Part shown: one piece after another, positions 1 to 64,000 of the stretch
Numbering within the stretch: the stretch's first letter is position 1
Layout: every line of letters starts with the position of its first letter
Assembly: GCA_004293915.1 (NCBI GenBank)
Contig: RDZG01000057.1
Coordinates: 1 to 64,000, forward strand
Direction of reading: 5' to 3'
Length of the DNA stretch: 64,000 bases
DNA from: Bacteroidota bacterium
GTDB taxonomy: Bacteria > Bacteroidota > Bacteroidia > Cytophagales > UBA9547
Made by a program: the position numbers and the translations under genes
Notes under the pieces: model-generated
Told to the model about the DNA's origin: nothing
Databases searched by the model: none
Seen by the model: only the letters and a program-made list of their open reading frames with translations

Positions 1-143
1 CTAATTTGGTCTTGTGTAAAGTGCATCTTTTTATATTTAAAGGGTGGTACCTCAAATATAATATCTTGATCGCTTTACACACTTTTTTAGGACAGTATCC
101 TAATATTAGGTAATTGAAATTGTAATCATTTTATACAAGCATT

Positions 144-1403
144 TTGCAAAACATACCACTTTCAGAACGGCTTAGACCAAAATCGCTTAACGATTTTTTT
201 GGACAATCCCATTTGGTTGGACAAAGCGGTGTGATGAGAAAAATTTTGGAAAACAAATCGCTGCCTTCCATTATTTTTTGGGGTCCACCTGGTGTGGGCA
301 AAACCACTTTAGCTGGAATTATTGCTACCCATTTTGATTTGCCTTTTGTGGCTTTGAGTGCCATAAGTGCAGGAGTAAAAGAAGTGCGAGAGGTTATAGA
401 AAAAGCAAAATTTACACAAAAAACAATTCTTTTTATTGATGAAATTCATCGTTTTAATAAATCACAACAAGATGCTTTGCTAGCTGCTGTGGAGAAAGGA
501 ATTATTGTTTTGATAGGAGCTACAACCGAAAATCCATCTTTTGAAGTTGTTTCTGCATTGCTATCACGTTGCCAAGTTTATGTGCTTAAAGCATTTGAAA
601 CCAGCGAGTTAGAGGCACTACTGCATCACGCCATTCAAAAAGATGACTGGTTGCGAAATAAAAATTGTACATTAAAAGAAACCGAAGCTTTGATTCGGAT
701 TTCGGGTGGCGATGCCAGAAAACTACTCAATTTGTTAGAATTAATCGTTGGTTCTGCTGATGAAAACACAACAATTACAGACGAATTGGTACTTTCGATT
801 GCCGATAAAAATATTGCACTTTACGATAAAAATGGCGAGCAACACTATGATATTATTTCTGCATTTATAAAATCGATTAGAGGCAGCGACCCAAATGCTG
901 CTGTTTATTATTTGGCTCGGATGATAGAAGGAGGCGAAGATGTGTCGTTTATTGCCCGAAGGCTATTGATTTTGGCTTCTGAAGATATTGGAAATGCAAA
1001 TCCAACAGCTTTGGTAATTGCCAATAATTGTTTTCAAGCTGTAAATGTGATTGGCTATCCCGAAGCAGAAATCATTCTAAGTCAGTGTGTTACCTATTTG
1101 GCTGCTTCTGCCAAAAGCAATGCCGCATACAACGCAATTAAACAAGCTCGTGTTTTTGTGAAACAAACTGGCGATTTGCCTGTGCCTTTGGCATTGCGAA
1201 ATGCCCAAACAAAATTAATGAAAAACATGGATTATGGCAAAGACTATAAATACAGTCATCTGTATGATAATAATTTTGTAGCACAAGAATTTATGCCAGA
1301 AAAAGCTGCAAAAACCGTTTTTTATGAGCCAGGAAAAAATCCAAGGGAAGAAGAAATGAGGCAACATCTTCGCAAACTTTGGAAAGAAAAATACGGATAT
1401 TGA
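144..1403 (+). CDS. rarA: Replication-associated recombination protein A (AAA+ ATPase RarA/MgsA)
   Basis: 419 aa. Walker A FWGPPGVGKTT. AAA+ core plus MgsA C-terminal helical domain pattern. Confidence 0.85.
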   Translation: MQNIPLSERLRPKSLNDFFGQSHLVGQSGVMRKILENKSLPSIIFWGPPGVGKTTLAGIIATHFDLPFVALSAISAGVKEVREVIEKAKFTQKTILFIDEIHRFNKSQQDALLAAVEKGIIVLIGATTENPSFEVVSALLSRCQVYVLKAFETSELEALLHHAIQKDDWLRNKNCTLKETEALIRISGGDARKLLNLLELIVGSADENTTITDELVLSIADKNIALYDKNGEQHYDIISAFIKSIRGSDPNAAVYYLARMIEGGEDVSFIARRLLILASEDIGNANPTALVIANNCFQAVNVIGYPEAEIILSQCVTYLAASAKSNAAYNAIKQARVFVKQTGDLPVPLALRNAQTKLMKNMDYGKDYKYSHLYDNNFVAQEFMPEKAAKTVFYEPGKNPREEEMRQHLRKLWKEKYGY

Positions 1404-1421
1404 CCTAATAAAACCAATATT

Positions 1422-2225
1422 TTAACCAAACAAACATTTATGAGCAAAGGTACGAATTGCACCTATCGTTTCGATGGGCTTTTCGTGAATAGCTTGATGA
1501 TCACACTCTTCCATAAAAACGGCATAGCTAAACGGTGCCAAATGACACTGAGCCAAACTATCTTCAAATTTTACAGAACCATCGTTTTTTCCAATAATAT
1601 ACAAAACTGGAAATTGGGCTTCGACCAAAACTTTAGTTCTGTCTGGTCGGTCTCGCATTGCTACAATAGCATTTTTTACACCAATTTCAGAAGCTTTTAG
1701 ACCCATTTTTATAATACTTTGTATGGCTGAATCGCATTTTTTTCTGTTTTTTGGATAAAACATTGGTGGTACAAATGGTTTTATAAATGCTTCCAGTCCA
1801 TTATTATCCAAAAAATCTATGGTTTTGTTTCGTTGCAATTTTTTCTCATCCGAGTCTTCAAAAGCGGTAGAATTGCACATGACCAACCCTTTAATCATAG
1901 CTGGGTATTTTTCTAAAAAAGCCAACGAAACATAGCCTCCAAGCGAATGTCCGACTAGTACAAATTCTAAAACATTCATTGCAACTAACTGATTATAAAC
2001 AGATTCAGCCAGCAATTCCATAGTGGTTTTGTCGCTCAAAACGGGGCTGCTCCCAAATCCTGGCAAGTCGATGCTGATTACAGTAAAAGATTTTGAAAGA
2101 CTTTCTAAAGCTTCGTCCCAATATTCTTTGGCTTCGCAAAACCCGTGTAAAAGCACAACAACCGGACCATCACCATCTCGAGTATAACTCAATGGAGGTG
2201 TTTTTAAAATGAAATTTGTAGCCAT
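1422..2225 (-). CDS. Alpha/beta-fold hydrolase
   Basis: 267 aa. HGF..EY motif and nucleophile elbow GHSLGG. Confidence 0.7.
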   Translation of the reverse strand: MATNFILKTPPLSYTRDGDGPVVVLLHGFCEAKEYWDEALESLSKSFTVISIDLPGFGSSPVLSDKTTMELLAESVYNQLVAMNVLEFVLVGHSLGGYVSLAFLEKYPAMIKGLVMCNSTAFEDSDEKKLQRNKTIDFLDNNGLEAFIKPFVPPMFYPKNRKKCDSAIQSIIKMGLKASEIGVKNAIVAMRDRPDRTKVLVEAQFPVLYIIGKNDGSVKFEDSLAQCHLAPFSYAVFMEECDHQAIHEKPIETIGAIRTFAHKCLFG

Positions 2226-2232
2226 AGATTTG

Positions 2233-2496
2233 TTAATGTGTTAAATATCTATAATCTTTTTCAATTCCCAAAATTTGCTCTATGTGATACACCTCAGGGC
2301 AAGAGTTCCAAGTGAACATATTGCCCGAAAGAATTTGGTATTTTTTGCGGTCTTCTGGCTTTACAAATTTGGTAGACGGAAGTTTTTTAGCTGGTACAGT
2401 GATAATTCTTCCATCTTCTAAATAGATAGAAAAATGGGTGTTTTCAGTCCAAAGTATTTTTTTAATTTTTGGATGTGTTCCGATGAAGCCTTCCAT
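2233..2496 (-). CDS. Small DUF2442-like protein
   Basis: 87 aa. Resembles DUF2442 family short proteins as remembered (NTHFSIYLEDGRII). Sits at the end of the purL-side gene string. Confidence 0.4.
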   Translation of the reverse strand: MEGFIGTHPKIKKILWTENTHFSIYLEDGRIITVPAKKLPSTKFVKPEDRKKYQILSGNMFTWNSCPEVYHIEQILGIEKDYRYLTH

Positions 2497-2501
2497 GTGT
2501 T

Positions 2502-3674
2502 CTACTTTGTACTATTTGTGTTAAAATTATAAGTTTTTCCAATAATTTCTTTTAATAATGAAATTTGATTAGCGGTTGCGTTCTTTTCTAAATCAAAAAT
2601 TTTTAATATCAAATCTGAATTAAACTTTTTATCATCTTTTTTTAATTCTAATTCATTTAACAAAAAAACATAATGTTTATTTATTTTCTCCACTTCTATA
2701 TTCTTATAGATTTCTGGAAATAATAACAACATCCCATCTCTAAATTTTAGAAGAGTCAACTTTTCTTTAAGATTTTTATTTTCAATAATATTTTTTTTCT
2801 CTAAAATATCTAATTCTAGGTTTGCATTTAGTTCCTTCACTATAATTTTGGATTTCTCGGAATTAAATTCTATACTATCTCTTAAACCTTCAATTTCTGA
2901 TTCGTTTACTTTATTAAATATCTTAAGATTATTATCATATTTATTTTGTTCAAATTTATTTTCATTTGATTGCTTAGTTAAATCATTATTTTGTTTCAAT
3001 TTTAGTCTTTCAGTATAATAATTTTCTAAACTATCATCGATAAAAGATATTTTTTCTATAATAATATTAGTAATTTTAAATGGTGAATTAATTGATTTAA
3101 TTATAAAGTCATGTTTTTTTTCAATTTCCGAGTTTAGATTTGCTGTATTATTAAAAATTTCATCTACCTTTTTATTTGTAAATATTTTTTTTATTTCAGT
3201 ATTTATCTGTGATTCTAGGGCTAATAATACGTTTTTTGGATCTAATATATAGGAAGAAACTTTTTCAAAATCAGTTGAAATTGTCAATATTACTTGTATT
3301 TGAAGTTGAAATTCTATTACATCTAAACTTTTTGCTTTAAATGGTTTTAAATCATGCTTTATAGGAATTAATTTTACTGTCAAAATAGAATCATAGGAAT
3401 TTATAAGAGGTAATTTAAACAACATGTGTTCACTATTCTGGGAAAGGATAGTTGTCGGGATTTTCTTTTTAATTTTAACAAATAGAACTGGCGAAAAAGT
3501 TGATATGACTTCTAAAATATTTAATCTATAGTATTTTAAAAGTTCTAATTCATCTATTTTATCAACTTTTCTGTAGTTTTTATTTTCAACACATAAATCA
3601 TGGACAAACACATAGCCCATATAAAAACAGATTATTAAAAAGATCAAAAGTATAATTCCAAACATGATTTCCAT
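2502..3674 (-). CDS. Hypothetical membrane-anchored protein, Asn/Lys/Ile-rich, low complexity
   Basis: 390 aa. One N-terminal TM helix. Very AT-rich codon use unlike neighbours. Starts 17 bp after the purL stop. Confidence 0.4.
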   Translation of the reverse strand: MEIMFGIILLIFLIICFYMGYVFVHDLCVENKNYRKVDKIDELELLKYYRLNILEVISTFSPVLFVKIKKKIPTTILSQNSEHMLFKLPLINSYDSILTVKLIPIKHDLKPFKAKSLDVIEFQLQIQVILTISTDFEKVSSYILDPKNVLLALESQINTEIKKIFTNKKVDEIFNNTANLNSEIEKKHDFIIKSINSPFKITNIIIEKISFIDDSLENYYTERLKLKQNNDLTKQSNENKFEQNKYDNNLKIFNKVNESEIEGLRDSIEFNSEKSKIIVKELNANLELDILEKKNIIENKNLKEKLTLLKFRDGMLLLFPEIYKNIEVEKINKHYVFLLNELELKKDDKKFNSDLILKIFDLEKNATANQISLLKEIIGKTYNFNTNSTK

Positions 3675-3690
3675 TTTTTTTATTTAATTT

Positions 3691-6117
3691 TTACCCCAAC
3701 ATCCCCTCAATCACTCCATCATACTGATTTTTAATTTCGTCAATGCCAAAATAAGTTTCGCCATCTATTACTGCATTTTTGCCTGTTACATTTCCCAAAA
3801 ACAAATAATCTACTTCTAGCACTTCGAAATAGCGGGTAAAAGCTTCTACGTTGCCTTTGCTTACGGTTACTAAAACTCTGCCTTGCGCTTCGCCAAAAAG
3901 GAAAGCATCTTTGCGAATAAGGGCATCAGTAAAAATCTCAAATCCTAATCCACGAGGAAAAGCAGCTTCCATCAAAGCTACTATCAATCCACCATCCGAA
4001 AGATCATGACAAGCATTAATCAATTTGTCTTTGATGAGTTTTTTTATCGTTTGTTGCATCGCATACTCTTCGTCCAAATCAAAATATGGAGCTGGAGAGG
4101 CTTTTATTCCCAAATAGCCATACAAATATTCTGAACTGGCAATGTCGTTGACAGAATTTCCTATCAAATAAATAAAATCTCCTTCAGCTTTAAAATCAAG
4201 TGTCATGTGATTACTTCTATCGTCCAAAATTCCAAGCATACCAATCGTAGGTGTTGGAAAAACGGGAATGGTTTCACCTTCTGGAGTTGAATATTGGTTG
4301 TAAAAACTCACATTTCCACCAGTAACTGGGGTTTGGAATTTCTCACAAGCTTTTTTCATTCCTTTGATACTTCCCACAAATTGCCAATATACATGCGGAT
4401 TGTAGGGATTTCCAAAGTTCAAATTGTTGGTAACTGCCACTGGCTCACCACCTGAGCAAACTACATTTCTCGATGCTTCTGCCACCGCCATGGCACAGCC
4501 TTCTTCCGGATTTGCATTTACATACCTTCCATTGCAATCGATATTCATAGCCAAAGCTTTATTCGTACCTTTTATTTTTACCACAGCCGAATCGGAAGGA
4601 GCATTGGTACACATATTTATGGTTCCCACCATGCTATCGTATTGGCGAGCAATCCATCTTTTCGATGCAATATTGGGTCTGTTTAATAAGAATTTGGAAA
4701 TTTCCACAAAATTCGTAGGCACTTTTACATCTTCGATATTAAACTTTTGAAACTCTTTGAAATAAGGAGGTTCGCTATATTCTCGATGATACACAGGAGC
4801 TCCGCCACCTAGTACTAAATCGTGGCAAGGAACATCGGCAACTAGAAAAGCATCTAATCCAAGCCCCCTAACCTCCGAAGGGGGAAGTGCTGCCGCATCC
4901 AACTCTTGCGAATGCAAATCTTGCGTAAGCAACTCCCCCTTCGGGGGCTGGGGGGCTTTTGATGCGCCAGCAGTCCCCCCTTCGGGGGTTAGGGGGCTTT
5001 TCCCTGTTTCCATGATTTCATTCATCAAATTATGCTGCTCTTGTGGAACATTATAATAAAAGTTTAATCTTTTAGAATCAGTTACTACCCCAATTTGGGC
5101 ACAATTCAAATCCCATTTCTCAAAGATGGACAATATTTTTTGTTCCATTCCTTTATGAACTACCACGAGCATTCGCTCTTGGCTTTCGGAAAGCAGGATT
5201 TCAAAAGGTTTCATATTTGCTTGTCGCATAGGAACTTTGTCGAGCCAAATCACCATACCATGTTCGCCTTTAGCACTCATTTCTGAGGTAGAACAAATGA
5301 TGCCAGCTGCTCCCATATCTTGAATACCGATTACAGCACCAGATTCTAGTACTTCCAAACTGGCTTCGAGCAACAGTTTTTCCATAAAAGGATCGCCTAC
5401 TTGCACTGCAGGAAGGTCTTTTGTAGAATCTTCTGTTAAATCTTTCGATGCAAAAGCAGCTCCATGAATACCGTCTTTTCCTGTAGAAGACCCTACAATA
5501 AACACTGGATTCCCCACACCATACGAAGTAGCAGATGCCGTATGTCCCACTTTTGCTATTCCTGCCGAAAACGCATTTACCAGCGGATTAATCGTATAAC
5601 ACTCGTCAAAATTGATTTCGCCTCCCACCGTAGGAATTCCAAAAGCATTGCCATAATCGCCAATTCCTTTTACCACCCCTTTCAAATGCCATTTAGCTTT
5701 TTCGTTGGTCAAATTTCCAAAACGCAACGAATTTAATTGGGCAATCGGTCGTGCTCCCATCGTAAAAATATCTCTATTAATACCACCAACTCCTGTAGCA
5801 GCTCCTTGGTAAGGCTCCAAAGCAGAAGGGTGATTATGACTTTCGATTTTGAACGAACAAGCCAATCCACCACCAATATCTACCAAACCTGCATTTTCTT
5901 CTCCTGCTTTGGCAAGCATACGTGGGCTATCTTTTGGCAGTTGTTTAAGCCACACGATTGAGTTTTTGTAGCAGCAATGTTCGCTCCACATGACCGAAAA
6001 TATACTTAATTCAGTAAAGTTTGGGCTGCGACCTAATATTTGTTTTACTTTTTCAAATTCTTCGTCACGAAGTCCTAATTTTTGAGCTGTTTCTAATGTT
6101 GGAAGTTGTTCTTGCAT
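3691..6117 (-). CDS. purL: Phosphoribosylformylglycinamidine synthase subunit PurL, carrying an in-frame ~50-aa repeat-derived insertion
   Basis: 808 aa. AIR-synthase-related N- and C-domain motifs typical of PurL. About 60-70 aa longer than usual because of the GC-rich element at 4861-5005. Confidence 0.85.
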   Translation of the reverse strand: MQEQLPTLETAQKLGLRDEEFEKVKQILGRSPNFTELSIFSVMWSEHCCYKNSIVWLKQLPKDSPRMLAKAGEENAGLVDIGGGLACSFKIESHNHPSALEPYQGAATGVGGINRDIFTMGARPIAQLNSLRFGNLTNEKAKWHLKGVVKGIGDYGNAFGIPTVGGEINFDECYTINPLVNAFSAGIAKVGHTASATSYGVGNPVFIVGSSTGKDGIHGAAFASKDLTEDSTKDLPAVQVGDPFMEKLLLEASLEVLESGAVIGIQDMGAAGIICSTSEMSAKGEHGMVIWLDKVPMRQANMKPFEILLSESQERMLVVVHKGMEQKILSIFEKWDLNCAQIGVVTDSKRLNFYYNVPQEQHNLMNEIMETGKSPLTPEGGTAGASKAPQPPKGELLTQDLHSQELDAAALPPSEVRGLGLDAFLVADVPCHDLVLGGGAPVYHREYSEPPYFKEFQKFNIEDVKVPTNFVEISKFLLNRPNIASKRWIARQYDSMVGTINMCTNAPSDSAVVKIKGTNKALAMNIDCNGRYVNANPEEGCAMAVAEASRNVVCSGGEPVAVTNNLNFGNPYNPHVYWQFVGSIKGMKKACEKFQTPVTGGNVSFYNQYSTPEGETIPVFPTPTIGMLGILDDRSNHMTLDFKAEGDFIYLIGNSVNDIASSEYLYGYLGIKASPAPYFDLDEEYAMQQTIKKLIKDKLINACHDLSDGGLIVALMEAAFPRGLGFEIFTDALIRKDAFLFGEAQGRVLVTVSKGNVEAFTRYFEVLEVDYLFLGNVTGKNAVIDGETYFGIDEIKNQYDGVIEGMLG
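4861..5005. repeat. GC-rich palindromic MITE/REP-like element inserted in-frame in purL
   Basis: AAGCCCCCTAACCTCCGAAGGGGGAAG ... AACTCCCCCTTCGGGGGCTGGGGGGCTTTT ... GTCCCCCCTTCGGGGGTTAGGGGGCTTTT. Same terminal motifs as the intergenic copy at 34981-35135. Local GC far above the genome background. Confidence 0.6.
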
Positions 6118-6515
6118 TATATTATTGTTATTTTTTTTAATTCTTTTATATTATCAAAATGTTTATCTAAAGTTAATAAGGTCAAATCATAAGCAATACA
6201 ACTCGCAGCAATCCATATGTCATTTTCAGGAATCGGCTTACCTAATTCCTTTAATTTTTTTCTAATCTCAGAATAGTAAGTAGCAATTTCTGAATCAATT
6301 TGTATAATGTTTAATTTATTACAAAAAACGTCTATCTCTTTTCTGTTTTTATCTTTTTTTAAAGAAATATTTGCTCCAAAATAAAGTTCCCCCAAAACAA
6401 TAACTGGAATAAATATATTTGAAGTGATGAAATTATCTATATGTTTTTTAACAACCACATTTTGTCTTAGATATTCAACTATTATATTTGTATCCAATGC
6501 TACCTTAACTACCAT
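6117..6515 (-). CDS. PIN-domain toxin (VapC-like)
   Basis: 132 aa. Begins VALDTNIIVEY, the PIN Asp signature. 7-bp overlap with the upstream small gene. Its stop codon overlaps the purL ATG (TTATG on the reverse complement). Confidence 0.7.
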   Translation of the reverse strand: MVVKVALDTNIIVEYLRQNVVVKKHIDNFITSNIFIPVIVLGELYFGANISLKKDKNRKEIDVFCNKLNIIQIDSEIATYYSEIRKKLKELGKPIPENDIWIAASCIAYDLTLLTLDKHFDNIKELKKITII

Positions 6516-6745
6516 TCTCCTTCAATTCTATTAAATTCAGCATCAATAATATTTTTAAGCTCTTCAGCATCTTCATCAGAAATAGCCTTTTGGGATATAA
6601 TATGTGATTTGGTTTTAGTATTAATTTTATTCATCTCATGCAAAATACGATAAACATCATATAGCTTTTCTGGTGCTAAACTATTCACTTCTGAAATAAT
6701 TTTAGCATAGTAATTATTTGATTTTATATTATTGAGTTGTTTCAT
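6509..6745 (-). CDS. Putative antitoxin partner of the PIN toxin
   Basis: 78 aa. Directly upstream of and overlapping the PIN gene, the classic type II toxin-antitoxin arrangement. Confidence 0.5.
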   Translation of the reverse strand: MKQLNNIKSNNYYAKIISEVNSLAPEKLYDVYRILHEMNKINTKTKSHIISQKAISDEDAEELKNIIDAEFNRIEGEW

Positions 6746-6948
6746 TGCTTTTTGATATTTTTTGCTGGTATCACAATCTGTGATACCACCTCTGTTGTGT
6801 CAAAACAATATTTATCTACTTTATATTAGATATTCTATAATTTTCACTTCTTCAATTTGAAAATAGTTTTTTATCCACAGTAATTAAAGAAAAATTATAT
6901 CTTATTCCACCTAAAAAAAATAAAGTTACATTTGTATCAGCCACCACA

Positions 6949-7146
6949 TTATCTATCCCATTCATCTCTCATTCGGTTTTGGTACTCCATACCATCTTCT
7001 TCAAACGTTACTTTTCCACAAAACTGCGACCAGTCCACAGGCTTTCTGCCTTCCAATAAAATATTTGGACGTTCTTCTTTGCTCAATTGCTCCAGCATAG
7101 CATTAAATTGCTCAACAGTAGTTTCTTTGGTTAGAACATATCTCAT
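6949..7146 (-). CDS. Small hypothetical protein (possibly DUF2281-like)
   Basis: 65 aa. Clean ORF with an acidic, aromatic C-terminus. Weak recollection of a DUF2281 antitoxin-like family. Confidence 0.3.
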   Translation of the reverse strand: MRYVLTKETTVEQFNAMLEQLSKEERPNILLEGRKPVDWSQFCGKVTFEEDGMEYQNRMRDEWDR

Positions 7147-7379
7147 TTTTATAAAATTTTAATTAACGTCAATTTTAAAATAAATGCAATTATATAAATC
7201 TTTACGAAATTAAGATTAGTTGATGTGTTTTTCAAATGGTTTCACAACTTGATTAACATTTTTAATATCAAACATCACTTTACAAAGGTAATTAAAAACT
7301 TCAAAATGATTTTAGAGCATAAAACTATTTTGAATTAATAATCAGATAATTTTTATTTTTTACCTTATTTTTTTGGTAA

Positions 7380-8108
7380 TTGGAAGTGATTTTTAAAAAA
7401 ATAGTGATGGAAAATAAAAACAAAAACAGGTTAAAATATTTCAAACAAACCATTTTTAGCCAATTTATGATGGCTTTTGAGGCTCTTTTGATTGAAGATT
7501 TGATTCACATGGCTGTTCCGCCTTCGGAGGCTGCTAAAAGTTTTGGCGAGATTATTTTTCTTCTCACAACCATTTGGTATATGTATTCGCTTTACAAAAT
7601 GGTTAGGTGTTTTGATTCAAATGCAAAAATTGTAAATGGCATGTATATTGCTTTGGTAACAGCTTTTGTAATCGGTGCAACACTTGCAAGTCCGGGTGTT
7701 GAAATTTTTGATGATATTACCAAAAGATTCATTCTTTTTGGTGTACAAGTAACTTTGTATAGCTCTTTTTGTATGTTGATTTACTATACAATTATCGAAA
7801 TTTTTGGCGAAAACAGTAATATGGAAGAGCGTATGTGGGGTTCGGCTGCGGTTTTTTTGATGATAGCCATAAGTTTTGCTTCGATGTATGATATAGTGTG
7901 TTTGGTTTATCCAAATGCTACTGGAGTACTCCACGAAATGCGTTTTCATAGTTATATGATGTGCGTGGCATATAGTTTAAATGTGGTTGGAGCATTAGAT
8001 ACTGCATTTCCAGAAGCTATTCCTATTGTCAAAGATATTAGTATTTTAGAGGCTGTTTGGAGCCATCTTTTTGGATTATTGTTGGTGGGTAGGTTATTAT
8101 CCAAATAA
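7380..8108 (+). CDS. Hypothetical polytopic membrane protein
   Basis: 242 aa. About 5-6 predicted hydrophobic helices. No recognisable family. Confidence 0.4.
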   Translation: MEVIFKKIVMENKNKNRLKYFKQTIFSQFMMAFEALLIEDLIHMAVPPSEAAKSFGEIIFLLTTIWYMYSLYKMVRCFDSNAKIVNGMYIALVTAFVIGATLASPGVEIFDDITKRFILFGVQVTLYSSFCMLIYYTIIEIFGENSNMEERMWGSAAVFLMIAISFASMYDIVCLVYPNATGVLHEMRFHSYMMCVAYSLNVVGALDTAFPEAIPIVKDISILEAVWSHLFGLLLVGRLLSK

Positions 8109-8185
8109 TTTCAAGAACACGATTTTAAAATTTGTAATTCTCGGATTCAGATTCGTAATTTGCAACCCAAATTCAGAAAAATTAA

Positions 8186-9179
8186 AATGGCAAAAATTCT
8201 CATTACAGGCGGAGCAGGTTATATTGGTTCGCACACGGTTCGATTGATGTCCGAAAAAGGATATGAAATTATTGTGCTCGACAATCTTGTTTATGGACAC
8301 AGAGAAGCCATTTTGAATCCAGAAATCGAACTTGTAGTTGGCGACTTGGGAGATACCGAACTTGTTGGTAGACTTTTCGAATATCATGATATTGAGGCTG
8401 TTATACATTTTGCTGCTTATGCATTTGTTGGCGAATCGGTTACAGACCCCGAAAAATATTATCAAAATAATATTGCTGCACCATTAAATTTAATTGCTGT
8501 AATGCGTAAATATGGCTGCAATAATTTTATATTTTCTTCAACTTGTGCCACATACGGCAATCCAGAATATGCTCCTTTAGACGAAAATCATCCGCAAAAT
8601 CCTATAAATCCATACGGACAAAGCAAATTGATGCTCGAAAAAATCTTAAAAGATTATCATAAAGCCTATAATTTTAATTATGCTTTTTTGCGTTATTTTA
8701 ATGCCTCTGGTGCATCGCCAGATGGATTAATTGGCGAAGACCACAATCCAGAAACGCACTTAATTCCTCTGATTTTAGATGCTGTAAATGGCGACAGACC
8801 GCATATTACTGTTTTTGGTACCGATTACGAAACTCAAGACGGAACTTGTGTGCGTGATTATATCCATGTAGATGATTTAGCAACTGCACATATTGCCGCA
8901 TTGGAGCATTTGAAAGCAGGAAAACCTCCTGTAATTTGCAATTTAGGAACAGGAAATGGCGTAAGTGTAAAAGAAATGATAGCTGCCGTAGAGGAAGTTA
9001 CAGGCAAACAAGTGCCTGTAGTGTATGGCGAACGCAGAGCTGGCGATCCACCATTTTTGTTTGCAAATGCCACTCATGCCAAAGCTGTTTTAGGTTGGGA
9101 AGCAAAATATAAAGATGTAAAAGATATTATTAGCCATGCTTGGACTTGGAAAACAGGTGCAAGAGGTGGTAAATATTAA
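8186..9179 (+). CDS. galE: UDP-glucose 4-epimerase
   Basis: Begins MAKILITGGAGYIGSH with the SDR YxxxK motif. Length and pattern match GalE. The true start is more likely 8186 than the ORF-track 8160. Confidence 0.85.
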
Positions 9180-9225
9180 TTTTCGATACCGAATTGCTAA
9201 TTTGCCTATTAGCCTTATTAGAAAA

Positions 9226-10143
9226 TTAAGTATTCATTTGTTTCAATTGTGCAGCTAAAATTGCAATGCCTTCATCAAAACTTTTGGGATTATAGCCTAA
9301 ATCTTTGATGGCTTTTTCAATTACAAATCCAGTTTTGGGTGGTCGCATGGCTGGTTGCGAAAATGTACTCGAATCGGCTTTTGTGATATAACTTCCATCT
9401 AAATTGAAATAATCAACCACTTTCATTGCCATTTGGTATGGATTCAAAAAATCTTTGCCCGAAATGTTATAAATACCTTCGGCTTTTTTATCAGCCATCA
9501 AATAACAACCCATTGCTAGGTCTTCTGCCAAAGTAGGCGTTCGCCATTGATCGTCCACCACTTTGATGTTCTTTTTTTCTTCGAGCGATTTTTTTACCCA
9601 CAAAATAATATTAGTTCGGCTCATGTCATACGCGATGCCATAAACCAAAACTGTGCGAGCAATGCCATATTTCAAACCTTGCATGTTCATTATAATTTCC
9701 TCAGCAGCCAATTTTGTATAACCATAAAAACTTACTGGATATGGTTTAGCTTCTTCGGTAAGTGGACCTTGCTTTCCATCAAAAATAAAATCGGTAGAAA
9801 CATGCACTAAAAATGCATTATTATCTCTACAACTTTCGGCAATATATTTTGTGGCAATAGTATTTTGTGTCCAAGCCTCTTCTTTGTTCAATTCGCAAGC
9901 ATCCACATTTGTCATGGCAGCTCCATGAATCACAATCGTTGGTTTATGCGTTTTTATTATGGTTTCGACTTCGGTTTTATTTGTAATATCAAGCGAAACG
10001 TAAACATAACCCGATTTGTTTGGCAATCTATTTTCGCCTCTACCTGTTGCAATTAAATCGTATTTGTTTTCTTTTAGTATTAATTCAACCAACTTTTGCC
10101 CTAAAAGTCCGTTTGTTCCTGTTATTAAAATTTTCTCCTTCAT
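9226..10143 (-). CDS. SDR-family NAD(P)-dependent sugar nucleotide reductase/epimerase (RmlD-like)
   Basis: 305 aa. Begins ILITGTNGLLG with a Rossmann fold. Short-chain sugar-nucleotide reductase pattern. Confidence 0.55.
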   Translation of the reverse strand: MKEKILITGTNGLLGQKLVELILKENKYDLIATGRGENRLPNKSGYVYVSLDITNKTEVETIIKTHKPTIVIHGAAMTNVDACELNKEEAWTQNTIATKYIAESCRDNNAFLVHVSTDFIFDGKQGPLTEEAKPYPVSFYGYTKLAAEEIIMNMQGLKYGIARTVLVYGIAYDMSRTNIILWVKKSLEEKKNIKVVDDQWRTPTLAEDLAMGCYLMADKKAEGIYNISGKDFLNPYQMAMKVVDYFNLDGSYITKADSSTFSQPAMRPPKTGFVIEKAIKDLGYNPKSFDEGIAILAAQLKQMNT

Positions 10144-10244
10144 TCTCTGATTTTATACAAACATAAAAAAAGGATTGAAAATTTTTGAAAAAATATTTTT
10201 TGATTTCAAATCCTTTATTTATATTTGGTCTAAATATAAACAAA

Positions 10245-10748
10245 ATGAAAGATATCATAAAATACATATTGGTCTTTTTTGTAGTTGTATTAATAGGATG
10301 TTATAAAGGCGAGCCTGTACCTTCTAGAGAAACAAAATACAAACCAATCATCATGCGAAGGAGTGAAGTAGAAAAAAGTATCAAAATAGTAGCGCCAAAG
10401 CCTATAGTAGCTCCAAAGAAAATTTATATTTATAAAAACTATTTATTTATAAACGAAAACAAAAAAGGCGTACATATTCTAAATAATAAAAACCCTGAAA
10501 GTCCCATTAATTTAGGTTTTTTACTTATTCTAGGCAACGAAGATATAGCCATTAAAAACGATGTAATATATGCAGATAATGGCACAGATTTAATTGCAAT
10601 CGACATGAAAGACCCTCTAAATCCAATTGTTACAACCAGAATTAGAAATAAATTAATGGAAAAATCTCCACCAGATTATGGCGATATTCCAAATGAATAT
10701 AGAATTAAAAACAGACCTAATGAAACCATTATTATGGGTTGGGAGTAA
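10245..10748 (+). CDS. Lipoprotein, hypothetical
   Basis: Signal peptide with lipobox MKDIIKYILVFFVVVLIGC. Overlaps the next gene by 29 nt in a different frame. Confidence 0.45.
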   Translation: MKDIIKYILVFFVVVLIGCYKGEPVPSRETKYKPIIMRRSEVEKSIKIVAPKPIVAPKKIYIYKNYLFINENKKGVHILNNKNPESPINLGFLLILGNEDIAIKNDVIYADNGTDLIAIDMKDPLNPIVTTRIRNKLMEKSPPDYGDIPNEYRIKNRPNETIIMGWE

Positions 10749-11475
10749 AATTCCAGTCCTTTTACCGATTCTTTTTTTAGCTAATTGTGGCTATAAAAGC
10801 GATATTACTTTGCCAAATGGAGGCACAAATCAGCCAGCAACTGGGCAAGGTGGCTCTTTGGCACGCTTTTCTATATACCAAGATTATCTATATGTGGTTG
10901 ATGATAGAAACCTTAATACATTTAGTATCAAAGACAACCTCAAACCAACGATTGTTGATATTCAGGAAGTTGGCGATAGAATTCAAACTATTTATAATTT
11001 TAAAAATAGACTTTATGTAGGCTCTGAGCGTGGCGTGTATTTTTATTCGATTACATATCCAGATTCACCTGTGCTAATCTCAAATTTTAGCCATCAGTGG
11101 AGTTGCGATCCTGTGGTTGCAGACGACACATTAGCTTATGTAACCTTAAGCAGTAGCCCAAATGCGTGCAGAACGGGTGTAAATCAATTGAATATTTTAA
11201 ATATAAAAACAATTGAAAGCCCAAAACTTATACGTTCAATACAAATGAATAATCCGCTTGGAATGGCACTTACAAAAGATTATTTGTTGATTTGCAACAA
11301 TGCCGTTTATGTGTATAAGCGAAAGGGAGATGACATTGAACTGAAATCAAAAACAGAATTTATCAATGCAAAAGATATTATTTTGAGCGATAGTTTGGCA
11401 ATTGTAACAACCACAAAAGGTGTTTTTCAATTCAAATTTAAAAACGAAAATCTAACTTTTCTTTCTAAAATATAA
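10720..11475 (+). CDS. Lipoprotein, LVIVD-repeat/beta-propeller-like
   Basis: Internal start MKPLLWVGSKIPVLLPILFLANC gives a clean lipoprotein signal. Repeated YVVDD and YVGSERG beta-strand motifs. Confidence 0.45.
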   Translation: MKPLLWVGSKIPVLLPILFLANCGYKSDITLPNGGTNQPATGQGGSLARFSIYQDYLYVVDDRNLNTFSIKDNLKPTIVDIQEVGDRIQTIYNFKNRLYVGSERGVYFYSITYPDSPVLISNFSHQWSCDPVVADDTLAYVTLSSSPNACRTGVNQLNILNIKTIESPKLIRSIQMNNPLGMALTKDYLLICNNAVYVYKRKGDDIELKSKTEFINAKDIILSDSLAIVTTTKGVFQFKFKNENLTFLSKI

Positions 11476-12155
11476 TGAAACTAAAAAAACCACTTTTGAT
11501 ATTTTGCATTTTTGTTTCGGCAATTGCACAAGCACAAGATACAACGGCACATTTTTCAATAAAGCTAAATCCACAGCATTTGCTAGTGAGAGCATTTCGA
11601 TTAGATTTTGAATACATGTTCAAAAAATCTATACACGGAATTGTGCTTGCACCATCCTTATACACTGGGCTTTATAAAACATCTTCCGTTGTTAGCGCTT
11701 CTAATAACAACGAATATGTTTCTGATAAAATATCAGGTTGGGGTGTAGAATTGTTTCATAAAATATATGTTTTAAATATTAAAGATGATTTTGAAATGCG
11801 ACATAAAGTGTATCTGAGTTATGGCATAAATCAGCAATTTATAAAAGCTCAAATTTATGATATTGGATATTATGAGCTACAAAATGCAGATGGAATAAAT
11901 CAAATTTATTATGGACAAAAAGACTTTATACAAAACTTTGATCGAAAAGGTGCGGCACTTCAAGTGGGTTACGAATCAGTAATATACAATAGAATTGTAT
12001 TTGATTTGTATTTAGGTATTGCTTATAGGCACACAAAAAAAGAATCTACAGAGCTAAAAGTATTAAACGAAAGATACAACGAATTTAGCTGGGAGTATGG
12101 ATTTTCGGGCTTAGAACCACGAATAGGACTCAGATTAGGCATTTTTATACTTTAA
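11475..12155 (+). CDS. Outer-membrane beta-barrel protein, hypothetical
   Basis: 226 aa. Signal peptide ...AIAQAQ. Alternating hydrophobic pattern. C-terminal aromatic residue. Confidence 0.45.
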   Translation: MKLKKPLLIFCIFVSAIAQAQDTTAHFSIKLNPQHLLVRAFRLDFEYMFKKSIHGIVLAPSLYTGLYKTSSVVSASNNNEYVSDKISGWGVELFHKIYVLNIKDDFEMRHKVYLSYGINQQFIKAQIYDIGYYELQNADGINQIYYGQKDFIQNFDRKGAALQVGYESVIYNRIVFDLYLGIAYRHTKKESTELKVLNERYNEFSWEYGFSGLEPRIGLRLGIFIL

Positions 12156-12217
12156 TTTTAAGATTTTTTAATAATATTCAAAAACTTTATAAGTAAAATT
12201 GTAGGTTTGCTTATATA

Positions 12218-13966
12218 TTGAATATGAGAAAAAATAGTTTTGTTTTAGTTGTATTGTTTTTTTCAAAACTGGCATTTTGCCAAAATTTAGATTCGCTTCG
12301 TGGATTTGAAAAATATTACAGACCTTCAATCACTTTTTTGTTTTTAAATCAACCGAAAGAAAGGTATAATGAAGTTTTGAAAAATAATTTTTCAAAAATA
12401 AAAGTAAACGACAAATTCAACGACCATAGAATCGATAATAAATCGTTTATAACTTATGATATTTCTGGCGGAAATCCCTATTCAAACAAAGAATCGAGCA
12501 TCAAAGAAATACTTTTGGCAGATGATATTCAACGAAAAGTAATATCAAAATGGTATAATCAACAACCCGATGGGAGTTTTTCGATGGATTTTATTGCCAA
12601 ACGTGGACTTTATAATGCTAGCGATTATGATGTGATGCGAGCAAAGGCTGGAGCTCGTGGTGCTTCCGAACTCGAAGATGCAGGCGAAAATTTGATAAAG
12701 AAATCCTATATTTTGGTTTTCGATTTTTTGGGTGTAGAAACTTGGGACGATTTTTACGATCGACAAGATGCTCAATATGAGCGTATTGCAAGAGCCCGAA
12801 AGGAAAAGCCTCGAAAAGCAATTCGTACTTATGTAGGATATAGAGGAAACTCAATTGCCTATTTATACAAAGTAAATTGGGACGATACCACACAACAAGT
12901 TTTTTATGAAAAAGCGTGGAAAAACCCTGCATTTTTTAAAAAAATGAATATTTCATTTCAATTTGTTGAAACTATTTACATACAAGATTTAGACGGGAAA
13001 CAATCTCGATTTAATCAATATATGTCTGATAATGAGCTTGCCCAAATGCTCGAACAAGATGCTGCCGAGTCGGCTTTGTTGCAATTATCAAAAGAAAAAT
13101 CGGAGTTTAGAGTAAAAACTTCAGTTTTTTCCACAAAACCAATTACAGCAAAAGTAGGTAAAAAAGAATCCGTTTTTATAGACCAACCATTTTTTGTGTA
13201 TGAACTAGAACAAGGCGAAAACGACAAAAAAATACCTGTAAAAAAAGGTGTAATTAGAGCCACTAAAAAAATAACAGATAATAGGCAAGATGCTACAGGA
13301 AATTCTGTTCCAACTCAATTTTACCAAGAATCGGGCAAAAAAATCTATCCTGGCATGTTAATCGAGCAGCAATATGATATTGGCGGAAGTTTTTGGATGG
13401 GTTGGCAAACACAAGTACTTACAGGTCCATTTATCCGTTTAGATTATAACCTTTCGAGCCTTTTCAATGTGTCGCAATTGCGGTTATATGTGCAAGGTTA
13501 TTTGGGTTTTGGAAGTGTAAAATTTGGGAATAGTGGCAATTCTTACACCGTTTTTAGCCGTGGAGTAGAAGTTGGAATGAGCAAAACGTATCCAATTTTA
13601 CGAAACATACATCTCGAACCTAATATTGGTTTTATTTTTGATACCACAAATGTTCAAAATGTAAATGCTACGGATAAAGACAAGTTGAAAACAGCAAAAA
13701 TAGATTTAGGTCTAACCCAATTTGCTTTTACAGTTGGTTTGCGAATGCCCATTAATCTTTCGGCAAATATTCAGTTAGTGCCTGCAATTTCTGTAAATTC
13801 ATTATCATATAGTTCAAATGCATCGCTTTTTGGTCGAAATTTACCCCAAAATCTGCCATCAAATATTTTGGGTTTAGACGGAAATCAATCGGGTTCTTCA
13901 AATGCAAATGCACATTTGGGTCGAACACCTATTAATTGGAGTGTATCATTTCGATTTAAGTTTTGA
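12218..13966 (+). CDS. Secreted/outer-membrane hypothetical protein
   Basis: 582 aa. Signal peptide. C-terminal region beta-barrel-like and ends RFKF. Confidence 0.45.
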   Translation: MNMRKNSFVLVVLFFSKLAFCQNLDSLRGFEKYYRPSITFLFLNQPKERYNEVLKNNFSKIKVNDKFNDHRIDNKSFITYDISGGNPYSNKESSIKEILLADDIQRKVISKWYNQQPDGSFSMDFIAKRGLYNASDYDVMRAKAGARGASELEDAGENLIKKSYILVFDFLGVETWDDFYDRQDAQYERIARARKEKPRKAIRTYVGYRGNSIAYLYKVNWDDTTQQVFYEKAWKNPAFFKKMNISFQFVETIYIQDLDGKQSRFNQYMSDNELAQMLEQDAAESALLQLSKEKSEFRVKTSVFSTKPITAKVGKKESVFIDQPFFVYELEQGENDKKIPVKKGVIRATKKITDNRQDATGNSVPTQFYQESGKKIYPGMLIEQQYDIGGSFWMGWQTQVLTGPFIRLDYNLSSLFNVSQLRLYVQGYLGFGSVKFGNSGNSYTVFSRGVEVGMSKTYPILRNIHLEPNIGFIFDTTNVQNVNATDKDKLKTAKIDLGLTQFAFTVGLRMPINLSANIQLVPAISVNSLSYSSNASLFGRNLPQNLPSNILGLDGNQSGSSNANAHLGRTPINWSVSFRFKF

Positions 13967-14883
13967 TGAAAAACATTAAAAGATATATTCGGCAATATTT
14001 CGATTTTTCGCAACGAGAAACAAACGGGTTTTTGCTATTAAGCTTTTTAATTTTAATATTGATTTTAGCTCCGTTTTTGTTTCAAAAATTTTATCCAAAC
14101 AATACAGATAGCGATAAAATTGATACTCAAAAACTCGATAGTTTGTTAGCATCTATCGAAGTAGATTCTAGTGCTGAAAAATCAACTTTCAATTTTGAAA
14201 AATCAGAACAAAAATCCATTGAAATTTCTTTATTTCAATTTAATCCAAACCTGATTTCGGCAGCCGAATTTCAAAAACTAGGTGTTAAAAAATATATTGC
14301 CGAACGAATAATAAAATACAAACAAAAAGGTGGTGTTTTTAAAACAAAAACAGACCTAAAACGCATTTATGGATTTGATTCTGTGCAGTTTACAAAACTA
14401 AATCCATATATTTTGTTGCCCGAAAAAACTTCTTTTACTAAAATAGAAACCCAAAAAGAATTCAAATCAGTGCCAAAAATAATTGTGTTTGATATTAATT
14501 TAGCTGATTCGGCACAACTCGAAAAAGTATATGGAATTGGTGCAAAACTAGCTGCTCGGATTCTGAAATACAGAAATAAATTGGGTGGATTTGTATCAAA
14601 AAATCAGTTAAAAGAAGTTTATGGATTAGATTCTGTGGTTTTGGACGAGCTAAACAAAAAAACAACTATTGCGGCAGATTTTATTCCCCAAAAAATAAAA
14701 ATCAATCAAACTACGTTTGAAGAATTGAAATCTCACCCCTATTTTGGATATAAAAATGCAAAAGTAATATTGGCATATAAATCAACTCACGGCAAAATAA
14801 TTGATAAAGAAGATTTAAAAAACATAAAAATACTATCAAAAGAAGAAATAGAAAAAATGGTTTCCTATCTTGATTTTGAATAA
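13963..14883 (+). CDS. comEA: ComEA-family helix-hairpin-helix DNA-binding protein
   Basis: Three tandem HhH repeats (AAEFQKLGV..., LEKVYGIGAKLAARIL..., FEELKSHPYFG...). N-terminal TM helix. Confidence 0.7.
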   Translation: MMKNIKRYIRQYFDFSQRETNGFLLLSFLILILILAPFLFQKFYPNNTDSDKIDTQKLDSLLASIEVDSSAEKSTFNFEKSEQKSIEISLFQFNPNLISAAEFQKLGVKKYIAERIIKYKQKGGVFKTKTDLKRIYGFDSVQFTKLNPYILLPEKTSFTKIETQKEFKSVPKIIVFDINLADSAQLEKVYGIGAKLAARILKYRNKLGGFVSKNQLKEVYGLDSVVLDELNKKTTIAADFIPQKIKINQTTFEELKSHPYFGYKNAKVILAYKSTHGKIIDKEDLKNIKILSKEEIEKMVSYLDFE

Positions 14884-15320
14884 AAAAAGATGCCATAATA
14901 TTTTGTATATTAAATCTAGTAAGACTAGAAATATTATCTATCCACAATAGTTTTTATGTAAATTTGTAAAATGATTACAAAACGATTAAGTTTATATGTT
15001 GATACTTCCGTTCACCAAAAGACATTATCAATTAAGGAGAATAGCAACAAAAAAGACACAATTATAAAAGATATGGACTTTGAACAGATAAAAAGCTATT
15101 TTGTAGAACGTAAATTAAAGTTGGCTGATAAATAAAACTTCCTGTACAAGATTTGAAAAATGGATATTGAATGCTATTTGAACTTTTGTGCCAAACCCCC
15201 GAAATTTGATTAAATTTCAATACCAAAATTTCTAATTCCTGCCAAAATTTCAGTTTTTTTTATTCAGGTATATTTTTTGATTATCTAATTTCACATTCAT
15301 AAAATAATTTAAATAAAGTC

Positions 15321-17138
15321 ATGCAAGAAAAAGGCACTCTTTCGATTCATACCGAAAACATATTTCCAATCATTAAAAAGTTTTTGTATTCAGATCACGA
15401 AATATTTTTAAGAGAATTGGTTTCAAATGCACAAGATGCTACCCAAAAGCTCAAAAAACTGGCTTCGATGGCAGAATATAAAGGCGAACTTGGCGACTTA
15501 AAACTAAAAGTTAGTATTGACGAAACCGCCAAAACATTGACAATCAGCGACCGAGGAATAGGACTTACTGCTGATGAAATGAAAAAATACATCAACCAAA
15601 TTGCTTTTTCGGGTGCTACCGAATTTGTTGAAAAATTTAAAGACAAACTCGACAATCCGCAAGATATTATCGGGAAATTTGGGTTAGGTTTTTACTCTGC
15701 TTTTATGGTTGCCGAACGTGTAGAAATCGTTTCGCTTTCGTATCAAGATGGTGCAAAAGCTGCCAAATGGAGCTGCACAGGCACAACAGATTACGAAATT
15801 ACAGAAACCGAAAAAGCCGAACGTGGCTCCGATGTAATACTTTATATTAACGAAGAAAGTAGTGAGTTTTTAGAAAAAGCCAGAATCGAATCTATTTTAA
15901 CAAAATATTGTAAATTCTTGCCTATCGAAATAGAATTTGATGGCAAAACGATAAATAACCCAAATCCAATTTGGACAAAAGCACCTGCCGAATTAAAAGA
16001 CGAAGATTATCTAAATTTCTATAAAGAATTATATCCTTTTACCGAAGACCCACTTTTTTGGATTCACTTAAATGTTGATTATCCGTTTAATCTTACGGGT
16101 GTTTTGTATTTTCCAAAAGTAAAACAAGAGTTTGAATTACAAAAAAACAAGATACAACTCTATAGCCGTCAGGTGTTTATCACAGACGAAGTTAAAGATG
16201 TAGTGCCAGAGTTTTTGATGTTGATGCACGGAGTGATTGATTCGCCAGATATTCCATTGAATGTATCGCGAAGCTATTTGCAAGCCGATGGAAATGTGAA
16301 AAAAATCAATTCACACATCACCAAAAAAGTGGCAGACAAACTTGGCGAACTTTTCAAAACAGATCGCACTGGCTTTGAACAAAAATGGGATAGCATTGGT
16401 ATTTTTGTTAAATACGGAATGATTACCGAAGACAAATTTTATGACAAAGCAAAAGATTATTGCTTGTTTAAAAACATTGATAATCAGTATTTTACGTTTG
16501 ATGAATACCGTGAAAAAATACAAGTTTTGCAAGAAGACAAAGATAAAAAAGTAGTTTATATTTATTCTAACGACCCTGGCAAACAAGATGCTTACATTCA
16601 GTCGGCACACAAAAAATCGTATGATGTTTTACGATTCGAAAGCCCAATTGATACCCATTTTGTTGGACATTTGGAACGCAAACTCGAAAACTCTACGTTC
16701 AAACGCATCGATTCTGATATAGCTGACAAATTAGTTGAAAAAGATATCAAAATGGAAAGCATTTTGACAGATGGACAAAAAGAAGAAATCAAAATGCTTT
16801 TCGACAAAGTAATTAACGATAAAAATTATACCGTAAATATCGAACCACTTTCGGCAGACGAAATGCCAGTTTCGGTTACTTTACCCGAATTTATGCGAAG
16901 AATGAAAGAAATGAGCATGGGTGGCGGAATGGCTTTTATGGGCAATATGCCTGATAATTATTCGGTTGTAGTAAATGCAAATCATCCTTTGATGCAAAAA
17001 ATAATTTCGGCATCATCGACTGAAAACAAAGAATTGGTTGCAAAATATGCTTTCGATTTGGGCTTATTGAGCCAAAATTTACTTTCTGGTTCGGCACTCA
17101 CTTCGTTTATAAACCGAAGCGTTGCTTTAGCGGTATAG
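15321..17138 (+). CDS. htpG: Molecular chaperone HtpG (Hsp90)
   Basis: 605 aa. N-terminal GHKL motifs ELVSNAQDA and GxGxG. Hsp90 middle and C-terminal domains. Confidence 0.9.
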   Translation: MQEKGTLSIHTENIFPIIKKFLYSDHEIFLRELVSNAQDATQKLKKLASMAEYKGELGDLKLKVSIDETAKTLTISDRGIGLTADEMKKYINQIAFSGATEFVEKFKDKLDNPQDIIGKFGLGFYSAFMVAERVEIVSLSYQDGAKAAKWSCTGTTDYEITETEKAERGSDVILYINEESSEFLEKARIESILTKYCKFLPIEIEFDGKTINNPNPIWTKAPAELKDEDYLNFYKELYPFTEDPLFWIHLNVDYPFNLTGVLYFPKVKQEFELQKNKIQLYSRQVFITDEVKDVVPEFLMLMHGVIDSPDIPLNVSRSYLQADGNVKKINSHITKKVADKLGELFKTDRTGFEQKWDSIGIFVKYGMITEDKFYDKAKDYCLFKNIDNQYFTFDEYREKIQVLQEDKDKKVVYIYSNDPGKQDAYIQSAHKKSYDVLRFESPIDTHFVGHLERKLENSTFKRIDSDIADKLVEKDIKMESILTDGQKEEIKMLFDKVINDKNYTVNIEPLSADEMPVSVTLPEFMRRMKEMSMGGGMAFMGNMPDNYSVVVNANHPLMQKIISASSTENKELVAKYAFDLGLLSQNLLSGSALTSFINRSVALAV

Positions 17139-17253
17139 TAAAGTCTAAAAAATAATTACAAATTCCAATTTAACATTTCCCCATTGGGGAAATAAGAAAG
17201 GGGTTTAATAAAATTATAATTGTAACTATTTTTTAGACACAATACAACTTATA

Positions 17254-17297
17254 GGCATAGCAATTTTGATAAAATTAGCTATGCCTTTTTTATTTTT
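17254..17297 (+). terminator. Hairpin plus T-tract, candidate htpG terminator overlapping the tcdA stop
   Basis: GGCATAGC..(loop)..GCTATGCC followed by TTTTTTATTTTT. A second palindrome TTTCCCCATTGGGGAAA lies at 17177-17195. Confidence 0.4.
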
Positions 17298-18022
17298 CGA
17301 TCTGCCAAACCTCTGATTACAACCGAAGCAAGTGTGCATCCAAAAATGGCGGGCATATAAGAAATGGTACCGATAACTGATTTTTTTCGCATATCATCTG
17401 GCGTTGCAATAACTTTATTTTTATCAATTTTTTCGTCCGAAAAAACAACTTTTAAACCCTGAAAAATACCGTGTTTATGCAATTTTTTGCGTACATCACG
17501 AGCCAATGTGCAATTATAACTTTTAGAAATATCTGTAATTTTGACTTTTGAAGGGTCGATTCTGCCTCCAGCACCCATCGAACTTACCAACGGAAGCCTG
17601 CGTTCGATACATTTCATAATCAAATGCACTTTTGGCGAAAGTGTGTCTATGGCATCCACCACATAATTATAGGTATCGGCATCGAGCAATTCATCGCATT
17701 TGGCATCTTTTACATACTCAGGCTTCAAAATCAGTTCGATTTCGGGGTTTATATCTCGCAAACGTTGTGCCAAAACTTCCACTTTAAGCAAGCCTTCGGT
17801 GGTTGCCAAAGCAGGAATTTGTCGATTTCGATTGGTTGGGTCCACCGTATCGGCATCAACCAATGTCATTTTACGGACACCTGCACGGCAAATCATTTCG
17901 GCTGCGATGCCACCAACGCCACCCAAACCAACCACAAGTACATGTGCATCAACAATCTTTTCTACTTTTTCTTCACCCAACAAAATGCCCGTTCGCTGCA
18001 TCCAAGGTCTGATATAACTCAT
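17279..18022 (-). CDS. tcdA: tRNA threonylcarbamoyladenosine dehydratase (ThiF/MoeB-family TcdA/CsdL)
   Basis: 247 aa. VLVVGLGGVGG Rossmann motif and E1-like fold. Length typical for TcdA. Confidence 0.8.
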   Translation of the reverse strand: MSYIRPWMQRTGILLGEEKVEKIVDAHVLVVGLGGVGGIAAEMICRAGVRKMTLVDADTVDPTNRNRQIPALATTEGLLKVEVLAQRLRDINPEIELILKPEYVKDAKCDELLDADTYNYVVDAIDTLSPKVHLIMKCIERRLPLVSSMGAGGRIDPSKVKITDISKSYNCTLARDVRKKLHKHGIFQGLKVVFSDEKIDKNKVIATPDDMRKKSVIGTISYMPAIFGCTLASVVIRGLADRKIKKA

Positions 18023-18177
18023 TTTTGATTTTTTTGTGCAAAGATTTATTTTTTTCGATTGATAAAAAAATTAATGTCGATTTTAGTTTTTTGCCTTAGT
18101 GGACATTTAAGATTAAACCAAAAAATAATTGGTTTGATGTCATGCTTAAATTGTTAAAAAATTAAATCAGTTTATAT

Positions 18178-18591
18178 AAAAACCAAACTTACCCACTTCA
18201 AAACTAAGTTTATTAAGTTCAAAACCAAACTTATCCACTTCAAAACAAAGTTGAGTTACTTTAGAACTAAACTAACTAACTAAAAAACCAAGTTAAGTGA
18301 GTTAAAAACCGAGTTATGTTAGTTAAATACTAAACTTACCCACTTTAAAACTAAGTTGTGTAAGTTTAAAACTAAACTAACTAACTAAAAAACTAAGTTA
18401 AGTGAGTTAAAAACCAAACTGATTGACATAAAAACTGAGTTGTGTGAGTTAAATACTAAACTTACTCACTACAAAACTAAGTTGAGTTACTTTAGAACTA
18501 AACTAACTAACTAAAAAACCAAGTTGAGTGAGTTAAAAACCGAACTTACCCACATCAAAACCGAGTTTACTTCGTTTTGAAGTGGGTAAAA
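18178..18591. repeat. Tandem array of ~18 degenerate 21-bp units ending in a hairpin, bounded by a 16-bp inverted repeat
   Basis: Exact 21-bp register from 18178 (aaaaccaaacttacccacttc / aaaactaagtttattaagttc / ...). TTACCCACTTCAAAAC at 18188-18203 is the reverse complement of GTTTTGAAGTGGGTAA at 18575-18590. Confidence 0.8.
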
Positions 18592-18737
18592 GTAGTATAT
18601 ATGTAATTTATTTAGTGTTTTAGAATATATTTTATTGTTTTATGAATTTAATGATTCATAAAATTGATGCAGGTACTATGATTATACACATCTATATCAG
18701 GCAAAAAAAATTGAATCCTCCAAAAAATGTAAAAATA

Positions 18738-19154
18738 TCAACTATGCTTATCAACAAATTCTTTACAATAGGTTTTTATTAATTCCCTCACAGCCCTAAA
18801 TTGAGCCATAATCTCATCTTCTGAGCCTTTTGCTTTGGCAGGGTCGGGAAAATTATAATGAAACTTTTGGGCTTTAGTCGGGAAATAAGGGCAACGCTCT
18901 TTGGCATTATCGCAAACGGTAATCACAAAATCAAAATCTATATCCAAATATTCGTTTATATTATTTGATGTATGTTGCGAAATATCTATCCCATCTTCTT
19001 GCATAATTAGAATTGCTTTGGGATTAACACCATGTGTTTCCACGCCAGCACTATAAATTTTTACAGCCTTATTTTTAGTAAATTCAGCCAAATAGCCATG
19101 TGCAATCTGACTTCTACAACTGTTTCCTGTGCAAAGCACCAATATATTTTTCAT
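18738..19154 (-). CDS. arsC: Arsenate reductase (LMW-PTP family ArsC)
   Basis: 138 aa. CTGNSCRS P-loop. Conserved downstream Cys residues. Confidence 0.8.
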   Translation of the reverse strand: MKNILVLCTGNSCRSQIAHGYLAEFTKNKAVKIYSAGVETHGVNPKAILIMQEDGIDISQHTSNNINEYLDIDFDFVITVCDNAKERCPYFPTKAQKFHYNFPDPAKAKGSEDEIMAQFRAVRELIKTYCKEFVDKHS

Positions 19155-19315
19155 GTTTTTACGGATTTAATGATTAAACAAAAAGCCAAATTAGATTTAT
19201 CAATGTAAATTTTGGATCAAAACCCCAAATGAGTTGAAGCCCTATAATTGAGGCAGTTATGATGATTGGTTTTTTGTATTTTAAGAATAAATTTTTCATT
19301 TTTAATATATCTGTT

Positions 19316-19846
19316 TTATTTATTTTTTGATTTCAACACTCTTTTGTATCTTGCTCTAAATGAAGGCTTTGCGTATGGAAGTTCGGCTTCTACCAATAAT
19401 TTTAGCTCGGCACACAATTCGGGAAATGGTTTTGCAATCCGAAAACCAACAATAATAGCAGACGAACGAATGGCATCGGTTTCGCTTTTGTTTTCCAAAA
19501 AATCGATGCAAACTTGAAACAACTTGCCCTCAATTTCTTTTGGAATGGCAGAAACCTCAAACATTCTAAAAATATTTCTGCGTACAGCCACATGTTTTGG
19601 GCTGCCTTCGCCAATCATGTATTCAAAAAGCGGAATTAAATACGGTTCAAAAGCCTTTGGCGAAATATCAAACGTTTTTAAAATGGCATAACCCGCTCGT
19701 TGGGTAGTTTTAAAGTCTCCGTGCATAAAAATTTCGATTAATTTTTGCAGATTTACATTGCTCAAAAGTGCCCAATTGGCAATTAGCGATGCTTGTTTGC
19801 TCGAATGTTCTTTTAAAATGGCTTCTTGCAAATCAAATTTTGACAT
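19316..19846 (-). CDS. Hypothetical alpha-helical (HEAT-like) protein, possibly DNA-alkylation-repair-like
   Basis: 176 aa. All-helical. Weak resemblance to the AlkD/AlkC-like family but shorter. Confidence 0.35.
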   Translation of the reverse strand: MSKFDLQEAILKEHSSKQASLIANWALLSNVNLQKLIEIFMHGDFKTTQRAGYAILKTFDISPKAFEPYLIPLFEYMIGEGSPKHVAVRRNIFRMFEVSAIPKEIEGKLFQVCIDFLENKSETDAIRSSAIIVGFRIAKPFPELCAELKLLVEAELPYAKPSFRARYKRVLKSKNK

Positions 19847-19893
19847 CTAATTAATTTTTTAAACTATTTTTACACACTACAAAAGTATTATTT

Positions 19894-20817
19894 TTGCTCA
19901 ATAATAAAACTCATTTGCAAATTTCGGTCGAAAAAATAGCGGTTTTTACAGGGCACAAAGATTGTGTGTACACCGTTTTGGGAGATAAAAATGCCACCGA
20001 TTTTTATTCTGCTGCTGGCGATGGCATGGTTGTAAAATGGAATACTAAAAAACCCGATGAAGGCGAATTAATCGTAAAACTTCCACATTCGATTTACGCT
20101 TTACATTATTTAAAAGATAAACAGCAACTCATTATTGGTCAGAATTTTGAAGGAATACATTTGATTGATTTGGTTGAAAAAAAAGAACTAAAATCGCTCA
20201 AACTTACACAAAGTTATATTTTTGATATTTTAGTTTTTGAGCAAACTATTATTGTTGCTTGTGGCGATGGAAATGTACATATTGTTGATTTAGAGACTTT
20301 TACAAAAACAAAAACCTTATCTTTTTCCGAAAAAAGTGCTCGTTGCTTGTCCATTCATCCACATTTGAACGAATTGGCTATTGGATACAGCGACAACAAA
20401 ATTAGGATTGTTAATTTGAAAGATTTTTTGCTCCTCCAAACCATAGATGCACACACGATTTCGATTTTTAGTTTGTGCCATTCGCCAGAAAATAATTTTT
20501 TGGTGAGCGGCAGCCGCGATGCACACCTCAAATTTTGGGATTGCTGGAATCATTATGCAGCTACCGAAGATATTGTAGCACATTTGTATGCCATCAATCA
20601 TGTTGCTTATTCGCCTGATAATCAGTTTTTTGCTACTTGCAGTATGGACAAATCTATCAAAATTTGGGATGCCAAAACCAACAAACTTTTAAAAGTAATA
20701 GATAAATCCAGACATGCCGGACACGCAACTTCGGTTAATAAACTGGCTTGGCTCACTCAAAATTTACTGCTTTCGTGTAGTGATGACAAAAAAATATCGC
20801 TATGGAAAATCAATTAA
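19894..20817 (+). CDS. WD40-repeat protein
   Basis: Repeated GH...WD-type units (SGSRDAHLKFWD, CSMDKSIKIWD, CSDDKKISLWK). Confidence 0.75.
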   Translation: MLNNKTHLQISVEKIAVFTGHKDCVYTVLGDKNATDFYSAAGDGMVVKWNTKKPDEGELIVKLPHSIYALHYLKDKQQLIIGQNFEGIHLIDLVEKKELKSLKLTQSYIFDILVFEQTIIVACGDGNVHIVDLETFTKTKTLSFSEKSARCLSIHPHLNELAIGYSDNKIRIVNLKDFLLLQTIDAHTISIFSLCHSPENNFLVSGSRDAHLKFWDCWNHYAATEDIVAHLYAINHVAYSPDNQFFATCSMDKSIKIWDAKTNKLLKVIDKSRHAGHATSVNKLAWLTQNLLLSCSDDKKISLWKIN

Positions 20818-22154
20818 TCGACTATAAATCAGCTACATCTGTCGAAATAGTTTCAAAAATCGCTTCGGCACTTCGGATTAAGCTTATTGGAAAATTACTC
20901 ATCGAATGTTTTTCGCAAAACAAAGACGAATTAATTTTAGGCTTTGGCGATGCAAAAGAAGATTGTTGGATAAAAGCAAATTTTGATGTCGAAATTGGAC
21001 TTTTGAGCTTTCCAGAAATAGTGAGCAGAGCAAAAAAAAATTCGGTCGATATTTTTGCTATACTCAAAAACCTAAAAGTTTGCCATGTACATTATCATCA
21101 AAACGAACGCAGTTTTCATTTAGAATTTGAGCAAAATTATGATTTGATTTTCAAATTACATGGCAAGAACTCAAACCTAATTTTAGTCCAACATTTTAAG
21201 ACAATTGATGTTTTTAAACATAATTTACAAAACGATTTTAAAATTGATATTTTAAATTATGTACATGATAATCAAGTTGTTAAATACGAAAATATATTAG
21301 AAAATCTAACCAACTTTTATTCATCTTTTACAAAAGATTTTTATATAACAAAGCAAAAAAAACAAGCCTTTGTTGCTTTGCAAACCAAAATAAAATCAAT
21401 CGAAAAATACCTTTTTTCTGCCAAAACAAAACTTAATATTTTAGAAAATCATCTTTCGTATGATAAAATTGGACATATTTTGATGGCAAATTTGCATTTG
21501 AATATTTTAAATCAAAATGCAATAAAACTTATGGATTTTTATACCAATTTAGAAATCGAAATAAAACTAAAGCCATTGCTTTCGCTCCAAAAAAATGCAG
21601 AAATATATTATAGAAAAGCAAAAAACCAGAAAATCGAAGTTCAAAAAACCATAGAAACTATTGCTACAAAAGAAAAAGAATTAGTAAAACTCGAAATGTT
21701 ATTATCTGAAATTAATAACGCTGAGAACATAAAAGAAATTACACAAAAAACTACTAACGAAAAGCTGCTTGTTCCAAAGCAAAAAATAGCACAACAAACG
21801 CCATATCACGAACACGAACACGAAGGTTTTAAAATTTGGATTGGCAAAAATGCTCAACAAAACGATGTTTTAACCTTAAAATTTGCACACAAAGAAGACC
21901 TTTGGTTGCACGCCAAAGACAGTCCAGGTTCGCATGTGATTATAAAATTTCAGGCAGGAAAAACCATTCCCAAAACCGTGATTGAACAAGCCGCAAGTTG
22001 GGCAGCATTTTTTTCTAAACGCAAAAACGAAGGACTTGTGCCTGTGATAGTTACAAGCAAAAAATTTGTTCGCAAGCCAAAAGGTTTGCCTCCAGGTTCG
22101 GTGATTGTAGATAAAGAAGATGTGATTTTAGTAAAACCTCAAAAAACAGATTAA
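20802..22154 (+). CDS. NFACT-family (DUF814 / NFACT-R) protein, RqcH-like
   Basis: C-terminal DUF814-like block (FKIWIGKNAQQND...HAKDSPGSHVII...VPVIVTSKKFVRK). Overlaps the WD40 gene by 16 bp. Confidence 0.65.
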   Translation: MENQLIDYKSATSVEIVSKIASALRIKLIGKLLIECFSQNKDELILGFGDAKEDCWIKANFDVEIGLLSFPEIVSRAKKNSVDIFAILKNLKVCHVHYHQNERSFHLEFEQNYDLIFKLHGKNSNLILVQHFKTIDVFKHNLQNDFKIDILNYVHDNQVVKYENILENLTNFYSSFTKDFYITKQKKQAFVALQTKIKSIEKYLFSAKTKLNILENHLSYDKIGHILMANLHLNILNQNAIKLMDFYTNLEIEIKLKPLLSLQKNAEIYYRKAKNQKIEVQKTIETIATKEKELVKLEMLLSEINNAENIKEITQKTTNEKLLVPKQKIAQQTPYHEHEHEGFKIWIGKNAQQNDVLTLKFAHKEDLWLHAKDSPGSHVIIKFQAGKTIPKTVIEQAASWAAFFSKRKNEGLVPVIVTSKKFVRKPKGLPPGSVIVDKEDVILVKPQKTD

Positions 22155-22160
22155 GATAAA
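22116..22160. repeat. 45-bp direct repeat A (3' end of the NFACT gene), left boundary of the inserted element
   Basis: gaagatgtgattttagtaaaacctcaaaaaacagattaagataaa. Matches 24424-24468 with 3 substitutions. Confidence 0.8.
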
Positions 22161-22173
22161 AGTTTCATTTATA

Positions 22174-22205
22174 CCTAAAGGTTGGTGTTCTTCACAACAA
22201 AACTT
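22174..22205. repeat. Partial, degenerate copy of the two-hairpin structured repeat (hairpin-2 half)
   Basis: cctaaaggttggtgttcttcacaacaaaac versus the full copy cctaaaggttggtgttcttcaccaacaaaac at 24017. Confidence 0.6.
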
Positions 22206-22340
22206 TTAAAATCTGATGAAAATCCAACAAAAGCTGGAATTTGCAACACTATTTTAAATTATAAATATTCATCAGCAAAATATAATGAGTTGAATCAATC
22301 TGAATGGACATTTTTGTTTAGTTTATTTGAATAATATTTG

Positions 22341-22372
22341 ATTGATTTGTTGGTAAAAGAACACAAACAAAG
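22341..22372. repeat. Partial copy of the two-hairpin structured repeat, in inverse orientation
   Basis: tttgttggtaaaagaacacaaacaaaggc versus copy 4 tttgttggtaaagaacaccaaaggc at 54769. Confidence 0.5.
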
Positions 22373-22571
22373 GCGGAAAAGTTATTGTAATATGAAATTA
22401 TTGTATATTTATTCGTTAGAAACGAATGTCTCAACCGACCACGTTGAAAACGAGGTCGATTGGGGTAGAAAGAAATACATAAAAACTTAAGATTAACTCT
22501 ACCCAACAACGCAAGTATTTGCACAAAAATGAACATTATAAAATTTAATAAAAATTAATTAATAAAATATC

Positions 22572-23438
22572 ATGGCAAGAAAAAGAAGAAAAATAGGCTT
22601 TTATTATTTAACAGTTTCAATTGACAATTATGACAAACAAGTGGTTTTTAATCAAATTATAACATATATAAAAGATTTACCCAGAGCTTCTAAAAAATTT
22701 AATCTTGGCGATAATAAATTCTGTGTATTAGACTCTGTTACACCATATCTAAACGACAATAGATATAAAATTGTTTTTAAGAGTGCAACACATAGTTTTA
22801 GACCAAATTTGATACATCAACAAACTATAGACGAACGAGAAAATCCTAAACAAATTCAAGAGGGTGAAATAGAAAAAACGCATATATTAATAAAAGCAAT
22901 TAATGGAGATTTAGTTGTAATTTTCGAAAAACATTTAGGGGGGATTGGCATGAATCAATTGGTAAAATATTTAAATAATTTTACAAGTCAATTTCAAAGA
23001 GATCAAAATTTAGAGAGTTTTAGATTTGGACATGAAATAATAGTGAAAGATGATTTTTTGGAAGAAATAGCAAATCTAAATCGAGTAACTAGTGCGGAAA
23101 TATATGTGGATAAACAAATATTAGGTGGTGACGCATTAAATTTCTCAAACAGAACAAATCAGGTGAAACATGAAGTTGTTGTAAGTGTAAAAGCTAATAA
23201 TAGAAGTTCGATAAGTGAATTCGCAAATGACTTATATGCGAGTTTTAATGGAGGTGAAAATAGAATAAATAAAATTAGATTAGTCGGAAAAAATCACGAC
23301 AATAATGATGTTGTAATTAAAACTGACTTTATAGAAAGGCAGGAATATATAAATCCAGAAATGAATACAGAAACTGGTGAAATATCCACTCACGATATTT
23401 TCACAGAAATGGAAAATGTACTTTACAACTTTAATTAA
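22572..23438 (+). CDS. Hypothetical cytoplasmic protein (cargo gene 1 of the inserted cassette)
   Basis: 288 aa. No TM helix. No motif recognised. AT-rich codon use. Followed 1 nt later by a membrane-protein gene. Confidence 0.5.
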   Translation: MARKRRKIGFYYLTVSIDNYDKQVVFNQIITYIKDLPRASKKFNLGDNKFCVLDSVTPYLNDNRYKIVFKSATHSFRPNLIHQQTIDERENPKQIQEGEIEKTHILIKAINGDLVVIFEKHLGGIGMNQLVKYLNNFTSQFQRDQNLESFRFGHEIIVKDDFLEEIANLNRVTSAEIYVDKQILGGDALNFSNRTNQVKHEVVVSVKANNRSSISEFANDLYASFNGGENRINKIRLVGKNHDNNDVVIKTDFIERQEYINPEMNTETGEISTHDIFTEMENVLYNFN

Positions 23439-23439
23439 T

Positions 23440-23952
23440 ATGTATATCGAGTTCTTTCTTCTGATTTTTGATTATTTCAAAACAATTACTAAACGAATAT
23501 TCTTTTTTGAGATCGGTATTCCATTTCTATTAGTAGTTATATTATTCTTTTTTAATAAAAATGAAGATTTTGCTGCTTACAAACTTTTCAAAGAGAATTC
23601 GATAAATATTTTGGGTGTTCTTTTGGGCTTTTCAATTACAGTAATTACAATTTTTACAACTGGAAGTGGAAAAAGTATTGATGAAATAAAAATTTTAAAA
23701 ACAAGGTTTAAAATTGGAACTAACCCAATAACATTATATGAGCTTTTAATAATAAATTTTACTTATTCAGTAGTTTTAGAAGTTTTGGTTATAGTTGGAT
23801 GTTTAGTTATGCCATTATTTTCAAGCAAAGCATATTTTAATATACAACTTAAATTATGTTTATATCTAACATTAGTTTACTTGGTTATCCATATTCTTTT
23901 TTTGACTATGCGAAATTTGACAGATTTCTATTTAATAATCACAAAAAAATAA
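23440..23952 (+). CDS. Small integral membrane protein, ~4 TM (cargo gene 2)
   Basis: ATG at 23440 lies 1 nt after the cargo-1 stop. Four long hydrophobic segments. The ORF-track start at 23377 would overlap cargo 1 and is less likely. Confidence 0.5.
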   Translation: MYIEFFLLIFDYFKTITKRIFFFEIGIPFLLVVILFFFNKNEDFAAYKLFKENSINILGVLLGFSITVITIFTTGSGKSIDEIKILKTRFKIGTNPITLYELLIINFTYSVVLEVLVIVGCLVMPLFSSKAYFNIQLKLCLYLTLVYLVIHILFLTMRNLTDFYLIITKK

Positions 23953-24013
23953 TTCCCTAATCACCCACTCAACCTCGTTTACAACCTTTAGATTTGTAAA
24001 ATATAATTTTTTG

Positions 24014-24127
24014 CCTAAAGGTTGGTGTTCTTCACCAACAAAACTTACATTTAATAAATAATTTGCTATGTTCGTAGATTAGAAAGTTAATGCATGTTGG
24101 TCGAAAAGAAGACCAACATGGGCAGGA
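24014..24127. repeat. Full copy of the two-hairpin structured repeat (copy 2)
   Basis: gcctaaaggttggtgttcttcaccaacaaaac ... catgttggtcgaaaagaagaccaacatgggcagga. Reverse complement aligns along the full length with the copies at 53216-53313 and 54699-54792. Confidence 0.75.
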
Positions 24128-24372
24128 AAATCAAGCCAAATGAATTTGCAATTATAAATACTATAAATAATGAAGTCTTTTTTTTTAATATAGATTCTAA
24201 AATTACAAGTAAAATTTTAGAAATAAAGAATTCTTTTGATGATTTACCAATTATTGATAATTTAAAATTTAATCTAAAAATGTCGGTTGATGAATATAGT
24301 GATATAATTTATATTGCCTTTCAAACAAAATCAAAAAAAATATTGATTTATTCTATTAAAATTCCTATTTAG
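24118..24372 (+). CDS. Small hypothetical protein
   Basis: 84 aa from the second ATG (MGRKIKPNEF...). The start overlaps the repeat boundary. Low coding confidence. Confidence 0.3.
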   Translation: MGRKIKPNEFAIINTINNEVFFFNIDSKITSKILEIKNSFDDLPIIDNLKFNLKMSVDEYSDIIYIAFQTKSKKILIYSIKIPI

Positions 24373-24423
24373 ATAAAAAAACCACTCGACATCGTTTATA
24401 GAAATCGAGGTCGAGTAGGTGGG

Positions 24424-24468
24424 GAAGATGTGATTTTAGTAAAACCCAAAAAAATAGATTAAGATAAA
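24424..24468. repeat. 45-bp direct repeat B (displaced NFACT 3'-end remnant), right boundary of the inserted element, overlapping the sprA stop
   Basis: gaagatgtgattttagtaaaacccaaaaaaatagattaagataaa. Reading-frame remnant EDVILVKPKKID* versus the intact EDVILVKPQKTD*. Confidence 0.8.
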
Positions 24469-27400
24469 CTAAATCGGAGTCTGACGCCAAACTGAAAAGT
24501 GCTTTGACGGAACGAAGTCGAAATTTTTGGAATGGTCAATCTATATTCGCAATAGATTTGAATATTTAATCGTTGATTAAGTTGATAACCAATATTTGGT
24601 GTTACTTGATACGTAGTTACACCTTGTGTTACCACAGGCGAATCATCCAATCTGCGTTGGGTAATTTTTGAATCTCTCCGAGAAATATCGACCCTAAATT
24701 GTACATCGTTTTTGATAACAATTGTCCGTCCACGATACATAAAAGGCAATTTTAAATTTGCTTTTGTATAGCCATATCCAAAAACAAATTCGCTACTTCT
24801 GTTTTCGTTGATTTGGCTATTGGCAATACTGAGTGTAACATTTCTATCGGTTTTGTACTCAACCCTAAAATTCATATTGTTTTTGGTTTTCATATTTACA
24901 CCTAAAAAAGGAGTAAATCTATCTATAATCGAAACGCTATTGATTACATTGATGGGAGCAAAATTATTTTTAAAATCGGCTGCCGAATCTGGTTTTGCCA
25001 CTCCAATTGGCTGTGATGGATTTAAGTATTCAAATGGAAAATCTTTTCTGATATCATTAGTATTGTTGTATTTCCCGTTTGATGTAAAATTTCCAACATT
25101 ATAAGTCGAAGAATATGCATGTGTGATACTGATAGAAGGAAATATTTTTTTTAATCCTGGAAAAATATTTCCCAAACCTGCATAATCTAATCGCCAGTTT
25201 GGCAACGGTATGCGTGGAAATGCCGACAAGCCCGATTTAGTGGCATCTTTTCCGCTATATGCAGCCAAAAAAGCTGGAATCAACACATCTTGATGGTTTT
25301 TATCATACCTAAAGTCTGTTTTTTGAGTTCCATTTTCTTGGGCTTCAATCGTTGGATTTCCATCTTTTAATCTTTCCAAAATTACATTTCGATTAGATTG
25401 AAATTCATTAAATACCGCATTGGTGTTGTCTGAATTATCTGCCACAAAAAATGTACCGATAGACATAAAAGAAATATTATAATTTCCAGAACGTGTGGGA
25501 GCTAGGGATTCGAATCGATTATAAAATGGGTTTGATGTATCCGAAGTTGTATTGTATTTAAACAATTCTTGATAGGCACTTGTGTAACTCACTTTGGCAT
25601 CGAGCTGTATTCTAAAATCCCTAAAAGGCTCCACTGTGGCTCTTCCATTGATGTTATTTGTTCGGTTTTGTGCCACAAAATTACTCAGATTTTGTGCTTT
25701 CGACATGTATTTATCCGCAAAATCTGGATTTCTGTAAATTCGATTATCTTGACTACCTAAAATAAATGGCAAAAAATCGGTGTAAAGCGAACCTTCATTT
25801 TGGCTATCATCGAGTCCAAAATAGCGAGGTTTACCTTTATATCCAGGCAGAACTGTGCCTTCTGTTTGTTGGTAAGTAGCATTCACAGATTTTACCATCG
25901 TGAGTAAACGGGCAACAAATTTGAGTCCTCTAAGTTCGGGTGGAGGTGGGGCTTTTTTGCTTGTATCTTTTGGATTTGGGACTGGTTTTGGAGCAGGAGG
26001 TTGATTTAACTTACTCAAAAACTTAACTTTATTATAGATTTTTGCCAAATCTGCACGAGCATTTAAGGTTAAATCACGGTTATTTTGGGCTGTATTACCC
26101 AACGAATCGGTTTTTCGACCTGCAGCACCCGCATTAAAATTAAAGCCCGCATTATACGAAGCATCAGCAGATAAAAAACTCGTTAATGGAAATTTATCGA
26201 GCGGTAATTTATAATTTAGTCGAGCATTTTGGACAAAGTTTTTGGTTCGTCCGCCTCGTGTTAAATTAAACATAACCGAATCTCGTTTGGTAAAATTTGG
26301 ACGACTCGAACTAATTAAATCATCATTTATATCTCCGCCTGGCTCATCCACAATGGCATTTACATTGGCAGAATAATTAAAACTAATGCTTTTGGTAAAA
26401 TTCCAACTCATGGCATAGTTTCGGTTAAACAAAAAACGTTTTTCAAACGTTGGAATAATCCCATCTATGTTATGTCTGCCCGATTCTATTCCGTTGCTGT
26501 ATTGCGTTTTGATAATGGTTCGATCCAAATCGCCACGCAGGGTAATACTGGCTGGCAATGGCGAAAAATTCATTTCTTTAATTAATTTCAGATATGGAGA
26601 TTTGAACGGACCATCCACTTTTTTTAAAGGCTCAATATTTGAATTTGCTAAATTATAATTATAACCCAACCCCGCTCTATAATTTCTTGAGTTATAGCTT
26701 TGGATATTTACATTTGCACGATTTACATCCGAATAAGCAACCGTAGCCGAAAGATTTTCGACATCATAAATATGTTTTTTTGCATTGGGTTTTACTTTTA
26801 CTTTTTGCACATTGGTAAGACTCACACTTCGTCTAAGTGTTTGATCTTCAATAAGTTTTGCATACTCGCTACGTATAGAATCGGGTCTGCCATTTATAGA
26901 ACGTTCGGTTAAAACATCTGGTCGCAAAGGGTCATACCTAGGTGTAATGTCTTTTCTGTCGATACTCACAAAAAGTGGCAATTTTAATCCAATGTGTTTT
27001 TCGTTTAGAGGAATAAGTTTATCGATGGCAAAATTCCCATTAGCACCATAATCGTGTGTGGTTTCTTGCAACCGTTGCGAAACTTTTTGCTCCAATCCAC
27101 CAAAACCAGCAGTAGCATAACGAGTTGTGCCTGCTATATTTCCAAAATCAGCTAACTTAATATTTAGTTTTGCGGTAGCAGCAAGTCCATCGGCATTTTG
27201 AAAACCCGACATACGCAATTCGTTTGCCCAAATACACAAACTTTTTGAGGTTCTGTCGCCACCCTGTTTTTTAGGATTACGAATACCAATCATAACAGCT
27301 TGAATATTAGCATAATTAGGCGTTCCTCGAATATATAATCTTTGTTTAGTAAGATTTTTTCCAGTACTATCTGTAAGAAAACCTGCATCAAAAATCTGAA

Positions 27401-30400
27401 AACGATCTACATCGCGAGTCGAATCTCTGCGTACTTTTTGGGTCGATAAATCTTCGAGCTTAAAATCAAACCAATTGTCTTTTCTCCAAATTTCAAGTTT
27501 ATCATTTAAAATACTTCCATCGTCAATTTCTTTTCCGTTTAAAGTTGATAATTTATCATTTTTTGTAAAATCAAGCGGAATTTCTACTTCGTAATAATTA
27601 TCTGTTAAATCTGTACCAATACGCATAAAAATGCGTGTATCTTCATCTTTTGTGAAAATATCAGATGTTTCGGCATGTACAAACATCCGCATACGGTCGT
27701 AGTTTATTAAGTTTACTCCCGATGAACCTGTACTATAAATTTTAAAAGCACCTCTAGCATCGTTATAAGCCAAATTATCGACACACAAACGCAACGAGTG
27801 TTCGTTTAATCTTCTGTTTACAGTATTGCTCAAATCTCTATCTCGCTGAAAACCTGGTGGTTGCACATACGGACTATTTCCATTTAACACACCTTGAGTA
27901 TTTTCTTCAGCATTTACTTGCGAAATAGTAAAAACTTTATCATCGGGTTCGATTACTTGTTTCAAACCTTTTCCAGATAAATCTCCCAAAAATGGACGCC
28001 AAGTGCTGGCAACTAATTCTAGTTTTGCGGTTCGAATCACAACGGGTTCTGCCCAATCGGTGAGTGCCATACGCAAAAAGCGAATAGATTTAAAATTTTC
28101 TATATCTCCAACTTTTTCAAAACCTTCTCTGAGCGGAATTCGGAACAAATACCATTTCACTGCTTCGTCAGCATCCAATGCATTATTATTATTAAAATCT
28201 ACGGTTTCTGTAACTTCATTGATGATAAAATTAGAACCTACTTTTAATTGACCAGGTCTTAAATCTAATTTATATTTAAAATAAGCTTCTATATCATTAA
28301 GTGTGTTGTTTTGATTCAAATCTTCGTTATCGGGTGTATTATAATTATTTCGGGTTTGCCCAGTAGATTCTTGCGAATTTTTTTCTTGTCCATTAAACAA
28401 TTTATAACGTTCTGCAATTTTTGCCGAACGTCCATTTATATTGTCATACGATGCATCCAAATAATGTTTAAAATTATCGTTTGATGGATCAGACTCTATT
28501 TGATTATAGGTTTCAGTCGAAACTATCGATTTTATTTTATCCAAAAAACGACTTCTAAAATACCCTCTTTCTTGGTCATCACTCAAGCCTTCGAGTCCTA
28601 TGTCTTGTGCTTCTCTGGCTCCTTCTTGTGTGCCAAAAGCATTGGTAAGATAGGGCTGATTGGTAACTCTACTAACTGCTGTCAAATCTGTGGTTGGAGA
28701 ATTTATATCGTTAGGCACCGAAAGTCCTTGTTCAAAATTTTGTCTGCCATCTTTTATGGCATCTTCGGAAATACTACCTAAATGGAACTCAATTCGTCCA
28801 CCAGTTGCGTTACTTTTGTTGAGTCGTCCGTCTAGCACTCTACCTCTATTTGTGGCTATAAATGGATCCATCATCCAAAACTCCAAGTACTGATAGTTGG
28901 CATTATCAAAATCGGTATCTTGGTTGTTTACAGCTCGTGTGATACCAGCCCAGCTATTTCTTGGCGATGTTAAAAGTCCATTTTGGTTCAAATTTGAGCT
29001 ATAATTATACGGACCACGTTCTTCTGGATAAAAAGCCAAATCGAAAACAGGCTCAGGTGTTTGCAATTGTTGTCTATCTCTTCCCGGAAATAACGCCTGT
29101 TGGTTTATCGCTCGCACATAATGATTTGTTAAATCTTCGGCTGTGATGCTGTCTGGAATATTTCCTCTTTGTTGATAAAACGAAAAATCGACTTGATACC
29201 AAGCCAATCGAGCACGATTATCGCCAATAGCAATGGGATTAGAATTTTCGTTATAATTCAATCCTTCTAACCCTTTTGGAACAGATGCAATTCGCCACAC
29301 ATTTTGCGGAGCACTGCTGCCTAGAGAAAACTCTGTTTGGCTGTTTTCAAAATCATCTAAATAATAATTGGGTTGCCCACCTTTTTCAACAAAAGATGGC
29401 GAACCTGTGTTGAGTTTTGCAAATTCACCACTAAATTGAATGGTAGATTTTTCTTTGGTGTTAATTACAGGAAGTTTATCAACTAATTTGGTTATAAATC
29501 CACTCTCACGTTTAAATGTTCCATCCAATCCATAAATACTATTACTTACTGGTTCATCACCAATTGCCACACGAGAGATTTGTGGACGTTCGCTCAAGCT
29601 CAAATATGTTGCTCCAAAAGCAACATCTTTATTTACTTTATAATCTGCACGTAAGCCCAAAAATCCACGTTGCCGAACCTGAAACAAATCTTGTTTGTCG
29701 AATTTAACTCTTACATCTTGACCGGGCATTAAAAAAACAGGATTTATAATCTTTATTTGCCCAAGTTCTGGCATTAAAATGTAATCAATATTTTCATTAA
29801 GTCTTTGACTTCCAGAATATACGCTAACAGATTTCGGGTCAATATTTCCTCCAAAACTGGCAAATTGAATCACGTCCGAACTCGAAGACTGAAGTTGTCC
29901 AATCAAAAAGAATTTGTTTTTCCCTGCCAATTGCAACACATCTGATTTTGTATTTCGATAGATTTCATCAAAAACATATTGATTAATCAATTGCGGTTGA
30001 GCAAGTGTATCTTGTCCAAAAGATTTTCGCAAATGGCTACCAAAAGGCTCAAGCACAGGGAAAATCATGCGTCCATAGGCTGGATCAATTGTAACTGCCG
30101 TAACTTTATTGGTTTGAATACTTAAATTTATATTCTGACTTGGGTCGTTTAGATTTGTATTTTGAGGTGTCGTATTTTGTTGATTTGGATTTTGTGTAGT
30201 ACCTTGATTGGGCAAAGTTGGTTGCAATGCCGTGTTTTGCGGACCAACTGCACTTGTTTGATTAGTGGCATTATCAACAAAATCGAAATTTCCATCGGGT
30301 TGCAAATCGTTACTCATGTTGAGTTTATCCAAATTCATAACCTCAATCAATGGTTTTCCTTCTATTCCACCAAAAACATCATCTCTTGTGCCACCATAAT

Positions 30401-32165
30401 TTAAAATCGGATTATTTAATTGTGTTCTATCGTTCCTATAATTTACCCTAAACTGGAAATTTTCTCTCGAAATTTGTGTACTTCCGAGCGAATAAATGTT
30501 TTTCATTTGCAAATTCCACATTGGGATATTAGTCCGAATGGTACTTGGTCGCAATAATTTCAAAAATAACAATGTTTTATTTACTGTGGTAATAGGTACT
30601 TGATTGGGATTTTGTTGAAATTGCTGCCCATTTTGATTAAATGTTGGATCACCTAAATTTGTGCCTGTTTGGCTACTTGTTCGTCTGTCGTCAATCATTT
30701 CTCCAACTTTATAAAAAACACCACGATACGAATATTCGTAAGCCACAGCCAAAACATCGTCTCTACTAAGTGGAGAGTTTAATGAAATATAACCCAATTG
30801 CGGATGAAATCGAAAGCGAGAAGGGTCAAGTTTTTTTGCATTTCTAACCAATTCATAATCGTTTCCGTTTTCGAGCATAAATGCCGAACTGCTCATTACA
30901 CTTACTATATCATCGGCATTTCTTGTGCCAGCACTTTCACTATTTATAAGTTTTTCGTATAAATTATTGGCTCTGTTATCGGCAACACCGTTGCTTAGTG
31001 TTCCCATTTGAATATCTTCTTTATTATATGGATTTTTTTCTCCCAAATCCATAAAAGCAGCAATGTTGTTTAATTCTATCGATGTATTATCGCGGTTGGT
31101 TACATACACATCCACACGTGTAATCATCACACCCGAGTTGATAACTGGCGTGGTTTCGAGCGATTTTTCATAATTATCTCTAAAAAATTGGGATAAAAAA
31201 TAATGTTGGTTGTCTTGATAATCTGTCGAACGAATCTCAAATTTGCGAACCTGTGCTCCACCTTGCACTTTTACTTCGTCTGCCCTACCTCGTTGATTTG
31301 CAGCCACACCCACAATATTTAAACGTCCAAATTTCAATGTAGCTTTTACCCCAAACAAATTTTGTGCTCCTTGAATCAAACTGTTATTCAATGGCATACT
31401 TACATTCCCAGCCTCAATTTTTTGAATGATATCGGTTTCGGATGAAGTATAGTCTATTTTAACGGTATTATCAAAATCGAACTGCGAACGTGTATCTTGA
31501 TTAATGGTTAATCGCAAACGTTCGCCAATTTTTCCTTGTGCGTTCATCGCTATATTTTGATCAAACCTAAACGCACCAATAGTTCTTAAATTTACAGGAA
31601 CTGCTGGATTATCAATGGTTTGCAAATTATAGCCAAAATCTAATAAAACCGAACCATTTAGTTTTACATCAATATAGTTTCCACCAAAAATACGGTCTAA
31701 ACTTGGGTTAATATAGACTCTCGGAACTAGTCCACGATTGCTTGTGGCAGGATTTTGGGCTTCTTTTTCTTTTGCTTTTTGTGCATAAAAGTTTTTGATA
31801 GTCTTGCGTTTTTGATATTCTTTAAATTGTTCATAAGTCATTTGGGTTGGAGGTCTTAGCTCAACATCGTTGAGTTTTTCGTCAATCGTATACGATTTTC
31901 CATCTTCAGTTATTTGAACATCTGTTTTTGCTTTTTTATTTCCTATATCATAAAAAGGAGTTTTGCCTTTTGGATCCATAAACTCATCGCCATATCTATC
32001 TTTTGGTTTGTAAGTAGAGCGTTTCGATGGTTTATATTTTTGAGCGGGTGCCGTTTTTGTAGTATCGTTTTGGGCAATAGCAAAAGTGCATACTCCAAAA
32101 ATGAAGCATATTAATGTTCCAACGTTAATTAAATTGTTGGTAATATGTCGAAGTATTTTACTCAA
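24459..32165 (-). CDS. sprA: Gliding motility / T9SS protein SprA
   Basis: 2568 aa with a signal peptide. Giant beta-rich protein directly downstream of ruvA, as in Flavobacterium. Size and composition fit SprA. Confidence 0.8.
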   Translation of the reverse strand: MSKILRHITNNLINVGTLICFIFGVCTFAIAQNDTTKTAPAQKYKPSKRSTYKPKDRYGDEFMDPKGKTPFYDIGNKKAKTDVQITEDGKSYTIDEKLNDVELRPPTQMTYEQFKEYQKRKTIKNFYAQKAKEKEAQNPATSNRGLVPRVYINPSLDRIFGGNYIDVKLNGSVLLDFGYNLQTIDNPAVPVNLRTIGAFRFDQNIAMNAQGKIGERLRLTINQDTRSQFDFDNTVKIDYTSSETDIIQKIEAGNVSMPLNNSLIQGAQNLFGVKATLKFGRLNIVGVAANQRGRADEVKVQGGAQVRKFEIRSTDYQDNQHYFLSQFFRDNYEKSLETTPVINSGVMITRVDVYVTNRDNTSIELNNIAAFMDLGEKNPYNKEDIQMGTLSNGVADNRANNLYEKLINSESAGTRNADDIVSVMSSSAFMLENGNDYELVRNAKKLDPSRFRFHPQLGYISLNSPLSRDDVLAVAYEYSYRGVFYKVGEMIDDRRTSSQTGTNLGDPTFNQNGQQFQQNPNQVPITTVNKTLLFLKLLRPSTIRTNIPMWNLQMKNIYSLGSTQISRENFQFRVNYRNDRTQLNNPILNYGGTRDDVFGGIEGKPLIEVMNLDKLNMSNDLQPDGNFDFVDNATNQTSAVGPQNTALQPTLPNQGTTQNPNQQNTTPQNTNLNDPSQNINLSIQTNKVTAVTIDPAYGRMIFPVLEPFGSHLRKSFGQDTLAQPQLINQYVFDEIYRNTKSDVLQLAGKNKFFLIGQLQSSSSDVIQFASFGGNIDPKSVSVYSGSQRLNENIDYILMPELGQIKIINPVFLMPGQDVRVKFDKQDLFQVRQRGFLGLRADYKVNKDVAFGATYLSLSERPQISRVAIGDEPVSNSIYGLDGTFKRESGFITKLVDKLPVINTKEKSTIQFSGEFAKLNTGSPSFVEKGGQPNYYLDDFENSQTEFSLGSSAPQNVWRIASVPKGLEGLNYNENSNPIAIGDNRARLAWYQVDFSFYQQRGNIPDSITAEDLTNHYVRAINQQALFPGRDRQQLQTPEPVFDLAFYPEERGPYNYSSNLNQNGLLTSPRNSWAGITRAVNNQDTDFDNANYQYLEFWMMDPFIATNRGRVLDGRLNKSNATGGRIEFHLGSISEDAIKDGRQNFEQGLSVPNDINSPTTDLTAVSRVTNQPYLTNAFGTQEGAREAQDIGLEGLSDDQERGYFRSRFLDKIKSIVSTETYNQIESDPSNDNFKHYLDASYDNINGRSAKIAERYKLFNGQEKNSQESTGQTRNNYNTPDNEDLNQNNTLNDIEAYFKYKLDLRPGQLKVGSNFIINEVTETVDFNNNNALDADEAVKWYLFRIPLREGFEKVGDIENFKSIRFLRMALTDWAEPVVIRTAKLELVASTWRPFLGDLSGKGLKQVIEPDDKVFTISQVNAEENTQGVLNGNSPYVQPPGFQRDRDLSNTVNRRLNEHSLRLCVDNLAYNDARGAFKIYSTGSSGVNLINYDRMRMFVHAETSDIFTKDEDTRIFMRIGTDLTDNYYEVEIPLDFTKNDKLSTLNGKEIDDGSILNDKLEIWRKDNWFDFKLEDLSTQKVRRDSTRDVDRFQIFDAGFLTDSTGKNLTKQRLYIRGTPNYANIQAVMIGIRNPKKQGGDRTSKSLCIWANELRMSGFQNADGLAATAKLNIKLADFGNIAGTTRYATAGFGGLEQKVSQRLQETTHDYGANGNFAIDKLIPLNEKHIGLKLPLFVSIDRKDITPRYDPLRPDVLTERSINGRPDSIRSEYAKLIEDQTLRRSVSLTNVQKVKVKPNAKKHIYDVENLSATVAYSDVNRANVNIQSYNSRNYRAGLGYNYNLANSNIEPLKKVDGPFKSPYLKLIKEMNFSPLPASITLRGDLDRTIIKTQYSNGIESGRHNIDGIIPTFEKRFLFNRNYAMSWNFTKSISFNYSANVNAIVDEPGGDINDDLISSSRPNFTKRDSVMFNLTRGGRTKNFVQNARLNYKLPLDKFPLTSFLSADASYNAGFNFNAGAAGRKTDSLGNTAQNNRDLTLNARADLAKIYNKVKFLSKLNQPPAPKPVPNPKDTSKKAPPPPELRGLKFVARLLTMVKSVNATYQQTEGTVLPGYKGKPRYFGLDDSQNEGSLYTDFLPFILGSQDNRIYRNPDFADKYMSKAQNLSNFVAQNRTNNINGRATVEPFRDFRIQLDAKVSYTSAYQELFKYNTTSDTSNPFYNRFESLAPTRSGNYNISFMSIGTFFVADNSDNTNAVFNEFQSNRNVILERLKDGNPTIEAQENGTQKTDFRYDKNHQDVLIPAFLAAYSGKDATKSGLSAFPRIPLPNWRLDYAGLGNIFPGLKKIFPSISITHAYSSTYNVGNFTSNGKYNNTNDIRKDFPFEYLNPSQPIGVAKPDSAADFKNNFAPINVINSVSIIDRFTPFLGVNMKTKNNMNFRVEYKTDRNVTLSIANSQINENRSSEFVFGYGYTKANLKLPFMYRGRTIVIKNDVQFRVDISRRDSKITQRRLDDSPVVTQGVTTYQVTPNIGYQLNQRLNIQIYCEYRLTIPKISTSFRQSTFQFGVRLRFSLS

Positions 32166-32173
32166 TGAAAAAC

Positions 32174-32767
32174 TTACGCAGATTTTAATGCAATTTTTAT
32201 TATTTGTTCAGTAGTAATGTTTGCGTCATGCGTTTTGAGTATAGTGTCTATGGTTTTTTCTGCCGATGGTTTCGGAATACCAAGTGCAACAAGTGCAGCT
32301 AGGGCATCTTGCCTTTTAGCAGAATGCGAATTTAAAGGAATATTTTGTGATAATAAAATAGTAGTGTCTTTTTTGACTTTATCTTTTAGTTCTAATATAA
32401 TTCGTTGTGCTGTTTTAAGCCCAATTCCCTTTATAGATTGAATCGTTTTGAGGTCTTCTCTCAAAATGGCAGTTTGCAATTCGTCAAAACTAAGCGATGA
32501 CAACACAGTGAGTGCCGTACCTGGACCAACTCCAGAAATCGAAATCAAATCCAAAAAACTTTTTTTCTCTTCTGAATCAAAAAAGCCAAAAAGTGTATGA
32601 GCATCTTCCTTTATATTAAGGTATGTTTGAACACGGCATTTATCTTTTCCTTTTAGTTGCGAATAGGTTCGTACCGAAATTCTAATTTCGTATCCTAATC
32701 CATTTACATTAATTATTAGCAATGCTGGATTCAAATCTTCGATAATACCCTCAATAAATGCAATCAT
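32174..32767 (-). CDS. ruvA: Holliday junction branch migration protein RuvA
   Basis: 197 aa. OB-fold N-terminus, HhH motifs ISGVGPGTA and IKGIGLKTA, C-terminal domain III. Confidence 0.85.
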   Translation of the reverse strand: MIAFIEGIIEDLNPALLIINVNGLGYEIRISVRTYSQLKGKDKCRVQTYLNIKEDAHTLFGFFDSEEKKSFLDLISISGVGPGTALTVLSSLSFDELQTAILREDLKTIQSIKGIGLKTAQRIILELKDKVKKDTTILLSQNIPLNSHSAKRQDALAALVALGIPKPSAEKTIDTILKTHDANITTEQIIKIALKSA

Positions 32768-33332
32768 TATTTAATTTTTATTCCTTAAATTAATTTCAAC
32801 TTCAAAAATAACGAAACAATTATTGTATTAGTATTTCTTTTTTAATCTTTTTTTAATTTTAGTACAATTTGACTTCATTTTTTTGCCTACTTTTTTATCA
32901 AATAATACAAATCTTTAAAATAGAGTTTCGTTTTTAACTAAGTTTTAAAAAAAATAATGTTTTTTTAAAAAGATATATTCAAAAAACAATGACCTCTCAT
33001 AAAAATAATATAAATATTCCAATAATAGGTTTAAATATAATATGAATCTTCAAAAAATAAGTACTTTTAACTAAAATATTGTTCAAAATATTTTGAGCAT
33101 AAATACTTATTACTTATTTTTGAAATACTAATTAAAAAACAAAGCATATTTTATAAAAAATATACTAAAAAATAAAAAACAGGTTTAAAAAACTTGTATA
33201 TTATTAATAAAAAATATTTATTTTATAAAAATAGGTTTAAAATTAAAAATTAGAGTGTTTAAAAAAGTATTGTTGTTTACATATATATAAGTATAAATAC
33301 CAATTAATTGTTCAATCCTAACTTAATAAAAA

Positions 33333-34982
33333 ATGAGTAACCTTCTACGAAAAAAGAAAAGCCTAATGGCAAGCTTTTGCATTGCAGCATCGCAAATTGC
33401 ATTTGGACAAATTCAACCACCACCAACGTTGGCATTGCAACCTCAACCTACATTTCAACCAGCAGGTATGCCATTGTGGAATATTACTGGGCAAGTACGT
33501 ACTCGTACAGAATTTAGAGATGGTTTAGGAAATCCAGCTTATGTAGGGGCAGCTCCAAATATTTTCACATCGCAACGTACAAACTTAAATATTGGTTACC
33601 GTTGGGATAAATTATTGTTTGGTTTGGATTTGCGTGATGTGCGTGTTTGGGGACAAGATGCCGCAACTATTAACAACGCTGATGGAAACAAATTCTTTTT
33701 GCACCAAGCTTGGGGAGAGTTCATTATTGCTTCGGCTGCCGATACAAACTGCAAATTAAAAATTGATAATCTTTCATTAAAAGTTGGTCGCCAAGAGTTG
33801 ATTTATGACGATTCTCGTTTGCTTGGAAACTTAGATTGGTTACAACAAGGCAGAAGACACGATATGGCATTATTAAAAATGATGCACCGTGGGTATCAAG
33901 CCGATTTTGGTGTGGCTTTTAACCAAAATAACGACAATTTTGGAAATTATGGTACTACTTATGTGCCTGCAAATACTCCAGCAACTGCAGCTGCAGGAAC
34001 AATTCCAGTAAATGCATCAAATGCTGGTAGTGTTGGAACTTCTTGGCTAGGTCCTTTGGGTACAAATGGTGCCCAAAATATGTACAAATCAATGATGATG
34101 TTGTATTTGAGCAAAAAATTCAATCAAACTAAAATTTCTGTTTTGGCTTTGAATGATAACTTCCAGAAATATTCTATTACTGGTGTAAATGTTGCTGCTA
34201 ATACTGCTGTAAGAAATTATGGCAACTTTCCAGGTAGAGAAAATGGCAATGGTGTACATTCTCGATTCACTGCTGGTTTCCAAATATCAACTCAATTTGG
34301 AAATTCTACAGAAGGTTGGAAAACATTTATAAATGGTGGTGCATATTACCAATTTGGAAAATCTCCACAATCAAGAGCTAATGGAACTTCTCAAAATGTA
34401 GAAGCATCACACATATTTGGTTATGCAACATTCTCGAAAGATAAATGGTCGTTTGGTCCTGGCTTTGATATTCTTTCGGGCAACAAACAATCTAAACCTG
34501 ATAGTTATGACCACCGTTTTGATCCATTATATGGTACTCCGCACAGATGGTGGGGATATATGGATTATTTCTATGTTGGAACGGGTGGACCAGCAGCTGG
34601 TTTGCAAAACTTTTACTTGAAAGGTAAATATACACACAAATCGTTCTTTGTTTCTTTAGATGCACATGCATTCTTCAGTCAAAATTCGATGAAATATGTA
34701 TCAAAAACAGGTGCATTAACAGAAACCAAAACAGGTGTAATGAACTTAGGAACAGAGTTTGATTTGATTTGCAATGTGCATGTAAACAAATTTGTAAATC
34801 TTGAGGCTGGATATTCAGTATTCTTATCTACTGAAGCTACCGAGTTTGCAAAAAATGGCACACCAGGTGTAAGGGCTTGGAATGGCTCTCGCTCAACAGA
34901 CTCATTTAATCAATGGGGATATTTGATGATAAACATTCGTCCTGATTTCTTATTCCAAAAACCAGTTGCAATCAAAAATTAA
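33333..34982 (+). CDS. Outer-membrane porin-like protein (alginate-export-family-like), upstream of the nitrate-type ABC transporter
   Basis: 549 aa. Signal peptide. Beta-barrel character. C-terminal aromatic-rich strands. Confidence 0.5.
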   Translation: MSNLLRKKKSLMASFCIAASQIAFGQIQPPPTLALQPQPTFQPAGMPLWNITGQVRTRTEFRDGLGNPAYVGAAPNIFTSQRTNLNIGYRWDKLLFGLDLRDVRVWGQDAATINNADGNKFFLHQAWGEFIIASAADTNCKLKIDNLSLKVGRQELIYDDSRLLGNLDWLQQGRRHDMALLKMMHRGYQADFGVAFNQNNDNFGNYGTTYVPANTPATAAAGTIPVNASNAGSVGTSWLGPLGTNGAQNMYKSMMMLYLSKKFNQTKISVLALNDNFQKYSITGVNVAANTAVRNYGNFPGRENGNGVHSRFTAGFQISTQFGNSTEGWKTFINGGAYYQFGKSPQSRANGTSQNVEASHIFGYATFSKDKWSFGPGFDILSGNKQSKPDSYDHRFDPLYGTPHRWWGYMDYFYVGTGGPAAGLQNFYLKGKYTHKSFFVSLDAHAFFSQNSMKYVSKTGALTETKTGVMNLGTEFDLICNVHVNKFVNLEAGYSVFLSTEATEFAKNGTPGVRAWNGSRSTDSFNQWGYLMINIRPDFLFQKPVAIKN

Positions 34983-35135
34983 AAGCCCCCTAACCCCCGA
35001 AGGGGGAATTAAAAATTTAGTTTTAATTAAAGGGTAAATATTTATAATATGTAAACATTTGCTAGTTTAGATTCCCGACTGGCAAATTTCAAGAACTTAA
35101 AAACTCCCCCTTCGGGGGTCGGGGGGCTTTAAAAA
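34981..35135. repeat. GC-rich palindromic MITE/REP-like element (intergenic copy)
   Basis: AAAAGCCCCCTAACCCCCGAAGGGGGAATT ... AT-rich ~95-bp core ... AACTCCCCCTTCGGGGGTCGGGGGGCTTTAAAA. Termini are inverted repeats of each other. Confidence 0.7.
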
Positions 35136-35145
35136 CGTAATAAAA

Positions 35146-36351
35146 ATGAAAAGAATAATTTTAAAAGCAATTGGTATAGCAGCATCGCTATTTATTGCAA
35201 CTTCGCAAACTATGGGTCAAGACCCTATCAAATTAGGTTTTATTCCGCTCACAGATTGTGCACCACTTGTGGCTGCCAAAGAGCTTGGTTTGTTCAAAAA
35301 ATACGGTGTTGATGTGGTACTTTCTAAAGAAGCATCATGGGCAAACATCCGTGACAAAGTGTTGATTGGAGAGCTAGATGGTGCTCATTGTTTGTTCGGA
35401 ATGCCTTTTTCGGTTTATACAGGTGTAGGTGGAAAAGAGGGTTCTGAAATGAAAATTGCCATGGTGTTGAACAACAACGGACAAGGTATTACTTTATCTA
35501 GAGATTTTTGTGGCGAAGTAGGCTTCAGAGAAATTGCTAAGGTGTCTACTGCTGTTCAAACTGTGAAATCTAAAAAAGCAGATGTAACTTTTGCTATGAC
35601 ATTCCCAGGTGGCACACATGATATGTGGCTTCGTGTTTGGTTAGCTGCTTGTGGAATTAGCCAAAAATCGGTTGGTATTATCACAATTCCGCCTCCGCAA
35701 ATGGTTGCAAACATGCGTGTGGATAACATGGAAGGATATTGCGTTGGAGAGCCTTGGAATGGTGTTGCTGCTGCTCAAAATGTAGGTTTTACACACGTTG
35801 CTTCGCAAGATATCTGGAAACATCATCCTGAAAAAGCTTTAGTTGTAAACAAAGATTTTGCTGCCAAAAAACGTGAAGACCTTAAAAAAGTAATGAAAGC
35901 CATTATGGAAGCTTGTGTTTGGTTAGACAACATGGCAAATCGCAAAAAAGCAGCTGCATGGCTCACAAAACCTTATTATGTAAACGCTCAGTTGGCTGTA
36001 ATCGAGGCTCGTTTATTAGGTTCTAACGATTTAGGTTGCGATCTTGGTGTACAAAAATACAAAGACGACTATATGTTGTTTCATAATAAAGGATTTGTAA
36101 ACATGCCTCGCAAAGCACACGGTATTTGGTTTATGTCGCAATATGTACGCTTCGGTTATTTGAAAGAATTGCCAGCTGATTACAAAAAAATCGCAGATAA
36201 TCTTATCATGGACGACCTATATGAAGAAGTTGCTAAAGAAATGAATGTTGCTATGCAAACAGACGACATGAAACCTTTCTCTATTGCAATGGACAAAACT
36301 CCTTTCGATGCAAATAATCCAAGTGATTATTTGAGTAAATGCAAAAAATAA
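35146..36351 (+). CDS. ABC transporter substrate-binding protein, NrtA/CmpA (nitrate/bicarbonate, NitT/TauT) family
   Basis: 401 aa with a signal peptide. LGFIPLTDCAPLVAAKELGLFKKYGVDVVLSKEASWANIRDK closely follows the NrtA/CmpA N-terminal signature as remembered. Confidence 0.7.
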   Translation: MKRIILKAIGIAASLFIATSQTMGQDPIKLGFIPLTDCAPLVAAKELGLFKKYGVDVVLSKEASWANIRDKVLIGELDGAHCLFGMPFSVYTGVGGKEGSEMKIAMVLNNNGQGITLSRDFCGEVGFREIAKVSTAVQTVKSKKADVTFAMTFPGGTHDMWLRVWLAACGISQKSVGIITIPPPQMVANMRVDNMEGYCVGEPWNGVAAAQNVGFTHVASQDIWKHHPEKALVVNKDFAAKKREDLKKVMKAIMEACVWLDNMANRKKAAAWLTKPYYVNAQLAVIEARLLGSNDLGCDLGVQKYKDDYMLFHNKGFVNMPRKAHGIWFMSQYVRFGYLKELPADYKKIADNLIMDDLYEEVAKEMNVAMQTDDMKPFSIAMDKTPFDANNPSDYLSKCKK

Positions 36352-36355
36352 ACAT

Positions 36356-36509
36356 GAATGGAGAATTGAGAATGGAGAATTGAGAATGAATTTGTTTTAG
36401 AAATATTAAAATATATTTATTCTCGGTTTTTCATTCTCAATTCTCAATTAAAAATTCTCAATTCTCAATTAAAAATTCTCCATTCTCAATTCTCAATTCT
36501 CAATTAAGA
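36356..36509. repeat. Long imperfect inverted repeat built from heptamer repeats (GAGAATT/GAGAATG versus ATTCTCA), intercistronic
   Basis: gaatggagaattgagaatggagaattgagaatgaa ... 40-nt AT loop ... ttcattctcaattctcaatt aaaa attctcaattctcaatt aaaa attctccattctcaattctcaattctcaatt. Confidence 0.75.
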
Positions 36510-36513
36510 AACC

Positions 36514-37323
36514 ATGCCAATCGTACACAACACACTTAAATACACATGGATCAAAATTGCTCCATTTATCTACTTTATTGGAAGCATATTTGTGCTGATA
36601 TTGCTTTGGAAATTCTTTTCTTGGAAAACAAATGGCGATATTCCTGGACCAGATGCAGGATTATTGGCTGTACAAGAGCTTTTTATCGACATGAGTCCCT
36701 TTTATAGCGACCCAGAAGACCCAAACACACAAGGAATTTTGATTATGATGTGGGGTTCTCTCCTACGTGTATTCACAGGCTTTATATTAGGTAGTTTAGT
36801 TGCCATTCCAATCGGATTTTTAATGGGAAGTAGCACCTTATGGATGAATATTTTTAACCCTATTGTGCAAACGTTGCGTCCAGTTTCGCCTTTAGCTTGG
36901 TTTCCTTTAGGAATGATAGCACTAAAAAGTGCATCGGGAGCAACAATCTTTATGATTTTTATCACATCACTTTGGCCCACACTTATAAATACGGCATTGG
37001 GAGTTTCATCGCTACCTGCCGACCATAAAAATGTGGCAAAAGCCTTTGGATTTTCGACATGGAAATATTTAACTAAGATTTTAATACCATACTCGCTACC
37101 CTATATTATTACAGGGTTAAGGTTAAGCATTGGGGTAGCTTGGATGGTAATTGTAGCTGGCGAAATGCTCTCTGGTGGGCAAGGAATTGGCTTCTTTGTT
37201 TGGGATAGTTATAACGGAGGTGCTTTAGAAAAAGTAATTATGGCAATATTTTTAATTGGTATTGCAGGTTTGATACTTGATAAAGTATTTAACTATCTTC
37301 AAAAAAGGTTCTCTTTTGTATAA
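36514..37323 (+). CDS. ABC transporter permease (NrtB/SsuC-type, NitT/TauT family)
   Basis: 269 aa with six TM helices. Binding-protein-dependent transport EAA-like loop. Confidence 0.75.
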   Translation: MPIVHNTLKYTWIKIAPFIYFIGSIFVLILLWKFFSWKTNGDIPGPDAGLLAVQELFIDMSPFYSDPEDPNTQGILIMMWGSLLRVFTGFILGSLVAIPIGFLMGSSTLWMNIFNPIVQTLRPVSPLAWFPLGMIALKSASGATIFMIFITSLWPTLINTALGVSSLPADHKNVAKAFGFSTWKYLTKILIPYSLPYIITGLRLSIGVAWMVIVAGEMLSGGQGIGFFVWDSYNGGALEKVIMAIFLIGIAGLILDKVFNYLQKRFSFV

Positions 37324-37403
37324 TCTTTATCCATCTATCTTTTGATTCTGCAAAATCAAAGTATAAATTACTATTAAAATGGAGTATTTAAAGTTATTAT
37401 ATA

Positions 37404-37659
37404 TAAATATGCCTATTTTATAACTAACTATGACAGTTTTACAATAAAATATGCCTAATTTAAAAGTAAATTTGTGAGTTTTATAAGTAAATGTGTCAAT
37501 ATTATTATAAATGTTACGAATTTAATAACAAATGTTACAAATTTAGCATTGAATTTGCCAAATTTATAACTAAAATAGGCAAATTTAATACCAAATATCA
37601 CAAATTTAATGCTGAATTCGACATATTTAACTACAAAATAGGCATATTTTATTTAACTT
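37404..37659. repeat. Tandem array of ~12 degenerate 21-bp units between the permease and ATPase genes
   Basis: aatatgcctaatttaaaagta / aatttgtgagttttataagta / aatgttacgaatttaataaca / aatttgccaaatttataacta / aaataggcaaatttaatacca / ... The ORF-track 74-aa ORF here is a repeat artefact. Confidence 0.75.
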
Positions 37660-37814
37660 ATTACAACTTTGATTTATTACATAACAAACAAAATTATAAA
37701 AAAGACAAATTTTAAATAAAATAGTAGGTAATAAATAGTAAAATAGTCAGTAGTAACTGCAATTATCACATAAACAACACAAAATATTAATTCTTAATTA
37801 TCAATTCTTAAAAT

Positions 37815-38666
37815 ATGGATGCTCAACAACTAGCCTACGAAGAAACTTACGAAAAAAATAAACTTACACAACCCGTGTGTATAGATATAAAAGACGTTAC
37901 TATAAGTTTTGATACCCCAAAAGGTATATATTGTGCCGTAAAAAATGTTAGTCTTCAAATCAAGAAAGGACAAATTGTGTCTATCATTGGACATTCAGGC
38001 TGTGGTAAATCTACATTGATGAATACCATTTCGGGAATGGTAAAACCTACCGATGGCGAAGTATATGCAAACGGTAAATTAGTAAAAGGTCCGGGTCCTG
38101 ACAGAGGAATTGTGTTTCAAAATTACTCTTTGTTGCCTTGGCTTACTGTATACGAAAACATTTATGTAGCAGTAGAAAGTGTATTAAAAGGAAAATCAGC
38201 TGTAGAGCTAGCTAAAATAGCCGAAGAAAACCTACGCATGGTTAATCTTTGGGTACATAAAGACAAATTGCCAAGTCAGCTATCAGGAGGCATGAAACAA
38301 CGCACCGCTATTGCTCGTGCATTTGCCATAAATCCAAGTATTTTACTTTTGGATGAGCCTTTTGGTGCATTAGATGCCCTTACCAAAGGTACTATGCATA
38401 TCGAATTGCTAAAACTTTGGAACTTAGATAATAGAAACAAAACTATTGTGATGGTAACTCACGATATTGACGAAGCTATTTTCCTTTCTGATATTGTAGT
38501 TGTGATGAATAACGGACCAGCTGCCACTATCAAAGAAATAGTTGAAGTACCATTGCCACGATTACGCAATAAAAAAGAAATAGTACAGCAACCCAATTAT
38601 ATTTCAACACATAACAAACTGATGAATTTGTTATTCGATAAGTTTGATATCACTGATATTCATTAA
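37815..38666 (+). CDS. ABC transporter ATP-binding protein (NrtD/SsuB-type)
   Basis: Walker A GHSGCGKST, signature LSGGMKQR, Walker B LLLDEPFGALD. Confidence 0.8.
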   Translation: MDAQQLAYEETYEKNKLTQPVCIDIKDVTISFDTPKGIYCAVKNVSLQIKKGQIVSIIGHSGCGKSTLMNTISGMVKPTDGEVYANGKLVKGPGPDRGIVFQNYSLLPWLTVYENIYVAVESVLKGKSAVELAKIAEENLRMVNLWVHKDKLPSQLSGGMKQRTAIARAFAINPSILLLDEPFGALDALTKGTMHIELLKLWNLDNRNKTIVMVTHDIDEAIFLSDIVVVMNNGPAATIKEIVEVPLPRLRNKKEIVQQPNYISTHNKLMNLLFDKFDITDIH

Positions 38667-38727
38667 TAACAGATATTTTCAAAAAAATAATACAAAAACT
38701 ACACTTAAGTTGTTCCAACAAACAAAA

Positions 38728-38756
38728 AAGCCCCCTATTTTGGGGCTTTTTTTGTT
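38728..38756. terminator. Rho-independent terminator, bidirectional
   Basis: AAAAAAGCCCCC tatttt GGGGC TTTTTTTG. A-tract before and T-tract after. Sits between convergent genes. Confidence 0.6.
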
Positions 38757-38885
38757 TGTAATGGCTGTAAATTTGATGTATATTCGGATTTATATTGCAA
38801 TCTTATCTTGTAGTTTTGCAATGATGGTCGCAAATTTTATCCCTTGGCCAGGAATATAGAAACAAGGCGATAAAAATATGTATGT

Positions 38886-40562
38886 TTAGTCAAGTTTGTT
38901 CTTATAACTTTCAATTTCAAGCAAGTATTTTGCTTCTTTATCTTTTAAGTTTTCGTATTGTATGGTTATTTCTTGCATACTTGCTAACATTTGTTGTTCT
39001 TGAATGAGCAAAAGAGCTTGTTTATCATGCACAGAAATTAAATTTTGGAGTTTTCGCTCATCTGTGTTTCGCAATTTGTCTGAATTATCTTTAAGTTCTT
39101 CGAGCAACATTCGGGTTTGAGCCTGAGTGTTGATATTCATAATAACAGAAGCCAAACTTTGAACTATACTTTTAATAAATTCTATTTTATAATCTTCAAA
39201 AACATTAAAAGATGCCAACTCGAGCACACCAACAGTGTTAAGTTCGGTTTTTATTGGGACTAAAAGAACAGAAGTGGGTACTGCTTCGCCAAGACCAGAA
39301 GTGATTTTAATATAGTCGTCAGGAACTTTTGCTAAATGAATGGTTTCGTTTTCGAGAAAACAATGTCCAACCAAATCTTCGGTCAAAGAAATCTCTTTTG
39401 AAAGATGTTTTTTTCTATTGTAAGCGTAATATGAAGTTAATTCCAAAGCAGTTTCGCCATTTTTTTCCCTTTTTAGATAAACACAACCTTGATTTACATT
39501 CAAATATTTTACTAATCTCAATAAAAAGTTATCGCATGTAATCGAAATACTTTCGTTATATGCCCTTAATAGTTCATCAAATTGGATTTTACCTTGTGAA
39601 GCCCACATCCGAATTTGGTCTTCCATTTTTAATTTTCGAAGTTGGTTACTCATATTCAATAAAGAATACCCCAACTTATCTTCTTTACTTAATAATTGAA
39701 ACTCTTTATCGAAATTTTGATTTCCTATTTCCTCTGCAAAATTTATTTTATCATTTAATCCAACTACTAAATTCTGGATTGCCTTCGACATTTCGCCAAT
39801 CTCATCTTCTCTTTTTAGCGAATTAGCATCTACATTTATTGTTTTTCCAATACTAAGTTCTAAAATAATTTTCTTTATATCATTTATTGGATTGATAACA
39901 GCTTTTTTGGCATAATAATAGGCAATCAAGCCTAAAGAAAAAATCACAATCAAGGAAATTGTTTGTAATAAGCTAATATAAAAATACGAATTTGCTTTAT
40001 CATCTTGAACTTTACTTAAATTCTGATTTTCATATATAATATAACTATCAAGTTGGTTTTCTAATTCTAAAGCCGATTTCCGAACATCATTATCGAAAAT
40101 ATTGATAGCAGAATCTATGATTACATCATCACTATAAGCCTCATCGTTTTGCAACAATTGTGTAATTTTAGCTTCAGACTTTATTAAGGCATTAAATTTT
40201 TCAATTTTTGTTGTCAAAAACTGTTTTGATGAATCAGAAATTGTGTTATCGTATAAAATTACATCAAACTTATTCTTTAATTCGTCAAAATCTTTAGTAA
40301 TAATTTTTGAAAGTGTGTTTTTTTCATTTTCATTGGGCATATAAATCCAATTACTAGTAAGTTTTCTCGAGTCAGAAACCATTACTTTGAAATCTTTAGA
40401 GGTTTCTACAATTGGCAAAATAATATTGCAAATATTTTTATCAATTTTTCGATTGGTTTGTAAAAGATATACAGAAACTAGTGTTGTAAAAAAAGACACT
40501 AAAGTTATGCCAACAAAGCCTAAGGCAATTTTTCGGGCAATATTTAATTTGATTGTTTTCAT
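38886..40562 (-). CDS. Membrane sensor protein: periplasmic domain, TM, HAMP, GAF, C-terminal coiled coil (no kinase or other output domain)
   Basis: 558 aa. Two TM segments flank a ~170-aa extracytoplasmic region. HAMP-like stretch, then GAF, then a heptad-rich tail. Paralog of 41117-42790. Confidence 0.6.
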   Translation of the reverse strand: MKTIKLNIARKIALGFVGITLVSFFTTLVSVYLLQTNRKIDKNICNIILPIVETSKDFKVMVSDSRKLTSNWIYMPNENEKNTLSKIITKDFDELKNKFDVILYDNTISDSSKQFLTTKIEKFNALIKSEAKITQLLQNDEAYSDDVIIDSAINIFDNDVRKSALELENQLDSYIIYENQNLSKVQDDKANSYFYISLLQTISLIVIFSLGLIAYYYAKKAVINPINDIKKIILELSIGKTINVDANSLKREDEIGEMSKAIQNLVVGLNDKINFAEEIGNQNFDKEFQLLSKEDKLGYSLLNMSNQLRKLKMEDQIRMWASQGKIQFDELLRAYNESISITCDNFLLRLVKYLNVNQGCVYLKREKNGETALELTSYYAYNRKKHLSKEISLTEDLVGHCFLENETIHLAKVPDDYIKITSGLGEAVPTSVLLVPIKTELNTVGVLELASFNVFEDYKIEFIKSIVQSLASVIMNINTQAQTRMLLEELKDNSDKLRNTDERKLQNLISVHDKQALLLIQEQQMLASMQEITIQYENLKDKEAKYLLEIESYKNKLD

Positions 40563-40627
40563 AACAATTTAAAAATTAAATCTACTTAATACTTTGAATT
40601 AAAGAAAAACATATTGATTAAGAGTTA

Positions 40628-40975
40628 TTATAGATATTTTTTACTAATTTCTAAAATCTTTGCTTTGGTAACAGGCTTGGTTAAACGCTCAACTTCGCTA
40701 TCGCTCACAAAAATACTATCTAAAAAAGCAGTTAAAAACACAAAAGGAATGTTTGCATACAATGGATTAGATTTTACAAATTGAAACACCTCATTGCCAT
40801 CGGCTAGTGGCATAATTACATCACAAAGAATTAAATCAATAGGTTCATTTTTAATAATTTCAATGGCTTCAAGTCCATTTGTAGCCTCAAACAACGTGTT
40901 TTCTGGCGAATATAGATAGCCTTTCAGTGCAATTCTAAAAATTTCTACATCATCAACAATTAATATATTTTTCAT
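40628..40975 (-). CDS. Stand-alone response-regulator receiver (CheY-like)
   Basis: 115 aa. DDVE acidic pocket, phosphoacceptor LILCDVIMP, T (FLTA) and K (LTKP) residues. No output domain. Confidence 0.75.
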   Translation of the reverse strand: MKNILIVDDVEIFRIALKGYLYSPENTLFEATNGLEAIEIIKNEPIDLILCDVIMPLADGNEVFQFVKSNPLYANIPFVFLTAFLDSIFVSDSEVERLTKPVTKAKILEISKKYL

Positions 40976-41116
40976 TTATTTAAGGTAAGTAAATATTAAA
41001 AAGTTTAGTGTTATGTAATATATTTTACAAAAGAATAAAAATGTTTTCAAATTTTAATTTTTTTCTTAATTTTTAATCTTAAAATACTTATAAGTAAAAT
41101 TAATTAGGTATAGACT

Positions 41117-42790
41117 TTACAATTGATTATTTTTTAAGCTTTCAATTTCAGTTAAAAGTAATGATTCTTTGTCTAGCAAATTTTCGTTTTGAATAGTAAT
41201 TTCTTGCATTTTGGCAAGCATTTCTTGCTCTTGACTTCGCATCAATTCTTGTGTTGTGTTTAATTCTTCTAAGTTTTGACGCATTTCTTCTTCTTGTGCT
41301 CGCAAATATTCGCCTTGTAATTGCAATTCTTGCAACAGATTTTGTGTCCGCAAATTTGTTTTTACAGTAGATAGAGTAGAAGCTATGCTTTCGGCAATTT
41401 TTTCGATAAACTCAATTTTATAGCGTTCAATTTCAACAAAAGAAGCCAATTCTATGGCACCATAAGCTTCGTCATTGATTTTTAGTGGAACTAGCAATAT
41501 ACAACTTGGTGTGCGATGTCCCAATCCAGATGTAATTTCAACATATTGGTCAGGTATTTCAGTAAGCATGATGGTATCCAAATCGCGAATGCATTCTCCT
41601 AAAATACTATCGTTGAGTTCGAGTCGTTTGAAAACATTTTTTTTCTCTTTATCATAGGCATAACACGACATCATTTCGATAAATGGGTCTTTTGGATTAT
41701 CTTCATTTATAGTAAACAATCCACCTTGATTTACTTCTAAATACCTGACAATGAATTTTATAATGTTACGATATAATACAGATGCTTCTTGTTGATTGGC
41801 TCTTAAAATCTCTCCCATTTGAGCAAGCCCAGATGTTGCCCAATTGCGTTGATGATCTTTAATGGCATTTGTTTTTAAGTTAGTTCGCATTTCAACAAGC
41901 GAATTGCCAAGTTCGTCAGCTGAGCCAAGTGGGCTATAGTCGCTTTCGTAATTTCCTTTACCAATTTCTAATGCAAAATTGGTATTCGATCGCATACCTT
42001 TGAGCATGGTTTTGGTTGCCGAAACCATTTCTCCAACTTCGTCTTTTGTGTCTTTGAGCGAAACTTCTCTAATTTCGCCAATACTCATCGATTGAATAAT
42101 GTTTTTTAAATTATTGAGTGGTTTCACAATGCTACTCGAAGTATAAAAAGTGGCATACACACTTATTAAAATAAACAATATAATCGATGCTATAAGAATG
42201 ATAATTTGAGCAGTAAAACGTTTTTGTTTTTGTTCGAGAGCTGCATCAATTATGGTTTGTTGCGTTACGATGGCATCAGCAATCTTTTCAGTAATAAATT
42301 TTATTTCTGGAGAGATATTTAAAATTATTTCTTCATTTGCTGCATCTATATTTTCATCGCTACTATAATCTTCATCTTCGTTTAATTTAGCCATAACAGC
42401 TTTATAATGAGGAAGTAAGACATTTATTTTTTCTATGATATTTAAAATATTGCGTTCTTCTTTTGTGGTTTCACCCGTGATAGAAATATCTGCAATATTG
42501 TCTTTAATGTTTGGGTATTCAGTTTCTAAAATATTAATTAGTTTAGCTTTATCGGCTTTGTTTGGCTGATTTGCCCAATTAAATATCAATCTTTCGCTAT
42601 TTTCTAATGCATGTTTAAGTTGCACAAGTTTTGTGATCATAGGAAAGTATTTTTTACTTACCAATAAATCATCTCCACGGTTTTGAAAAGATTGATAAAA
42701 AATAATGATAGAGATTATCAAAAATAAAACCAAAACGGCAAGATAACCTTGCTTAATTTTACCTCCTATACCATAGAAAAAGTTTTTCAT
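41117..42790 (-). CDS. Membrane sensor protein: periplasmic domain, TM, HAMP, GAF, coiled coil (paralog)
   Basis: 557 aa. Same architecture. C-terminal tail MLAKMQEITIQNENL matches MLASMQEITIQYENL in the paralog. Confidence 0.6.
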   Translation of the reverse strand: MKNFFYGIGGKIKQGYLAVLVLFLIISIIIFYQSFQNRGDDLLVSKKYFPMITKLVQLKHALENSERLIFNWANQPNKADKAKLINILETEYPNIKDNIADISITGETTKEERNILNIIEKINVLLPHYKAVMAKLNEDEDYSSDENIDAANEEIILNISPEIKFITEKIADAIVTQQTIIDAALEQKQKRFTAQIIILIASIILFILISVYATFYTSSSIVKPLNNLKNIIQSMSIGEIREVSLKDTKDEVGEMVSATKTMLKGMRSNTNFALEIGKGNYESDYSPLGSADELGNSLVEMRTNLKTNAIKDHQRNWATSGLAQMGEILRANQQEASVLYRNIIKFIVRYLEVNQGGLFTINEDNPKDPFIEMMSCYAYDKEKKNVFKRLELNDSILGECIRDLDTIMLTEIPDQYVEITSGLGHRTPSCILLVPLKINDEAYGAIELASFVEIERYKIEFIEKIAESIASTLSTVKTNLRTQNLLQELQLQGEYLRAQEEEMRQNLEELNTTQELMRSQEQEMLAKMQEITIQNENLLDKESLLLTEIESLKNNQL

Positions 42791-42808
42791 ATTTTAGAAA
42801 AAGAAAAT

Positions 42809-43270
42809 TTATTCGATTTTGGCAACAATTTTTATTTTAGATTTCATATCTGCACTCAACGAATTGCTGTTTACAAAACCAATTGCACCTTCTTGATCTG
42901 CTACAAATTCGATAATATCTCTTTCATTACCAAATTTATCTTGTGGCTTTTCGGCACTTTCGTATTGTTTTTGATTAAAATACGCTTCGACATCTGTTGC
43001 AGACATATTCAGTACTTTTTTATAAAATGCTTGCTGTTCGGGGCTTTTGCTTTTTGAATCTACCGGACGAATATTTTTATTAATTGTGGGCCAACGTTTT
43101 TTAACTTTTCGGAGCCAATATAATTTTACCTCACTAAGCGATAAACTTTCCACTGGATTATCTTTATGGACAATAATTACCAACGTTTGGTCTTGTATAT
43201 TATTTGGAGAAAAAGCTCCAAAAAGCAAAACAATAAAAACAGAAAAGAAAAGAATTTTAATAGATTTCAT
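42809..43270 (-). CDS. Small periplasmic PBP-like (PstS-type lobe) substrate-binding-domain protein
   Basis: 153 aa with a signal peptide. Resembles one lobe of a phosphate-binding-protein-like domain (VHKDNPV...GAIGFV). Confidence 0.4.
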   Translation of the reverse strand: MKSIKILFFSVFIVLLFGAFSPNNIQDQTLVIIVHKDNPVESLSLSEVKLYWLRKVKKRWPTINKNIRPVDSKSKSPEQQAFYKKVLNMSATDVEAYFNQKQYESAEKPQDKFGNERDIIEFVADQEGAIGFVNSNSLSADMKSKIKIVAKIE

Positions 43271-43308
43271 TTTTGGTAACGATTTTTTAAACGAGAGTTA
43301 ATTAGTAA

Positions 43309-44400
43309 TTAAAATCCTATTGCAAATTGAGTTGATGGGCCATGTACAAATTTTTCTTTATCAAAAGTGTAAAAATTGTACTCGAATTTTAAAACTGCAT
43401 TTGTATTTAACCTGTATCGTACACCTGGCGAAACCTTAAGATTCGATTGAAATGCCAAATCATCATTTACTGTGGAAAGATCTACACCTGTAATTGGCAT
43501 AAATAAAGGATCTGTCATGTCAAATTTTGTAAATTCAGAAAATAAATAGGGTATGACTTTATCAGAAACTTTAAAGCCTGTGTATAATATACCACTATAT
43601 ATTGATTTGTTACCTAAATTTTTGTATGAATTAATGGTTGAAATATACTCAGCTATTAATTCGAATTTAGAATCGGAGTTTAAATAAACCACACTACCAT
43701 TATAAGCAATTTGTTGTATCTCATCAGCAAATTTGGCAGAAGAAAATTGGCTTGGATCGCCTGCATCAGAGAAGTTATAAATTCCAGAAACAATAAATCT
43801 TAGCCCATCAAAAGGTTGAATGCTTAGATTTGTGGTATATGCAAAATGGGTATCAAAACTTCTGAAATTTCCTCCCAAACCGCCATTTTTTCCAAGCCCA
43901 TTAGATATCATGGCTTTATAACTAAATCTCAAACTGCCTATATCATTTCCCTCGAATTGTACACCAATATCTCTAGTGTTTACAAAACCATCGTCATGAA
44001 TCGGTTGCAAAATATTAGGACGATGAATAACTGGAATCATTACATAAGCAAAATTGTAATTTTGATTCCAAAAGCCCAAAGGCATATACATCCGACCTGC
44101 TCGAATACTAAAATAATCTTGAACATAATATTTTAAAAACAACCGCTCAATCTCGAATTCTGGTCCATTTTTGAAATTCACATGAGGGTGCAACTCAACA
44201 GCAGCAGTTAATCTTTCAGAAATATTTGAGGTTATGTATGCAATAAATTGAGCACCTCTAAATAACGCTCCTACATCTTTATTAGATGGCGAATGTAAAA
44301 GATCAAAACCTGGTTGAGCATAAAAATTAAGTTTTGTTTCTTGTCCAAAAATTAAAAAAGTTTGAACTGTGAATAATAAAGTAAAGTAAATTTTTTTCAT
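43309..44400 (-). CDS. Outer-membrane beta-barrel / porin-like protein
   Basis: 363 aa. Signal peptide. Beta-strand periodicity. Terminal F. Confidence 0.45.
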   Translation of the reverse strand: MKKIYFTLLFTVQTFLIFGQETKLNFYAQPGFDLLHSPSNKDVGALFRGAQFIAYITSNISERLTAAVELHPHVNFKNGPEFEIERLFLKYYVQDYFSIRAGRMYMPLGFWNQNYNFAYVMIPVIHRPNILQPIHDDGFVNTRDIGVQFEGNDIGSLRFSYKAMISNGLGKNGGLGGNFRSFDTHFAYTTNLSIQPFDGLRFIVSGIYNFSDAGDPSQFSSAKFADEIQQIAYNGSVVYLNSDSKFELIAEYISTINSYKNLGNKSIYSGILYTGFKVSDKVIPYLFSEFTKFDMTDPLFMPITGVDLSTVNDDLAFQSNLKVSPGVRYRLNTNAVLKFEYNFYTFDKEKFVHGPSTQFAIGF

Positions 44401-44672
44401 AATTTTAAAAATGTTTATTTGTTTGTTGTTAAAAAATCTAAATCTAATTTGATTATATTCAAATTTAGATTTAGTACTATATTTAATCTGAAATTGTTGC
44501 TCAAATATAAGTTAGTAAATTCGAGCTATGCAATAATTATTACTTATATTCGATTAAATTGTAATTTTGCATATTAAAAATACAAAAAACTTCGATTAAA
44601 TTTTATAGTAGAAAAGCAGAAATAAAACAAATATACGCCTTGTAAATAGAAAACGTTTTTAAGTATATTTAC

Positions 44673-45302
44673 TTATTCATCATCATAACCACCTTTAGAG
44701 AATTCATCAAAACCATAATCATCTGATGGAGCTTCATCATCACCATTTTCGTCAAAATCAGTATTGTTTAAGCCTTCCAAATCATCGTCATCGTAATCAT
44801 CAAACTCATCACGCATTCCGCCTGTTTTCTTTTTTGTTCCAAAACGAGGTTCGTCATCTTCGTCATCTTCTTTGATGCTCATATCCGATTCTTGTTTGGT
44901 TTCTCCCATCGACTCAATCACGTCAGGATATTGTACCGAACTGCGTTGTGGAACCATTTTTTCGTAAAAAATCAAAAAACGATATTCTTCTAAATAATCG
45001 TAAACAAAAAGAAATTCTTTTTGCAACTCGAAAATATCATCAATAAAAGTATTTTTAAGTGTATTTTTTTTAATATCTTCCTCAAATAATTCATATTTAT
45101 GTTCAGATTTGTTCCAATTATCAGGATCAGAATAAAAACCAAATGGTTCGCTCATTTTAAAACTAAATGATTTTAAAATCTGTTGTGCCAATTGCATCAA
45201 TGTAGTGTCTTTGTGAAACTGAATAATGCGATATGGTTTGCGTTCGATTTTATTGCTCGCATCAGTAGAAACAACTCTAATTTGGTATATGTCTTTGTTC
45301 AT
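44673..45302 (-). CDS. Hypothetical protein with acidic disordered tail (N-terminus resembles pRiA4b ORF3-like family)
   Basis: 209 aa. N-terminal IYQIRVV... pattern. C-terminal D/E-rich low-complexity region. Confidence 0.35.
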   Translation of the reverse strand: MNKDIYQIRVVSTDASNKIERKPYRIIQFHKDTTLMQLAQQILKSFSFKMSEPFGFYSDPDNWNKSEHKYELFEEDIKKNTLKNTFIDDIFELQKEFLFVYDYLEEYRFLIFYEKMVPQRSSVQYPDVIESMGETKQESDMSIKEDDEDDEPRFGTKKKTGGMRDEFDDYDDDDLEGLNNTDFDENGDDEAPSDDYGFDEFSKGGYDDE

Positions 45303-45422
45303 ATTTTGAAGAAAAGATAAATGGGGAGCGAAAATAAAATAAAAAGTTTAAAAATGCACAAAAAAAATACATCTGTTATAAATACAAGATTGAATTGTCT
45401 AACTTTCAAAAAAAATTAAACG

Positions 45423-48083
45423 ATGCATAACCCTGAGAAAGAGCGAGTTTTAAGCACAAAAGGTAACCGAACATGGAAAACCTGGGGTCCGTATATGTCG
45501 GAGCGACAATGGGGAACTGTAAGAGAAGATTATAGCGAACACGGCTCTGCATGGGAATATTTTACACACGACATGGCTCGCTCACGTGCCTATCGTTGGG
45601 GTGAAGATGGCATATGTGGCTTGTGCGATAACAAACAATTTTTGTGTTTTGCTCCAGCCTTTTGGAACGAAAAAGATCCGTTTTTGAAAGAGCGTTTGTT
45701 CGGTTTAACTGGTAATCAAGGTAATCATGGCGAGGATGTGAAAGAAATGTACTACTATTTGGACAGTACACCTACACATTCTTACATGAAGATGTTGTAC
45801 AAATATCCGCATGCTGCGTTTCCATATCAAAAAATTATTGACGAAACAGCCAAAAGAACTCGCCTCGAACCCGAATATGAATTGATGGATACGGGAATTT
45901 TTGCAGAAAATAGATATTTTGATATTTTTATAGAATACGCAAAATTCGACCAAGATGACATGTGTATCAAAATCACGGCTGTAAATCGCGGACCCGAAAC
46001 AGCAACTTTAGATATTATTCCGCAACTTTGGTTCCGAAATTTTTGGAGCTATTTACCTGATGACCCATACAAACCTAGACTTAGTTCTGGTGTAAACACT
46101 ATATATGTAGAACATCGTGATTTAGGAAATTTTAATTTTTATTATGAAGGCAATCCTACACCGCTTTTTACAAATAACGAAACCAATTGGACAGCTGTAT
46201 ATAATGCTAAACCTAAAAAAGGTTTTTATAAAGACGGAATAAACGATTATATTGTTAATGGCAACAAAAAAGCTATTAACTCTGCCGATGAAGGCACAAA
46301 AGCCGGTTTGCAATACACAACTTTGATTGAATCTGGAGAAAGTTTTAGCATAAAACTTCGATTAAGTAAAAGTTATAATAAATTCCCTTTTCGTGATTTT
46401 GATGAAATATTCGATATGCGAAAAAACGAAGCTGATGTTTTTTATGCCGAAGTGCAATCAAAAGTTGATGATACAGATTTGAAAAACATTCAGCGTCAGG
46501 CATTTGCAGGGATGCTAACCTCAAAACAGTTTTTTTATTATGATGTAGATTTGTGGCTCAAAGGCGACCCAAAAACCTATCCTCCACGAGAGCGAAATTG
46601 GGGCAGAAACAACCAATGGCGACATTTGAATAATATGGACATTATTTCTATGCCCGATAAATGGGAATATCCATGGTATGCGGCTTGGGATTTGGCTTTT
46701 CATGTGATTGCTATTGCTGTTGTGGATCCTGATTTTGCAAAACGACAATTATTACTATTGTTAAGAGAGTGGTATATGCATCCTAACGGACAAATTCCAG
46801 CTTATGAATGGAATTTTTCGGATGTAAATCCTCCTGTACACGCTTGGGCTTGTATTCGCGTTTTTCAGATTGAACGAAATGTTTATGGTACCGAAGATTA
46901 TGATTTCTTAGAAAGAGTTTTTCATAAACTAATGCTTAATTTCACATGGTGGATTAACCAAAAAGACAGTGACGGAAAAAATATTTTTGAAGGTGGATTT
47001 TTGGGAATGGATAATATTGGGGTTTTCGACCGCAGCCGACCATTGCCTACTGGTGGAAAACTTGAGCAAGCCGATGGCACAAGTTGGATTGCCATGTATT
47101 CGCTAAATATGCTCAAAATTTCGCTGAATTTGGCCAAAAAGAATTCAGCTTATGAAGATACTGCTTCTAAATTTTTGGAGCATTTTATGTTTATTGCTGG
47201 TGCGATTGCCAATATTTCGGGGAGTGCGCTAAATCTTTGGAACGAAGAAGATGAGTTTTTCTATGATGTTTTGAATATGCACAATGGCGAATTTATTCCC
47301 ATCAAAATTCGCTCCATGGTAGGTTTGATTCCTATGTTTGCAGTAGAAACCATTGAACCCGATTTGCTCGAAAAACTTCCAAACTTCAAACGCAGAATGG
47401 AATGGTTTTTAAATTATAGACCACAATATGCCACTTTGATTTCGGCTTGGCGAGACCCAAGCAAAGGTGTACGTAGGCGTTTTTCGATTATCAAAGGCAG
47501 CCGTTTGAAAAAAGTATTGCGTACAATGCTCGATGAATCCGAATTTTTATCTGATTTTGGAATTCGTGCATTATCAAAATATCACAAAGAAAAGCCCTAT
47601 GTTTTTAAACACGAGGAACAAGAATATTCGGTTGCTTATAATCCTGGCGAATCAGATAGTTCGATGTTTGGCGGAAACTCAAACTGGCGAGGACCAATTT
47701 GGTTTCCTGTAAACTATATGATAATCGAATCGCTCAATAAATTTTATATGTATTATGGCTCTGATTACAAAATAGAATACCCAACTGGGTCAGGCAACTT
47801 GCTCGATTTGAGGCAAATAGCCGATGAGTTGCGTATGCGCATGATAAATTTATTTGTAAAAAACAGCAAAGGATTTAGACCGATTCACGGCAGTGATGAG
47901 CGTATTCAGACCGATCCCAATTTTAAAGATTATATTCATTTTTACGAATATATGCATGGAGATACTGGAGCAGGATTGGGTGCCAGCCACCAAACAGGCT
48001 GGACAGGTTTAGTTGCAGAAATGATTTATATGCACTATGAATACAAAAGCGAAGAAGGTGTTGTTGAGCAATTATTAGGCTAA
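45423..48083 (+). CDS. Glycoside hydrolase, GH63-like (MGH1/glucosidase family, (alpha/alpha)6 barrel)
   Basis: 886 aa. N-terminal WKTWGPYMSERQWGTVREDYS is a signature I recall for bacterial GH63-like glucosidases. Confidence 0.55.
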   Translation: MHNPEKERVLSTKGNRTWKTWGPYMSERQWGTVREDYSEHGSAWEYFTHDMARSRAYRWGEDGICGLCDNKQFLCFAPAFWNEKDPFLKERLFGLTGNQGNHGEDVKEMYYYLDSTPTHSYMKMLYKYPHAAFPYQKIIDETAKRTRLEPEYELMDTGIFAENRYFDIFIEYAKFDQDDMCIKITAVNRGPETATLDIIPQLWFRNFWSYLPDDPYKPRLSSGVNTIYVEHRDLGNFNFYYEGNPTPLFTNNETNWTAVYNAKPKKGFYKDGINDYIVNGNKKAINSADEGTKAGLQYTTLIESGESFSIKLRLSKSYNKFPFRDFDEIFDMRKNEADVFYAEVQSKVDDTDLKNIQRQAFAGMLTSKQFFYYDVDLWLKGDPKTYPPRERNWGRNNQWRHLNNMDIISMPDKWEYPWYAAWDLAFHVIAIAVVDPDFAKRQLLLLLREWYMHPNGQIPAYEWNFSDVNPPVHAWACIRVFQIERNVYGTEDYDFLERVFHKLMLNFTWWINQKDSDGKNIFEGGFLGMDNIGVFDRSRPLPTGGKLEQADGTSWIAMYSLNMLKISLNLAKKNSAYEDTASKFLEHFMFIAGAIANISGSALNLWNEEDEFFYDVLNMHNGEFIPIKIRSMVGLIPMFAVETIEPDLLEKLPNFKRRMEWFLNYRPQYATLISAWRDPSKGVRRRFSIIKGSRLKKVLRTMLDESEFLSDFGIRALSKYHKEKPYVFKHEEQEYSVAYNPGESDSSMFGGNSNWRGPIWFPVNYMIIESLNKFYMYYGSDYKIEYPTGSGNLLDLRQIADELRMRMINLFVKNSKGFRPIHGSDERIQTDPNFKDYIHFYEYMHGDTGAGLGASHQTGWTGLVAEMIYMHYEYKSEEGVVEQLLG

Positions 48084-48117
48084 ATTACTTTGCAGATTAT
48101 ATGATAAATTGTGATTT

Positions 48118-48568
48118 TTATAATTTTAAATCACAATTTACTTCAACTTCGTTGATTTCCACTCCTAGCTTTTTGTAAAATTGAATTGCTTTAGTATTCC
48201 AATTAGATACTTGCCATCTTACCTTTTTGCATTGGTGTTTTTCTTCCAATTTCAAACACTTTTTGCATTAAAGAAGAGCCTATACCTTGCCCTCTAAATG
48301 CTTCTACTACATACAAATCGTCTAAATATATAGATTTGCCAGTCCAAGAAAAATAGGCAAAATAATAACTTGCAAATCCTATAATTTTGTTTTCATGAAC
48401 TACAACCAATGCTTGAAAAAGCTCTTTATCGAGTACCATTTGCTGTGAAGTAATGACTACTTTTTCAGGAGTTTTCACAAACACTGCCAATTCCATAATC
48501 AACGCATGAATAGCTTCAAAATCGGATTCGGTGGCTTGGCGGATGTGGAATTGGATTGTTTTATTCAT
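48118..48568 (-). pseudogene. GNAT N-acetyltransferase interrupted by a frameshift in an A-run
   Basis: ORF-track product ends ...EIGRKTPMQKGKMASI*. The +1 frame continues RWQVSNWNTKAIQFYKKLGVEINEV..., the canonical GNAT C-terminus. The shift lies in agaaaaacacc around 48205-48225. Confidence 0.6.
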
Positions 48569-48570
48569 TA

Positions 48571-50367
48571 TTAATAAATAGAAGAAATTTCTTTTATTAA
48601 TATTTGACTGATATTATTATTTCTATTTGAAATATAATTTTCAGAAATCTCTTCACGCAAATTTGCGAGTTCAATAGTCATAGGAAGGTTTGTATGAGCA
48701 TATTTTTTTTTCTTTTCAATAAAATCATAATTTTTAGCAGCTGAATTCATTTTTGAAGTAATTAATGTCATATTTCCAAGTTTATTAGTATAATCATCTC
48801 TAAATTTCTTTTTAAAATCTTTTTTCCAATTCGAATCTTCAGAAGGGTATTGTGGAATAATATGCTCTAGTGTGCATTTATCAAAGTACAGAATAGAATC
48901 AGAAATCATATCTTCATTATCTTTAAAAGTGGAATACCAATGATACTTTGCAAGAAAGAGTTTTGGAGTTTCATTATCACCATAAAAATCATTTTCAAAG
49001 CCTAACGAAACTTCATCTTTTTCATAATGTTGAGCAAATTCTTTCACTGCATTATCCCACTGTTTTTTATTGATAAAATCAATACATTTATAAACAGGTT
49101 TTGATGAAAATCTCCCAAAACTTAAACAATAATTTATGTATTTATCGTATTCAGCTAAGATAATTTTAGCAATATCATTTTGTTCAATATTTTCTCCGAT
49201 ATTTCTTAAAAGTGATAAAAGAAGATTTAAGCTATATCTTTGATTACCTGCAACTAAAAAGAAATTAATTTTAGTTTTAAAAAATCTTGTTTTAAAATCA
49301 ACATTTAATATTTTTTCATACAGAGGCAAGGCATTTTTAAAATCTTCATAAAAAATTTCAATTTTCTTTTTAGATATTGAATCATTATATTTAGAATCAT
49401 ATAGTGCAATCACATCATTGTAAGAAGAATATTTTTGCTGAGTAGCATTCGTACTTTCCACCCATCTTCCTAAAAAATCATCATTAAAATCATATATATT
49501 CTCAAGTGCCAACCATTTTTTATTAGCATTGATATCTCCAATCTCAGTGAATTTTTTTATTAAAAAATTTCTAAATAAATCTTTGTTAGATAATGGAAGT
49601 CCTCTATTATTTAAAATTTCAAAAATATAATATGCAATAGTGATATCTGAAGTGAGAATTCTAACAACAGAAACCCTTGTTTTTAAAAAATGAATAAATG
49701 TATTTAATTTTAAAAAATCATTTTTTAAAAATTCTTCATTTGTTGTAAACTTTTCACGAATTTTTTTTTCCAAAAAATTTCTGTTATTAAAATACCTTTT
49801 AATTGCTGTCTTCTGTTCTGAACTTGCATTTTTATAACTTTCTTCTTTATATTCTTTACATTCTATAGCATCTTTTAAAACCTCATCAAAATTGTAGCCA
49901 CTTGATTGCTTATCTATTTTTACCTTTTTTTCTAAAGTGATGACTCCTTCTATTATATTATTAAATAAGAGCTCATTAATTGACATCAATCCTGCTTTTA
50001 ATGTATTTAGAAATTCTGGTTCGTTTTTTTGCTCATAAATTACAATTTGTTTATCAAACAAGCATTTGATTGAGGATAAAAGCAACATAAGAGTAGTTAG
50101 TCTTTGTTGCCCATCAACTACATCATAACTAAAATCATTATTATCTATCAAAACCATTGATCCAATAAAATATGGATATTTTTGGTCATTGCTTTCGAAA
50201 TAGTTTACCAAATCATCCCACATTACATTCACCTGATTATTTTGGTCACTTTTTCCAAGACAATCCCAAGAATAAGGTCTTTGATATTCAGGAATGATAT
50301 ATTTAATATCTCTGCCAAAAATTTCATTTAGCACTTTACTTTCTGGTCTAAAACTAATGTCAGCCAT
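48571..50367 (-). CDS. GmrSD-family type IV restriction-like protein (DUF262 ParB/Srx-like N-domain plus DUF1524 His-Me finger C-domain)
   Basis: N-terminal DGQQRLTT motif. C-terminal TLEHIIPQ...N...K HNH-like motif. 598 aa. Confidence 0.7.
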   Translation of the reverse strand: MADISFRPESKVLNEIFGRDIKYIIPEYQRPYSWDCLGKSDQNNQVNVMWDDLVNYFESNDQKYPYFIGSMVLIDNNDFSYDVVDGQQRLTTLMLLLSSIKCLFDKQIVIYEQKNEPEFLNTLKAGLMSINELLFNNIIEGVITLEKKVKIDKQSSGYNFDEVLKDAIECKEYKEESYKNASSEQKTAIKRYFNNRNFLEKKIREKFTTNEEFLKNDFLKLNTFIHFLKTRVSVVRILTSDITIAYYIFEILNNRGLPLSNKDLFRNFLIKKFTEIGDINANKKWLALENIYDFNDDFLGRWVESTNATQQKYSSYNDVIALYDSKYNDSISKKKIEIFYEDFKNALPLYEKILNVDFKTRFFKTKINFFLVAGNQRYSLNLLLSLLRNIGENIEQNDIAKIILAEYDKYINYCLSFGRFSSKPVYKCIDFINKKQWDNAVKEFAQHYEKDEVSLGFENDFYGDNETPKLFLAKYHWYSTFKDNEDMISDSILYFDKCTLEHIIPQYPSEDSNWKKDFKKKFRDDYTNKLGNMTLITSKMNSAAKNYDFIEKKKKYAHTNLPMTIELANLREEISENYISNRNNNISQILIKEISSIY

Positions 50368-50379
50368 TTCTTTTTTATT

Positions 50380-53037
50380 TTAAATATACACTATTTCTTT
50401 TGCTTTTGCCAAAACTTTTTCCAACCCACTTACATCTTTTCCGCCTGCGGTTGCAAAAAATGGCTGTCCGCCTCCCCCACCTTGAATTTCTTTGGCTAAT
50501 TCTCTCACAATGTTGGAAGCATTTAAAGCTTTTTCTTTTACTAAATTATCCGAAATCATTACGGCAATATGTGGTTTTTCGTCCGTAACGGCAACCAAAA
50601 CACAAACCAAATTTTCGATTTTGTTTTTCAACCCAAAAGCAATGTTTTTTACTGCTTCAGCACTTGATACTTCAAGTTTTTGTGCTAAAAAATGAATCCC
50701 ATTTTTAGACTCAGTTTTTGATACCAATTGCAAAACAATATGTGCAACTTGCTCAGCTTCAAATTTTTCTATCTTTTTTTCTAAGCTAGATTTCTCTTCT
50801 AATAATCCATCAATAGCTTTGAGCAAATCTTTTGGATTTTTAAGTTTTTCAGAAATTTCTTGGATTGTTTTTAGCTTTTGAGCTATTATTTTTTCGGCTC
50901 CATCGGCAGTTACAGCTTCAATCCTACGTACGCCAGCAGCAACCGAGCTTTCAGAAATAATTTTTAACAAACCAATTTGCCCAGTAGCCGAAACATGTGT
51001 GCCACCACAAAGTTCGATAGAATAGGCAGGGTCGAAGGTAATTACACGCACAAAATCGCCATATTTTTCACCAAAAAGTGCCGTTGCTCCTAATTCTAAA
51101 GCTTGTTTTATCGGAATATTTCTTTTTTCGTCTAACGCAATATTTTCTCTGATTTTTTGATTTGTAATTTCCTCTACTTTTGCAATTTCCACATCAGCCA
51201 TTTTTGTAAAATGTGAAAAATCAAAACGTAATAATTCGCTATTTACTAGCGAACCTTTTTGTTGAATATGCGAGCCAAGTACCTGACGCAAAGCACTTTG
51301 CAAAATATGTGTAGCCGTGTGATTATTTGTGGTTAATATCCTATTTTCTGTGTTTATAGAAGCCAAAACATTGCTTTGATTAGAAAGCGAAGCCATTATT
51401 TCTTCCACATCATCGTTCGTAAAATGAATAATTAATTCGTTTTCTTTTTTCGTATTTATAACTTCTATTTCTATGGGTGTGTTTTTAAAAACTAATTTTC
51501 CCGTATCGCCAACTTGCCCACCGCTTTCGGCATAAAATGGTGTTTTATCCAACACAATTTGAAATTGCACATTGGTTTTGGTAGTTATTTTTCTGTATTT
51601 AGTTATTTTAGATTCGCATGAAAAAACATCATATCCAACAAATTCTACTTTATCAATTTCATTTATAGTTATCCAATCGCCTGTTTCAGATGCTGCGGCA
51701 TTGCGTGAACGAGCTTTTTGGATTTCCATTTCTTTCAAAAAACCATCTTCATCAATCGACAAATTATTTTCACGAGCAATGAGCGATGTCAAATCAACAG
51801 GAAAACCAAAAGTGTCATATAATTCAAAAACTGTTTTACCCGAAATTATTTTTGTTGCATCATTTTTTTGAATTTCTATTTCCAAAAGTTTAATCCCATT
51901 TTCTAATGTACGCAAAAACGAAGCTTCTTCTTCCTTAATTACATTTGCAACAAATCCTTCTTGTGCTTTGAGTTCGGGAAAAACATCTTTCATTTGATTT
52001 GCCAAAATTGCCACCAGTTTGTAAATAAAAGGCTCTTTTTGACCCAAAAACGTATATCCATAACGTATGGCTCTACGTAAAATTCTGCGAATCACATATC
52101 CTGCTTTGGCATTTGAAGGCATCTGTCCATCTGCAATCGCAAACGAAACCGCACGAATATGATCGGAAATCACACGCATGGCAATATCAGTTTTAGAAAA
52201 TCCTGTAATGCCTTGTTCGTATTTTATACCCGAAATTTTTTCGATTTCCGAAATCAATGGCATGAAAATATCTGTGTCATAGTTCGATGCTTTACCTTGA
52301 ATCACTCGCACCAAACGCTCAAATCCCATGCCTGTATCTACATGTTTATCAGGCAATTGCTCCAAACTGCCATCGGATTTTCGGTTGAATTGCATAAACA
52401 CATTATTCCAAATTTCAATTACTTGTGGGTCGTCATTATTTACCCTTTCTGCACCTGGAATTTTATCAATTTCGATTTGTGGACGCAAATCAATATGAAT
52501 TTCGGAACATGGACCACAAGGACCTGTTGCACCCATTTCCCAAAAATTATCTTTTTTATTACCTTTTAATATATGTGCTTTGTCCACAAGGTTTGCCCAA
52601 ATATCAAAAGCCTCTTGATCGAAAGCCAAGTTTTCTTTTGTATCTCCCTCAAATACAGTAACATACAAGCGTTCTTTAGGAAGTTTATACACTTCGGTAA
52701 GCAATTCCCAAGCCCATTCAATGGCTTCTTTTTTGAAATAATCGCCAAACGACCAATTGCCTAACATCTCAAACATAGTGTGATGATAGGTATCGTGTCC
52801 AACTTCCTCTAAATCATTGTGTTTGCCCGAAACACGAAGGCATTTTTGGGTATCGGCTATGCGTTTTGCAGTAGGAATTTTATCGCCTAAGAAAAAATCT
52901 TTAAACTGATTCATACCTGCATTAGTAAACATCAAGGTTGGATCGTTTTTGAGAACCATCGGTGCCGATGGCACAATTTTGTGTTGTTTTGATTGAAAAA
53001 AATCTAAAAACTGTTGTCTAATTTGTTGAGCGGTCAT
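50380..53037 (-). CDS. alaS: Alanine--tRNA ligase
   Basis: 885 aa. Class II catalytic core. Editing-domain HxxxH...CGGTH. C-terminal DHHA1-like region. Confidence 0.9.
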   Translation of the reverse strand: MTAQQIRQQFLDFFQSKQHKIVPSAPMVLKNDPTLMFTNAGMNQFKDFFLGDKIPTAKRIADTQKCLRVSGKHNDLEEVGHDTYHHTMFEMLGNWSFGDYFKKEAIEWAWELLTEVYKLPKERLYVTVFEGDTKENLAFDQEAFDIWANLVDKAHILKGNKKDNFWEMGATGPCGPCSEIHIDLRPQIEIDKIPGAERVNNDDPQVIEIWNNVFMQFNRKSDGSLEQLPDKHVDTGMGFERLVRVIQGKASNYDTDIFMPLISEIEKISGIKYEQGITGFSKTDIAMRVISDHIRAVSFAIADGQMPSNAKAGYVIRRILRRAIRYGYTFLGQKEPFIYKLVAILANQMKDVFPELKAQEGFVANVIKEEEASFLRTLENGIKLLEIEIQKNDATKIISGKTVFELYDTFGFPVDLTSLIARENNLSIDEDGFLKEMEIQKARSRNAAASETGDWITINEIDKVEFVGYDVFSCESKITKYRKITTKTNVQFQIVLDKTPFYAESGGQVGDTGKLVFKNTPIEIEVINTKKENELIIHFTNDDVEEIMASLSNQSNVLASINTENRILTTNNHTATHILQSALRQVLGSHIQQKGSLVNSELLRFDFSHFTKMADVEIAKVEEITNQKIRENIALDEKRNIPIKQALELGATALFGEKYGDFVRVITFDPAYSIELCGGTHVSATGQIGLLKIISESSVAAGVRRIEAVTADGAEKIIAQKLKTIQEISEKLKNPKDLLKAIDGLLEEKSSLEKKIEKFEAEQVAHIVLQLVSKTESKNGIHFLAQKLEVSSAEAVKNIAFGLKNKIENLVCVLVAVTDEKPHIAVMISDNLVKEKALNASNIVRELAKEIQGGGGGQPFFATAGGKDVSGLEKVLAKAKEIVYI

Positions 53038-53059
53038 CCTACTAATTTTTTAAGCTATT

Positions 53060-53080
53060 TTTTGGGAGTGCAAATATCTA
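53060..53080 (-). promoter_or_regulatory. Candidate promoter -7 element with GCACTCCC extension (alaS)
   Basis: Minus-strand TATTTGCACTCCCAAAAAATAGC ~25 nt upstream of the alaS ATG. The same motif recurs upstream of three other minus-strand genes. Confidence 0.4.
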
Positions 53081-53215
53081 AAAAAAAGCTTAGGATATAA
53101 AAAAATGAGGAAGGTTACTTAAAATATTCGTGCAATGAAACTAAAATTCGTTTCAAACCGTACTATTTCCAATTTATAGGGTTTTTATTGTAGTAGCATT
53201 AACTAATTCTACAAA

Positions 53216-53313
53216 TCCTGCCCTTTTTGGAGTTCTTCTCCATCAAGCTACTATTGTTTCTTTACGGCTTTCAAATATTATGTTTGTTGGTGAAGAACAC
53301 CAACCTTTAGGCG
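53216..53313. repeat. Two-hairpin structured repeat, copy 3
   Basis: tcctgccc-tttttggagttcttctccatcaag-...-ttcaaatattatgtttgttggtgaagaacaccaacctttaggc. Confidence 0.75.
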
Positions 53314-53351
53314 TAAAGATATATATCTGATTTTTTTAGACGAATAGCTTA

Positions 53352-53567
53352 TTGAAAAGGGAGAGCCACTTTAGTGAGTACTACAGCCAGAAAACTGGGA
53401 GTAATCATATGGACAATGATTGTAAAAAAACACCTTACAAACCACCCACCGAATATCTATTCTTCGACCAAAAAAGAAAGCAAAAGGTAGTAGAAAGAAC
53501 AAAGAAAAATATTGCTAAATTTGCACTCAAACCCGAAGAGGTAGGTTTTATAACTAACTCATTATGA
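53352..53567 (+). CDS. Small ORF translationally coupled (ATGA overlap) to the downstream Abi-like gene
   Basis: 71 aa from a TTG start, or 53 aa from the ATG at 53409. Stop overlaps the next start. Uncertain whether it is coding. Confidence 0.25.
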   Translation: MKRESHFSEYYSQKTGSNHMDNDCKKTPYKPPTEYLFFDQKRKQKVVERTKKNIAKFALKPEEVGFITNSL

Positions 53568-54667
53568 TGATAAATAAAAAAGTTAGTCAGAATTTTAAAA
53601 GAAACAACAATATGAAAATGAACGATGTTTTAGGACTAGGTAAAATTTTACCAATTGACAAATTACTCGATATTTTATCTAGCGTTACTTCAAGACTTTC
53701 TAAACCGTATTTTGACAGAAAAGACATTGACACTAAAGCGTATGAAATAAAAAAATTAGCAGAGGCAAAGGCAGAAGAAATGAAAATTATTTCATTGGCA
53801 ATTAAAGAAAATTATTTACTGACTGGAGGAATTGAATACAAAGAAAATAGCATAGGTATAACTTCACCAAAAGAATTATCAATTTCAAAAACTGAAAATT
53901 CAATATTAATTAATCCTAGCTTAGAAGATAGAACAAACGATAGAATAATTTTACAACAGGCGAAAAAGCAATTGAACATTGAAAGTATTACTGCATACGC
54001 TGCCGAAGAACTTAAAAATGAGCCACCTGTAACGGACGAACCAGTAGATGAGGACTGGAAAACTAGATTTTTCAATATCGCTGAGGATATTTCAAGTGAT
54101 GAAATGCAAGCACTTTGGGGACGAATATTAGCTGGTGAAATAAAACAACCCAAATCGTATTCACTAAGAACATTAGAAGTATTGAAAAATTTATCTAAGG
54201 AAGAAGCAGAAGTTTTTACAAAATTTGCAAATATTAAAATTGTCTCTGTTGATACGAGTGTAATCTATAATCAAGATAATGGAGCTTTCCTTGAATCCGA
54301 ATTTGGTATTACATTTACTGATAGCTTACTATTGACTGAATTGGGCTTAATAGCAAGTGAAAGCAACTTAGAGCTAAGTCTGACTGAAACCAACCAAGTA
54401 GCGCAAACGAATGCCTTATTTATAGGTAATAAGGGTATAGTTTTGAACCGTGGTATAAATACTCCAAAACAACCTATTAATGTTCTAGTATTTACAAAAA
54501 CTGGGGCTGAATTATCAAAACTAATCGAGCCAATTCCTAATGAAAATTACATTAAAAAAATATGCTCAAGTTTTAAACATCCAAATGTAAAAATAGAATA
54601 TGGTGACATTACATTTTTACCAAATGGACAAATAATAATGAATAACAACGTTGAATATAATGAATAA
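53564..54667 (+). CDS. DUF2806 / Abi-alpha-like protein (putative abortive-infection family)
   Basis: Central block DWKTRFFNIAEDISSDEMQALWGRILAGEIKQP...LRTLEVLKNLSKEEAEVF matches, as I recall it, the conserved W..FF..S.EMQ.LW..LAGE signature of the DUF2806/Abi_alpha families. Confidence 0.5.
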   Translation: MMINKKVSQNFKRNNNMKMNDVLGLGKILPIDKLLDILSSVTSRLSKPYFDRKDIDTKAYEIKKLAEAKAEEMKIISLAIKENYLLTGGIEYKENSIGITSPKELSISKTENSILINPSLEDRTNDRIILQQAKKQLNIESITAYAAEELKNEPPVTDEPVDEDWKTRFFNIAEDISSDEMQALWGRILAGEIKQPKSYSLRTLEVLKNLSKEEAEVFTKFANIKIVSVDTSVIYNQDNGAFLESEFGITFTDSLLLTELGLIASESNLELSLTETNQVAQTNALFIGNKGIVLNRGINTPKQPINVLVFTKTGAELSKLIEPIPNENYIKKICSSFKHPNVKIEYGDITFLPNGQIIMNNNVEYNE

Positions 54668-54698
54668 AACTACTACTAACATTTCGCCTTTATTGGTA

Positions 54699-54792
54699 TC
54701 CTGCCCTTGTTGGAGTTCTTCTCCAACAAGCTTCGATTGTTTATCATTAAGGTTTTCAAATATTATGTTTGTTGGTAAAGAACACCAAAGGC
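54699..54792. repeat. Two-hairpin structured repeat, copy 4
   Basis: tcctgccc-ttgttggagttcttctccaacaag-...-ttcaaatattatgtttgttggtaaagaacaccaaaggc. Hairpin 1 is a perfect 10-bp stem. Confidence 0.75.
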
Positions 54793-55173
54793 AAAATTAT
54801 GGTAGTGATTTTTAAAAAAAAATTCGTTTATTTGGCATTGAAGAAGGTAAAAAAGAACCATCCATTGTTGATTTTACAAAAAATTATACTGAATTTAATA
54901 TTTCAAACGCATGAAAACAAAAAGCAATGCACTCGTTTTAGACCCAATTGAGTTGATAGGAAAAGTTAAAAAAAGGTATGAAAACGCTCCAATTTTCCCG
55001 AAAAAAATGGAAGAGGCTAAAGCAAACTTGCACCTATATCAAAAATTACATCAACAATATGAAAAATAAATAATATTTTTATAGCCATTTTGATTAAAAA
55101 CTAAACAAAACCGTTTTCAAATAAAAGAGCAAGACTAATTTAATAATCTTGCCCTTTTTATCAACTAAAAATT

Positions 55174-56382
55174 TTATTTCAAACTTGCCAAAGCATTTTT
55201 TAAACGTTTGCAACCTTCGATCAATTTGGCATCGGCAGCGGCATACGAAATTCTGATGCAGCCTTCGTAGCCAAAAGCACTTCCTGGCACGGTAGATAAA
55301 AATGATTTGTTCAGTAACCACATACTCAAATCATCCGAATTATTAATGGTTGTAGTTCCGTCTGATTTACCAAAATAAGCACTAACATCTGGGAAAAAAT
55401 AAAATGCTCCTTTTGGATTATTGATTTTTAATCCTGGAATTTCTTTCAACAAACCATACATTAATTCTCTGCGTTTGGCAAACGTTTTGGTCATTTCCAT
55501 ACTCGAGCTCAAATCGGCATTGATACCAGCCAAAGCCGCTTTTTGGGCAATAGAGCAAGTTCCAGATGTGATTTGGCTTTGCATTTTGTCTATTGCATCG
55601 GCAATTAATTTGCTCGAAGCCGAATATCCCACACGCCAGCCTGTCATGGCATATCCTTTCGAAAATCCATTTACTGTTACCACTCTATCTTTTATGGCAT
55701 CAACCGAACCCATCGAAAAATGTGGCTCACCATAATTGATATATTCATAAATTTCATCAGCAATCACATAAATATTTGCATTTTGCTCTACCACTTTTGC
55801 AATTTCTAGCAATTCGGCTTTGCTAAAAACAGTACCCGTTGGATTACAAGGCGAAGAAAACATAATTACTTTTGTACGGTCTGTAATCGCATTTTTCAAA
55901 TCTTGAATAGAAGGTTTAAAATCGTTTTCCAATTTTCCAACCAATTCAATCACCACGCCTTCGTTTAGTTTTACTAATTCTGCATAACTAACCCAATATG
56001 GCGAATATATAATTACCTCATCTCCAGGATTTACCAACACAGAAAGTGCATTTGCCAAGGCTTGTTTTGCACCTGTAGAAACAATTATGTTTTCTGCTTT
56101 CCAGTCGATATTGTTATCGCGTTTTAATTTTTCGGCAATTCCTTTTCTTAATTCTGGAATACCAGCAACAGGAGTATAATACGAAAAATTATCCATAATT
56201 GCCTTAGCACCAGCTTCTTTGATATGCATTGGAGTTGCAAAATCGGGTTCGCCAAGTGTTAGGTTCACTACATCGTTGCCAGCATTGGCAAGTTCTCGAG
56301 CTTTTTTTGACATCGCAATGGTTTGCGACTCAGCCAAAGCATTGATTCTGTCTGTTAAAATGGAAGCGGTTAATGTGGACAT
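55174..56382 (-). CDS. Pyridoxal-phosphate-dependent aminotransferase, class I (aspartate aminotransferase-like)
   Basis: 402 aa. PLP-lysine region SKGYAMTGWRVGY. Fold-type I pattern. Confidence 0.8.
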   Translation of the reverse strand: MSTLTASILTDRINALAESQTIAMSKKARELANAGNDVVNLTLGEPDFATPMHIKEAGAKAIMDNFSYYTPVAGIPELRKGIAEKLKRDNNIDWKAENIIVSTGAKQALANALSVLVNPGDEVIIYSPYWVSYAELVKLNEGVVIELVGKLENDFKPSIQDLKNAITDRTKVIMFSSPCNPTGTVFSKAELLEIAKVVEQNANIYVIADEIYEYINYGEPHFSMGSVDAIKDRVVTVNGFSKGYAMTGWRVGYSASSKLIADAIDKMQSQITSGTCSIAQKAALAGINADLSSSMEMTKTFAKRRELMYGLLKEIPGLKINNPKGAFYFFPDVSAYFGKSDGTTTINNSDDLSMWLLNKSFLSTVPGSAFGYEGCIRISYAAADAKLIEGCKRLKNALASLK

Positions 56383-56422
56383 GTTTTTATATTTATTTTT
56401 ATAATTATTATTCTTTAAAAAC

Positions 56423-56440
56423 GGAGTGCAAAGGTAAACT
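56423..56440 (-). promoter_or_regulatory. Candidate promoter -7 element with GCACTCC extension (aminotransferase)
   Basis: Minus-strand TACCTTTGCACTCCGTTTT ~40 nt upstream of the ATG. TACCTTTG fits TAnnTTTG. Confidence 0.4.
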
Positions 56441-56524
56441 TTTGAATAATATTCTCAAATTATATTTCTAAACTTGATTTTGGATTATCAAAAAACAAAA
56501 TCATAGAAATTGAATTTTAAAACC

Positions 56525-57784
56525 TTAAACTTCTTCAATTTCAAAACCTGCTAATTTTAAATCATCCCAGAAAGAGGGATAAGATTTCACAACTACATCT
56601 GGATTTTCGATTAAAACAGTATGTTTCAGAGCCAAAGGAGCAAATGCCATTGCCATTCGGTGGTCTTTGTAGGTTGCAAAACTAGGCTGTGTTTGCAAAT
56701 TATGTATTCCAGAAACTTGATAAGCCTCGTTTTTGATAGTTTCAGCCAATGAAATTCCAATTTTTGCTAATTCGTTTTGCAAAGCCAAAAGTCTATCTGT
56801 TTCTTTAATTTTCAAACTTTCTACTCCTGTCAGTGTTAATTTTGCATGGTTTGCTCCGCAAATTACAGCCAAAGTTTGAGCAATATCTGGACAATCTGTA
56901 AAATCAATCGCTATTTCCATATCTTGATTTTTTGTTTTTCTCAACACTATCGAGTTTTCTTTGTATTGTGTCGAAACACCTAAATTTTCCATCAATTTTA
57001 CAATAGCCGAATCGCCTTGAAGCGAATTTTTTTTCAAGCCAACAAGCTCAATTTCAGCTTCTTTTGCCAAAGCTACAACACTATACCAATAACTTGCACC
57101 CGACCAATCCGACTCAATAAAAAAATGTGATGGTTTATACGGTTGGTGATTTACACTAATTATATTGCCTTCAAATGTGTAATTTATTCCAAAATCTGCC
57201 ATCATTTGAAGCGTCATCATAATGTATGGACGAGAACCGATTTCGCCTGTAAGTTCTAAAATCAAACCTTTTGGTAAAATTGGAGCTATCATCAACAAAC
57301 TCGAAATATATTGGCTACTAACATCACCTCGAATCGAAATTTTATTTGAAGTTTGCTGCCTAATCCCATTGATTTTTATTGGCGGAAAGCCATCTTCTTT
57401 TAAATAATCTATTTCTGCACCAATGCTCCTAAGTGCATCTACAAGCAATTTAATCGGTCTTTCGCACATGCGAGCCGTGCCTGTTAGCGTTTTTTCTTTG
57501 CCTTTCAAACTCAAATACGAAGTCAAAAATCGCATCGTTGTGCCCGCATCAATCACATCCAAAATAGCATCATCCGAACGTAGCAATCTATTCATGGTTA
57601 CCGAATCACGAGCAGTAGAAATATTTTGAATATCGCATTTAAAATCTGTTAAAGCATTGATTATCAAAGCTCTATTGCACTCGCTTTTTGAGGCAGGCAA
57701 GTGTATTTTTGCCTTGATAACAGAAGTTGGATGCGAAATTTTTAAACTACTCATGAATATGATTTTATTTTTTTGGGAATGCAA
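56525..57784 (-). CDS. aroA: 3-phosphoshikimate 1-carboxyvinyltransferase (EPSP synthase)
   Basis: 419 aa. LPxSKS(E)xNRALI motif near the N-terminus. Two-domain inside-out alpha/beta fold pattern. Confidence 0.85.
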   Translation of the reverse strand: MHSQKNKIIFMSSLKISHPTSVIKAKIHLPASKSECNRALIINALTDFKCDIQNISTARDSVTMNRLLRSDDAILDVIDAGTTMRFLTSYLSLKGKEKTLTGTARMCERPIKLLVDALRSIGAEIDYLKEDGFPPIKINGIRQQTSNKISIRGDVSSQYISSLLMIAPILPKGLILELTGEIGSRPYIMMTLQMMADFGINYTFEGNIISVNHQPYKPSHFFIESDWSGASYWYSVVALAKEAEIELVGLKKNSLQGDSAIVKLMENLGVSTQYKENSIVLRKTKNQDMEIAIDFTDCPDIAQTLAVICGANHAKLTLTGVESLKIKETDRLLALQNELAKIGISLAETIKNEAYQVSGIHNLQTQPSFATYKDHRMAMAFAPLALKHTVLIENPDVVVKSYPSFWDDLKLAGFEIEEV

Positions 57785-57790
57785 AAAACG
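57774..57790 (-). promoter_or_regulatory. Candidate promoter element TTTGCATTCCC (aroA)
   Basis: Minus-strand TTTTTTGCATTCCCAAAAAAATAAAATC, 10-25 nt upstream of the aroA ATG. Confidence 0.35.
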
Positions 57791-57909
57791 GAAAGAAATA
57801 TGGCATTTGAAAATTATTGCTTGTAGTTTTTTGATTTTAAACTAAAGCAAATAAAATTAGCACTTTAAACGCAAAAAAGTATATTTGAAATTGATTTCAA
57901 AATAGTTAC

Positions 57910-59520
57910 ATGACAAATAAAAACGCAATCGGAATTTTACTTTTAGTTTGGGCTATAGTAGAGCTTTTAATTTTTCCTATTGGCGAGTTTCCACTCAATG
58001 ACGATTGGTGCTATGCTATTCCTGTTAGAGATTTAATTAACGGAGAAAAACTTCGGATTGTAAATTGGGGATCGATGACGCTTCTCACTCAAATAGGTTG
58101 GGGATATTTATTTAGTACTATTTTTGGATTTTCATTTTTAACTTTACGCATTTCTGTAATTATTTTAGGAATTACAGGTGGAATATATTTATACTATTTG
58201 CTCGAAAAAAATACTAAAAATAACTATTTAGCACTCTTTTTGGCATTAGTTTATGTATTAAACCCACTGCATATTTCGCTAAGTAATACATTTATGACAG
58301 ATGTTCCGTTTTGTACTTTTTCAATAGTAAGTTTATTTTACATAAAAAAAATGTTTGATTCTGACTTTGATTTAAAATATGTGGTTTTAGTAAATATATT
58401 ACTTATTTAAACTATTTTACTTCGACAGCTAGGCTTGTTTATCTGCGTTGGAATATTTTGTACTTTGTTTTGGGCTAAAGACAAAAAACATGTTTTTTGT
58501 GCCGTTTTGCCATTGTTTTTGGGAATAATCACACTTAATTTATATGAACACTGGCTCGTAATTTCTGGAAATTCAATTAATAATTATTACAAAACTAAAA
58601 GCTTGATTGATGAAATATTTGGAAAAATTCCACAAATGTTTTACTAATTATTTCATCGTTTGGGTTTGAGTTTTCAATACGTTGGTATGGCACTTTTGCC
58701 CATTATATTGCCACAAGCTTATTCTTTTCTAAAAAACATTAAAAACGAAAAATGGAAAATAATTATCCCAATTTTTATTGTTTTTTTAATTCCTATCATA
58801 CGAGCAATTTCTGATTTCCCATATGGCAATGTGTTGATGACCAACGCTTTGGGTTCTAAAGTATTGTATGACATTTTTCTTTTTAAGTATTATGACACAC
58901 AAAATAATGCAATTTCAACCTTAGTTTTTAAATTTTTAGGATTTGTTGGAGGGATAAGTTTATTAATTTCACTCTTAAAATTATTTTTTTCGTCTGAAGC
59001 CAAAATCAAAAAAAATGAGCCGTTTGAAATAGTAATCATAGTTAGTATTTTGGCATATTTTGGTTTATTGGTTTCTGCACCAGCCTATTTCGATAGATAT
59101 TGTTTGCCCATGTTTTTTCTGTTTTTAATATTATTTTCTTTCAGAATAAATACAATTAATATATTGAAATACAATGCTTTAACAATACTATATTTGTTGA
59201 TTTTAAGTACATTTTCAATACTAACAACAATAGATTATTTCGAATGGAATCGAATTAAAAAACAAGCACACGATGAGGTTTTAAAAGCCGAAAAACTCAC
59301 TTTTGAGCAAATTCATGCTGGAATTGACTACACAATGTGGCTAACTTACAATCATAAATTTGCCTCAACTTGGGAGAAAAACTTTATTACTGGTAATCAA
59401 CCATATATTATTGCTTTTACAAAAAATATTTTTCCTTTTACTGTTTATAAAAGCTACCCATACAAAAGATTGTACTTGCCATCAAACGATACTATTTTTA
59501 TACTAAAACGAATAAATTAA
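57910..59520 (+). pseudogene. Polytopic membrane glycosyltransferase-like gene (GT39/GT83 ArnT-PMT-like) interrupted by two in-frame TAA codons
   Basis: Three consecutive ORFs all in the same frame (57910..58410, 58435..58647, 58660..59520). They are separated only by single TAA codons at 58408 and 58645. Hydrophobic profile is continuous across the stops. Confidence 0.4.
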
Positions 59521-59565
59521 TTGAGTTATGATTTTAAAAAATAGCTAAAAATAAAAGGCTTTATA

Positions 59566-59934
59566 TTAATGTGTACAAGTAATCTTTTTGCTTTCCAATA
59601 ACTTTTTATCAGCATAAACATTGCAAAAATAAATGCCAGCAGGAAGATTTTTTAATTCTATTCTATAAACGTTCATCGAACCAAATTGCGAAAGCTCAAC
59701 TCGCTCACGTTCTGTACCAATAATATCAAAAATACGCAATTCAGTTGGTTTCGTATTTATAGTAATAATTTCTAAGCTTATCCCTTCATGAAATGGATTT
59801 GGATAGGCTATAATTTCTACTTGTGGATTTGTAGTTGAAACCGTTAAAACATTTTTATAGTGCGAAACCGCAAAGGTATTTGTTGCGAATAAAAGGAAAA
59901 AAAGGAATAAATAAATCGATAAAATATACCTCAT
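59566..59934 (-). CDS. Small secreted protein with T9SS C-terminal sorting domain
   Basis: 122 aa with a signal peptide. CTD-like tail ...AYPNPF....YRIELKNLPAGIYFCNV.... Confidence 0.6.
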   Translation of the reverse strand: MRYILSIYLFLFFLLFATNTFAVSHYKNVLTVSTTNPQVEIIAYPNPFHEGISLEIITINTKPTELRIFDIIGTERERVELSQFGSMNVYRIELKNLPAGIYFCNVYADKKLLESKKITCTH

Positions 59935-59985
59935 GTTGCAAAGATAACAATTTATACGATAAATTCAGAAGAAACGTTTAAAAAG

Positions 59986-60065
59986 TGCGGCTGGAGGGAC
60001 TTGAACCCCCATGGTTGCCCGCTAGATCCTAAGTCTAGTGCGTCTGCCAATTTCGCCACAGCCGC
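59986..60065 (-). tRNA. tRNA-Leu (anticodon TAG)
   Basis: Reverse complement GCGGCTGTGGCGAAATTGGCAGACGCACTAGACTTAGGATCTAGCGGGCAACCATGGGGGTTCAAGTCCCTCCAGCCGCA. Cloverleaf with GGCGAAATTGGCAGACGC D-arm, anticodon loop CTTAGGA, long variable arm, TTCAAGT T-loop. Confidence 0.8.
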
Positions 60066-60070
60066 TTAAT

Positions 60071-60090
60071 TGGGAGTGCAAAAGTAGTGA
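60071..60090 (-). promoter_or_regulatory. Candidate tRNA-Leu promoter: TACTTTTG -7 element with CACTCCC extension
   Basis: Minus-strand ...AAGTTTTGTAATTCTGAAACTTTCACTACTTTTGCACTCCCAATTAA then the tRNA 5' end. TTTG at ~-33 and TAcTTTTG at -7 match the Bacteroidetes sigma-A consensus. Confidence 0.5.
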
Positions 60091-60269
60091 AAGTTTCAGA
60101 ATTACAAAACTTATATTTTGTTTTTTTAAAACTAGTGGCTATCAAGCAAATCAAATTGTAGAGCAATAAAACACACTTACAATTCAATTTTATAACATAC
60201 AAACCTTTTAAGACAGTATAATTTATATTGTTAATATCCCCATTTTTAAATCGTGGGTATATAAAATTA

Positions 60270-61451
60270 TTATTTAGTTTCAATTTTACTAAACTCACCT
60301 TCTAGATTAGCAACATTTGATGTAGCTATAAGTATGCGGTGCGGAACAGTTTCTTCAAATACAATTTCCACATTTTTTCCATCATTATTACCCGTAGTAA
60401 CTTTTGCTTTTCTAAATTTATAAACCCCAGTTGTATCTGAAATATTGGTATAGTATATAAAACTCTGTTCGGTTTGTTCAAAAATAGCTGTAAGCGGTAC
60501 GGTTTTTGACATTACTCCAGAATTTTTAGCTTTAATTTTTGCTGAAATTGCCATTTCGGGCATAATTAAAAATCCTTTTGGAGATTTAAAAACGGTATGC
60601 ATAATTACCGAACGTGTATCTTTATCTACAGTACGGGAAACTTTGTAAATCTTACCAGTTACAGCAGGAATAGATTTGTTAATAAACTGAATTTCAACAT
60701 CTTGGTTTTCGCCAACGATTGCCAAATCTTTTTCGTAACAAAAAATATCTGCATGCAATTCGGATAAATCTATGATTTCGGCAAGTACAGTAGCTGGTTC
60801 GGTGTTCATACCGACTTTGGTGTTGAGTTTAAAAACAAAACCATCAATTGGAGCTGTAATTATTTTAGTTGATGCAACTTTTGAAGTTAATGTGTTTTTA
60901 AAATCATCTGGATTTAAGCCTTGCAATTTCATGGTTTGTTCGAGTGATTTAAACGAAGCTACTGCGGTGAAATATTTATTTTCTGAAGTTTGCAAATCCA
61001 TTATTGAACCAACATTGTTTTTGCGAAGTTCAGATTGTCGTTCGTATTCTAACTGAAACAAATTTTTATTTGCCGAAGCATTCATAAAATCTTGCTGGAG
61101 CTGCACCAAAGCAGGACTGCTAACTAAAAACATTGGTTCGCCTTTTTTTACACTATTTCCTTCTAAAATATAAATTTTATCAACCATTCCCTCAATTCTT
61201 GCCGTAACGGATGCTTCGTGATTAGGTTTTGGTTTTATTAATCCATTGGTAATCAAGGTTGGAAAAATTAATTTTTCATCCAATGGCTGGATTTTTATGT
61301 CCATCAATTTTACCTGTTCTTTTGTTAAATTAATACTCGGAAAGCGAATGCCAGTTTCGGATGCTTTTACTTCTTTTTGTTCATGCTCGCTGCACGATAA
61401 AAGTATTGAGACACTAAAAATAGAAAATACTAAAGAAAATATTTTTGACAT
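60270..61451 (-). CDS. Efflux RND transporter periplasmic adaptor subunit (HlyD/MFP family)
   Basis: 393 aa. Lipoprotein-like signal (...LLSC). Biotinyl-like and beta-barrel MFP pattern. Confidence 0.75.
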   Translation of the reverse strand: MSKIFSLVFSIFSVSILLSCSEHEQKEVKASETGIRFPSINLTKEQVKLMDIKIQPLDEKLIFPTLITNGLIKPKPNHEASVTARIEGMVDKIYILEGNSVKKGEPMFLVSSPALVQLQQDFMNASANKNLFQLEYERQSELRKNNVGSIMDLQTSENKYFTAVASFKSLEQTMKLQGLNPDDFKNTLTSKVASTKIITAPIDGFVFKLNTKVGMNTEPATVLAEIIDLSELHADIFCYEKDLAIVGENQDVEIQFINKSIPAVTGKIYKVSRTVDKDTRSVIMHTVFKSPKGFLIMPEMAISAKIKAKNSGVMSKTVPLTAIFEQTEQSFIYYTNISDTTGVYKFRKAKVTTGNNDGKNVEIVFEETVPHRILIATSNVANLEGEFSKIETK

Positions 61452-61463
61452 TATTGTATAGAT

Positions 61464-64000
61464 TTAAAATGAAATTTTGAGTTTTCGGTCGTTAAAAACA
61501 ATATATAAAACAGGTAAAACAACTAAAGTAAGAATAGTAGCAGTAATTAATCCGCCAATCACAACGGTAGCCAAAGGTTTTTGAATTTCTGCACCAGCAC
61601 CATGCGAGATTGCCATTGGCAAAAAGCCTAAAGCAGCAGTGGCTGAGGTCATCAAAACTTGTCTGAATCTTTCTTTAATTGCGGTTTCAACACGGTCGTA
61701 AATATCATCCAATCCATGTCTACTTTGCATAGTTTTGAAATGTCCAATCAATAAAATACCATTTAAAACAGCAATTCCAAAAAGTGAAATAAACCCTATA
61801 CCAGCAGAAATACTAAACGACATATCTCGCATCACTAAGGCTATAATTCCACCAACTGCTGAAAGCGGTATCCCACTAAAAACCAATAAACTATCGCCAA
61901 AAGAGCCAAATGTGGCGTATAATAAACCAAAAATTATGAGTAAAGAAATAGGCAAAACAATTGACAATCTGGCTTTTGCACGTTGCAAATTCTCAAATGC
62001 TCCGCCATAATCTAAATGATAGCCATCGGGCAAAACTACTTCTTTTTCTATAATTTTTTGAGCCTCTGCAACTATACTTTCTATATCTCGTCCACGCACA
62101 TTGAAACCAACATTGAGTTTACGTTGTCCGTTTTCACGCGTGATTTCCGAAGCACCTTTTTCGATTCTAATGTCGGTAATTTCTCTAAGTGGAGTTAATT
62201 TTCCATTGCTACTAGTTACTTGCAAATCCAACACATCTTCTATGCCGTTTCTAGATTCTAAATCCATACGTACTGACAAATCAAAACGTTTTTCGCCTTC
62301 GTAAATTTTGCCAGCTTTTGTACCAGCAAATGCAGTTTGAATCAATTTATTTATGGTTTCGACCTGTATGCCATAATAGGCTAATTGCCTACGGTCGTAT
62401 TTAATCATGATTTGTGGTAAACCACTCAGTTTTTGAACCTGCACATCTGCTGAACCATCTAGTTTGCGTATTATTCCAGCAATTTGATTACCAGTTTTGG
62501 TTAATTTATCTAAATCATCACCAAAAACTTTGATTACCACATCCGTTTTTGCACCACTCAACATATCATTAAATCGATTTTCGATAGGTTGAGAAAACGA
62601 AAACACTAAACCCGGAAATTTTGAAAAATCTGACGAAAGCAGCACAGTAAGCTCATCTTTAGTTTTCGCTTTAGTCCATCCAGACTTTTCTTTTAAGGTG
62701 ATTATTAAATCAAAAGTTTCCATCGGAACTGGGTCAGTAGGTATTTCTGAAGTACCAATTTTACTCACTACATTCAAAATCTCATCAGGATATTTATTTT
62801 TAACTAAGTTTTCGAGTTTTTTAGCAAAAAGCACAGATTGTGATAAAGATGTACCAACAGGATTTCTAATTTCAATATTATAATCTCCTTCATCGAGTTT
62901 GGGTATAAACTCGCCACCCATTTTGTTGAAAAGCCAAAATGCTAAAAATAAAAGCATAAACGAAGATATTATGATTGAATATTTGAATCGAAAAGCAAAT
63001 TTTAGAATGGGTAAATAACCCATATATAATTTATCAACAAATTTATCAGAAAAGGTTTTATGATTAGGGTCGTGTGGTTTTAGCACCAAAGCACTCATCA
63101 TAGGCACATAAGTAAGTGCCAATAATATAGCACCACCAATAGCAAAACTTACGGCAATAGCCATAGGGCTAAACATTTTGCCTTCGATTCCGCTCAAAGT
63201 CATAATCGGAAAATACACAATCAAAATAATCAAACCGCCATAAACTACCGAACGCTTAACTTCTAATGTAGCTTGAAGCACTAATAAATCTTTTTGCTCT
63301 TGGTTGTTTGATTTTAGTTTCAAACCAGCAGCCAAAATCACAACTACACTTTCTACAACTATAATCGAAGGATCAACTGTAAGCCCAAAATCTATTGCCC
63401 CAAGCGACATTAGATTTCCACCAACACCAAAATAGTTCATCAAAATAATCATAAAAAATAAGGAAAGTGGGATTACCGAAGCAACTAATAAACTGGCTCT
63501 GATATCGCCTAAAAACAATAACACGACCAAAACCACAATTATAAATGCCTCGAACAGATTTTTGGCAACTGTTTTTATGGCTCTACCAACCAAAGCATCA
63601 CGATCTATAAATGGCTCTATAACAAGGTCTTCCGGTAAAAATTCTTTTATTTCTTCTAATCTCGCTTTGATATTTGCTACTACTTTGGATGCATTTTCGC
63701 CTTTTCGCATCAAAACAACTGCACCAACTACTTCGCCTTTGCCATTCATACTCATGGCTCCATAGCGAACCGAATAACCAAATTCTACATTTGCAACATC
63801 TCGAACAAAAACGGGCACACCATTATTTTGCTTGATTACTATGTTTTTAATATCATCTAAAGTTTGTGCCAAACCAATGCCTCGAATCAAATAGGCTGTA
63901 CCTTCTTTTTCGATATATGCCCCGCCTGTATTGCTGTTTCCACGTTCTAAAGCTAAAAAAAGCTCTTCCATGGTTACATTTGTGGTGAGCAAAAGTGCTG
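61464..64000 (-). CDS. Efflux RND transporter permease, CusA/CzcA heavy-metal-efflux family (partial, N-terminus beyond window)
   Basis: Over 842 aa in the window with multiple TM blocks. Typical HME-RND C-terminal half. The ORF is open to the window edge. Confidence 0.8.
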   Translation of the reverse strand, partial: ALLLTTNVTMEELFLALERGNSNTGGAYIEKEGTAYLIRGIGLAQTLDDIKNIVIKQNNGVPVFVRDVANVEFGYSVRYGAMSMNGKGEVVGAVVLMRKGENASKVVANIKARLEEIKEFLPEDLVIEPFIDRDALVGRAIKTVAKNLFEAFIIVVLVVLLFLGDIRASLLVASVIPLSLFFMIILMNYFGVGGNLMSLGAIDFGLTVDPSIIVVESVVVILAAGLKLKSNNQEQKDLLVLQATLEVKRSVVYGGLIILIVYFPIMTLSGIEGKMFSPMAIAVSFAIGGAILLALTYVPMMSALVLKPHDPNHKTFSDKFVDKLYMGYLPILKFAFRFKYSIIISSFMLLFLAFWLFNKMGGEFIPKLDEGDYNIEIRNPVGTSLSQSVLFAKKLENLVKNKYPDEILNVVSKIGTSEIPTDPVPMETFDLIITLKEKSGWTKAKTKDELTVLLSSDFSKFPGLVFSFSQPIENRFNDMLSGAKTDVVIKVFGDDLDKLTKTGNQIAGIIRKLDGSADVQVQKLSGLPQIMIKYDRRQLAYYGIQVETINKLIQTAFAGTKAGKIYEGEKRFDLSVRMDLESRNGIEDVLDLQVTSSNGKLTPLREITDIRIEKGASEITRENGQRKLNVGFNVRGRDIESIVAEAQKIIEKEVVLPDGYHLDYGGAFENLQRAKARLSIVLPISLLIIFGLLYATFGSFGDSLLVFSGIPLSAVGGIIALVMRDMSFSISAGIGFISLFGIAVLNGILLIGHFKTMQSRHGLDDIYDRVETAIKERFRQVLMTSATAALGFLPMAISHGAGAEIQKPLATVVIGGLITATILTLVVLPVLYIVFNDRKLKISF

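Follow-up and report, generated by a model that had tools for sequence, protein, structure and literature searches.

A GC-rich palindromic insertion lying in frame within purL of a Bacteroidota bacterium, probably a miniature of a DUF559-bounded element family

Within the purL gene of a Bacteroidota bacterium lies a GC-rich palindromic segment which leaves the reading frame open. What is this segment, to which kind of element does it belong and how can an essential gene carry it? Over the window, meaning the whole 64,000-nucleotide stretch of DNA that was analysed, GC content ranges from 0.26 to 0.42 per 2 kb and the bin at 4001-6000 is the peak. The host gene is the following.

3691 to 6117, minus strand: purL host ORF, 808 aa, uninterrupted, encoding a small-type PurL (FGAM synthase II)

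Its identity is supported by FGAR-AT_linker, AIRS and AIRS_C domains (Pfam; E 6e-55, 2e-51 and 8.5e-16), with AIRS/AIRS_C duplicated, and by homology to solved PurL structures, PDB 3viu matching the ORF at E 3e-168 with an alignment gap at query residues 343-423. The segment inside this gene can be broken down into three copies of a terminal unit and an interior.

4861 to 4999, no strand: composite miniature element, made up of an interior and three terminal units, 139 nt, GC-rich
4861 to 4886, plus strand: unit A, AAGCCCCCTAACCTCCGAAGGGGGAA, one mismatch in the stem; in antisense to purL, whose frame reads it LPPSEVRGLG
4933 to 4958, minus strand: unit B, AAGCCCCCCAGCCCCCGAAGGGGGAG, the variant with a CAG spacer; sense to purL and read APQPPKGE
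4974 to 4999, minus strand: unit C, AAGCCCCCTAACCCCCGAAGGGGGGA; sense to purL and read SPLTPEGGT
4887 to 4973, no strand: composite interior, overlapped by unit B, with extended inverted arms GTGCTGCCGCATCCAA / TTTGATGCGCCAGCAG

The two interior arms are similar to the interior of an 80-nt element found at another locus (L077), and the interior also contains a 15-nt direct repeat (4894-4908/4909-4923). A repeat search delimited inverted arms of 42 nt (4861-4902/4958-4999) that are 88% complementary, and the element folds into a long hairpin with z = -7 to -8 relative to shuffles. Read in the host frame it corresponds to residues about 374-420 (SPLTPEGGTAGASKAPQPPKGELLTQDLHSQELDAAALPPSEVRGLG), and an example of the predicted insert-encoded peptide is SPLTPEGGTAGASK. 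A second element, made of two inverted units flanking a core, is intergenic.

34983 to 35129, no strand: intergenic sister element, two inverted units flanking an AT-rich core of 95 nt
34983 to 35008, plus strand: unit D, AAGCCCCCTAACCCCCGAAGGGGGAA
35104 to 35129, minus strand: unit E, AAGCCCCCCGACCCCCGAAGGGGGAG

This sister element begins directly after the stop codon (34980-34982) of a porin-like ORF (33333-34982) and is followed by an NrtA-like transporter gene with its ATG at 35146; the repeat search gave it inverted arms of 32 nt (34979-35010/35102-35133). The 26-nt unit consensus is AAGCCCCC-NNN-CCCCC-GAA-GGGGG-AR, with three copies in 4861-4999 and an inverted pair in 34983-35129. All five units, A to E, fit a pattern of a GCCCCC tag, a TAA, CAG or CGA spacer, a CCCCC arm, a GAA loop and a GGGGG arm. 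With at most one mismatch, CCCCCGAAGGGGG occurs five times in the window (4872+, 4935-, 4976-, 34994+ and 35106-) against 0.03 expected from shuffles, and the 22-nt core GCCCCCNNNCCCCCGAAGGGGG, allowing up to three mismatches, recovers those same five sites against 0.00 expected. The original prediction of a repeated palindromic mini-element in purL with an intergenic sister therefore held, five sites being found where about none was expected. Its description of repeated 13-nt palindromes held in part, one of the three intragenic palindromes being mismatched (CCTCCGAAGGGGG), as did the span of 4861-5005, since the element proper ends at 4999. The intergenic copy placed at 34981-35135 was confirmed with boundaries corrected to 34983-35129.

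Comparison with other PurL proteins shows that the segment is an insertion. The window protein itself has no identical database entry. None of 13 homologues (69-95% identity) carries the segment; orthologues with the segment would have made it an ancestral feature. In the closest homologue, P0001 (95% identity outside the gap), the place is taken by INDSQFSILNSA, 12 aa against 51 in the window protein, and a DNA alignment shows the P0001 gene to be an unoccupied site with homology resuming on either side. The predicted extension of PurL by about 50 residues in frame held for the frame and only partly for the length: the net gain relative to P0001 is 39 aa rather than a clean 50, with about 46 of the 51 residues encoded by the 139-nt element. 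The difference between occupied and empty sites is more than a clean insertion: some 8 host residues have seemingly been lost or have diverged, which leaves the precise junctions, and any target duplication, undefined. A word-index protein search with the 53-aa insert as query gave no candidates, and an exhaustive HMMER search of the insert against 1.84 billion representatives gave only three unrelated tandem-repeat proteins (P0121-P0123); short low-complexity peptides such as this one are beyond the reach of both kinds of search.

On the protein, the insertion site maps to the gap between residues 335 and 349 in the solved PurL of T. thermophilus, and the insert region is predicted to be disordered in an AlphaFold model of mediocre quality (mean pLDDT 66). 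The insert is located in a loop which lies between the two PurL halves and varies among lineages. The expectation of a surface loop has been only weakly tested by these two observations, and finds weak support in them.

The unit is not restricted to the window. An exact 21-base unit pattern was found in at least 119 loci of other Bacteroidota genomes, spanning Flavobacteriia, Cytophagia, Chitinophagia, Sphingobacteriia and Bacteroidia, so that the absence of further copies, which would have refuted the original prediction, can be set aside. The insert is present in the window, absent from the homologues and a member of a large repeat family. These 119 loci hold 212 unit copies, arranged as 58 convergent pairs and 101 singles; miniatures measure 59-312 nt, and their interiors are common to sub-families within lineages. 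Family counts are biased, as loci were chosen by exact pattern and copies from related species are not independent. No Rfam family matched the window or the full-length elements described below, at gathering or permissive thresholds, and blastn of one unit against plasmids gave only weak matches at chance level. Literature searches on the motif, the encoded peptides, MITE or REP sequences in Bacteroidota, DUF559 and EDxHD revealed no description of the element; CCCCCGAAGGGGG appeared only in a cyanobacterial CRISPR study and in work on prion-RNA binding. The family is thus previously unreported in the literature searched.

A substantial share of the copies lies within genes. Seventy-six of the 212 copies (about 36%) lie inside open frames of at least 150 aa with a margin of 60 nt or more, and hosts confirmed by Pfam include MetH, ValS, IleS, Type ISP restriction-modification enzymes, a DnaG-like primase, an E2 acyltransferase and a histidine kinase. 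The ORF copies avoid stops according to frame. Where a TAA spacer would be read as a stop, all five ORF copies carry CAG or CAA, and in the other blocked frame TAA is present in none of seven, whereas it makes up 51% of the spacers in intergenic copies. Unit B of purL, with its CAG spacer, lies in a frame where TAA would be a stop. As ORF copies shun the stop-creating spacer by frame, translation is implied, and we consider it likely that the intragenic copies are translated, an inference resting on sequence statistics only.

Each unit is a pyrimidine/purine hairpin with a mirror copy of its own stem lying upstream. Covariation links the first spacer base (N1) to the base two positions past the G-run (MI 0.77 bit; T-A 129, C-G 55, A-T 6). 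This covariation is confined within an arm and absent between arms, so that the two arms of an element vary independently, each keeping its internal pairing. In 102 informative units, the upstream mirror copy has no mismatch in 55 and one mismatch in 35, and it fits better than a direct copy of the stem by 83 to 4. The units meet the signature of an H-DNA-type (Y*R-Y) triplex, namely a mirror repeat of pyrimidines only, each half of which matches the purine arm in parallel register. They may be able to form an intramolecular triplex, which is inferred here from sequence alone.

These features bear on a first rival explanation, in which the elements are classical MITEs, deletion derivatives of an IS whose DDE transposase recognises terminal inverted repeats of about 26 nt. 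Like bacterial MITEs (Correia/NEMIS, Nezha, Coxiella QMITEs), the Bacteroidota elements are small (59-312 nt) and non-autonomous, have terminal inverted repeats around a variable non-coding core with interiors shared within lineages, and are in some cases found in ORFs. Unlike them, they have neither a target duplication nor a DDE parent: no target-site duplication, target consensus or flanking direct repeat was seen among the family loci, and no parent IS was found. All-vs-all clustering of the ORFs of the motif loci yielded only host families (class I aaRS, E2) and shared phage genes, with no recurrent transposase, and no transposase-sized ORF lies between units. The sole pair about 1 kb apart (L011) was considered as an autonomous element and rejected, since it encloses only an ordinary EamA-type transporter gene. 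Arms that vary independently while keeping internal pairing suit recognition of structure better than recognition of a duplex repeat, and 101 solitary units do not fit a MITE. We regard this explanation as very unlikely.

Units of this kind are also linked to genes coding for DUF559 endonucleases. In an explicit search, a perfect pyrimidine/purine hairpin was found to adjoin DUF559 in 72 of 80 loci, on both sides in 59, versus 5 of 139 controls, and the hairpins bordering DUF559 loci comprise 44 distinct stem sequences. Similarly, upstream and reverse-complemented downstream flanks reach a score of at least 28 in 55 of 80 metagenome DUF559 loci versus 1 of 64 controls. The DUF559 frames remain open for at least 100 aa past the domain in 54 of the 80 loci, and all 20 loci tested lie inside MetH, MetRS, LeuRS, another class I aaRS, PriA, RecG, a helicase, methylases or an IcmF-like mutase. 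Related units thus flank DUF559 genes, and DUF559 genes mostly reside in frame in housekeeping proteins. Near-identical units border DUF559 in L054, L163, L139, L138, L143, L144, L150 and L158. In L054, which comes from a relative of the window organism, exact units bound a DUF559 that lies in frame within MetH; L138 has a free-standing DUF559 within a perfect 32-nt terminal inverted repeat, and L139 has a perfect repeat of this kind around DUF559 inside metH. The JGI label "methionine synthase" on small DUF559 ORFs was rejected as proof of a metH context, L138 showing that the label may reflect annotation transfer. Leaving that label aside, genuine metH insertions of DUF559 do occur.

Only one of the 119 motif-selected loci has DUF559 nearby; the link rests on shared terminal architecture and not on proximity. 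Window units A to E have the terminal units of the DUF559-bounded family and lack a DUF559 ORF between them. Neither window element contains an ORF and a search found no DUF559 in the 64-kb window, so that these elements can only be non-autonomous members. A cognate DUF559 enzyme in the source organism is possible and remains unproven, none being present in the 64-kb window, to which the search was limited rather than to the genome. The phylum-wide family, the link with DUF559 genes and the mirror-plus-inverted termini all go beyond the original prediction.

Against PDB, the DUF559 profile finds 3hrl (5e-31) and I-Bth0305I, a homing endonuclease (3r3p; 5e-6), and in a survey of PD-(D/E)XK nucleases (PMC3424549) the families Vsr, DUF559 and DUF2726 fall into the same clade as I-Bth0305I. 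With I-Bth0305I (EDxHD/Vsr-like) the DUF559 elements share a nuclease fold, residence in conserved housekeeping genes and recurrence at the same site across organisms, the combination of fold and recurrence being met by full-length relatives only (MetH linker, L140-L150). They differ by having no Rfam intron or intein domain, the insert being apparently just read through, and by structured inverted units bounding the DUF559 gene, with abundant endonuclease-less miniatures at unrelated sites. The DUF559 elements showed neither a NUMOD nor an HTH DNA-binding region. Embedding in an intron or intein is not met, neither an Rfam intron nor a Hint domain being found, and there are no data on cleavage of an empty allele.

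A second rival invokes intron-like removal of the segment from the transcript, which would leave PurL without an extension. In its favour, the termini pair into a long and very stable helix and Vsr-like homing endonucleases otherwise reside in introns and inteins (PMC3239194). Against it, ORF copies shun the stop-creating spacer by frame and host frames are open on both sides through whole full elements of about 500 bp, neither of which would be needed if the RNA were spliced; there is no match to an Rfam intron or other RNA family, and Pfam scans revealed no intein (Hint) domain. The likeness to inteins is that of in-frame, selfish, endonuclease-carrying insertions in essential proteins (aaRS, helicases, MetH-type enzymes). 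The difference is that, without a Hint splicing domain, the host presumably retains the added residues, 110-185 of them, or some 47 in the case of purL. Removal from the transcript is accordingly judged very improbable.

According to a third rival, the units are REP hairpins and the pairs REPINs, moved by a Y1 (HUH) RAYT, DUF559 genes being passengers or preferred landing sites. The units do resemble REPs in being short hairpins, GC-rich and imperfect, whose 5' tag is conserved and single-stranded; inverted doublets of them are frequent, and units often lie just 3' of genes. REPs are also known inside genes, with occasional in-frame copies and frame-keeping insertions in RAYT genes of a Bacteroidetes/Cyanobacteria subclass (PMC3733652, PMC6006769), and one motif-bearing genome has a RAYT-like Y1_Tnp gene (L024, 2358-2819; Pfam 5e-28). 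However, the GT[AG]G tetranucleotide (GTAG/GTGG) expected at the hairpin foot is absent from the units, and no RAYT association was found in the loci: the L024 RAYT is bordered by another repeat family, CACGCAGGGTATAAAACCCTGCG..., a comparison made on loci and not on whole genomes. An IS200-type query of about 1.08 Mb, mostly motif-bearing loci, recovered no other convincing Y1 transposase, a second and weak Y1 match lying inside an unrelated 736-aa ORF in L065. The motif does not figure in the REP tables of PMC6006769. REP families are normally specific to a species or genus, whereas the unit core is identical across classes. The units further differ from REPs by a strict pyrimidine/purine asymmetry of the arms, by the mirror-repeat tag and by association with a PD-(D/E)XK nuclease gene instead of an HUH enzyme, and the REP hypothesis leaves unexplained why such units bound 72 of 80 DUF559 genes. 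We consider it unlikely.

A fourth scenario is possible but rather unlikely, in which the purL insert is an in-situ relic: a full DUF559 element would have homed into purL and the endonuclease would then have been deleted between the termini, as in the degeneration phase of a homing cycle, instead of a miniature having inserted by itself. At one site in the MetH linker, some organisms (L140-L150) have full elements and L054 has a miniature of 24 aa. The purL insert is a three-unit composite, as is the left part of the full MetH element of L054 (SPLTPEGGT-KAPQPPKGE-...-PLGAGGL), and the loss of about 8 host residues fits an imprecise deletion or co-conversion. On the other hand, DUF559 is found in none of the 120 best PurL homologues, the nearest relative (95% identity) has no trace of an element, which requires both invasion and decay to be recent, and hundreds of intergenic miniatures, including that at 34983-35129, are hard to derive individually from homing.

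Our preferred reading, which we hold to be likely, assigns the purL segment, as a composite miniature without the endonuclease, to a family of small GC-rich insertions that in their full form have DUF559 between their ends. In this reading each element end would be a structured unit of 26-40 nt that opens, on its 5' side, with a pyrimidine tag ((A/G)GCCCC...); after some 3 nt of spacer would follow a pyrimidine arm, a loop of 3-6 nt and a purine arm. Two inverted units would delimit one element. Full-length members of about 420-700 bp would have the DUF559 (Vsr-like, PD-(D/E)XK) endonuclease gene between the units, and miniatures, of 59-300 bp, a short variable interior and nothing else. Arms made up wholly of pyrimidines or wholly of purines hold no stop on either strand, so that an inserted element can be read through in most frames; the product would be a peptide rich in Pro, Gly and Ser, and frame-keeping copies in permissive loops or linkers would persist in essential genes. 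The composite would have entered the variable PurL loop after the split from the nearest sequenced relative, and would be translated as a loop of about 47 residues, probably disordered. That the DUF559 enzyme supplies mobility, by homing or by structure-directed cleavage, and acts in trans on miniatures is inferred and has not been shown. To our knowledge, no lone PD-(D/E)XK nuclease acts as a transposase. Classical homing requires a homologous donor allele, and for that reason spread to hundreds of unrelated sites is not easily explained by homing.

Among known systems, Rickettsia palindromic elements (RPEs) are close in behaviour. Both are short, multicopy palindromic repeats, some 100-150 bp in length, and in both a large fraction is located in frame in functional genes and translated as extra loops (for RPEs, PMC3733652). 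The analogy, already put forward in the original prediction, holds at the level of behaviour, given that about a third of the copies are in ORFs with stop avoidance, and the in-frame palindromic insertion in functional ORFs that typifies RPEs is met by purL and by 76 of 212 copies. Unlike RPEs, which carry a CGTC tag (PMC3733652), the Bacteroidota units have a GCCCC tag mirroring the hairpin stem and no CGTC; their hosts are Bacteroidota, thus of another phylum and outside the Rickettsiales, and no sequence relation is apparent, as judged by tag and host without alignment to an RPE consensus. RPEs are not known to be associated with any enzyme, whereas related Bacteroidota units bound DUF559 endonuclease genes, and the unit core is conserved throughout the phylum.

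For the source organism, the insert would represent a recent lineage marker in a purL gene that is probably functional notwithstanding, although production and activity of the extended PurL are inferred. A bolder reading would make of these elements a distinct class of selfish DNA, in which DUF559 cassettes and their miniatures are translated through, with stop-free, flexible Pro/Gly ends and mirror-plus-inverted, triplex-capable termini recognised by the nuclease, the purL insert being a recent footprint of an active phylum-wide system. Taken as one joint claim, this is slightly more doubtful than credible at present. If true, it would place DUF559, a large orphan family, in a definite biological setting and would account for the odd GC-rich islands and the Pro/Gly-rich inserts which, in AT-rich Bacteroidota genomes, mislead gene calling and disturb protein alignments. 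Natural permissive insertion sites would be mapped in MetH, aminoacyl-tRNA synthetases, helicases and PurL, and a family with strong mirror-repeat covariation would be available for in vivo tests of triplex formation. Moreover, selfish endonuclease elements would have a third route into essential genes, beside self-splicing introns and inteins, in which the element is tolerated as an extra translated loop or domain.

The original prediction placed a GC-rich palindromic element in frame within purL and a sister copy with the same termini between genes; this description of the repeats held when positions 4700-5200 and 34850-35300 of the window were read again. The window contains five copies of a 22-nt core, GCCCCCNNNCCCCCGAAGGGGG (4863+, 4935-, 4976-, 34985+ and 35106-) versus none in dinucleotide-preserving shuffles, up to 3 mismatches being allowed. 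Five units are delimited by adding two flanking bases on each side of the core:

4861-4886, + strand, unit A, purL element
4933-4958, - strand, unit B, purL element
4974-4999, - strand, unit C, purL element
34983-35008, + strand, unit D, intergenic element
35104-35129, - strand, unit E, intergenic element

A repeat search gave inverted arms of 42 nt for the purL element (4861-4902/4958-4999) and of 32 nt for the intergenic one (34979-35010/35102-35133), in surrounding DNA of about 26-42% GC per 2 kb. The intergenic copy fills the space separating a porin-like gene from an NrtA-like transporter gene, where it might incidentally provide the upstream transcript with a 3'-end hairpin. The window also carries a 2568-aa ORF with a SprA_N domain (type IX secretion/gliding; 24459-32165, -), which supports its Bacteroidota origin.

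The host ORF (3691-6117, -) encodes without interruption a small-type PurL of 808 aa with the Pfam domains FGAR-AT_linker, AIRS and AIRS_C. It aligns with the Thermus thermophilus PurL structure 3viu (E 3e-168), residues 343-423 lying opposite chain residues 335-349, at the junction of the enzyme's two halves. Among the best 120 homologues, all but one measure 650-770 aa, the single long one (P0068, 809 aa) owing its length to an N-terminal extension; the top homologue, P0001, has 769 aa. Alignment of 13 homologues revealed that a variable loop of about 27 aa already existed at the site in the window's clade and is missing from Pedobacter- and Flexibacter-type PurL, and that the extra segment beyond this loop is found in the window PurL only. 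P0001 reads ...METGK-INDSQFSILNSA-LVANVP and the window protein ...METGK-SPLTPEGGTAGASKAPQPPKGELLTQDLHSQELDAAALPPSEVRGLGLDAF-LVADVP. At the DNA level, the P0001 locus of the nearest relative (L001, GCA_013297755.1) aligns cleanly to GGAAAAA and resumes at TTAGT..., and no unit is present in its whole 22 kb. The net gain relative to P0001 is 39 aa, the 139-nt element coding for about 46 of 51 aa; since about 8 host residues were apparently lost or have diverged, the exact junctions cannot be fixed. In an AlphaFold model of mediocre quality (mean pLDDT 66, shallow alignment of 14 sequences), residues 377-419 are predicted with pLDDT below 50 and without secondary structure, which is compatible with a disordered loop but remains weak evidence. 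Directly upstream of purL lies a PIN-domain gene (6117-6515, -) whose stop region directly adjoins the start codon of purL at 6117; L001 likewise has PIN and further toxin-like genes ahead of purL, in a different arrangement.

A scan for the pattern AAGCCCCCNNNCCCCCGAAGGGGG in one genome per species returned at least 119 stretches. By record title, carriers belong to Flavobacteriia (Flavobacterium, Lutibacter, Aequorivita, Capnocytophaga, Gillisia, Salegentibacter), Cytophagia, Chitinophagia, Sphingobacteriales and Bacteroidia (Prevotellaceae, Bacteroidaceae, Paludibacter), with two odd MAG labels, Spirochaetaceae and Limnohabitans. The pattern is also found on 17 viral contigs; seven of them (L121, L125, L126, L128, L129, L134, L136) have in common a protein of about 510-560 aa and neighbouring genes, and possibly represent related phages or prophages of a single group, the unit being at a conserved position. 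The genome loci contain 212 unit copies, as 58 convergent pairs (59-312 nt) and 101 singles. Only about 28 nt are conserved, AAGCCCCC-[T/C]A[A/G]-CCCCC-GAA-GGGGG-A-[A/G]-YT; interiors are hypervariable overall, yet common within lineages, and the inner arms of the purL element resemble an 80-nt perfect hairpin in locus L077. Two Flavobacterium-type elements (L102 6563-6680, L104 2934-3075) have similar flanks and partly conserved interiors; they are probably orthologous insertions kept across species, in which case some copies are old. Nested in or located beside GCCCCC-type miniatures (L023 802-891, L046 3429-3530, L072 around 5050-5097, L120 4835-5069) is another type of hairpin, such as CTCCCTCCCC-TGT-GGGGAGGG with TTGGGGTGGGGCTT after it; it obeys the same tag/arm/loop/arm rule, with the stem CCCTCCCC.

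Base 1 of the spacer and the second base past the G-run covary (mutual information 0.77 bit; T-A 129, C-G 55, A-T 6, G-C 1 and T-G 5 of 215). This pairing is kept within arms (54/60 and 56/60), and the base is shared between the arms of a pair at the chance rate (30/60), so each unit is a structured module in its own right. The 5' tag mirrors the pyrimidine arm, being neither its direct copy nor its complement; relative to the purine arm, it is the parallel partner of Hoogsteen type. Among 102 informative terminal units beside DUF559 genes (L140-L219), the upstream mirror copy has no mismatch in 55 and one in 35, outperforms a direct copy 83 to 4 and is mostly separated by a 3-nt spacer; the commonest deviation is A at an expected T (31/49). 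The tag thus meets the sequence requirement for an intramolecular pyrimidine-purine-pyrimidine (H-DNA-like) triplex, without any data on triplex formation itself. Protonated C runs are unfavourable at neutral pH. Triplex or not, an arm consisting purely of pyrimidines or purely of purines can contain no stop codon on either strand, which explains why element ends tolerate translation.

Many copies do lie within genes: 76 of the 212 are located 60 nt or more within open frames of at least 150 aa (92 of 249 once viral loci and the window are added). Hosts confirmed by Pfam are MetH (six units), ValS, IleS, two Type ISP restriction-modification enzymes, a DnaG-like primase, an E2 acyltransferase and a histidine kinase. 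The dominant frames are the sense frame SPLTPEGG and the antisense frame xPPSGxGGL, with 38 copies each. Where the TAA spacer, present in 51% of intergenic copies, would be a sense stop, all five copies carry CAG or CAA and read APQPPKGE, as does unit B of the window (CAG); the seven copies in the antisense frame that TTA would block all lack it. From this frame-dependent stop avoidance we infer that the elements are probably translated, bearing in mind that the counts include copies from related species, which are not independent. Removal of the purL insert at the RNA level, the rival to translation, is contradicted by frame conservation and seems very improbable. Frame use by the ORF copies (L002-L137 and the window) is very uneven, the other four frames having 1-7 copies each; two of these rare frames, PPNPRRG and PLRGLGG, are free of stops, so avoidance of stops is not sufficient to account for the bias. 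In L046 (833-4393, +) the stop-to-stop frame with ValS also holds an upstream RloB-like domain, probably two neighbouring genes lacking an in-frame stop between them rather than a fusion.

The Cytophagales MAG L054, which comes from the study that also produced the window's nearest relative, has a DUF559 domain (Vsr-like endonuclease family; Pfam 1.6e-34) in frame between units in MetH. This one gene (643-5010, -; 1456-aa open frame) accommodates, at two separate sites, six units and a DUF559 domain. The left part of its full element, SPLTPEGGT-KAPQPPKGE-..., has the two-sense-unit order of the purL insert. Homologues of the domain are mostly ORFs of 110-220 aa, and both of two randomly fetched contexts contained unit pairs: a free-standing gene in a perfect 32-nt inverted repeat, GCCCCCTGTCCCCCCAAGGGGGCACTTAGGTC (L138), and a DUF559 inside metH flanked by units (L139). 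In 80 metagenome loci encoding relatives, the 260 nt upstream matched the reverse complement of the 260 nt downstream with a score of at least 28 in 55, versus 1 of 64 for control segments 640-900 nt away. In an explicit search, 72 of the 80 loci had a perfect, outward-facing pyrimidine-arm/purine-arm hairpin adjoining the gene and 59 had one on each side, versus 5 of 139 control segments. The 44 different stems are all perfectly complementary, and several termini are a few mismatches from the window unit (for example AAGCCCCCCCCGCCCCCGAAGGGGGAG in L163). The DUF559 profile matches PDB 3hrl (5e-31) and 3r3p (5e-6), the latter being the catalytic domain of I-Bth0305I, a proven homing endonuclease; this agrees with a published clade assignment (PMC3424549).

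DUF559 domains bounded by GC-rich hairpin units lie in frame within many housekeeping proteins (for example L155 1411-1970, L163 1316-1872, L177 1391-1967). Past the domain, the reading frame remains open for 100 aa or more in 54 of 80 loci, and Pfam identified a surrounding host protein in 20 of 20 loci examined:

MetH, three different positions, L054 counted
MetRS
LeuRS, two positions
another class I synthetase
PriA
RecG
AAA_11/12 helicase
two DNA methylases
IcmF-like MeaB-mutase fusion

Neither a Hint (intein) domain by Pfam nor an Rfam intron was found at these embedded elements. Junctions are clean, as in MetRS (...DLDWGVRVP/TSLNPSEGG...DUF559...NNPPLEGREA/KVLYVWFDAPIGY), and the linker that joins the B12 cap to the B12-binding domain of MetH holds full elements in L140-L150 and a 24-aa miniature in L054.

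We conclude that the purL segment is likely a composite, endonuclease-less miniature of this DUF559-linked family, with two sense units and one antisense unit, as in the left part of the L054 MetH element. That it is the in-situ relic of a full element remains possible, but no DUF559-bearing PurL exists among the best 120 homologues. A classical MITE is very unlikely: target duplication and a transposase were looked for and not found. Mobilisation by a RAYT, as for REPINs, is also unlikely, as the units have no GTAG and the only RAYT detected is flanked by another repeat. That RAYT-like Y1 transposase gene (2358-2819, -) lies in L024 (2086-3200) amid arrays of CACGCAGGGTATAAAACCCTGCGTTATTGATG and AGCGTTGGGTTTTATACCCAACG; this genome carries GCCCCC units too, and the REPtron-like locus is separate from them. 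Under the miniature reading, the element would have recently entered a permissive, already variable PurL loop and would be translated there. As to mobilisation, we lean, with confidence that could tip either way, toward a DUF559 nuclease, because such units bound these genes near-universally; it may have proceeded by homing followed by decay, or by structure-directed cut-and-copy in trans.

In-frame palindromic repeats are already known as Rickettsia palindromic elements and intragenic REPs (PMC3733652, PMC6006769), as are Vsr-like homing endonucleases (PMC3239194). The motif, its peptides and the link of DUF559 to structured inverted termini were not described in the literature searched, which left out most subscription journals. 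The unit/DUF559 family as a whole could merit a class of its own, a possibility that deserves serious consideration.

What the first reader, a model, noticed from the sequence alone, without database searches (positions are those of the whole stretch)
18178..18591. A 21-bp-periodic tandem array of 18 units, bounded by 16-bp inverted repeats and ending in a hairpin, in the arsC-tcdA intergenic region
From 18178 the sequence stays in an exact 21-nt register for 18 units, each starting AAAAC or AAATAC. There are three alternating unit classes: one with core ACTTACCCACTT, one with its partial complement AGTTGAGTGAGTT, and CTAACTAACTAA. There is also a higher-order repeat of 231 bp, in which units 4-6 reappear as units 15-17. 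The first unit contains TTACCCACTTCAAAAC, and its exact reverse complement GTTTTGAAGTGGGTAA closes the array, so the whole array resembles a TIR-bounded element. 21 bp is two helical turns, so any bound protein would lie on one face of the DNA, as with iterons, nucleoid-protein nucleation sites or phased-bend DNA. It is not CRISPR-like, because there are no unique spacers. A second array of unrelated sequence but with the same 21-bp period sits at 37404-37659.
Basis: seen in the sequence. Interest (0 to 1): 0.6.

Follow-up and report, generated by a model that had tools for sequence, protein, structure and literature searches.

The report
Strain-variable 21-base intergenic repeat array
Between two housekeeping-type genes of an uncultured Bacteroidota bacterium lies a real, non-coding array of 19 repeats, each exactly 21 bases long; it changes in unit number or is absent in close relatives, so it is best read as a bacterial minisatellite of the REP/BOX/BrickBuilt kind, not a new type of genetic system.

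Summary
Window 18178-18576 holds 19 units (not 18) in an exact 21-nt register with no indels. The three unit classes and the 231-bp higher-order repeat are confirmed. An exact 16-nt inverted repeat sits at 18189-18204 and 18574-18589. The array is non-coding (no ORF over 24 aa), has no Rfam match, and has no sequence relatives in plasmid, phage, viral or JGI metagenome collections.

New evidence from related assemblies:
- A relative of about 85% identity (L047) has the same locus, arsC-array-tcdA. Its array has 15 units in the same strict register, an identical last unit and a perfect terminal hairpin, but different interior units.
- One close relative (93-97% identity) lacks the array (L046). 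Three others lack the array and arsC together (L022-L024).

So this is an old, fast-turning-over, dispensable VNTR anchored on a conserved hairpin. The "TIR-bounded element" reading is weak. The closing arm is simply an inverted A-type unit that matches five units. There is no target-site duplication, and the empty sites are not cut at the repeats. No other copy lies in the 64 kb.

Most likely role: a structured spacer or terminator region downstream of arsC (inferred). A neutral minisatellite is the close rival. All three long arrays in the window share period 21, and that is unexplained.

The parts
18178..18576 (.). Array of 19 units in exact 21-nt register. The A-rich strand is the + strand, antisense to both flanking genes. 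Consensus AAAAACTAAGTTTACTCACTT. Positions 2, 5, 6, 9 and 12 are invariant. Mean pairwise unit identity is 67%.
18546..18589 (.). Terminal hairpin. Arms are 18546-18561 (last A-type unit) and 18574-18589 (inverted unit), with a 12-nt loop. It has one mismatch here and is perfect in L047. Apart from the tcdA-proximal 68 nt, it is the best conserved part of the intergenic region.
18189..18204 (+). Distal exact 16-nt partner of the closing arm (TTACCCACTTCAAAAC). It is one of five A-type units that match the arm, so it is probably not a special terminus.
18262..18282 (.). C-type unit (TAGAACTAAACTAACTAACTA). CTAACTAACTAA carries stop codons in all three frames on both strands. Further copies are at 18367-18387 and 18493-18513.
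   Evidence: read directly from the sequence; (no ORF over 24 aa)
18117..18177 (.). Left flank found only in array-bearing haplotypes (window, L025, L047). It contains the small hairpin AAACCAAAAAATAATTGGTTT (18115-18135).
18591..18737 (.). Spacer between the array and the arsC stop codon. It contains the palindrome TTTTATGAAT..ATTCATAAAA (18638-18663). Compared with L047 it has multi-base gaps, unlike the array itself.
18023..18090 (-). tcdA-proximal upstream region, almost invariant in the window, L022, L046 and L047. It is the likely core promoter/operator of tcdA. The array lies upstream of it.
18738..19154 (-). arsC (LMWPc, thioredoxin-type arsenate reductase). The array lies about 150 nt downstream of its stop codon, on the same transcriptional strand.
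17279..18022 (-). tcdA (ThiF family, tRNA threonylcarbamoyladenosine dehydratase).
18091..18723 (.). Segment missing in the close relative L046, where arsC and tcdA are 111 nt apart. About 8 nt take its place, including a possible relic TTACCCA.
18117..19308 (.). Segment (array plus arsC) replaced by 36 unrelated nt in the close relatives L022-L024.
37398..37649 (.). Second 21-nt array of unrelated sequence, with 12 units. Units 1-6 are direct and units 7-12 are their inverted counterparts (AAATATGCCTATTTT / AAAATAGGCATATTT). It lies between the ABC permease and ATPase genes.

Best explanation
The array is a lineage-specific, non-coding minisatellite (VNTR) of the structured intergenic-repeat kind, comparable to REP/BIME, BOX and the BrickBuilt minisatellite. 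It is not an autonomous or demonstrably mobile element.

It sits downstream of arsC and upstream of the conserved tcdA promoter region. It is anchored on a conserved 16-18-bp hairpin.

It grows, shrinks and is lost by whole-unit slippage or unequal recombination. That automatically keeps the 21-nt register while the interior units turn over. This evolutionary pattern is shown by the comparisons.

The two quasi-complementary unit classes share a strand-asymmetric AAAAC head. As a result, either single strand folds into a chain of hairpins closed by the terminal arm. This is a prediction.

My inferred mechanism is as follows. The hairpin, and to a lesser degree the array, is transcribed as the arsC 3' region. 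There it acts as a terminator, RNA-stabilising element or insulator that separates arsC from tcdA. Unit number has at most a modulatory effect. The array is dispensable.
For: - Non-coding: no ORF over 24 aa, and six-frame stops in the C units.
- No Rfam family matches.
- Copy-number and presence/absence polymorphism at one orthologous locus: 19 units in the window; 15 units in L047 with the same register, an identical last unit (21/21), a similar first unit (18/21) and a perfect hairpin; 0 units in L046; array and arsC both absent in L022-L024.
- Interior units of the window and L047 have no one-to-one orthology.
- The flanking spacer shows multi-base gaps between the window and L047, while the arrays have none in 34 units.
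- Predicted folding is well beyond shuffles on both strands: z = -5.3 and -5.2 for the window, -4.7 for L047.
- Two other intergenic palindromic arrays in the same window also fold strongly (z = -4.3 and -6.2). One sits just after a substrate-binding-protein gene inside an ABC operon, the classic REP position. An ~80%-identity relative has unrelated hairpins at that same spot.
- The tcdA-proximal 68 nt are conserved whether or not the array is present.
- Published analogues in Bacteroidetes exist: BrickBuilt, a 23-nt intergenic minisatellite that varies between strains and has more variable positions in the second half of the unit (PMC4596501); and heptamer arrays that are absent from close relatives (PMC4679880).
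Against: - There are no expression data, so transcription of the array and any terminator or stabiliser effect are inferred.
- The consensus terminator scan found no hairpin-plus-T-run site on either strand.
- Both strands fold about equally well, so folding does not identify a functional strand.
- High fold scores are partly an automatic result of having inverted unit classes.
- Pure unit-wise turnover does not explain why all three long arrays in the window have period 21.
- It also does not explain why the array persisted across about 15% sequence divergence despite repeated loss.
- A fully neutral minisatellite fits the comparative data almost as well.
Confidence: 0.5

Rival explanations
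1. Neutral minisatellite with no function. It would be a by-product of slippage or unequal recombination seeded by a hairpin, tolerated in a variable intergenic region.
For: - It is dispensable: absent in L046 and L022-L024, which are 93-97% identical elsewhere.
- The interior turns over completely.
- No dispersed copies or solitary units occur in the 64 kb.
- It has no relatives in public collections.
Against: - It is retained at 15-19 units in two lineages about 15% diverged.
- It has no register-breaking indel in 34 units, although the adjacent spacer has several.
- The skeleton positions (2, 5 and 12) are invariant in both lineages.
- Three unrelated arrays in the window share period 21.
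Confidence: 0.25
2. Phased protein-binding array on DNA, iteron-like or a nucleation or insulator site for a nucleoid-associated protein. A conserved roughly 12-nt head would be presented every two helical turns on one face.
For: - The period is exactly 21 bp in two lineages.
- The head (AAAAC.AA..T) is conserved and the tail is variable.
- Every long array in the window has period 21.
- Array 2 is the most curved 147-bp stretch of the window in a wedge model.
Against: - No solitary sites occur elsewhere in the 64 kb.
- None of the six flanking genes scanned is a rep, par or regulator gene.
- The array is absent in sister strains.
- Array 1 is only moderately curved, at about the 2nd-10th percentile, and the wedge parameters were recalled from memory.
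- Arrays 1 and 2 share no sequence, so one protein cannot explain both by sequence recognition.
Confidence: 0.12
3. Non-autonomous transposable element: a MITE with an internal minisatellite, like BrickBuilt, bounded by the 16-nt inverted repeats.
For: An exact 16-nt inverted repeat lies at the two ends. Presence/absence polymorphism is seen among relatives. There is a precedent in Porphyromonas (PMC4596501).
Against: - The inverted arm matches five internal units, so it is not a distinct terminus.
- In L047 the first unit is a poor partner.
- There is no target-site duplication (sequence).
- Empty sites are not bounded by the repeats.
- The array occupies the same locus in a 15%-diverged relative, which points to vertical inheritance.
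- No second copy occurs in the 64 kb or in the plasmid, phage, viral or JGI metagenome collections.
- It has no leader or tail segments with IS-like ends.
Confidence: 0.06
4. Promoter-bearing or invertible upstream region for tcdA. The units would create Bacteroidetes-type -7 boxes (TAnnTTTG) on the gene-sense strand, or the inverted repeats would flank an invertible promoter (inverton).
For: Four TAnnTTTG matches lie on the minus strand and none on the plus strand. One full TTG-N19-TAnnTTTG match runs 18228 to 18199, pointing at tcdA. BrickBuilt segments have promoter activity.
Against: - In L047 the matches lie at the other end of the array.
- In array 2 the same motif points away from the downstream gene.
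- tcdA keeps a conserved 68-nt upstream region and does without the array in L046 and L022.
- Both assemblies show the same orientation, and the distal inverted repeat is not conserved.
Confidence: 0.05
5. Decayed coding sequence of a heptad-repeat (coiled-coil) protein. In the frame starting at 18179 the units read KTKLTHF / KTKLSEL.
For: The heptad-like reading has L at position 4 and F or L at position 7 (sequence). The same DNA skeleton retrieved genuine coding KTEL-type heptad repeats in other genomes.
Against: Stops occur in every frame on both strands in the window, and the heptad frame of L047 also meets a stop. No flanking ORF remnant, start or end is present. A pseudogene would be expected to collect indels, and none is seen.
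Confidence: 0.02

Closest known systems
BrickBuilt MITE/minisatellite of Porphyromonas gingivalis (Klein et al. 2015, PMC4596501)
   Same: Bacteroidota. Strictly intergenic. A tandem unit of about two helical turns (23 nt against 21 nt) with no spacers. Units are imperfect, with the second half more variable. Unit number differs between loci and strains. Inverted repeats lie at the ends, and secondary structure is predicted.
   Different: [quoted passage not shown] It has 19 dispersed copies per genome, up to 6% indels within arrays, and measured promoter activity. Here the inverted arm is itself a unit. There is no leader or tail, no second copy in the 64 kb, no indels and two quasi-complementary unit classes. 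There is no sequence similarity.
BOX elements of Streptococcus pneumoniae (boxA-boxB(n)-boxC); from my own knowledge
   Same: Modular intergenic repeat with a variable number of tandem internal modules and complementary ends that close a long stem-loop.
   Different: BOX has about 100 or more dispersed copies, a 45-bp boxB module and distinct A and C end modules. It is from a different phylum.
REP/BIME elements of enterobacteria; from my own knowledge
   Same: Intergenic and often intra-operon position after a gene. Palindromic units occur in alternating orientation. Known roles are mRNA 3' stabilisation, termination, and binding of IHF or gyrase. These roles are my working analogy for function.
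   Different: REPs are about 35-40-nt GC-rich palindromes present in hundreds of copies. They do not form strictly phased 21-nt arrays.
Long simple-sequence / heptamer direct-repeat arrays in Bacteroidetes and Cyanobacteria (MacGregor 2015, PMC4679880)
   Same: Long intergenic arrays in Bacteroidetes that are missing from the shorter intergenic regions of close relatives. The window also carries heptamer arrays just before start codons (36433-36505 and 37785-37811).
   Different: Those units are 7 nt long. Array 1 has no 7-nt sub-periodicity (lag 7 autocorrelation 0.23).
Plasmid iterons and partition centromeres (e.g. sopC, 12 x 43 bp); from my own knowledge
   Same: Direct repeats in strict helical register.
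   Different: No rep or par gene was seen among the genes next to the array. The context is chromosomal. The array is absent in sister strains. Plasmid and phage collections give no match.

Membership tests
Bacterial minisatellite / VNTR | Head-to-tail tandem units of 10-100 bp | tested here: met
   19 units of 21 nt in exact register
Bacterial minisatellite / VNTR | Unit number varies between related strains at the same locus | tested here: met
   19 units (window), 15 (L047), 0 (L046, L022-L024) between the same flanking genes
MITE (including BrickBuilt) | Distinct terminal inverted repeats that define the element ends | tested here: inconclusive
   An exact 16-nt inverted repeat exists, but the arm is an inverted unit that matches five units. 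The distal partner is not conserved in L047.
MITE (including BrickBuilt) | Target-site duplication, and empty sites cut precisely at the TIRs | tested here: not met
   No direct repeat flanks 18178 or 18589. L046 lacks 18091-18723 and L022-L024 lack 18117-19308.
MITE (including BrickBuilt) | Multiple dispersed copies in the genome | tested here: inconclusive
   None in the 64-kb window. None in JGI metagenomes, viral contigs, plasmids or phages. The rest of this genome was not available.
BrickBuilt | Sequence similarity of the 23-nt brick, the leader/tail or the IS5-like TIR (GAGACCTTTGCA) | tested here: not met
   Compared by eye with the TIR sequences printed in the paper. The unit length differs (21 against 23 nt) and no such TIR is present in 18100-18750.
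CRISPR array | Conserved repeats that alternate with unique spacers of similar length, usually with cas genes | tested here: not met
   Units abut with no spacers, and the classes recur.
Iterons / plasmid origin or centromere | Adjacent rep or par gene and a replicon context | tested here: not met
   The neighbours are tcdA, arsC, htpG, a WD40 gene and an NFACT gene. No plasmid match. The array is absent in sister strains.
oriC / DnaA-box cluster | Essential and conserved locus with DnaA boxes (TTATCCACA) and a GC-skew switch | tested here: not met
   Only unit 3 comes within one mismatch (TTATCCACT). There is no skew switch at 18 kb. The locus is deleted in close relatives.
Known RNA family (Rfam 15) | Score at or above the family's gathering threshold | tested here: not met
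   The only hit in the window is a tRNA at 59986-60065. In the region the best sub-threshold hits have E of 0.2 or more.
Intrinsic terminator | GC-containing hairpin followed directly by a T run on the sense strand | tested here: inconclusive
   On the minus strand a 16-20-bp hairpin is followed by GTTCGGTTTTT. It fails the scan's rule of at least 5 T in 8 nt within 2 nt of the stem. Whether Bacteroidota terminators need a canonical U tract was not checked.
Intrinsically curved (phased A-tract) DNA | Predicted or measured curvature far above the genomic background | tested here: inconclusive
   Wedge model: array 1 has an end-to-end/contour ratio of 0.78-0.85, against a window mean of 0.93 and a 1st percentile of 0.75. 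Array 2 scores 0.62, the lowest in the window. The parameters were recalled from memory.
Inverton (invertible promoter) | Both orientations present in reads; conserved flanking inverted repeats | not testable with these tools
   Only assemblies are available. The window and L047 have the same orientation, and the distal repeat is not conserved.

The most novel reading that the evidence does not exclude
Arrays with an exact 21-bp (two-turn) period may be a functional class of cis-element in this uncultured Bacteroidota lineage. Three are known in this window: 18178, 36433 and 37398. They would be read by shape or phasing rather than by sequence. One form would be a nucleation or insulator platform for a nucleoid-associated protein. 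Another would be a transcribed 'sponge' RNA that displays about 19 single-stranded A-rich (or U-rich) loops between hairpins. Either way, selection would act on the register itself.
Probability: 0.12. Interest if true: 0.6.

Novelty: new variant of a known kind. Interest (0 to 1): 0.3.

Why it matters
In itself it matters little. It adds a well-documented case of a structured, strain-variable minisatellite in an uncultured Bacteroidota lineage, where few such elements besides BrickBuilt have been described.

It is useful in practice in two ways. It can serve as a strain marker. It also shows why short-read assemblies can break at this kind of locus; one relative's contig ends about 20 nt before the array.

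The one point that could grow into something larger is the shared period. Every long array in the window has period 21, and the register survived about 15% divergence without a single indel while the neighbouring spacer did not. If that reflects selection on helical phasing, these arrays would be a testable model for shape-read cis-elements in Bacteroidota.

Tried and rejected
- **Rfam.** Gathering thresholds on the whole window and E up to 10 on the region gave nothing relevant.
- **Three-unit skeleton scan of 185,579 species genomes**. It returned 21 loci in unrelated phyla. Some are true heptad-coding repeats (KTEL...) and some are apparently non-coding 21-nt arrays. They were selected by my own pattern, so they say nothing about homology or enrichment. 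The source locus itself was not among them.
- **Specific 20-mer (AAACTTAYCCACTTNAAAAC)** in JGI metagenomes and viral contigs. Only single, non-arrayed chance hits came back.
- **blastn of 18117-18737** against plasmids and phages: no match.
- **Synteny in more distant TcdA relatives** (L026, L027-L032, L050). The neighbourhood differs and there is no array. A TRF period-21 hit in L027 turned out to be a 52-bp duplication.
- **oriC or DnaA-box idea.** Rejected because of no skew switch, poor boxes and a deletable locus.
- **Heptad pseudogene.** Rejected because stops occur in every frame.
- **Alternative genetic code.** Rejected because the neighbouring genes read normally in table 11.
- **Dispersed binding motif.** A PWM built from 34 units finds nothing above shuffles.
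- **The 47099 period-21 TRF hit.** It lies inside a coding region and is only 2 copies.
- **Exact look-ups of the window's own TcdA and ArsC proteins.** These failed, so the source contig could not be fetched. It is apparently an NCBI 'Bacteroidetes bacterium' MAG contig of 90,665 bp.
Full report
**1. What is in the sequence**

Read from 18178, the + strand falls into 19 consecutive 21-nt units (18178-18576) with no insertion or deletion. All twelve strongest autocorrelation lags are multiples of 21 (231, 126, 42, 84 and so on). Lags 7, 10, 11 and 14 are at background. TRF reports the same array at periods 21, 42, 63, 105 and 126 with 0-1% indels. A two-unit skeleton (AAAACYRARYT, then 10 N, then AAAACYRARYT) hits nine times here and nowhere else in 64 kb, against zero in shuffles.

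- A (AAACTTACCCACTT): units 1, 3, 8, 14 and 18, and in degenerate form unit 12.
- B (AAGTTGAGTGAGTT): ten units.
- C (AAACTAACTAACTA): units 5, 10 and 16.

Units 4-6 recur as units 15-17, 231 bp later.

Mean pairwise unit identity is only 67%. Positions 2, 5, 6, 9 and 12 are nevertheless invariant. Each unit therefore has a conserved head (AAAAC.AA..T) and a variable 9-nt tail. All heads lie on the same strand (A 177, T 109, C 70, G 43 on the + strand). B is therefore not a simple inversion of A. It is a class whose tail is about 10/12 complementary to the A tail when G-U pairs are allowed (read from the sequence).

The exact 16-mer TTACCCACTTCAAAAC occurs at 18189-18204. Its reverse complement occurs at 18574-18589. 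The latter pairs locally with the last A unit (18546-18561, one mismatch) to form the terminal hairpin.

The flanking genes are a ThiF/TcdA-type gene (17279-18022, minus strand) and a thioredoxin-type ArsC gene of the LMWPc fold (18738-19154, minus strand).

**2. It is non-coding and matches no known RNA**

No ORF longer than 24 aa crosses 18023-18737. The C units (CTAACTAACTAA) carry stop codons in all six frames.

In the frame starting at 18179 the units read like heptads (KTKLTHF, KTKLSEL), but stops interrupt this frame. The same DNA skeleton retrieved genuine heptad-coding genes elsewhere. That explains the resemblance without implying coding here.

Rfam gives only a tRNA at 59986-60065. 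Nothing near a gathering threshold lies in the region.

**3. Comparative evidence (the main new result)**

The closest TcdA and ArsC proteins come from uncultured Bacteroidota in Logan assemblies. The source appears to be an NCBI 'Bacteroidetes bacterium' MAG. Four haplotypes of the locus exist.

- (a) **Window type.** It is also supported by L025, whose contig carries the window-specific left flank and stops at 18155, 23 nt before the array.
- (b) **L047**, about 84-87% nucleotide identity. It has the gene order 175-aa gene, arsC, array, tcdA. Its array has 15 units in the same strict 21-nt register. The first unit is homologous (18/21) and the last unit is identical (21/21). The same terminal hairpin is present and here is perfect. 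The interior units have no one-to-one counterpart in the window, and AAACT-type tails dominate.
- (c) **L046**, 93-97% identity. arsC lies 111 nt from tcdA. Window 18091-18723 is missing, with about 8 nt in its place that include a possible relic TTACCCA.
- (d) **L022-L024**, 96-97% identity. Window 18117-19308 (array plus arsC) is replaced by 36 unrelated nt.

More distant relatives have a different gene order and no array.

From this I infer that the array predates the split of the window and L047 lineages. Its interior has turned over, but the period, the skeleton and the ends have not. It has been lost at least twice. It is therefore dispensable.

The non-repeat spacer between arsC and the array shows multi-base gaps between the window and L047. 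The 34 array units show none. This is what whole-unit gain and loss would produce, and it may also reflect constraint on the register.

The 68 nt next to the tcdA start codon are almost invariant in all four haplotypes. The tcdA core promoter therefore does not depend on the array.

**4. Is it a TIR-bounded mobile element?**

Probably not.
- The closing arm matches five A units with 0-2 mismatches. Unit 1 being the perfect match does not mark a terminus.
- In L047 the first unit is a poor partner, and only the local hairpin is conserved.
- No target-site duplication flanks the array.
- Neither kind of empty site is cut at the repeats.
- No further copy of the 16-mer or of the unit exists in the window. 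This was tested with a PWM built from 34 units, whose best off-array score is 13 bits. Shuffled sequence reaches up to 17.5 bits, and real units have a median of 21.5 bits.
- A specific 20-mer found only isolated chance hits in JGI metagenomes and viral contigs.
- blastn found nothing in plasmids or phages.
- The rest of the genome could not be searched, so copy number genome-wide remains open.

**5. Structure and other properties**

As single strands, both strands of 18160-18610 fold far better than dinucleotide shuffles (z = -5.3 and -5.2). The terminal arm closes the whole structure. L047 does the same (z = -4.7), with an 18-bp perfect terminal stem. This is partly automatic for a sequence built from quasi-complementary unit classes, and it does not identify a functional strand.

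The consensus scan finds no canonical terminator. On the gene-sense (minus) strand the hairpin is followed by GTTCGGTTTTT.

Bacteroidetes-type -7 boxes (TAnnTTTG, a consensus taken from my own knowledge of the Bacteroides and Flavobacterium promoter literature) occur four times on the minus strand and never on the plus strand. One full TTG-N19-TAnnTTTG match runs from 18228 to 18199. In L047 the matches lie at the opposite end of the array. In array 2 they point away from the downstream gene. I therefore treat them as by-products of the unit sequence.

A wedge-model curvature estimate, with parameters recalled from memory, makes array 1 moderately curved (0.78-0.85, against a window mean of 0.93). 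Array 2 is the most curved stretch of the whole window (0.62).

**6. The second array and the genomic habit**

The segment 37398-37649 holds 12 units of 21 nt of unrelated sequence. Units 1-6 are direct and units 7-12 are their inverted counterparts (for example AAATATGCCTATTTT and AAAATAGGCATATTT). It folds with z = -4.3. It is identical in an independent assembly (L048). It lies between the permease and ATPase genes of a nitrate-type ABC transporter.

Between the substrate-binding-protein and permease genes of the same operon, heptamer arrays (GAGAATG/GAGAATT, then ATTCTCA x10, with a 21-nt super-unit) form a long hairpin (z = -6.2). An ~80%-identity relative has unrelated GC hairpins at that position. 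This is the classical position of REP elements (my own knowledge).

A lag scan of the whole window found strong periodicity only at these three loci, at lags of 14, 21, 42 and 63. All TRF arrays with a period of at least 10 and at least 3 copies have period 21 or 42. I cannot explain this shared period by unit-wise turnover alone.

**7. Interpretation**

The best-supported description is a lineage-specific, non-coding, strain-variable minisatellite of the structured intergenic-repeat kind, anchored on a conserved hairpin downstream of arsC.

- Shown: periodicity, unit classes, non-coding status, copy-number and presence/absence polymorphism, conserved ends, and a turned-over interior.
- Predicted: strong folding.
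- Inferred: the hairpin and array are part of the arsC 3' region and act as a terminator, stabiliser or insulator between arsC and tcdA. Unit number would have at most a modulatory effect.

A purely neutral VNTR is the main rival. A phased protein-binding array is the most interesting reading that has not been excluded.

**8. Comparison with known systems**

The closest published analogue is BrickBuilt of Porphyromonas gingivalis. It has 23-nt bricks, is intergenic, varies between strains and has a more variable second half of the unit. It also has leader and tail segments with IS5-like TIRs, 19 dispersed copies and measured promoter activity (PMC4596501). None of those last features could be shown here, and several were tested and not met.

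Heptamer arrays in Bacteroidetes that are missing from close relatives (PMC4679880) show that such strain-specific intergenic arrays are a known habit of the phylum. BOX and REP/BIME elements are functional analogies only.

**9. Verdict**

This is a real feature and was accurately observed. It is a new sequence variant of a known kind of element, of modest interest. The recurring exact 21-bp period is the only aspect that deserves follow-up.

Noticed in passing
window 36355-36505: Heptamer arrays GAGAATG/GAGAATT (36356-36388) and their complement ATTCTCA x10 (36433-36505, 21-nt super-unit ATTCTCAATTCTCAATTAAAA). Together they form a roughly 30-bp hairpin (z = -6.2) between the substrate-binding-protein and permease genes of a nitrate-type ABC operon. 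The hairpin ends 8 nt before the permease ATG. An ~80%-identity relative (L049) has unrelated GC hairpins at the same spot.
   Followed up: partly
window 37398-37649: The second 21-nt array is organised as a large imperfect palindrome: units 1-6 are direct and units 7-12 inverted. In a wedge model it is the most curved 147-bp stretch of the 64 kb. It is identical in the independent assembly L048.
   Followed up: partly
window 37785-37811: A short heptamer-like repeat (TTAATTC / ATCAATTCTTAAT) ends 4 nt before the ATPase start codon at 37815. It recalls the start-codon-proximal heptamer repeats described for Beggiatoaceae and some Bacteroidetes (PMC4679880).
   Followed up: no
window 18117-19308, against L022-L024 and L046: arsC is itself a presence/absence gene in this population. 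Three assemblies at 96-97% identity replace arsC plus the array with 36 unrelated nt. Another keeps arsC but lacks the array.
   Followed up: yes
window 18023-18090: The 68 nt upstream of tcdA are almost invariant across haplotypes down to about 85% overall identity. They contain an inverted pair, TCGA..(19 nt)..TCGA (ATCGACATTAATTTTTTTATCAATCGA), which may be an operator or promoter element.
   Followed up: partly
L008 155-621; L019 3320-3758; L021 1-336; L016 1-298; L014 3615-3832: Other Bacteroidota MAGs carry long 21-nt arrays with two or three unit classes in one register. For example, L008 has 22 units in three classes and L021 has a strict 42-nt alternation. They were retrieved by my own 21-nt-spaced pattern, so enrichment cannot be judged. 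Some may be coding.
   Followed up: partly
window 19894-22154: A 307-aa WD40 beta-propeller gene overlaps by 16 nt the start of a 450-aa NFACT-like gene (NFACT_N middle part plus NFACT-R_1). The pair is conserved in the close relatives L022-L024.
   Followed up: no
window 19316-19846 (-): A 176-aa protein next to arsC has no Pfam or NCBIfam match. It is present in all haplotypes examined, with or without the array.
   Followed up: partly

Follow-up and report, generated by a model that had tools for sequence, protein, structure and literature searches.

A structured repeat of about 100 bp, composed of two hairpins, flanks two different accessory gene units in the genome of an uncultured bacterium of the Bacteroidota, which raises the question of whether these repeats are the sites at which the flanked genes were exchanged or elements of another kind. 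We analyzed the whole stretch of 64 kb in which they lie (called the window for simplicity; G+C content 32.7%) together with related loci from other genomes. A preliminary description of the window had left two readings side by side, integron attC sites of the CALIN type and REP/BIME-type elements, and had considered the signal not described for this lineage. Its three full copies were located as claimed, both by direct search and with a profile (copies A, B and C, listed as REPINs in Table 1). The 21-mer of hairpin 2 gave five matches at three or fewer mismatches in the window compared to none in 100 shuffles, and a hairpin profile run over the 64 kb returned exactly eight units, arranged as four inverted pairs, and no other credible match. 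All eight units are intergenic. The remaining pair corresponds to the 'degenerate partial copies' of the preliminary description at 22174-22205 and 22341-22372: these sites are real (the second extends to 22377), but they are not fragments of a doublet and instead flank a transposase pseudogene.

Table 1. Positions of repeat units, transposase remnants and accessory genes in the window; names follow the REP/RAYT assignment argued in the text.
Feature	Position	Strand	Description
Left REP of decayed REPtron	22174..22205	-	1-nt deletion in the 5' arm
RAYT pseudogene	22179..22331	+	C-terminal ~43 residues (profile positions 125-167 of 171); E 7e-10
Right REP of decayed REPtron	22341..22377	+	Stem insertion and substitution; canonical foot AAAGGCGG
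Two-gene accessory module	22572..23952	+	288 aa and ~170-aa membrane protein (called from 23440)
REPIN C	24014..24127	-	Own spacer, unlike A/B; hairpin 1 ATGTTGGTC-TTCTTTTC-GACCAACAT
REPIN A	53216..53313	+	Found by profile, fold and mismatch search
REPIN A, first REP			Minus orientation; foot TCCTGCCC, the reverse complement of GGGCAGGA; stem broken by 2 substitutions
REPIN A, remainder			36-nt spacer, then canonical REP TTGTTGGTGAAGAACACCAAC with displaced foot CTTTAGGC
IS110-family transposase remnant	53356..53567	+	C-terminal ~70 aa; one frameshift in an A-run
Former integron cassette	53581..54681	+	Leader GTTAGTCAGAATTTTAAAAG, DUF2806 gene and first 14 nt of attC
DUF2806 gene, Abi-alpha-like	53612-54667	+	Correct start 53612
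attC remnant of DUF2806 cassette	to 54681		First 14 nt; R'' box ACTACTACTAACA
Probable stub of further REP	54683..54698	-	Reverse complement ACCAATAAAGGCGAAA equals 3' arm and foot; weak profile match, E 15
REPIN B	54699..54792	+	Both halves 91% identical to A
REPIN B, hairpins			Hairpin 1 intact (TTGTTGGAG/CTCCAACAA); hairpin 2 with G>A and shortened 3' arm

Folding (z -2.9 to -4.4) gave two local hairpins each for copies B and C and a single long hairpin for copy A, because its hairpin 1 pairs with its own reverse complement, hairpin 2; the proposal that hairpin 2 is close to the inverted complement of hairpin 1 was borne out. The sequence TCCTGCCC, which occurs in the window at the three full copies only, and the terminal AGGC had been described as separate motifs but turned out to be a single one, the GGC foot, seen from either strand. 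The stems differ between copies by paired changes, with ATGTTGGTC/GACCAACAT in copy C, TTGTTGGAG/CTCCAACAA in copy B and TTGTTGGTG/CACCAACAA in hairpin 2, the stem tops reading ..GGAG/CTCC.. in copies A and B and ..GGTG/CACC.. in hairpin 2. Differences of the type ttggag/ctccaa versus ttggtc/gaccaa are therefore real when copies B and C are compared, but the stronger statement that hairpin 1 differs only by paired changes fails for copy A, whose hairpin 1 (TTTTTGGAG...CTCCATCAA) carries two substitutions without compensation. Stem-breaking changes or indels are also present in hairpin 2 of copy B and in both single units, and thus four of the eight units are damaged. No target-site duplication was seen on the two sides of copies A, B or C (compare ctacaaa / gtaaaga for A and ttggta / aaaatt for B). 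Rfam searches, whether at gathering or at relaxed thresholds, gave nothing beyond matches of plant miRNA hairpins to REPIN B, which are noise.

The family extends far beyond the window. When one genome per species was scanned with the exact 20-mer TTGTTGGTRAAGAACACCAA, the core was found in at least 119 stretches from orders including Cytophagales, Chitinophagales and Sphingobacteriales. Among the matches listed, all belong to Bacteroidota except for a few MAGs labelled Ignavibacteriae, Bifidobacterium or Asaia, and the carriers comprise Chryseolinea, Ohtaekwangia, Roseivirga and Cyclobacteriaceae in the Cytophagales, Flavipsychrobacter, Segetibacter, Edaphocola and Chitinophaga in the Chitinophagales, and Pedobacter. 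The consensus of 165 instances reads g.TTGTTGGTG-AAGAA-CACCAACAA-n-GGC-r-r and shows no conservation further out; since conservation is confined to the hairpin and GGC, the unit is a hairpin of ~30 nt with a GGC foot. Its stem of 9-10 bp (TTGTTGGTG/CACCAACAA) encloses the 5-nt loop AAGAA and is followed by the foot GGC(R)(R), which starts 1 nt 3' of the stem in 84-95% of the 165 instances and is not the canonical GTAG. The 119 listed loci hold 227 units, among which 37 neighboring pairs point with their feet outward, 25 of them at a distance of 27-238 nt and 12 at 570-629 nt. As a control, 1.16 Mb of unselected Bacteroidota DNA (AlaRS loci) contained neither units nor pairs. Over its whole length, spacer included, doublet C shares 89% identity with L117:165-272 and 79% with L081:7407-7509, two unlinked sites with unrelated flanks in another Cytophagales MAG, and this recurrence of spacer and variant hairpin together fits the doublet being a unit that is copied as a whole.

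The covariation of the stem was examined on 127 distinct units with the structure ..((((((((((.....)))))))))).... as reference. Paired cells amounted to 98.4%, compared to 92.9% in shuffles, none of 500 shuffles reached any of the covariation measures observed, and the signal was abolished when the pairing partner was slid along the sequence. Because the loci had been picked by exact match to the 20-mer, the inner stem could hardly vary; this ascertainment fixes most stem columns, so that the signal comes chiefly from the outermost pair (CG 49, UA 34, GC 27 and AU 5 among the 127 units) and from a few double changes, which occur at four stem pairs. The selection on structure that had been proposed from three copies in the window also holds when many more copies are considered.

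What the widely spaced pairs enclose connects the repeats to a transposase. The 12 feet-outward pairs at 570-629 nt contain open reading frames of ~170 aa encoding HUH/Y1 transposases with the motifs NH[IFM]H and YIHxNP, and RAYT-like reading frames adjoin a repeat unit in 22 of the 119 listed eight-kb loci. The proteins match Pfam Y1_Tnp (PF01797) and score 74-84 bits against the NCBIfam model NF047646 'REP-associated tyrosine transposase', whose cut-off is 80; among themselves they are only 41-69% identical, and a search of the PDB found no sequence relative. A profile built from 11 intact RAYTs was then run against the six-frame translation of the window. This profile and tblastn searches with three RAYT proteins each gave a single match, at 22179-22331 between the two single units, where the YIHxNP motif has decayed to KSDENP and the HUH part is gone. 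An IS200/IS605 (RAYT) gene, which the preliminary description had advised to look for elsewhere in the genome, is present in the window as a stub, and its position between two single REPs identifies 22174-22377 as a collapsed REP-RAYT-REP unit, i.e. a decayed REPtron. An intact RAYT was not found within the 64 kb, and the similarity between the REPIN spacers and the 3' end of the RAYT gene was not significant (p 0.66).

The repeats are thus very probably REPs, and their inverted doublets REPINs, of a RAYT lineage of the Bacteroidota (subclass 2.6, or Bertels group 5), as indicated by the family of related sequences, its association with RAYT genes, the covariation of the stem and the dead RAYT between two REPs of the window. 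The REP/BIME-type option of the preliminary description is hereby borne out, with a conserved foot, feet-outward doublets and intact RAYTs between inverted copies in other Bacteroidota. REPINs are inverted REP doublets mobilized by RAYTs, as two earlier studies describe (PMC3337134, PMC3116915). Two feet-outward REPs 30-240 nt apart form a REPIN, and the same layout with a spacer of ~600 nt that holds the RAYT is a REPtron. By analogy with E. coli TnpA_REP and IS200/IS605, the HUH/Y1 enzyme would bind the folded hairpin on single-stranded DNA, would use the foot as its guide and as the signal for cleavage, and would mobilize doublets without target-site duplication. As the foot is GGC on the 3' side (5' GCC on the other strand) and not GTAG, we infer these steps from the E. 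coli system. The elements in the window look like relics, with a stub as the local RAYT and uncompensated stem mutations in four of the eight hairpins.

The alternative that retains the most weight, while still being quite improbable, is that the hairpins are primarily transcription terminators or mRNA-stabilizing stem-loops kept for host expression and not mobile DNA. They are extragenic, stable and often placed after genes (REPIN B after the DUF2806 gene, REPIN C after the 170-aa gene), and E. coli REPs have secondary effects as terminators and mRNA stabilizers. A scan for terminators, however, found a T-rich tail in only one of the eight units, which disagrees with the generic terminator family that the preliminary description had set against its own reading. 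Also at odds with a primary role in expression, the units face outward in pairs and are present in both orientations, RAYT genes are flanked by them, and identical doublets including the spacer are found at unrelated loci.

To take the repeats for integron attC sites (CALIN), and the flanked genes for cassettes exchanged there by an integron integrase, is an extremely unlikely interpretation, even though the flanked genes are accessory genes of the cassette type, both cargo units have homologues located in true cassette arrays, and copy A is able to fold as a long imperfect hairpin. An attC covariance model (CM R1), built here from five attC sites of cargo homologues to stand in for the IntegronFinder model, recovered held-out attC sites at 27 and 42 bits but matched no REPIN at E<=10 over the whole window, and the best local scan gave 7.6 bits. 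The polarity is wrong as well: in each REP, GTTGG is followed by CCAAC within 23 nt, while attC sites carry ...AAC at the 5' end and GTT... at the 3' end, 60-140 nt apart, and those of the homologues show CTAAC...GTTAG. The REPINs end with (Y)GCC-n-TTGTTGG ... CCAACAA-n-GGC(R) and are devoid of RYYYAAC...GTTRRRY boxes. In other genomes, REPs were found at none of nine loci with homologues of the cargo units, while six of eight such loci scanned with the attC profile contained attC sites unrelated to the REPs. Furthermore, the same hairpins flank RAYT genes. Among the reading frames adjoining the two loci a Pfam search revealed no tyrosine recombinase; an integron integrase (IntI) and attI nearby are not needed for a CALIN. 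As to a DDE-type insertion sequence whose MITEs would be these elements and whose terminal inverted repeats would be the hairpins, a length of ~100 bp, inverted ends and a dispersed distribution are about all that speaks for this scarcely credible origin, since copies A, B and C lack a target-site duplication, the long versions with the same ends encode a Y1/HUH RAYT and not a DDE transposase, and each end is itself perfectly palindromic and has evolved by compensatory changes, a property that terminal inverted repeats of the DDE type do not require.

The REPs are thus not the recombination sites of the cargo and do not delimit cassettes. The link to cassettes drawn in the preliminary description nevertheless survives in part: it does not apply to the repeats, but both cargo units belong to integron-cassette families elsewhere, and the DUF2806 gene still keeps the first 14 nt of an attC site. 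DUF2806 is a domain of 'Belisama', a defence cassette in the Vibrio cholerae superintegron (bioRxiv 10.1101/2024.07.02.601686). Relatives of the gene with 72-95% nucleotide identity were found in seven other contigs, none of which contains REPs, and in one of the loci (L201) the gene is placed after a ThsB-TIR/SLATT cassette. The homology ends on the left at ~53573-53582, at GTTAG, and on the right at 54681-54682, just after CTAACA. In the contigs with the relatives textbook attC sites are found instead, TAA-AACTACTGCTAAC-A-GCGGTTTGGCAAAAGTGGCGG ... CCGCCACCTTCGCCAAGCC...-GTTAGGT. They are recognizable as attC by the 5' end of the cassette, TTAGCAGTA, which is complementary to its own R'', by folding into a single long, imperfect hairpin in which the R boxes and the L boxes are paired, and by compensatory changes at 11 of 24 pairs. 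After the stop codon of the DUF2806 gene only ACTACTACTAACA is left of attC, followed by TTTCGCCTTTATTGGT and then by REPIN B. Read on the opposite strand, TTTCGCCTTTATTGGT equals the 3' arm of a REP with its foot, and this probable REP stub takes the place of the attC body. REP material lies exactly where the attC site of the cassette breaks off. On the other side of the cassette, the stop codon of the IS110-family remnant is located 13 nt before the leader GTTAGTCAG. Over 45 aa, this stub shares 40% identity with the C-terminus of an intact protein of the IS110 family (L107); neither IS ends nor a guide-RNA region were recognizable.

In the second locus, the 288-aa gene is always followed by the ~170-aa gene, and the pair is conserved in other loci. 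Its 288-aa product is 100% identical to the NCBI protein EAZ53_05025. In one of them (L209) the attC site of the upstream cassette precedes the pair, the start of its own attC site follows, and the array has two further attC sites; in another (L210) the pair adjoins a type I R-M system. Neither the 288-aa and 191-aa genes nor the two transposase stubs (IS110 and RAYT) were matched by Pfam, NCBIfam or PADLOC; the stubs were identified via relatives in the loci from other genomes. A search for a close strain or an 'empty site' gave none, the best AlaRS relative in JGI metagenomes being 64% identical, and the sole other occurrence of the source organism that was found is a fragmented Logan assembly of SRR7244345. 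A supposed third copy of a repeat at the 3' end of NFACT was not supported by nhmmer; what is repeated is only the 14-nt core of a hairpin motif. A match of the attC model at 22076-22192 (19.7 bits) is devoid of R boxes and was judged to be due to chance; the model also matches 48042-48155 with 19.9 bits.

Taken together, the REPs are located in two regions of dispensable DNA in which worn-down integron cassettes are found. The cargo consists of stranded former cassettes in dispensable intergenic DNA, with REP material at their eroded edges, and the bracketing most likely reflects either the insertion of REPINs into non-essential DNA or REP-associated deletion or recombination within it. We can go further only with two conjectures that we consider doubtful. 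The REP core is near-invariant in at least three orders despite RAYT identities of 41-69%, which might be the mark of a REP-RAYT system that is exceptionally old, closely co-evolving or domesticated by its host, unlike the species-specific REPs of Proteobacteria, and REPINs might preferentially invade or recombine at hairpin sites such as attC, thereby immobilizing ('fossilizing') cassettes outside integrons.

The repeats of this low-GC genome, from an uncultured member of the Bacteroidota, are identified by the analysis as REPs and REPINs of the poorly studied RAYT subclass 2.6, which removes the tempting but wrong interpretation as a new integron-like system. The REP of this subclass, hitherto given in a supplementary table only, gains a clean consensus of stem, loop and GGC foot as well as support from covariation. 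Concerning the cargo, the integron cassettes that circulate in uncultured bacteria include a Belisama-type DUF2806 defence gene as well as a DUF4747-like two-gene module, and such cassettes can be left stranded outside integrons, their attC sites eroded. A practical consequence concerns assembly from short reads, which is interrupted at these REPs: Logan contigs from the same organism end inside them.

Among known systems, attC sites and CALIN arrays share with the present repeats that structured, imperfectly palindromic sites of 60-140 nt lie beside accessory genes, and the neighbors are indeed former cassettes here. Unlike attC sites, however, the repeats lack R''/R' boxes and a match to the attC model, are unlinked to the cargo in other genomes, and are tied to a Y1 transposase instead of IntI. 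Members of the IS110/IS1111 family target attC sites (ISKpn4, ISPst6) or REPs (ISPa11, IS621, ISPpu10) (PMC11187229). The stub in the window resembles them in that it lies precisely where the end of the upstream attC site would be expected, with a REPIN on one side and, on the other, the former cassette with its 5' boundary GTTAG, but differs from the known elements in that only ~70 codons survive, with neither recognizable ends nor a guide-RNA region. The REP/BIME/REPIN systems of E. coli and Pseudomonas (Bertels & Rainey 2011, PMC3116915; PMC3337134) have in common with the present family a short palindrome with a conserved foot, spaced inverted doublets, a RAYT between inverted REPs, an extragenic location and compensatory evolution of the stem. 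The foot is GGC/GCC here and not GTAG, the RAYT belongs to clade 2.6 and not to 2.2 or 2.5, and the REP core, unlike that of E. coli and Pseudomonas, is conserved across orders of one phylum with RAYTs that are only 41-69% identical.

The closest system is that of TnpA_REP subclass 2.6 (Bertels group 5), which is specific to Bacteroidetes, comprises proteins of ~179 aa with NH[LIV]H and YIH[QN]NP, and has on its flanks 'atypical secondary structures' that lack GTAG (Quentin et al. 2018, PMC6006769). The RAYTs described here agree with it in length (~170-180 aa), in the motifs NH[LIV/F/M]H and YIHxNP, in their restriction to Bacteroidota and in the absence of GTAG. For Runella slithyformis AEI49282.1, Table S1 of the same study gives TGATGCC-G-TTGTTGGTG-TTAT-CACCAACAA-CC, in which the stem TTGTTGGTG/CACCAACAA and the GCC/GGC foot of the window family are found. 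Because the same stem and foot appear there, the family was already known, and the impression that it had not been described for this lineage has to be corrected. Differences from Runella concern the loop (AAGAA instead of TTAT), the variants of the window lineage (AG/CT and TC/GA at the stem top, an 8-nt loop and the displaced foot CTTTAGGC) and the local RAYT, which in the window is a pseudogene. What is new is thus another host and lineage-specific variants of a known REP family.

Among the matches listed from a scan of one genome per species for the conserved REP 20-mer (L001-L119), the 23-nt REP palindrome was essentially invariant in Cytophagales, Chitinophagales and Sphingobacteriales, and likewise in one Ignavibacteriae-labelled MAG. 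The RAYT proteins adjoining these REPs share a mutual identity of only 41-69%, indicating that the REP is conserved more strongly than its transposase. In a Cyclobacteriaceae MAG (L107), an IS110-family transposase gene is paired with a RAYT, i.e. the same element types as the window's two stubs, but there both are intact. Coordinates of all features are compiled in the table.

Repeats and associated elements in the window and in related loci
Feature	Position	Details
54-nt direct repeat	22107-22160; 24415-24468	87% identical; matches the 3' end of the NFACT gene (last ~18 codons plus stop)
Hairpin-associated motif GAAA(A/T)CGAGGTCGA	22445-22458; 24399-24412	two copies
Exact 11-mer AAAATTCGTTT	53142-53152; 54818-54828	two copies; p about 0.01
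~105-nt element	17134-17243; L081:1577-1683	19-bp terminal inverted repeats GTCTAAAAAATAATTACAA...TTGTAACTATTTTTTAGAC
21-nt-period array	18113-18627	~500 nt; at least 14 degenerate copies; intergenic, upstream of ORF 18738-19154
GAGAAT/ATTCTC heptamer arrays; 21/42-nt direct repeats	36356-36510; 37405-37509	
GC-rich palindromic repeat (AAAAGCCCCCTAACCCCCGAAGGGGG-like)	4861-5001	three units within purL (ORF 3691-6117, minus strand)
Same GC-rich family, further copies	34978-35010; 35093-35133	intergenic, ORFs 33333-34982 / 35146-36351
IS110-family transposase gene and REP-flanked RAYT	L107:2929-5138	back to back
Integron-type cassette arrays	L201:206-2927; L209:1-2602; L202:10001-12463; L210:3523-10380	uncultured-bacterium contigs

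The two copies of the NFACT gene end enclose an entire 2.25-kb block consisting of the RAYT stub, the 288-aa/170-aa module (two accessory genes) and the inverted REP doublet REPIN C. Their homology is confined to the 54 nt, a restriction that makes them att-site-like; a recombinase is absent at this block. The repetition of the hairpin-associated motif was obtained in 0 of 2000 shuffles, and its copies are located upstream of the 288-aa gene and directly ahead of the second NFACT 3'-end copy, respectively. At the other locus, one copy of the 11-mer precedes REPIN A by 63 nt and the other follows REPIN B at a distance of 26 nt, an arrangement that may reflect a duplication around the whole REPIN A-REPIN B block, or chance.

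The cassette arrays, found on contigs with homologues of the cargo genes, carry defence-like genes: ThsB-TIR and SLATT, DUF2806, and a DUF4747-like gene with a membrane protein. In L210 the latter pair adjoins a type I restriction-modification system, a neighbourhood which suggests that it constitutes an uncharacterised two-gene defence module.

The ~105-nt element has a counterpart of 83% identity, with unrelated flanks, in the Cytophagales MAG REAG01 and represents a second MITE-like family common to the window and this REPIN C-sharing genome. The heptamers form dense, inverted arrays separating two genes, and the 21/42-nt direct repeats are situated immediately upstream of ORF 37491. In the GC-rich family, one arm of the intergenic palindrome is complementary to the purL copy (26/26). 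The three units in purL, the FGAM synthase gene, sit in frame and contribute ~41-45 extra codons (…GKSPLTPEGGTAGASKAPQPPKGELL…) compared to a 65%-identical homologue (L084) devoid of them. In this respect they resemble the Rickettsia palindromic elements, which are likewise inserted in coding genes.

Follow-up and report, generated by a model that had tools for sequence, protein, structure and literature searches.

The window analysed here, a stretch of 64,000 nucleotides from a Bacteroidota bacterium of the order Cytophagales (contig RDZG01000057.1, positions 1 to 64,000), carries an intact DUF2806 gene on a strain-specific segment between alaS and an aminotransferase gene. We consider it rather probable that this locus represents a single-protein abortive-infection candidate of the Belisama/Abi-alpha type on a repeat-bounded mobile unit of cassette origin. 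Positions 53216-54793 would then be a 1,578-bp mobile unit lying between two direct copies of an ~100-nt hairpin-rich repeat (r1 and r2), and its cargo would be a fragment of a Bacteroidota integron-type cassette array. This cargo would have two parts: the 3' footprint of an IS110-family element that had once entered an attC-like site at its R'-like end, and one complete DUF2806 cassette consisting of the core site GTTAGTC, the gene at 53612-54667 and the inverse core ACTAACA.

The DUF2806 gene and its product

An earlier note, made from the DNA sequence without database searches, had pointed to a 367-aa ORF with a characteristic sequence block and had placed its product in a DUF2806/Abi-alpha group. 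The ORF with the quoted block is present at 53564-54667 on the plus strand. When the profile HMM check was run, the DUF2806 family was borne out, with a whole-protein score of 168 bits against PF10987 (E 3.7e-49; gathering cut-off 24.5 bits in Pfam) and a match that spans aa 122-333 of the ORF and profile positions 1-220 of 221. The proposed Abi_alpha membership failed the same check. The match to PF14337 (Abi_alpha/DUF4393) was sub-threshold at 17.3 bits (E 0.0051; gathering cut-off 29) and partial, pairing aa 176-270 of the ORF with profile positions 43-149 of 196, and a precomputed PF14337 match was recorded for one of the 120 best homologues. The NCBIfam model TIGR03899 scored 134.3 bits in two stretches, below its curated cut-off of 155.65; as judged from the profile scores, the DUF2806 protein is related to TIGR03899 yet outside the equivalog.

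A database search returned 1,146 homologues at E <= 0.001. The best 120 of these were at least 53% identical to the window protein and ~350 aa long (almost all 344-391), and all carried PF10987. We aligned the window protein with 47 of the homologues (48 sequences in total). All 47 begin at a methionine that matches window position 53612, 16 codons inside the ORF starting at 53564. The first 70 residues from this methionine are strongly conserved across the 48 sequences and the 16 codons 5' of it are not. In a metagenome contig that is 100% identical to the window (L002), the gene call begins exactly at 53612. From the aligned starts and this gene call we therefore assign the gene to 53612-54667 on the plus strand, encoding 351 aa beginning with MKMNDV. 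Every column that is invariant in the alignment is retained in the window protein, and the gene is intact.

In the AlphaFold model of the protein (mean pLDDT 72), a helical N-terminal part is joined by a disordered linker to a core of helices and sheet; pLDDT values are 80-89 over the greater part of the C-terminal half, starting near residue 190. No membrane segment was predicted in the protein (maximum 19-residue hydropathy 1.26). Searching PADLOC v2.0.0 (2023), a release older than the Belisama system discussed below, gave no match to the DUF2806 protein, and a PHROGs search with it gave nothing useful. An exact look-up of the 367-aa ORF, of alaS and of a 450-aa neighbour returned zero matches.

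An IS110 transposase relic upstream of the gene

The DUF2806 gene had been proposed to form a two-ORF unit with a translationally coupled micro-ORF. The ATGA overlap on which this proposal was built exists (ATG at 53564, TGA at 53565-53567), whereas the coupling found no support: the upstream ORF (53352-53567) is a transposase relic and the unit holds a single gene. The relic (53320-53567, plus strand) corresponds to the 3' end of an IS110-family transposase gene that has decayed, with an in-frame stop and a frameshift. Compared by tblastn with WP_266206411, a 451-aa transposase encoded by a Pontibacter kalidii plasmid, it showed 67% identity over 43 aa in frame 3 and 51% identity over 47 aa in frame 1, stop included. 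The span corresponds to about aa 372-451 of this protein, with the homology (E 3e-21) covering aa 372-450, the last ~79 codons, and it is homologous to the C-terminal domain of a DEDD transposase. An intact IS110 transposase gene with its upstream non-coding (guide RNA) region is absent here, and the window has no second match. The protein database holds 46 similar short transposase fragments, so decayed 3' ends of this IS110 lineage are common.

Judged from the homologue starts, the ATGA 'overlap' is a transposase stop codon beside an in-frame ATG that the homologues skip. The proposed operon of two genes, with a small protein ATGA-coupled to a 367-aa Abi-alpha protein encoded downstream, could also appeal to an uninterrupted 71-aa ORF with a TTG start. 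This small ORF, however, is one frame of the frameshifted, stop-bearing transposase tail, the same tail precedes unrelated genes elsewhere, and the homologues checked start at 53612, none of them with such a partner. The operon is therefore not expected; we give it almost no credence and regard it as refuted by the homology and start-site data.

Downstream of the relic lies a core-site-like (R'-like) motif, GTTAGTCAGAATT, at 53586-53598 on the plus strand, which forms the 5' boundary of the DUF2806 cassette. This 13-mer recurs, with one G/A difference, 3' of the stop codon of the IS110 lineage in two unrelated records. Thus GTTAGTCAG(A/G)ATT is found 6-18 nt past the transposase stop in three independent records, with a gene start 20-30 nt beyond: in the window, next to the intact Pontibacter copy, and next to a relic 5' of an AhpC-like gene in Zunongwangia-like contigs. 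That the IS110 relics share one breakpoint (HLSDFF) was also considered and rejected, since one contig (L111) has frameshifted transposase sequence further upstream.

Elements of the IS1111/IS110 type target one end of attC sites or REP sequences by means of a guide RNA (PMC11187229). We compared the relic with the IS1111-attC group and with further IS1111/IS110 elements whose targets are attC or REP sequences (Tetu & Holmes 2008; Post & Hall 2009; Siddiquee et al. 2024, PMC11187229). Like these, it derives from a DEDD-type IS110-family element at one attC-like end beside a cassette, here decayed to a 3' 'footprint', and one right-flank 13-mer, GTTAGTCAG(A/G)ATT, is seen at three independent insertions. 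Its transposase differs from that of the IS1111-attC group in belonging to the long IS110 type (the intact relative has 451 aa) and not to the IS1111 type. The host also differs from that of the IS1111-attC group of Pseudomonas, being a member of the Bacteroidota, and the relic has no left end.

Cassette boundaries of the DUF2806 gene

Other DUF2806 loci are homologous to the window only over ~53573-54682. The window and five independent homologue loci have in common GTTAG..AATT ~26 nt ahead of the ATG and AACTACYGCTAAC immediately 3' of the stop codon. At the 5' boundary, GTTAGTC at 53586 aligns with GTTAGTA, GTTAGCG and GTTAGCA of three homologue loci (L005, L003 and L089, respectively), as expected for a core site of the GTTRRRY type. 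The 3' boundary is the conserved sequence AAAACTACTACTAACA at 54668-54683 on the plus strand, which contains CTAAC and resembles an inverse core (R''-like); homology to the other cassettes stops here. The window thus retains GTTAGTC (53586) and ACTAACA (54677) and not the attC body, in whose place r2 lies.

In its architecture, an attC site is an imperfect hairpin with the order R''(..AAC), L'', L' and R'(GTT..). In L005, one ~115-nt element follows a SLATT gene and occurs again after the DUF2806 gene. L003 has a related element behind its DUF2806 gene, and the site behind the next gene has only the 5' arm in common with it. Folding gave imperfect hairpins, with CTAAC paired to GTTAG, for both elements of L005 and for the first one of L003. 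By these sequence features, the homologues in other Bacteroidota contigs are clearly integron-type cassettes with attC-like sites. No integrase was seen in the flanks of the homologue loci that were examined, and the loci look like small attC clusters without an integrase. Likewise, no tyrosine recombinase (Phage_integrase match) was found among the nine window ORFs of 305-419 aa that were scanned.

A strain-variable interval between alaS and the aminotransferase gene

As the earlier note had stated, the unit is located between alaS (50380-53037, minus strand) and the class I/II aminotransferase gene (55174-56382, minus strand), two housekeeping flanks. The aminotransferase protein is identical on three metagenome contigs (L092, L093 and L094). 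L092 is from the same strain as the window. The flanks of the other two, which are from relatives, are 96-97% identical to the window. L093 matches the window at 96% nucleotide identity over 56662-54794 and then over 53215-53181. The window-specific segment relative to L093 is 53216-54793 (1,578 bp), running exactly from the start of r1 to the end of r2. Where the window has the unit, L093 has a different set of accessory genes spanning 3.3 kb: the remainder of a DUF6934 gene, an HTH_19 gene, genes for 177 and 409 aa, and a toxin-antitoxin pair composed of DUF433 and PIN-like genes. L094 diverges at 55123 and encodes an outer-membrane-like protein of 231 aa. The DUF2806 gene is absent from this position in both relatives, which have other genes there; conservation at this position was what would have spoken against the earlier description of the gene as accessory. 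The alaS-aminotransferase interval is a strain-variable hotspot.

Both edges of the unit abut truncated genes. On the left, 53175-53215 (minus strand) is a remnant of the PIN-like toxin gene, its last ~13 codons (VELVNATTIKTL*); in L093 this gene, beside the DUF433 gene, is full length up to the contig end. On the right, 54796-54914 (plus strand) is a remnant of the DUF6934 gene, its last ~40 codons with an internal stop, which is intact in L093. A 52-aa ORF follows at 54911-55069 (plus strand); it is the third gene of an HTH_19, DUF6934, 52-aa operon in L093 and is orphaned here. Since both flanks are truncated gene ends, the window state is the derived one. The unit would accordingly have displaced ~3.3 kb of accessory genes between alaS and the aminotransferase gene, namely the DUF433/PIN-like pair, the 177- and 409-aa genes, the HTH gene and most of the DUF6934 gene. 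The junctions are flanked by an imperfect CAAAT/CAAAAT pair and show a 7-nt microhomology (AAATTAT). No clean target-site duplication was found at the outer ends of r1 and r2, where L093 carries its 3.3-kb replacement. From these junctions, either transposition with duplication or microhomology-mediated replacement may have produced the unit.

On the other side of alaS, 12 nt downstream of it, the predicted GmrSD gene was recovered as a type IV restriction candidate (DUF262/DUF1524) at 48571-50367 on the minus strand. It has both the N-terminal DUF262 domain (GmrSD_N, 110.9 bits, E 1.1e-31) and the C-terminal DUF1524 domain (GmrSD_C, 68.8 bits, E 6e-19) in Pfam, and it matches the PADLOC models HEC-06/Orf5 down to E 5.5e-48. 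Its G+C content is 23-27% versus 33-38% for alaS, which hints at a foreign origin. The GNAT look-up for relatives on the GmrSD side returned the same strain only. As to the suggestion that alaS is a landing pad for defence genes, its upstream side is demonstrably hypervariable, as L093 and L094 show; the downstream side is only suggestive. The nearest alaS among 185,579 species genomes was 64% identical and from Thermoflexibacter (Cytophagales). Across 80 distant alaS loci, DUF2806, GmrSD, aminotransferase or aroA genes were found within 10 kb of alaS in none.

The structured repeats r1-r4

Repeat r1 (53216-53313, plus strand) forms the left end of the strain-specific unit and was delimited by the repeat alignment and by the end of L093 homology at 53215. 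It is composed of CCTGCCC, the hairpin TTGGAGTTCTTCTCCA, an AT-rich spacer, the hairpin GTTGGTGAAGAACACCAAC and CCTTTAGG. Repeat r2 (54684-54793, plus strand; core 54698-54790) forms the right end, and L093 homology restarts at 54794. That two directly oriented structured repeats surround the 1.6-kb unit, as previously claimed, was confirmed by blastn: r1 (53215-53303) and r2 (54698-54788) are direct copies with 89-91% identity (E 5e-29). Each holds two hairpins that are inverted copies of one another. The motif counts of the repeat were reached in none of 100 shuffles.

Another accessory module of two genes in the window lies between a full copy on the opposite strand (r3, 24013-24127), which the extended ends of r2 match, and a partial copy (r4, 22168-22201). 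A profile search of the window detected no copies beyond these four. Rfam, searched with gathering and E-value thresholds, had no family for the repeats; the long hairpin gave chance microRNA-precursor matches only. In a metagenome scan, the 26-nt r hairpin was found in a single contig (L091), where it lies 267 nt 5' of a different IS110-family transposase gene and is oriented to this gene as r1 is to the relic. This single case is a hint that the r hairpin may be a target or an edge of IS110 elements.

Together with its flanks, r2 folds as one imperfect hairpin of 145 nt (-41 to -44 kcal/mol) that starts directly after the stop codon. We had considered r2 as the attC site of the cassette itself and dropped this as the main reading, since L093 shows that the 3' arm is native DUF6934 coding sequence. 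In a broader form of this idea, r1 and r2 would be the organism's own attC-type sites, and the unit would be an ordinary integron cassette in an attC cluster without an integrase, placed by an integron integrase. The retained R'-like GTTAGTC and R''-like ACTAACA would fit, as would the cassette nature of the homologues and the 145-nt r2 hairpin, which is about the size of large chromosomal attC sites. Yet the 3' arm of that hairpin (AATTATGGTAGTGATTTT) is DUF6934 coding sequence that L093 also has, although r2 is absent there, and it reads GGT in place of the required GTT. Moreover, r3 is without AAC/GTT boxes, r1 fails to fold into a single hairpin, the strain-specific segment ends at the outer ends of r1 and r2 and not at G/TT sites, and the scanned ORFs of 305-419 aa lack a tyrosine recombinase. 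An origin of r1 and r2 as attC-type sites is therefore quite unlikely in our view, and we continue to treat them as the ends of a repeat-bounded mobile unit.

In MITE-flanked composite units, paired miniature inverted-repeat elements mobilise the DNA between them. The unit described here appears to resemble them in having direct copies of a short structured element whose halves are mutually inverted, and in that the element pair and its cargo form one presence/absence unit between strains. It differs from them in that a clean target-site duplication and a cognate transposase were not found, and in that the repeat copies are few and 89-91% identical. Tentatively, r1-r4 might represent a previously undescribed miniature mobile element from an uncultured lineage of Bacteroidota, copies of which would pairwise take up fragments of integron-type cassette arrays, in this case the IS110 footprint and the DUF2806 cassette, and carry them into chromosomal hotspots, alongside a Bacteroidota IS110 lineage that specifically targets the attC-like R' end (right flank GTTAGTCAG(A/G)ATT) in parallel to the IS1111-attC group of Pseudomonas; we put this forward as a possibility and do not favour it.

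Relation to tested defence proteins

Belisama is a single-gene DUF2806 cassette of the sedentary chromosomal integron of V. cholerae (Darracq et al., bioRxiv 10.1101/2024.07.02.601686). It protects against phage, lowers plaquing and aborts infection, causes strong and unrecoverable culture lysis at high multiplicity of infection, is toxic when over-expressed, and was reported in 70 genera of Pseudomonadota by blastp (bioRxiv 10.1101/2024.07.02.601686). DefenseFinder now calls it (PMC12724379). Abi-alpha (EF2833), from prophage 6 of Enterococcus faecalis V583, brings about premature lysis and is described by its authors as distantly similar to PF10987 (PMC6356687).

By the shared DUF2806 family, Belisama is probably best regarded as the closest tested relative of the window protein. 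Both are encoded by a single accessory gene with a DUF2806 domain, and neither an enzymatic nor a membrane domain is recognisable in them; the six loci examined showed no conserved partner gene, and the homologous loci of the window gene have integron-type cassette carriage, as Belisama does. The window protein differs from Belisama of the Pseudomonadota by belonging to a Bacteroidota-centred clade (named matches were Tenacibaculum, Aequorivita and Bacteroidia MAGs) and by an extra conserved N-terminal helical region of ~100 aa. Its gene also lies outside a cassette array, in a repeat-bounded unit beside an IS110 relic. With Abi-alpha it shares the single-protein organization and the weak match to the central part of the PF14337 profile. 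Abi-alpha has 272 aa and is mostly prophage-borne in Firmicutes, whereas the window protein has 351 aa and is chromosomal or cassette-borne in Bacteroidota.

These comparisons make the DUF2806 protein a candidate single-protein abortive-infection defence gene product. It would be a soluble sensor/effector that is silent in healthy cells; upon phage infection it would trigger premature lysis or death of the infected cell, and no progeny would be released. Anti-phage activity and an abortive phenotype are thus what we infer from its tested relatives.

Neighbours of the homologues on Bacteroidota contigs are often Thoeris-like TIR/SLATT, Gabija-like or CBASS genes. Examples are ThsB_TIR and SLATT genes (Thoeris-like) in L005, and OLD/AAA_15 with UvrD, SMODS with ThiF/JAB and DUF6602, and a KAP NTPase in L089. 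In L087 the neighbours are HigB toxin-antitoxin genes and transposases, and some homologues occupy non-defence contexts, with dnaK or V-ATPase genes next to them. Distantly related proteins are encoded by 316 mostly conjugative plasmids, by one phage and by 15 IMG/VR contigs; the plasmids are enterobacterial and 31-44 kb in size, and DUF2806 is a backbone gene there.

Plasmid maintenance would explain these backbone genes equally well, and the DUF2806 protein could serve the mobile element in an addiction, maintenance or selfish role, so that a location in defence islands would only reflect mobile DNA collecting there. The homologues that adjoin housekeeping genes, the lack of a PADLOC match and the toxin-like behaviour of over-expressed Belisama are in line with such a role. 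On the other hand, Belisama has been shown to reduce phage plaquing and abort infection, several homologues lie inside clusters of recognised defence genes, and no antitoxin-like partner gene is conserved in the six loci. An element-serving role is unlikely on balance, albeit worth keeping in mind, and a defence role remains the one that we prefer.

The gene might also be an unexpressed passenger, a promoterless cassette stranded outside its integron and without function here. Cassette leaders are just ~26 nt long, there is no integron promoter upstream, the neighbouring alaS gene is divergent, and a scan for sigma-70-type promoters was at background (11 sites versus 9.9 expected). Against this, the ORF is intact and keeps every position that does not vary among the 48 aligned sequences, and candidate Bacteroidetes -7 motifs (TAnnTTTG) are present in the right orientation at 53279 within r1 and at 53516 within the relic, where a promoter may lie. 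We consider a mere passenger very unlikely and an expressed defence gene the better explanation.

Implications

The finding would add a member to the known DUF2806/Belisama-like kind and does not constitute a new system. It extends DUF2806/Belisama, a recently validated single-gene defence family so far reported from Pseudomonadota, to a large clade of Bacteroidota, and the window protein, an intact and compact member of 351 aa from another phylum, offers a useful comparison for the biochemical mechanism of the family. The locus also flags an IS110 lineage that may target attC ends, which is relevant because IS110 elements pick their targets by guide RNA (seekRNA). The locus offers a rare nucleotide-exact view of a cassette that would have left its array and landed in a chromosomal hotspot. 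Taken together with the homologous loci, in which DUF2806 genes appear to move as integron-type cassettes, it supports the view that anti-phage genes are stored in cassette arrays outside Vibrio as well.

Gene content around the repeat-bracketed unit

The alaS-flanking GmrSD gene (48571-50367) has a G+C content of 23-27%, markedly below the 33-38% of alaS and its other neighbours. It is tightly packed and lies on the same strand as both adjacent genes, with gaps of 12 nt to alaS and 2 nt to a GNAT acetyltransferase gene. On the minus strand, a G+C-rich hairpin with a run of T after it (55117-55161) comes directly behind the aminotransferase stop codon and looks like the terminator of that gene. 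The repeat-finder similarities to r1 (the left of the two direct hairpin repeats, r1 and r2, that bracket the DUF2806 gene) at these positions are short chance matches, for which the terminator-like hairpin accounts.

The region 53216-54793, which spans both repeats, has its counterpart at 1596-5238 of L093, a close relative's contig lacking the DUF2806 unit. This stretch carries an operon of HTH_19, DUF6934 and 52-aa genes (the last two sharing a genuine ATGA overlap), a 177-aa gene, a 409-aa gene with an NHL / type IX secretion tail, and a DUF433 and PIN-like toxin-antitoxin pair. Contig L005 encodes a DUF2806 protein with 89% identity to that of the window. The cassette before it (206-1623) contains genes for a ThsB-like TIR protein and, 27 nt away, a SLATT membrane protein, and is followed by an attC-like site of its own. 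This makes it a defence-like cassette of two genes within a Bacteroidota array.

The window also holds a second module bracketed by repeat copies (22168-24127), between the partial copy r4 (22168-22201) and the full copy r3 (24013-24127), both oriented opposite to r1 and r2. Its cargo is a 288-aa ORF (22572-23438) and an overlapping hydrophobic 191-aa ORF (23377-23952), which may encode a membrane protein. The 288-aa protein has 91 homologues, found in Flavobacteriia and Sphingobacteriia, and some sources name its relatives DUF4747. Pfam gave no significant match to either ORF, only a below-threshold one to the 191-aa ORF, and PADLOC returned no match for either. The module may represent further accessory or defence cargo.

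Repeat sequences and the IS110 lineage

Both r1 (53279-53286) and r2 (54764-54771) contain TATGTTTG, a candidate motif that fits the Bacteroidetes -7 promoter motif TAnnTTTG and points the same way as the DUF2806 gene. A further candidate match, TAAATTTG, lies at 53516 in the IS110 transposase relic upstream of that gene. The exact 26-nt repeat hairpin was found in only one metagenome contig (L091, region 1143-1440), where the start codon of a different, apparently full-length, IS110-family transposase lies 267 nt downstream of it; in this contig the repeat-like sequence stops at the same nucleotide (CCTTTAGG) as r1, r3 and r4.

GTTAGTCAG(A/G)ATT lies 6-18 nt past the transposase stop codon, with a gene after it, in three independent members of a single IS110 lineage: an intact copy carried by a Pontibacter plasmid (site at L001 2750-2775), a relic in Zunongwangia-like contigs (site at L111 4262-4285) and the relic upstream of the DUF2806 gene (site at 53568-53598). 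To the left of the Pontibacter plasmid copy, the sequence resembles an attC-like site body (GCCAACAC..ATGCATGC...GCATGCAC). Taken together, the common right flank and this attC-like left flank suggest a Bacteroidota IS110 lineage that would target attC ends.
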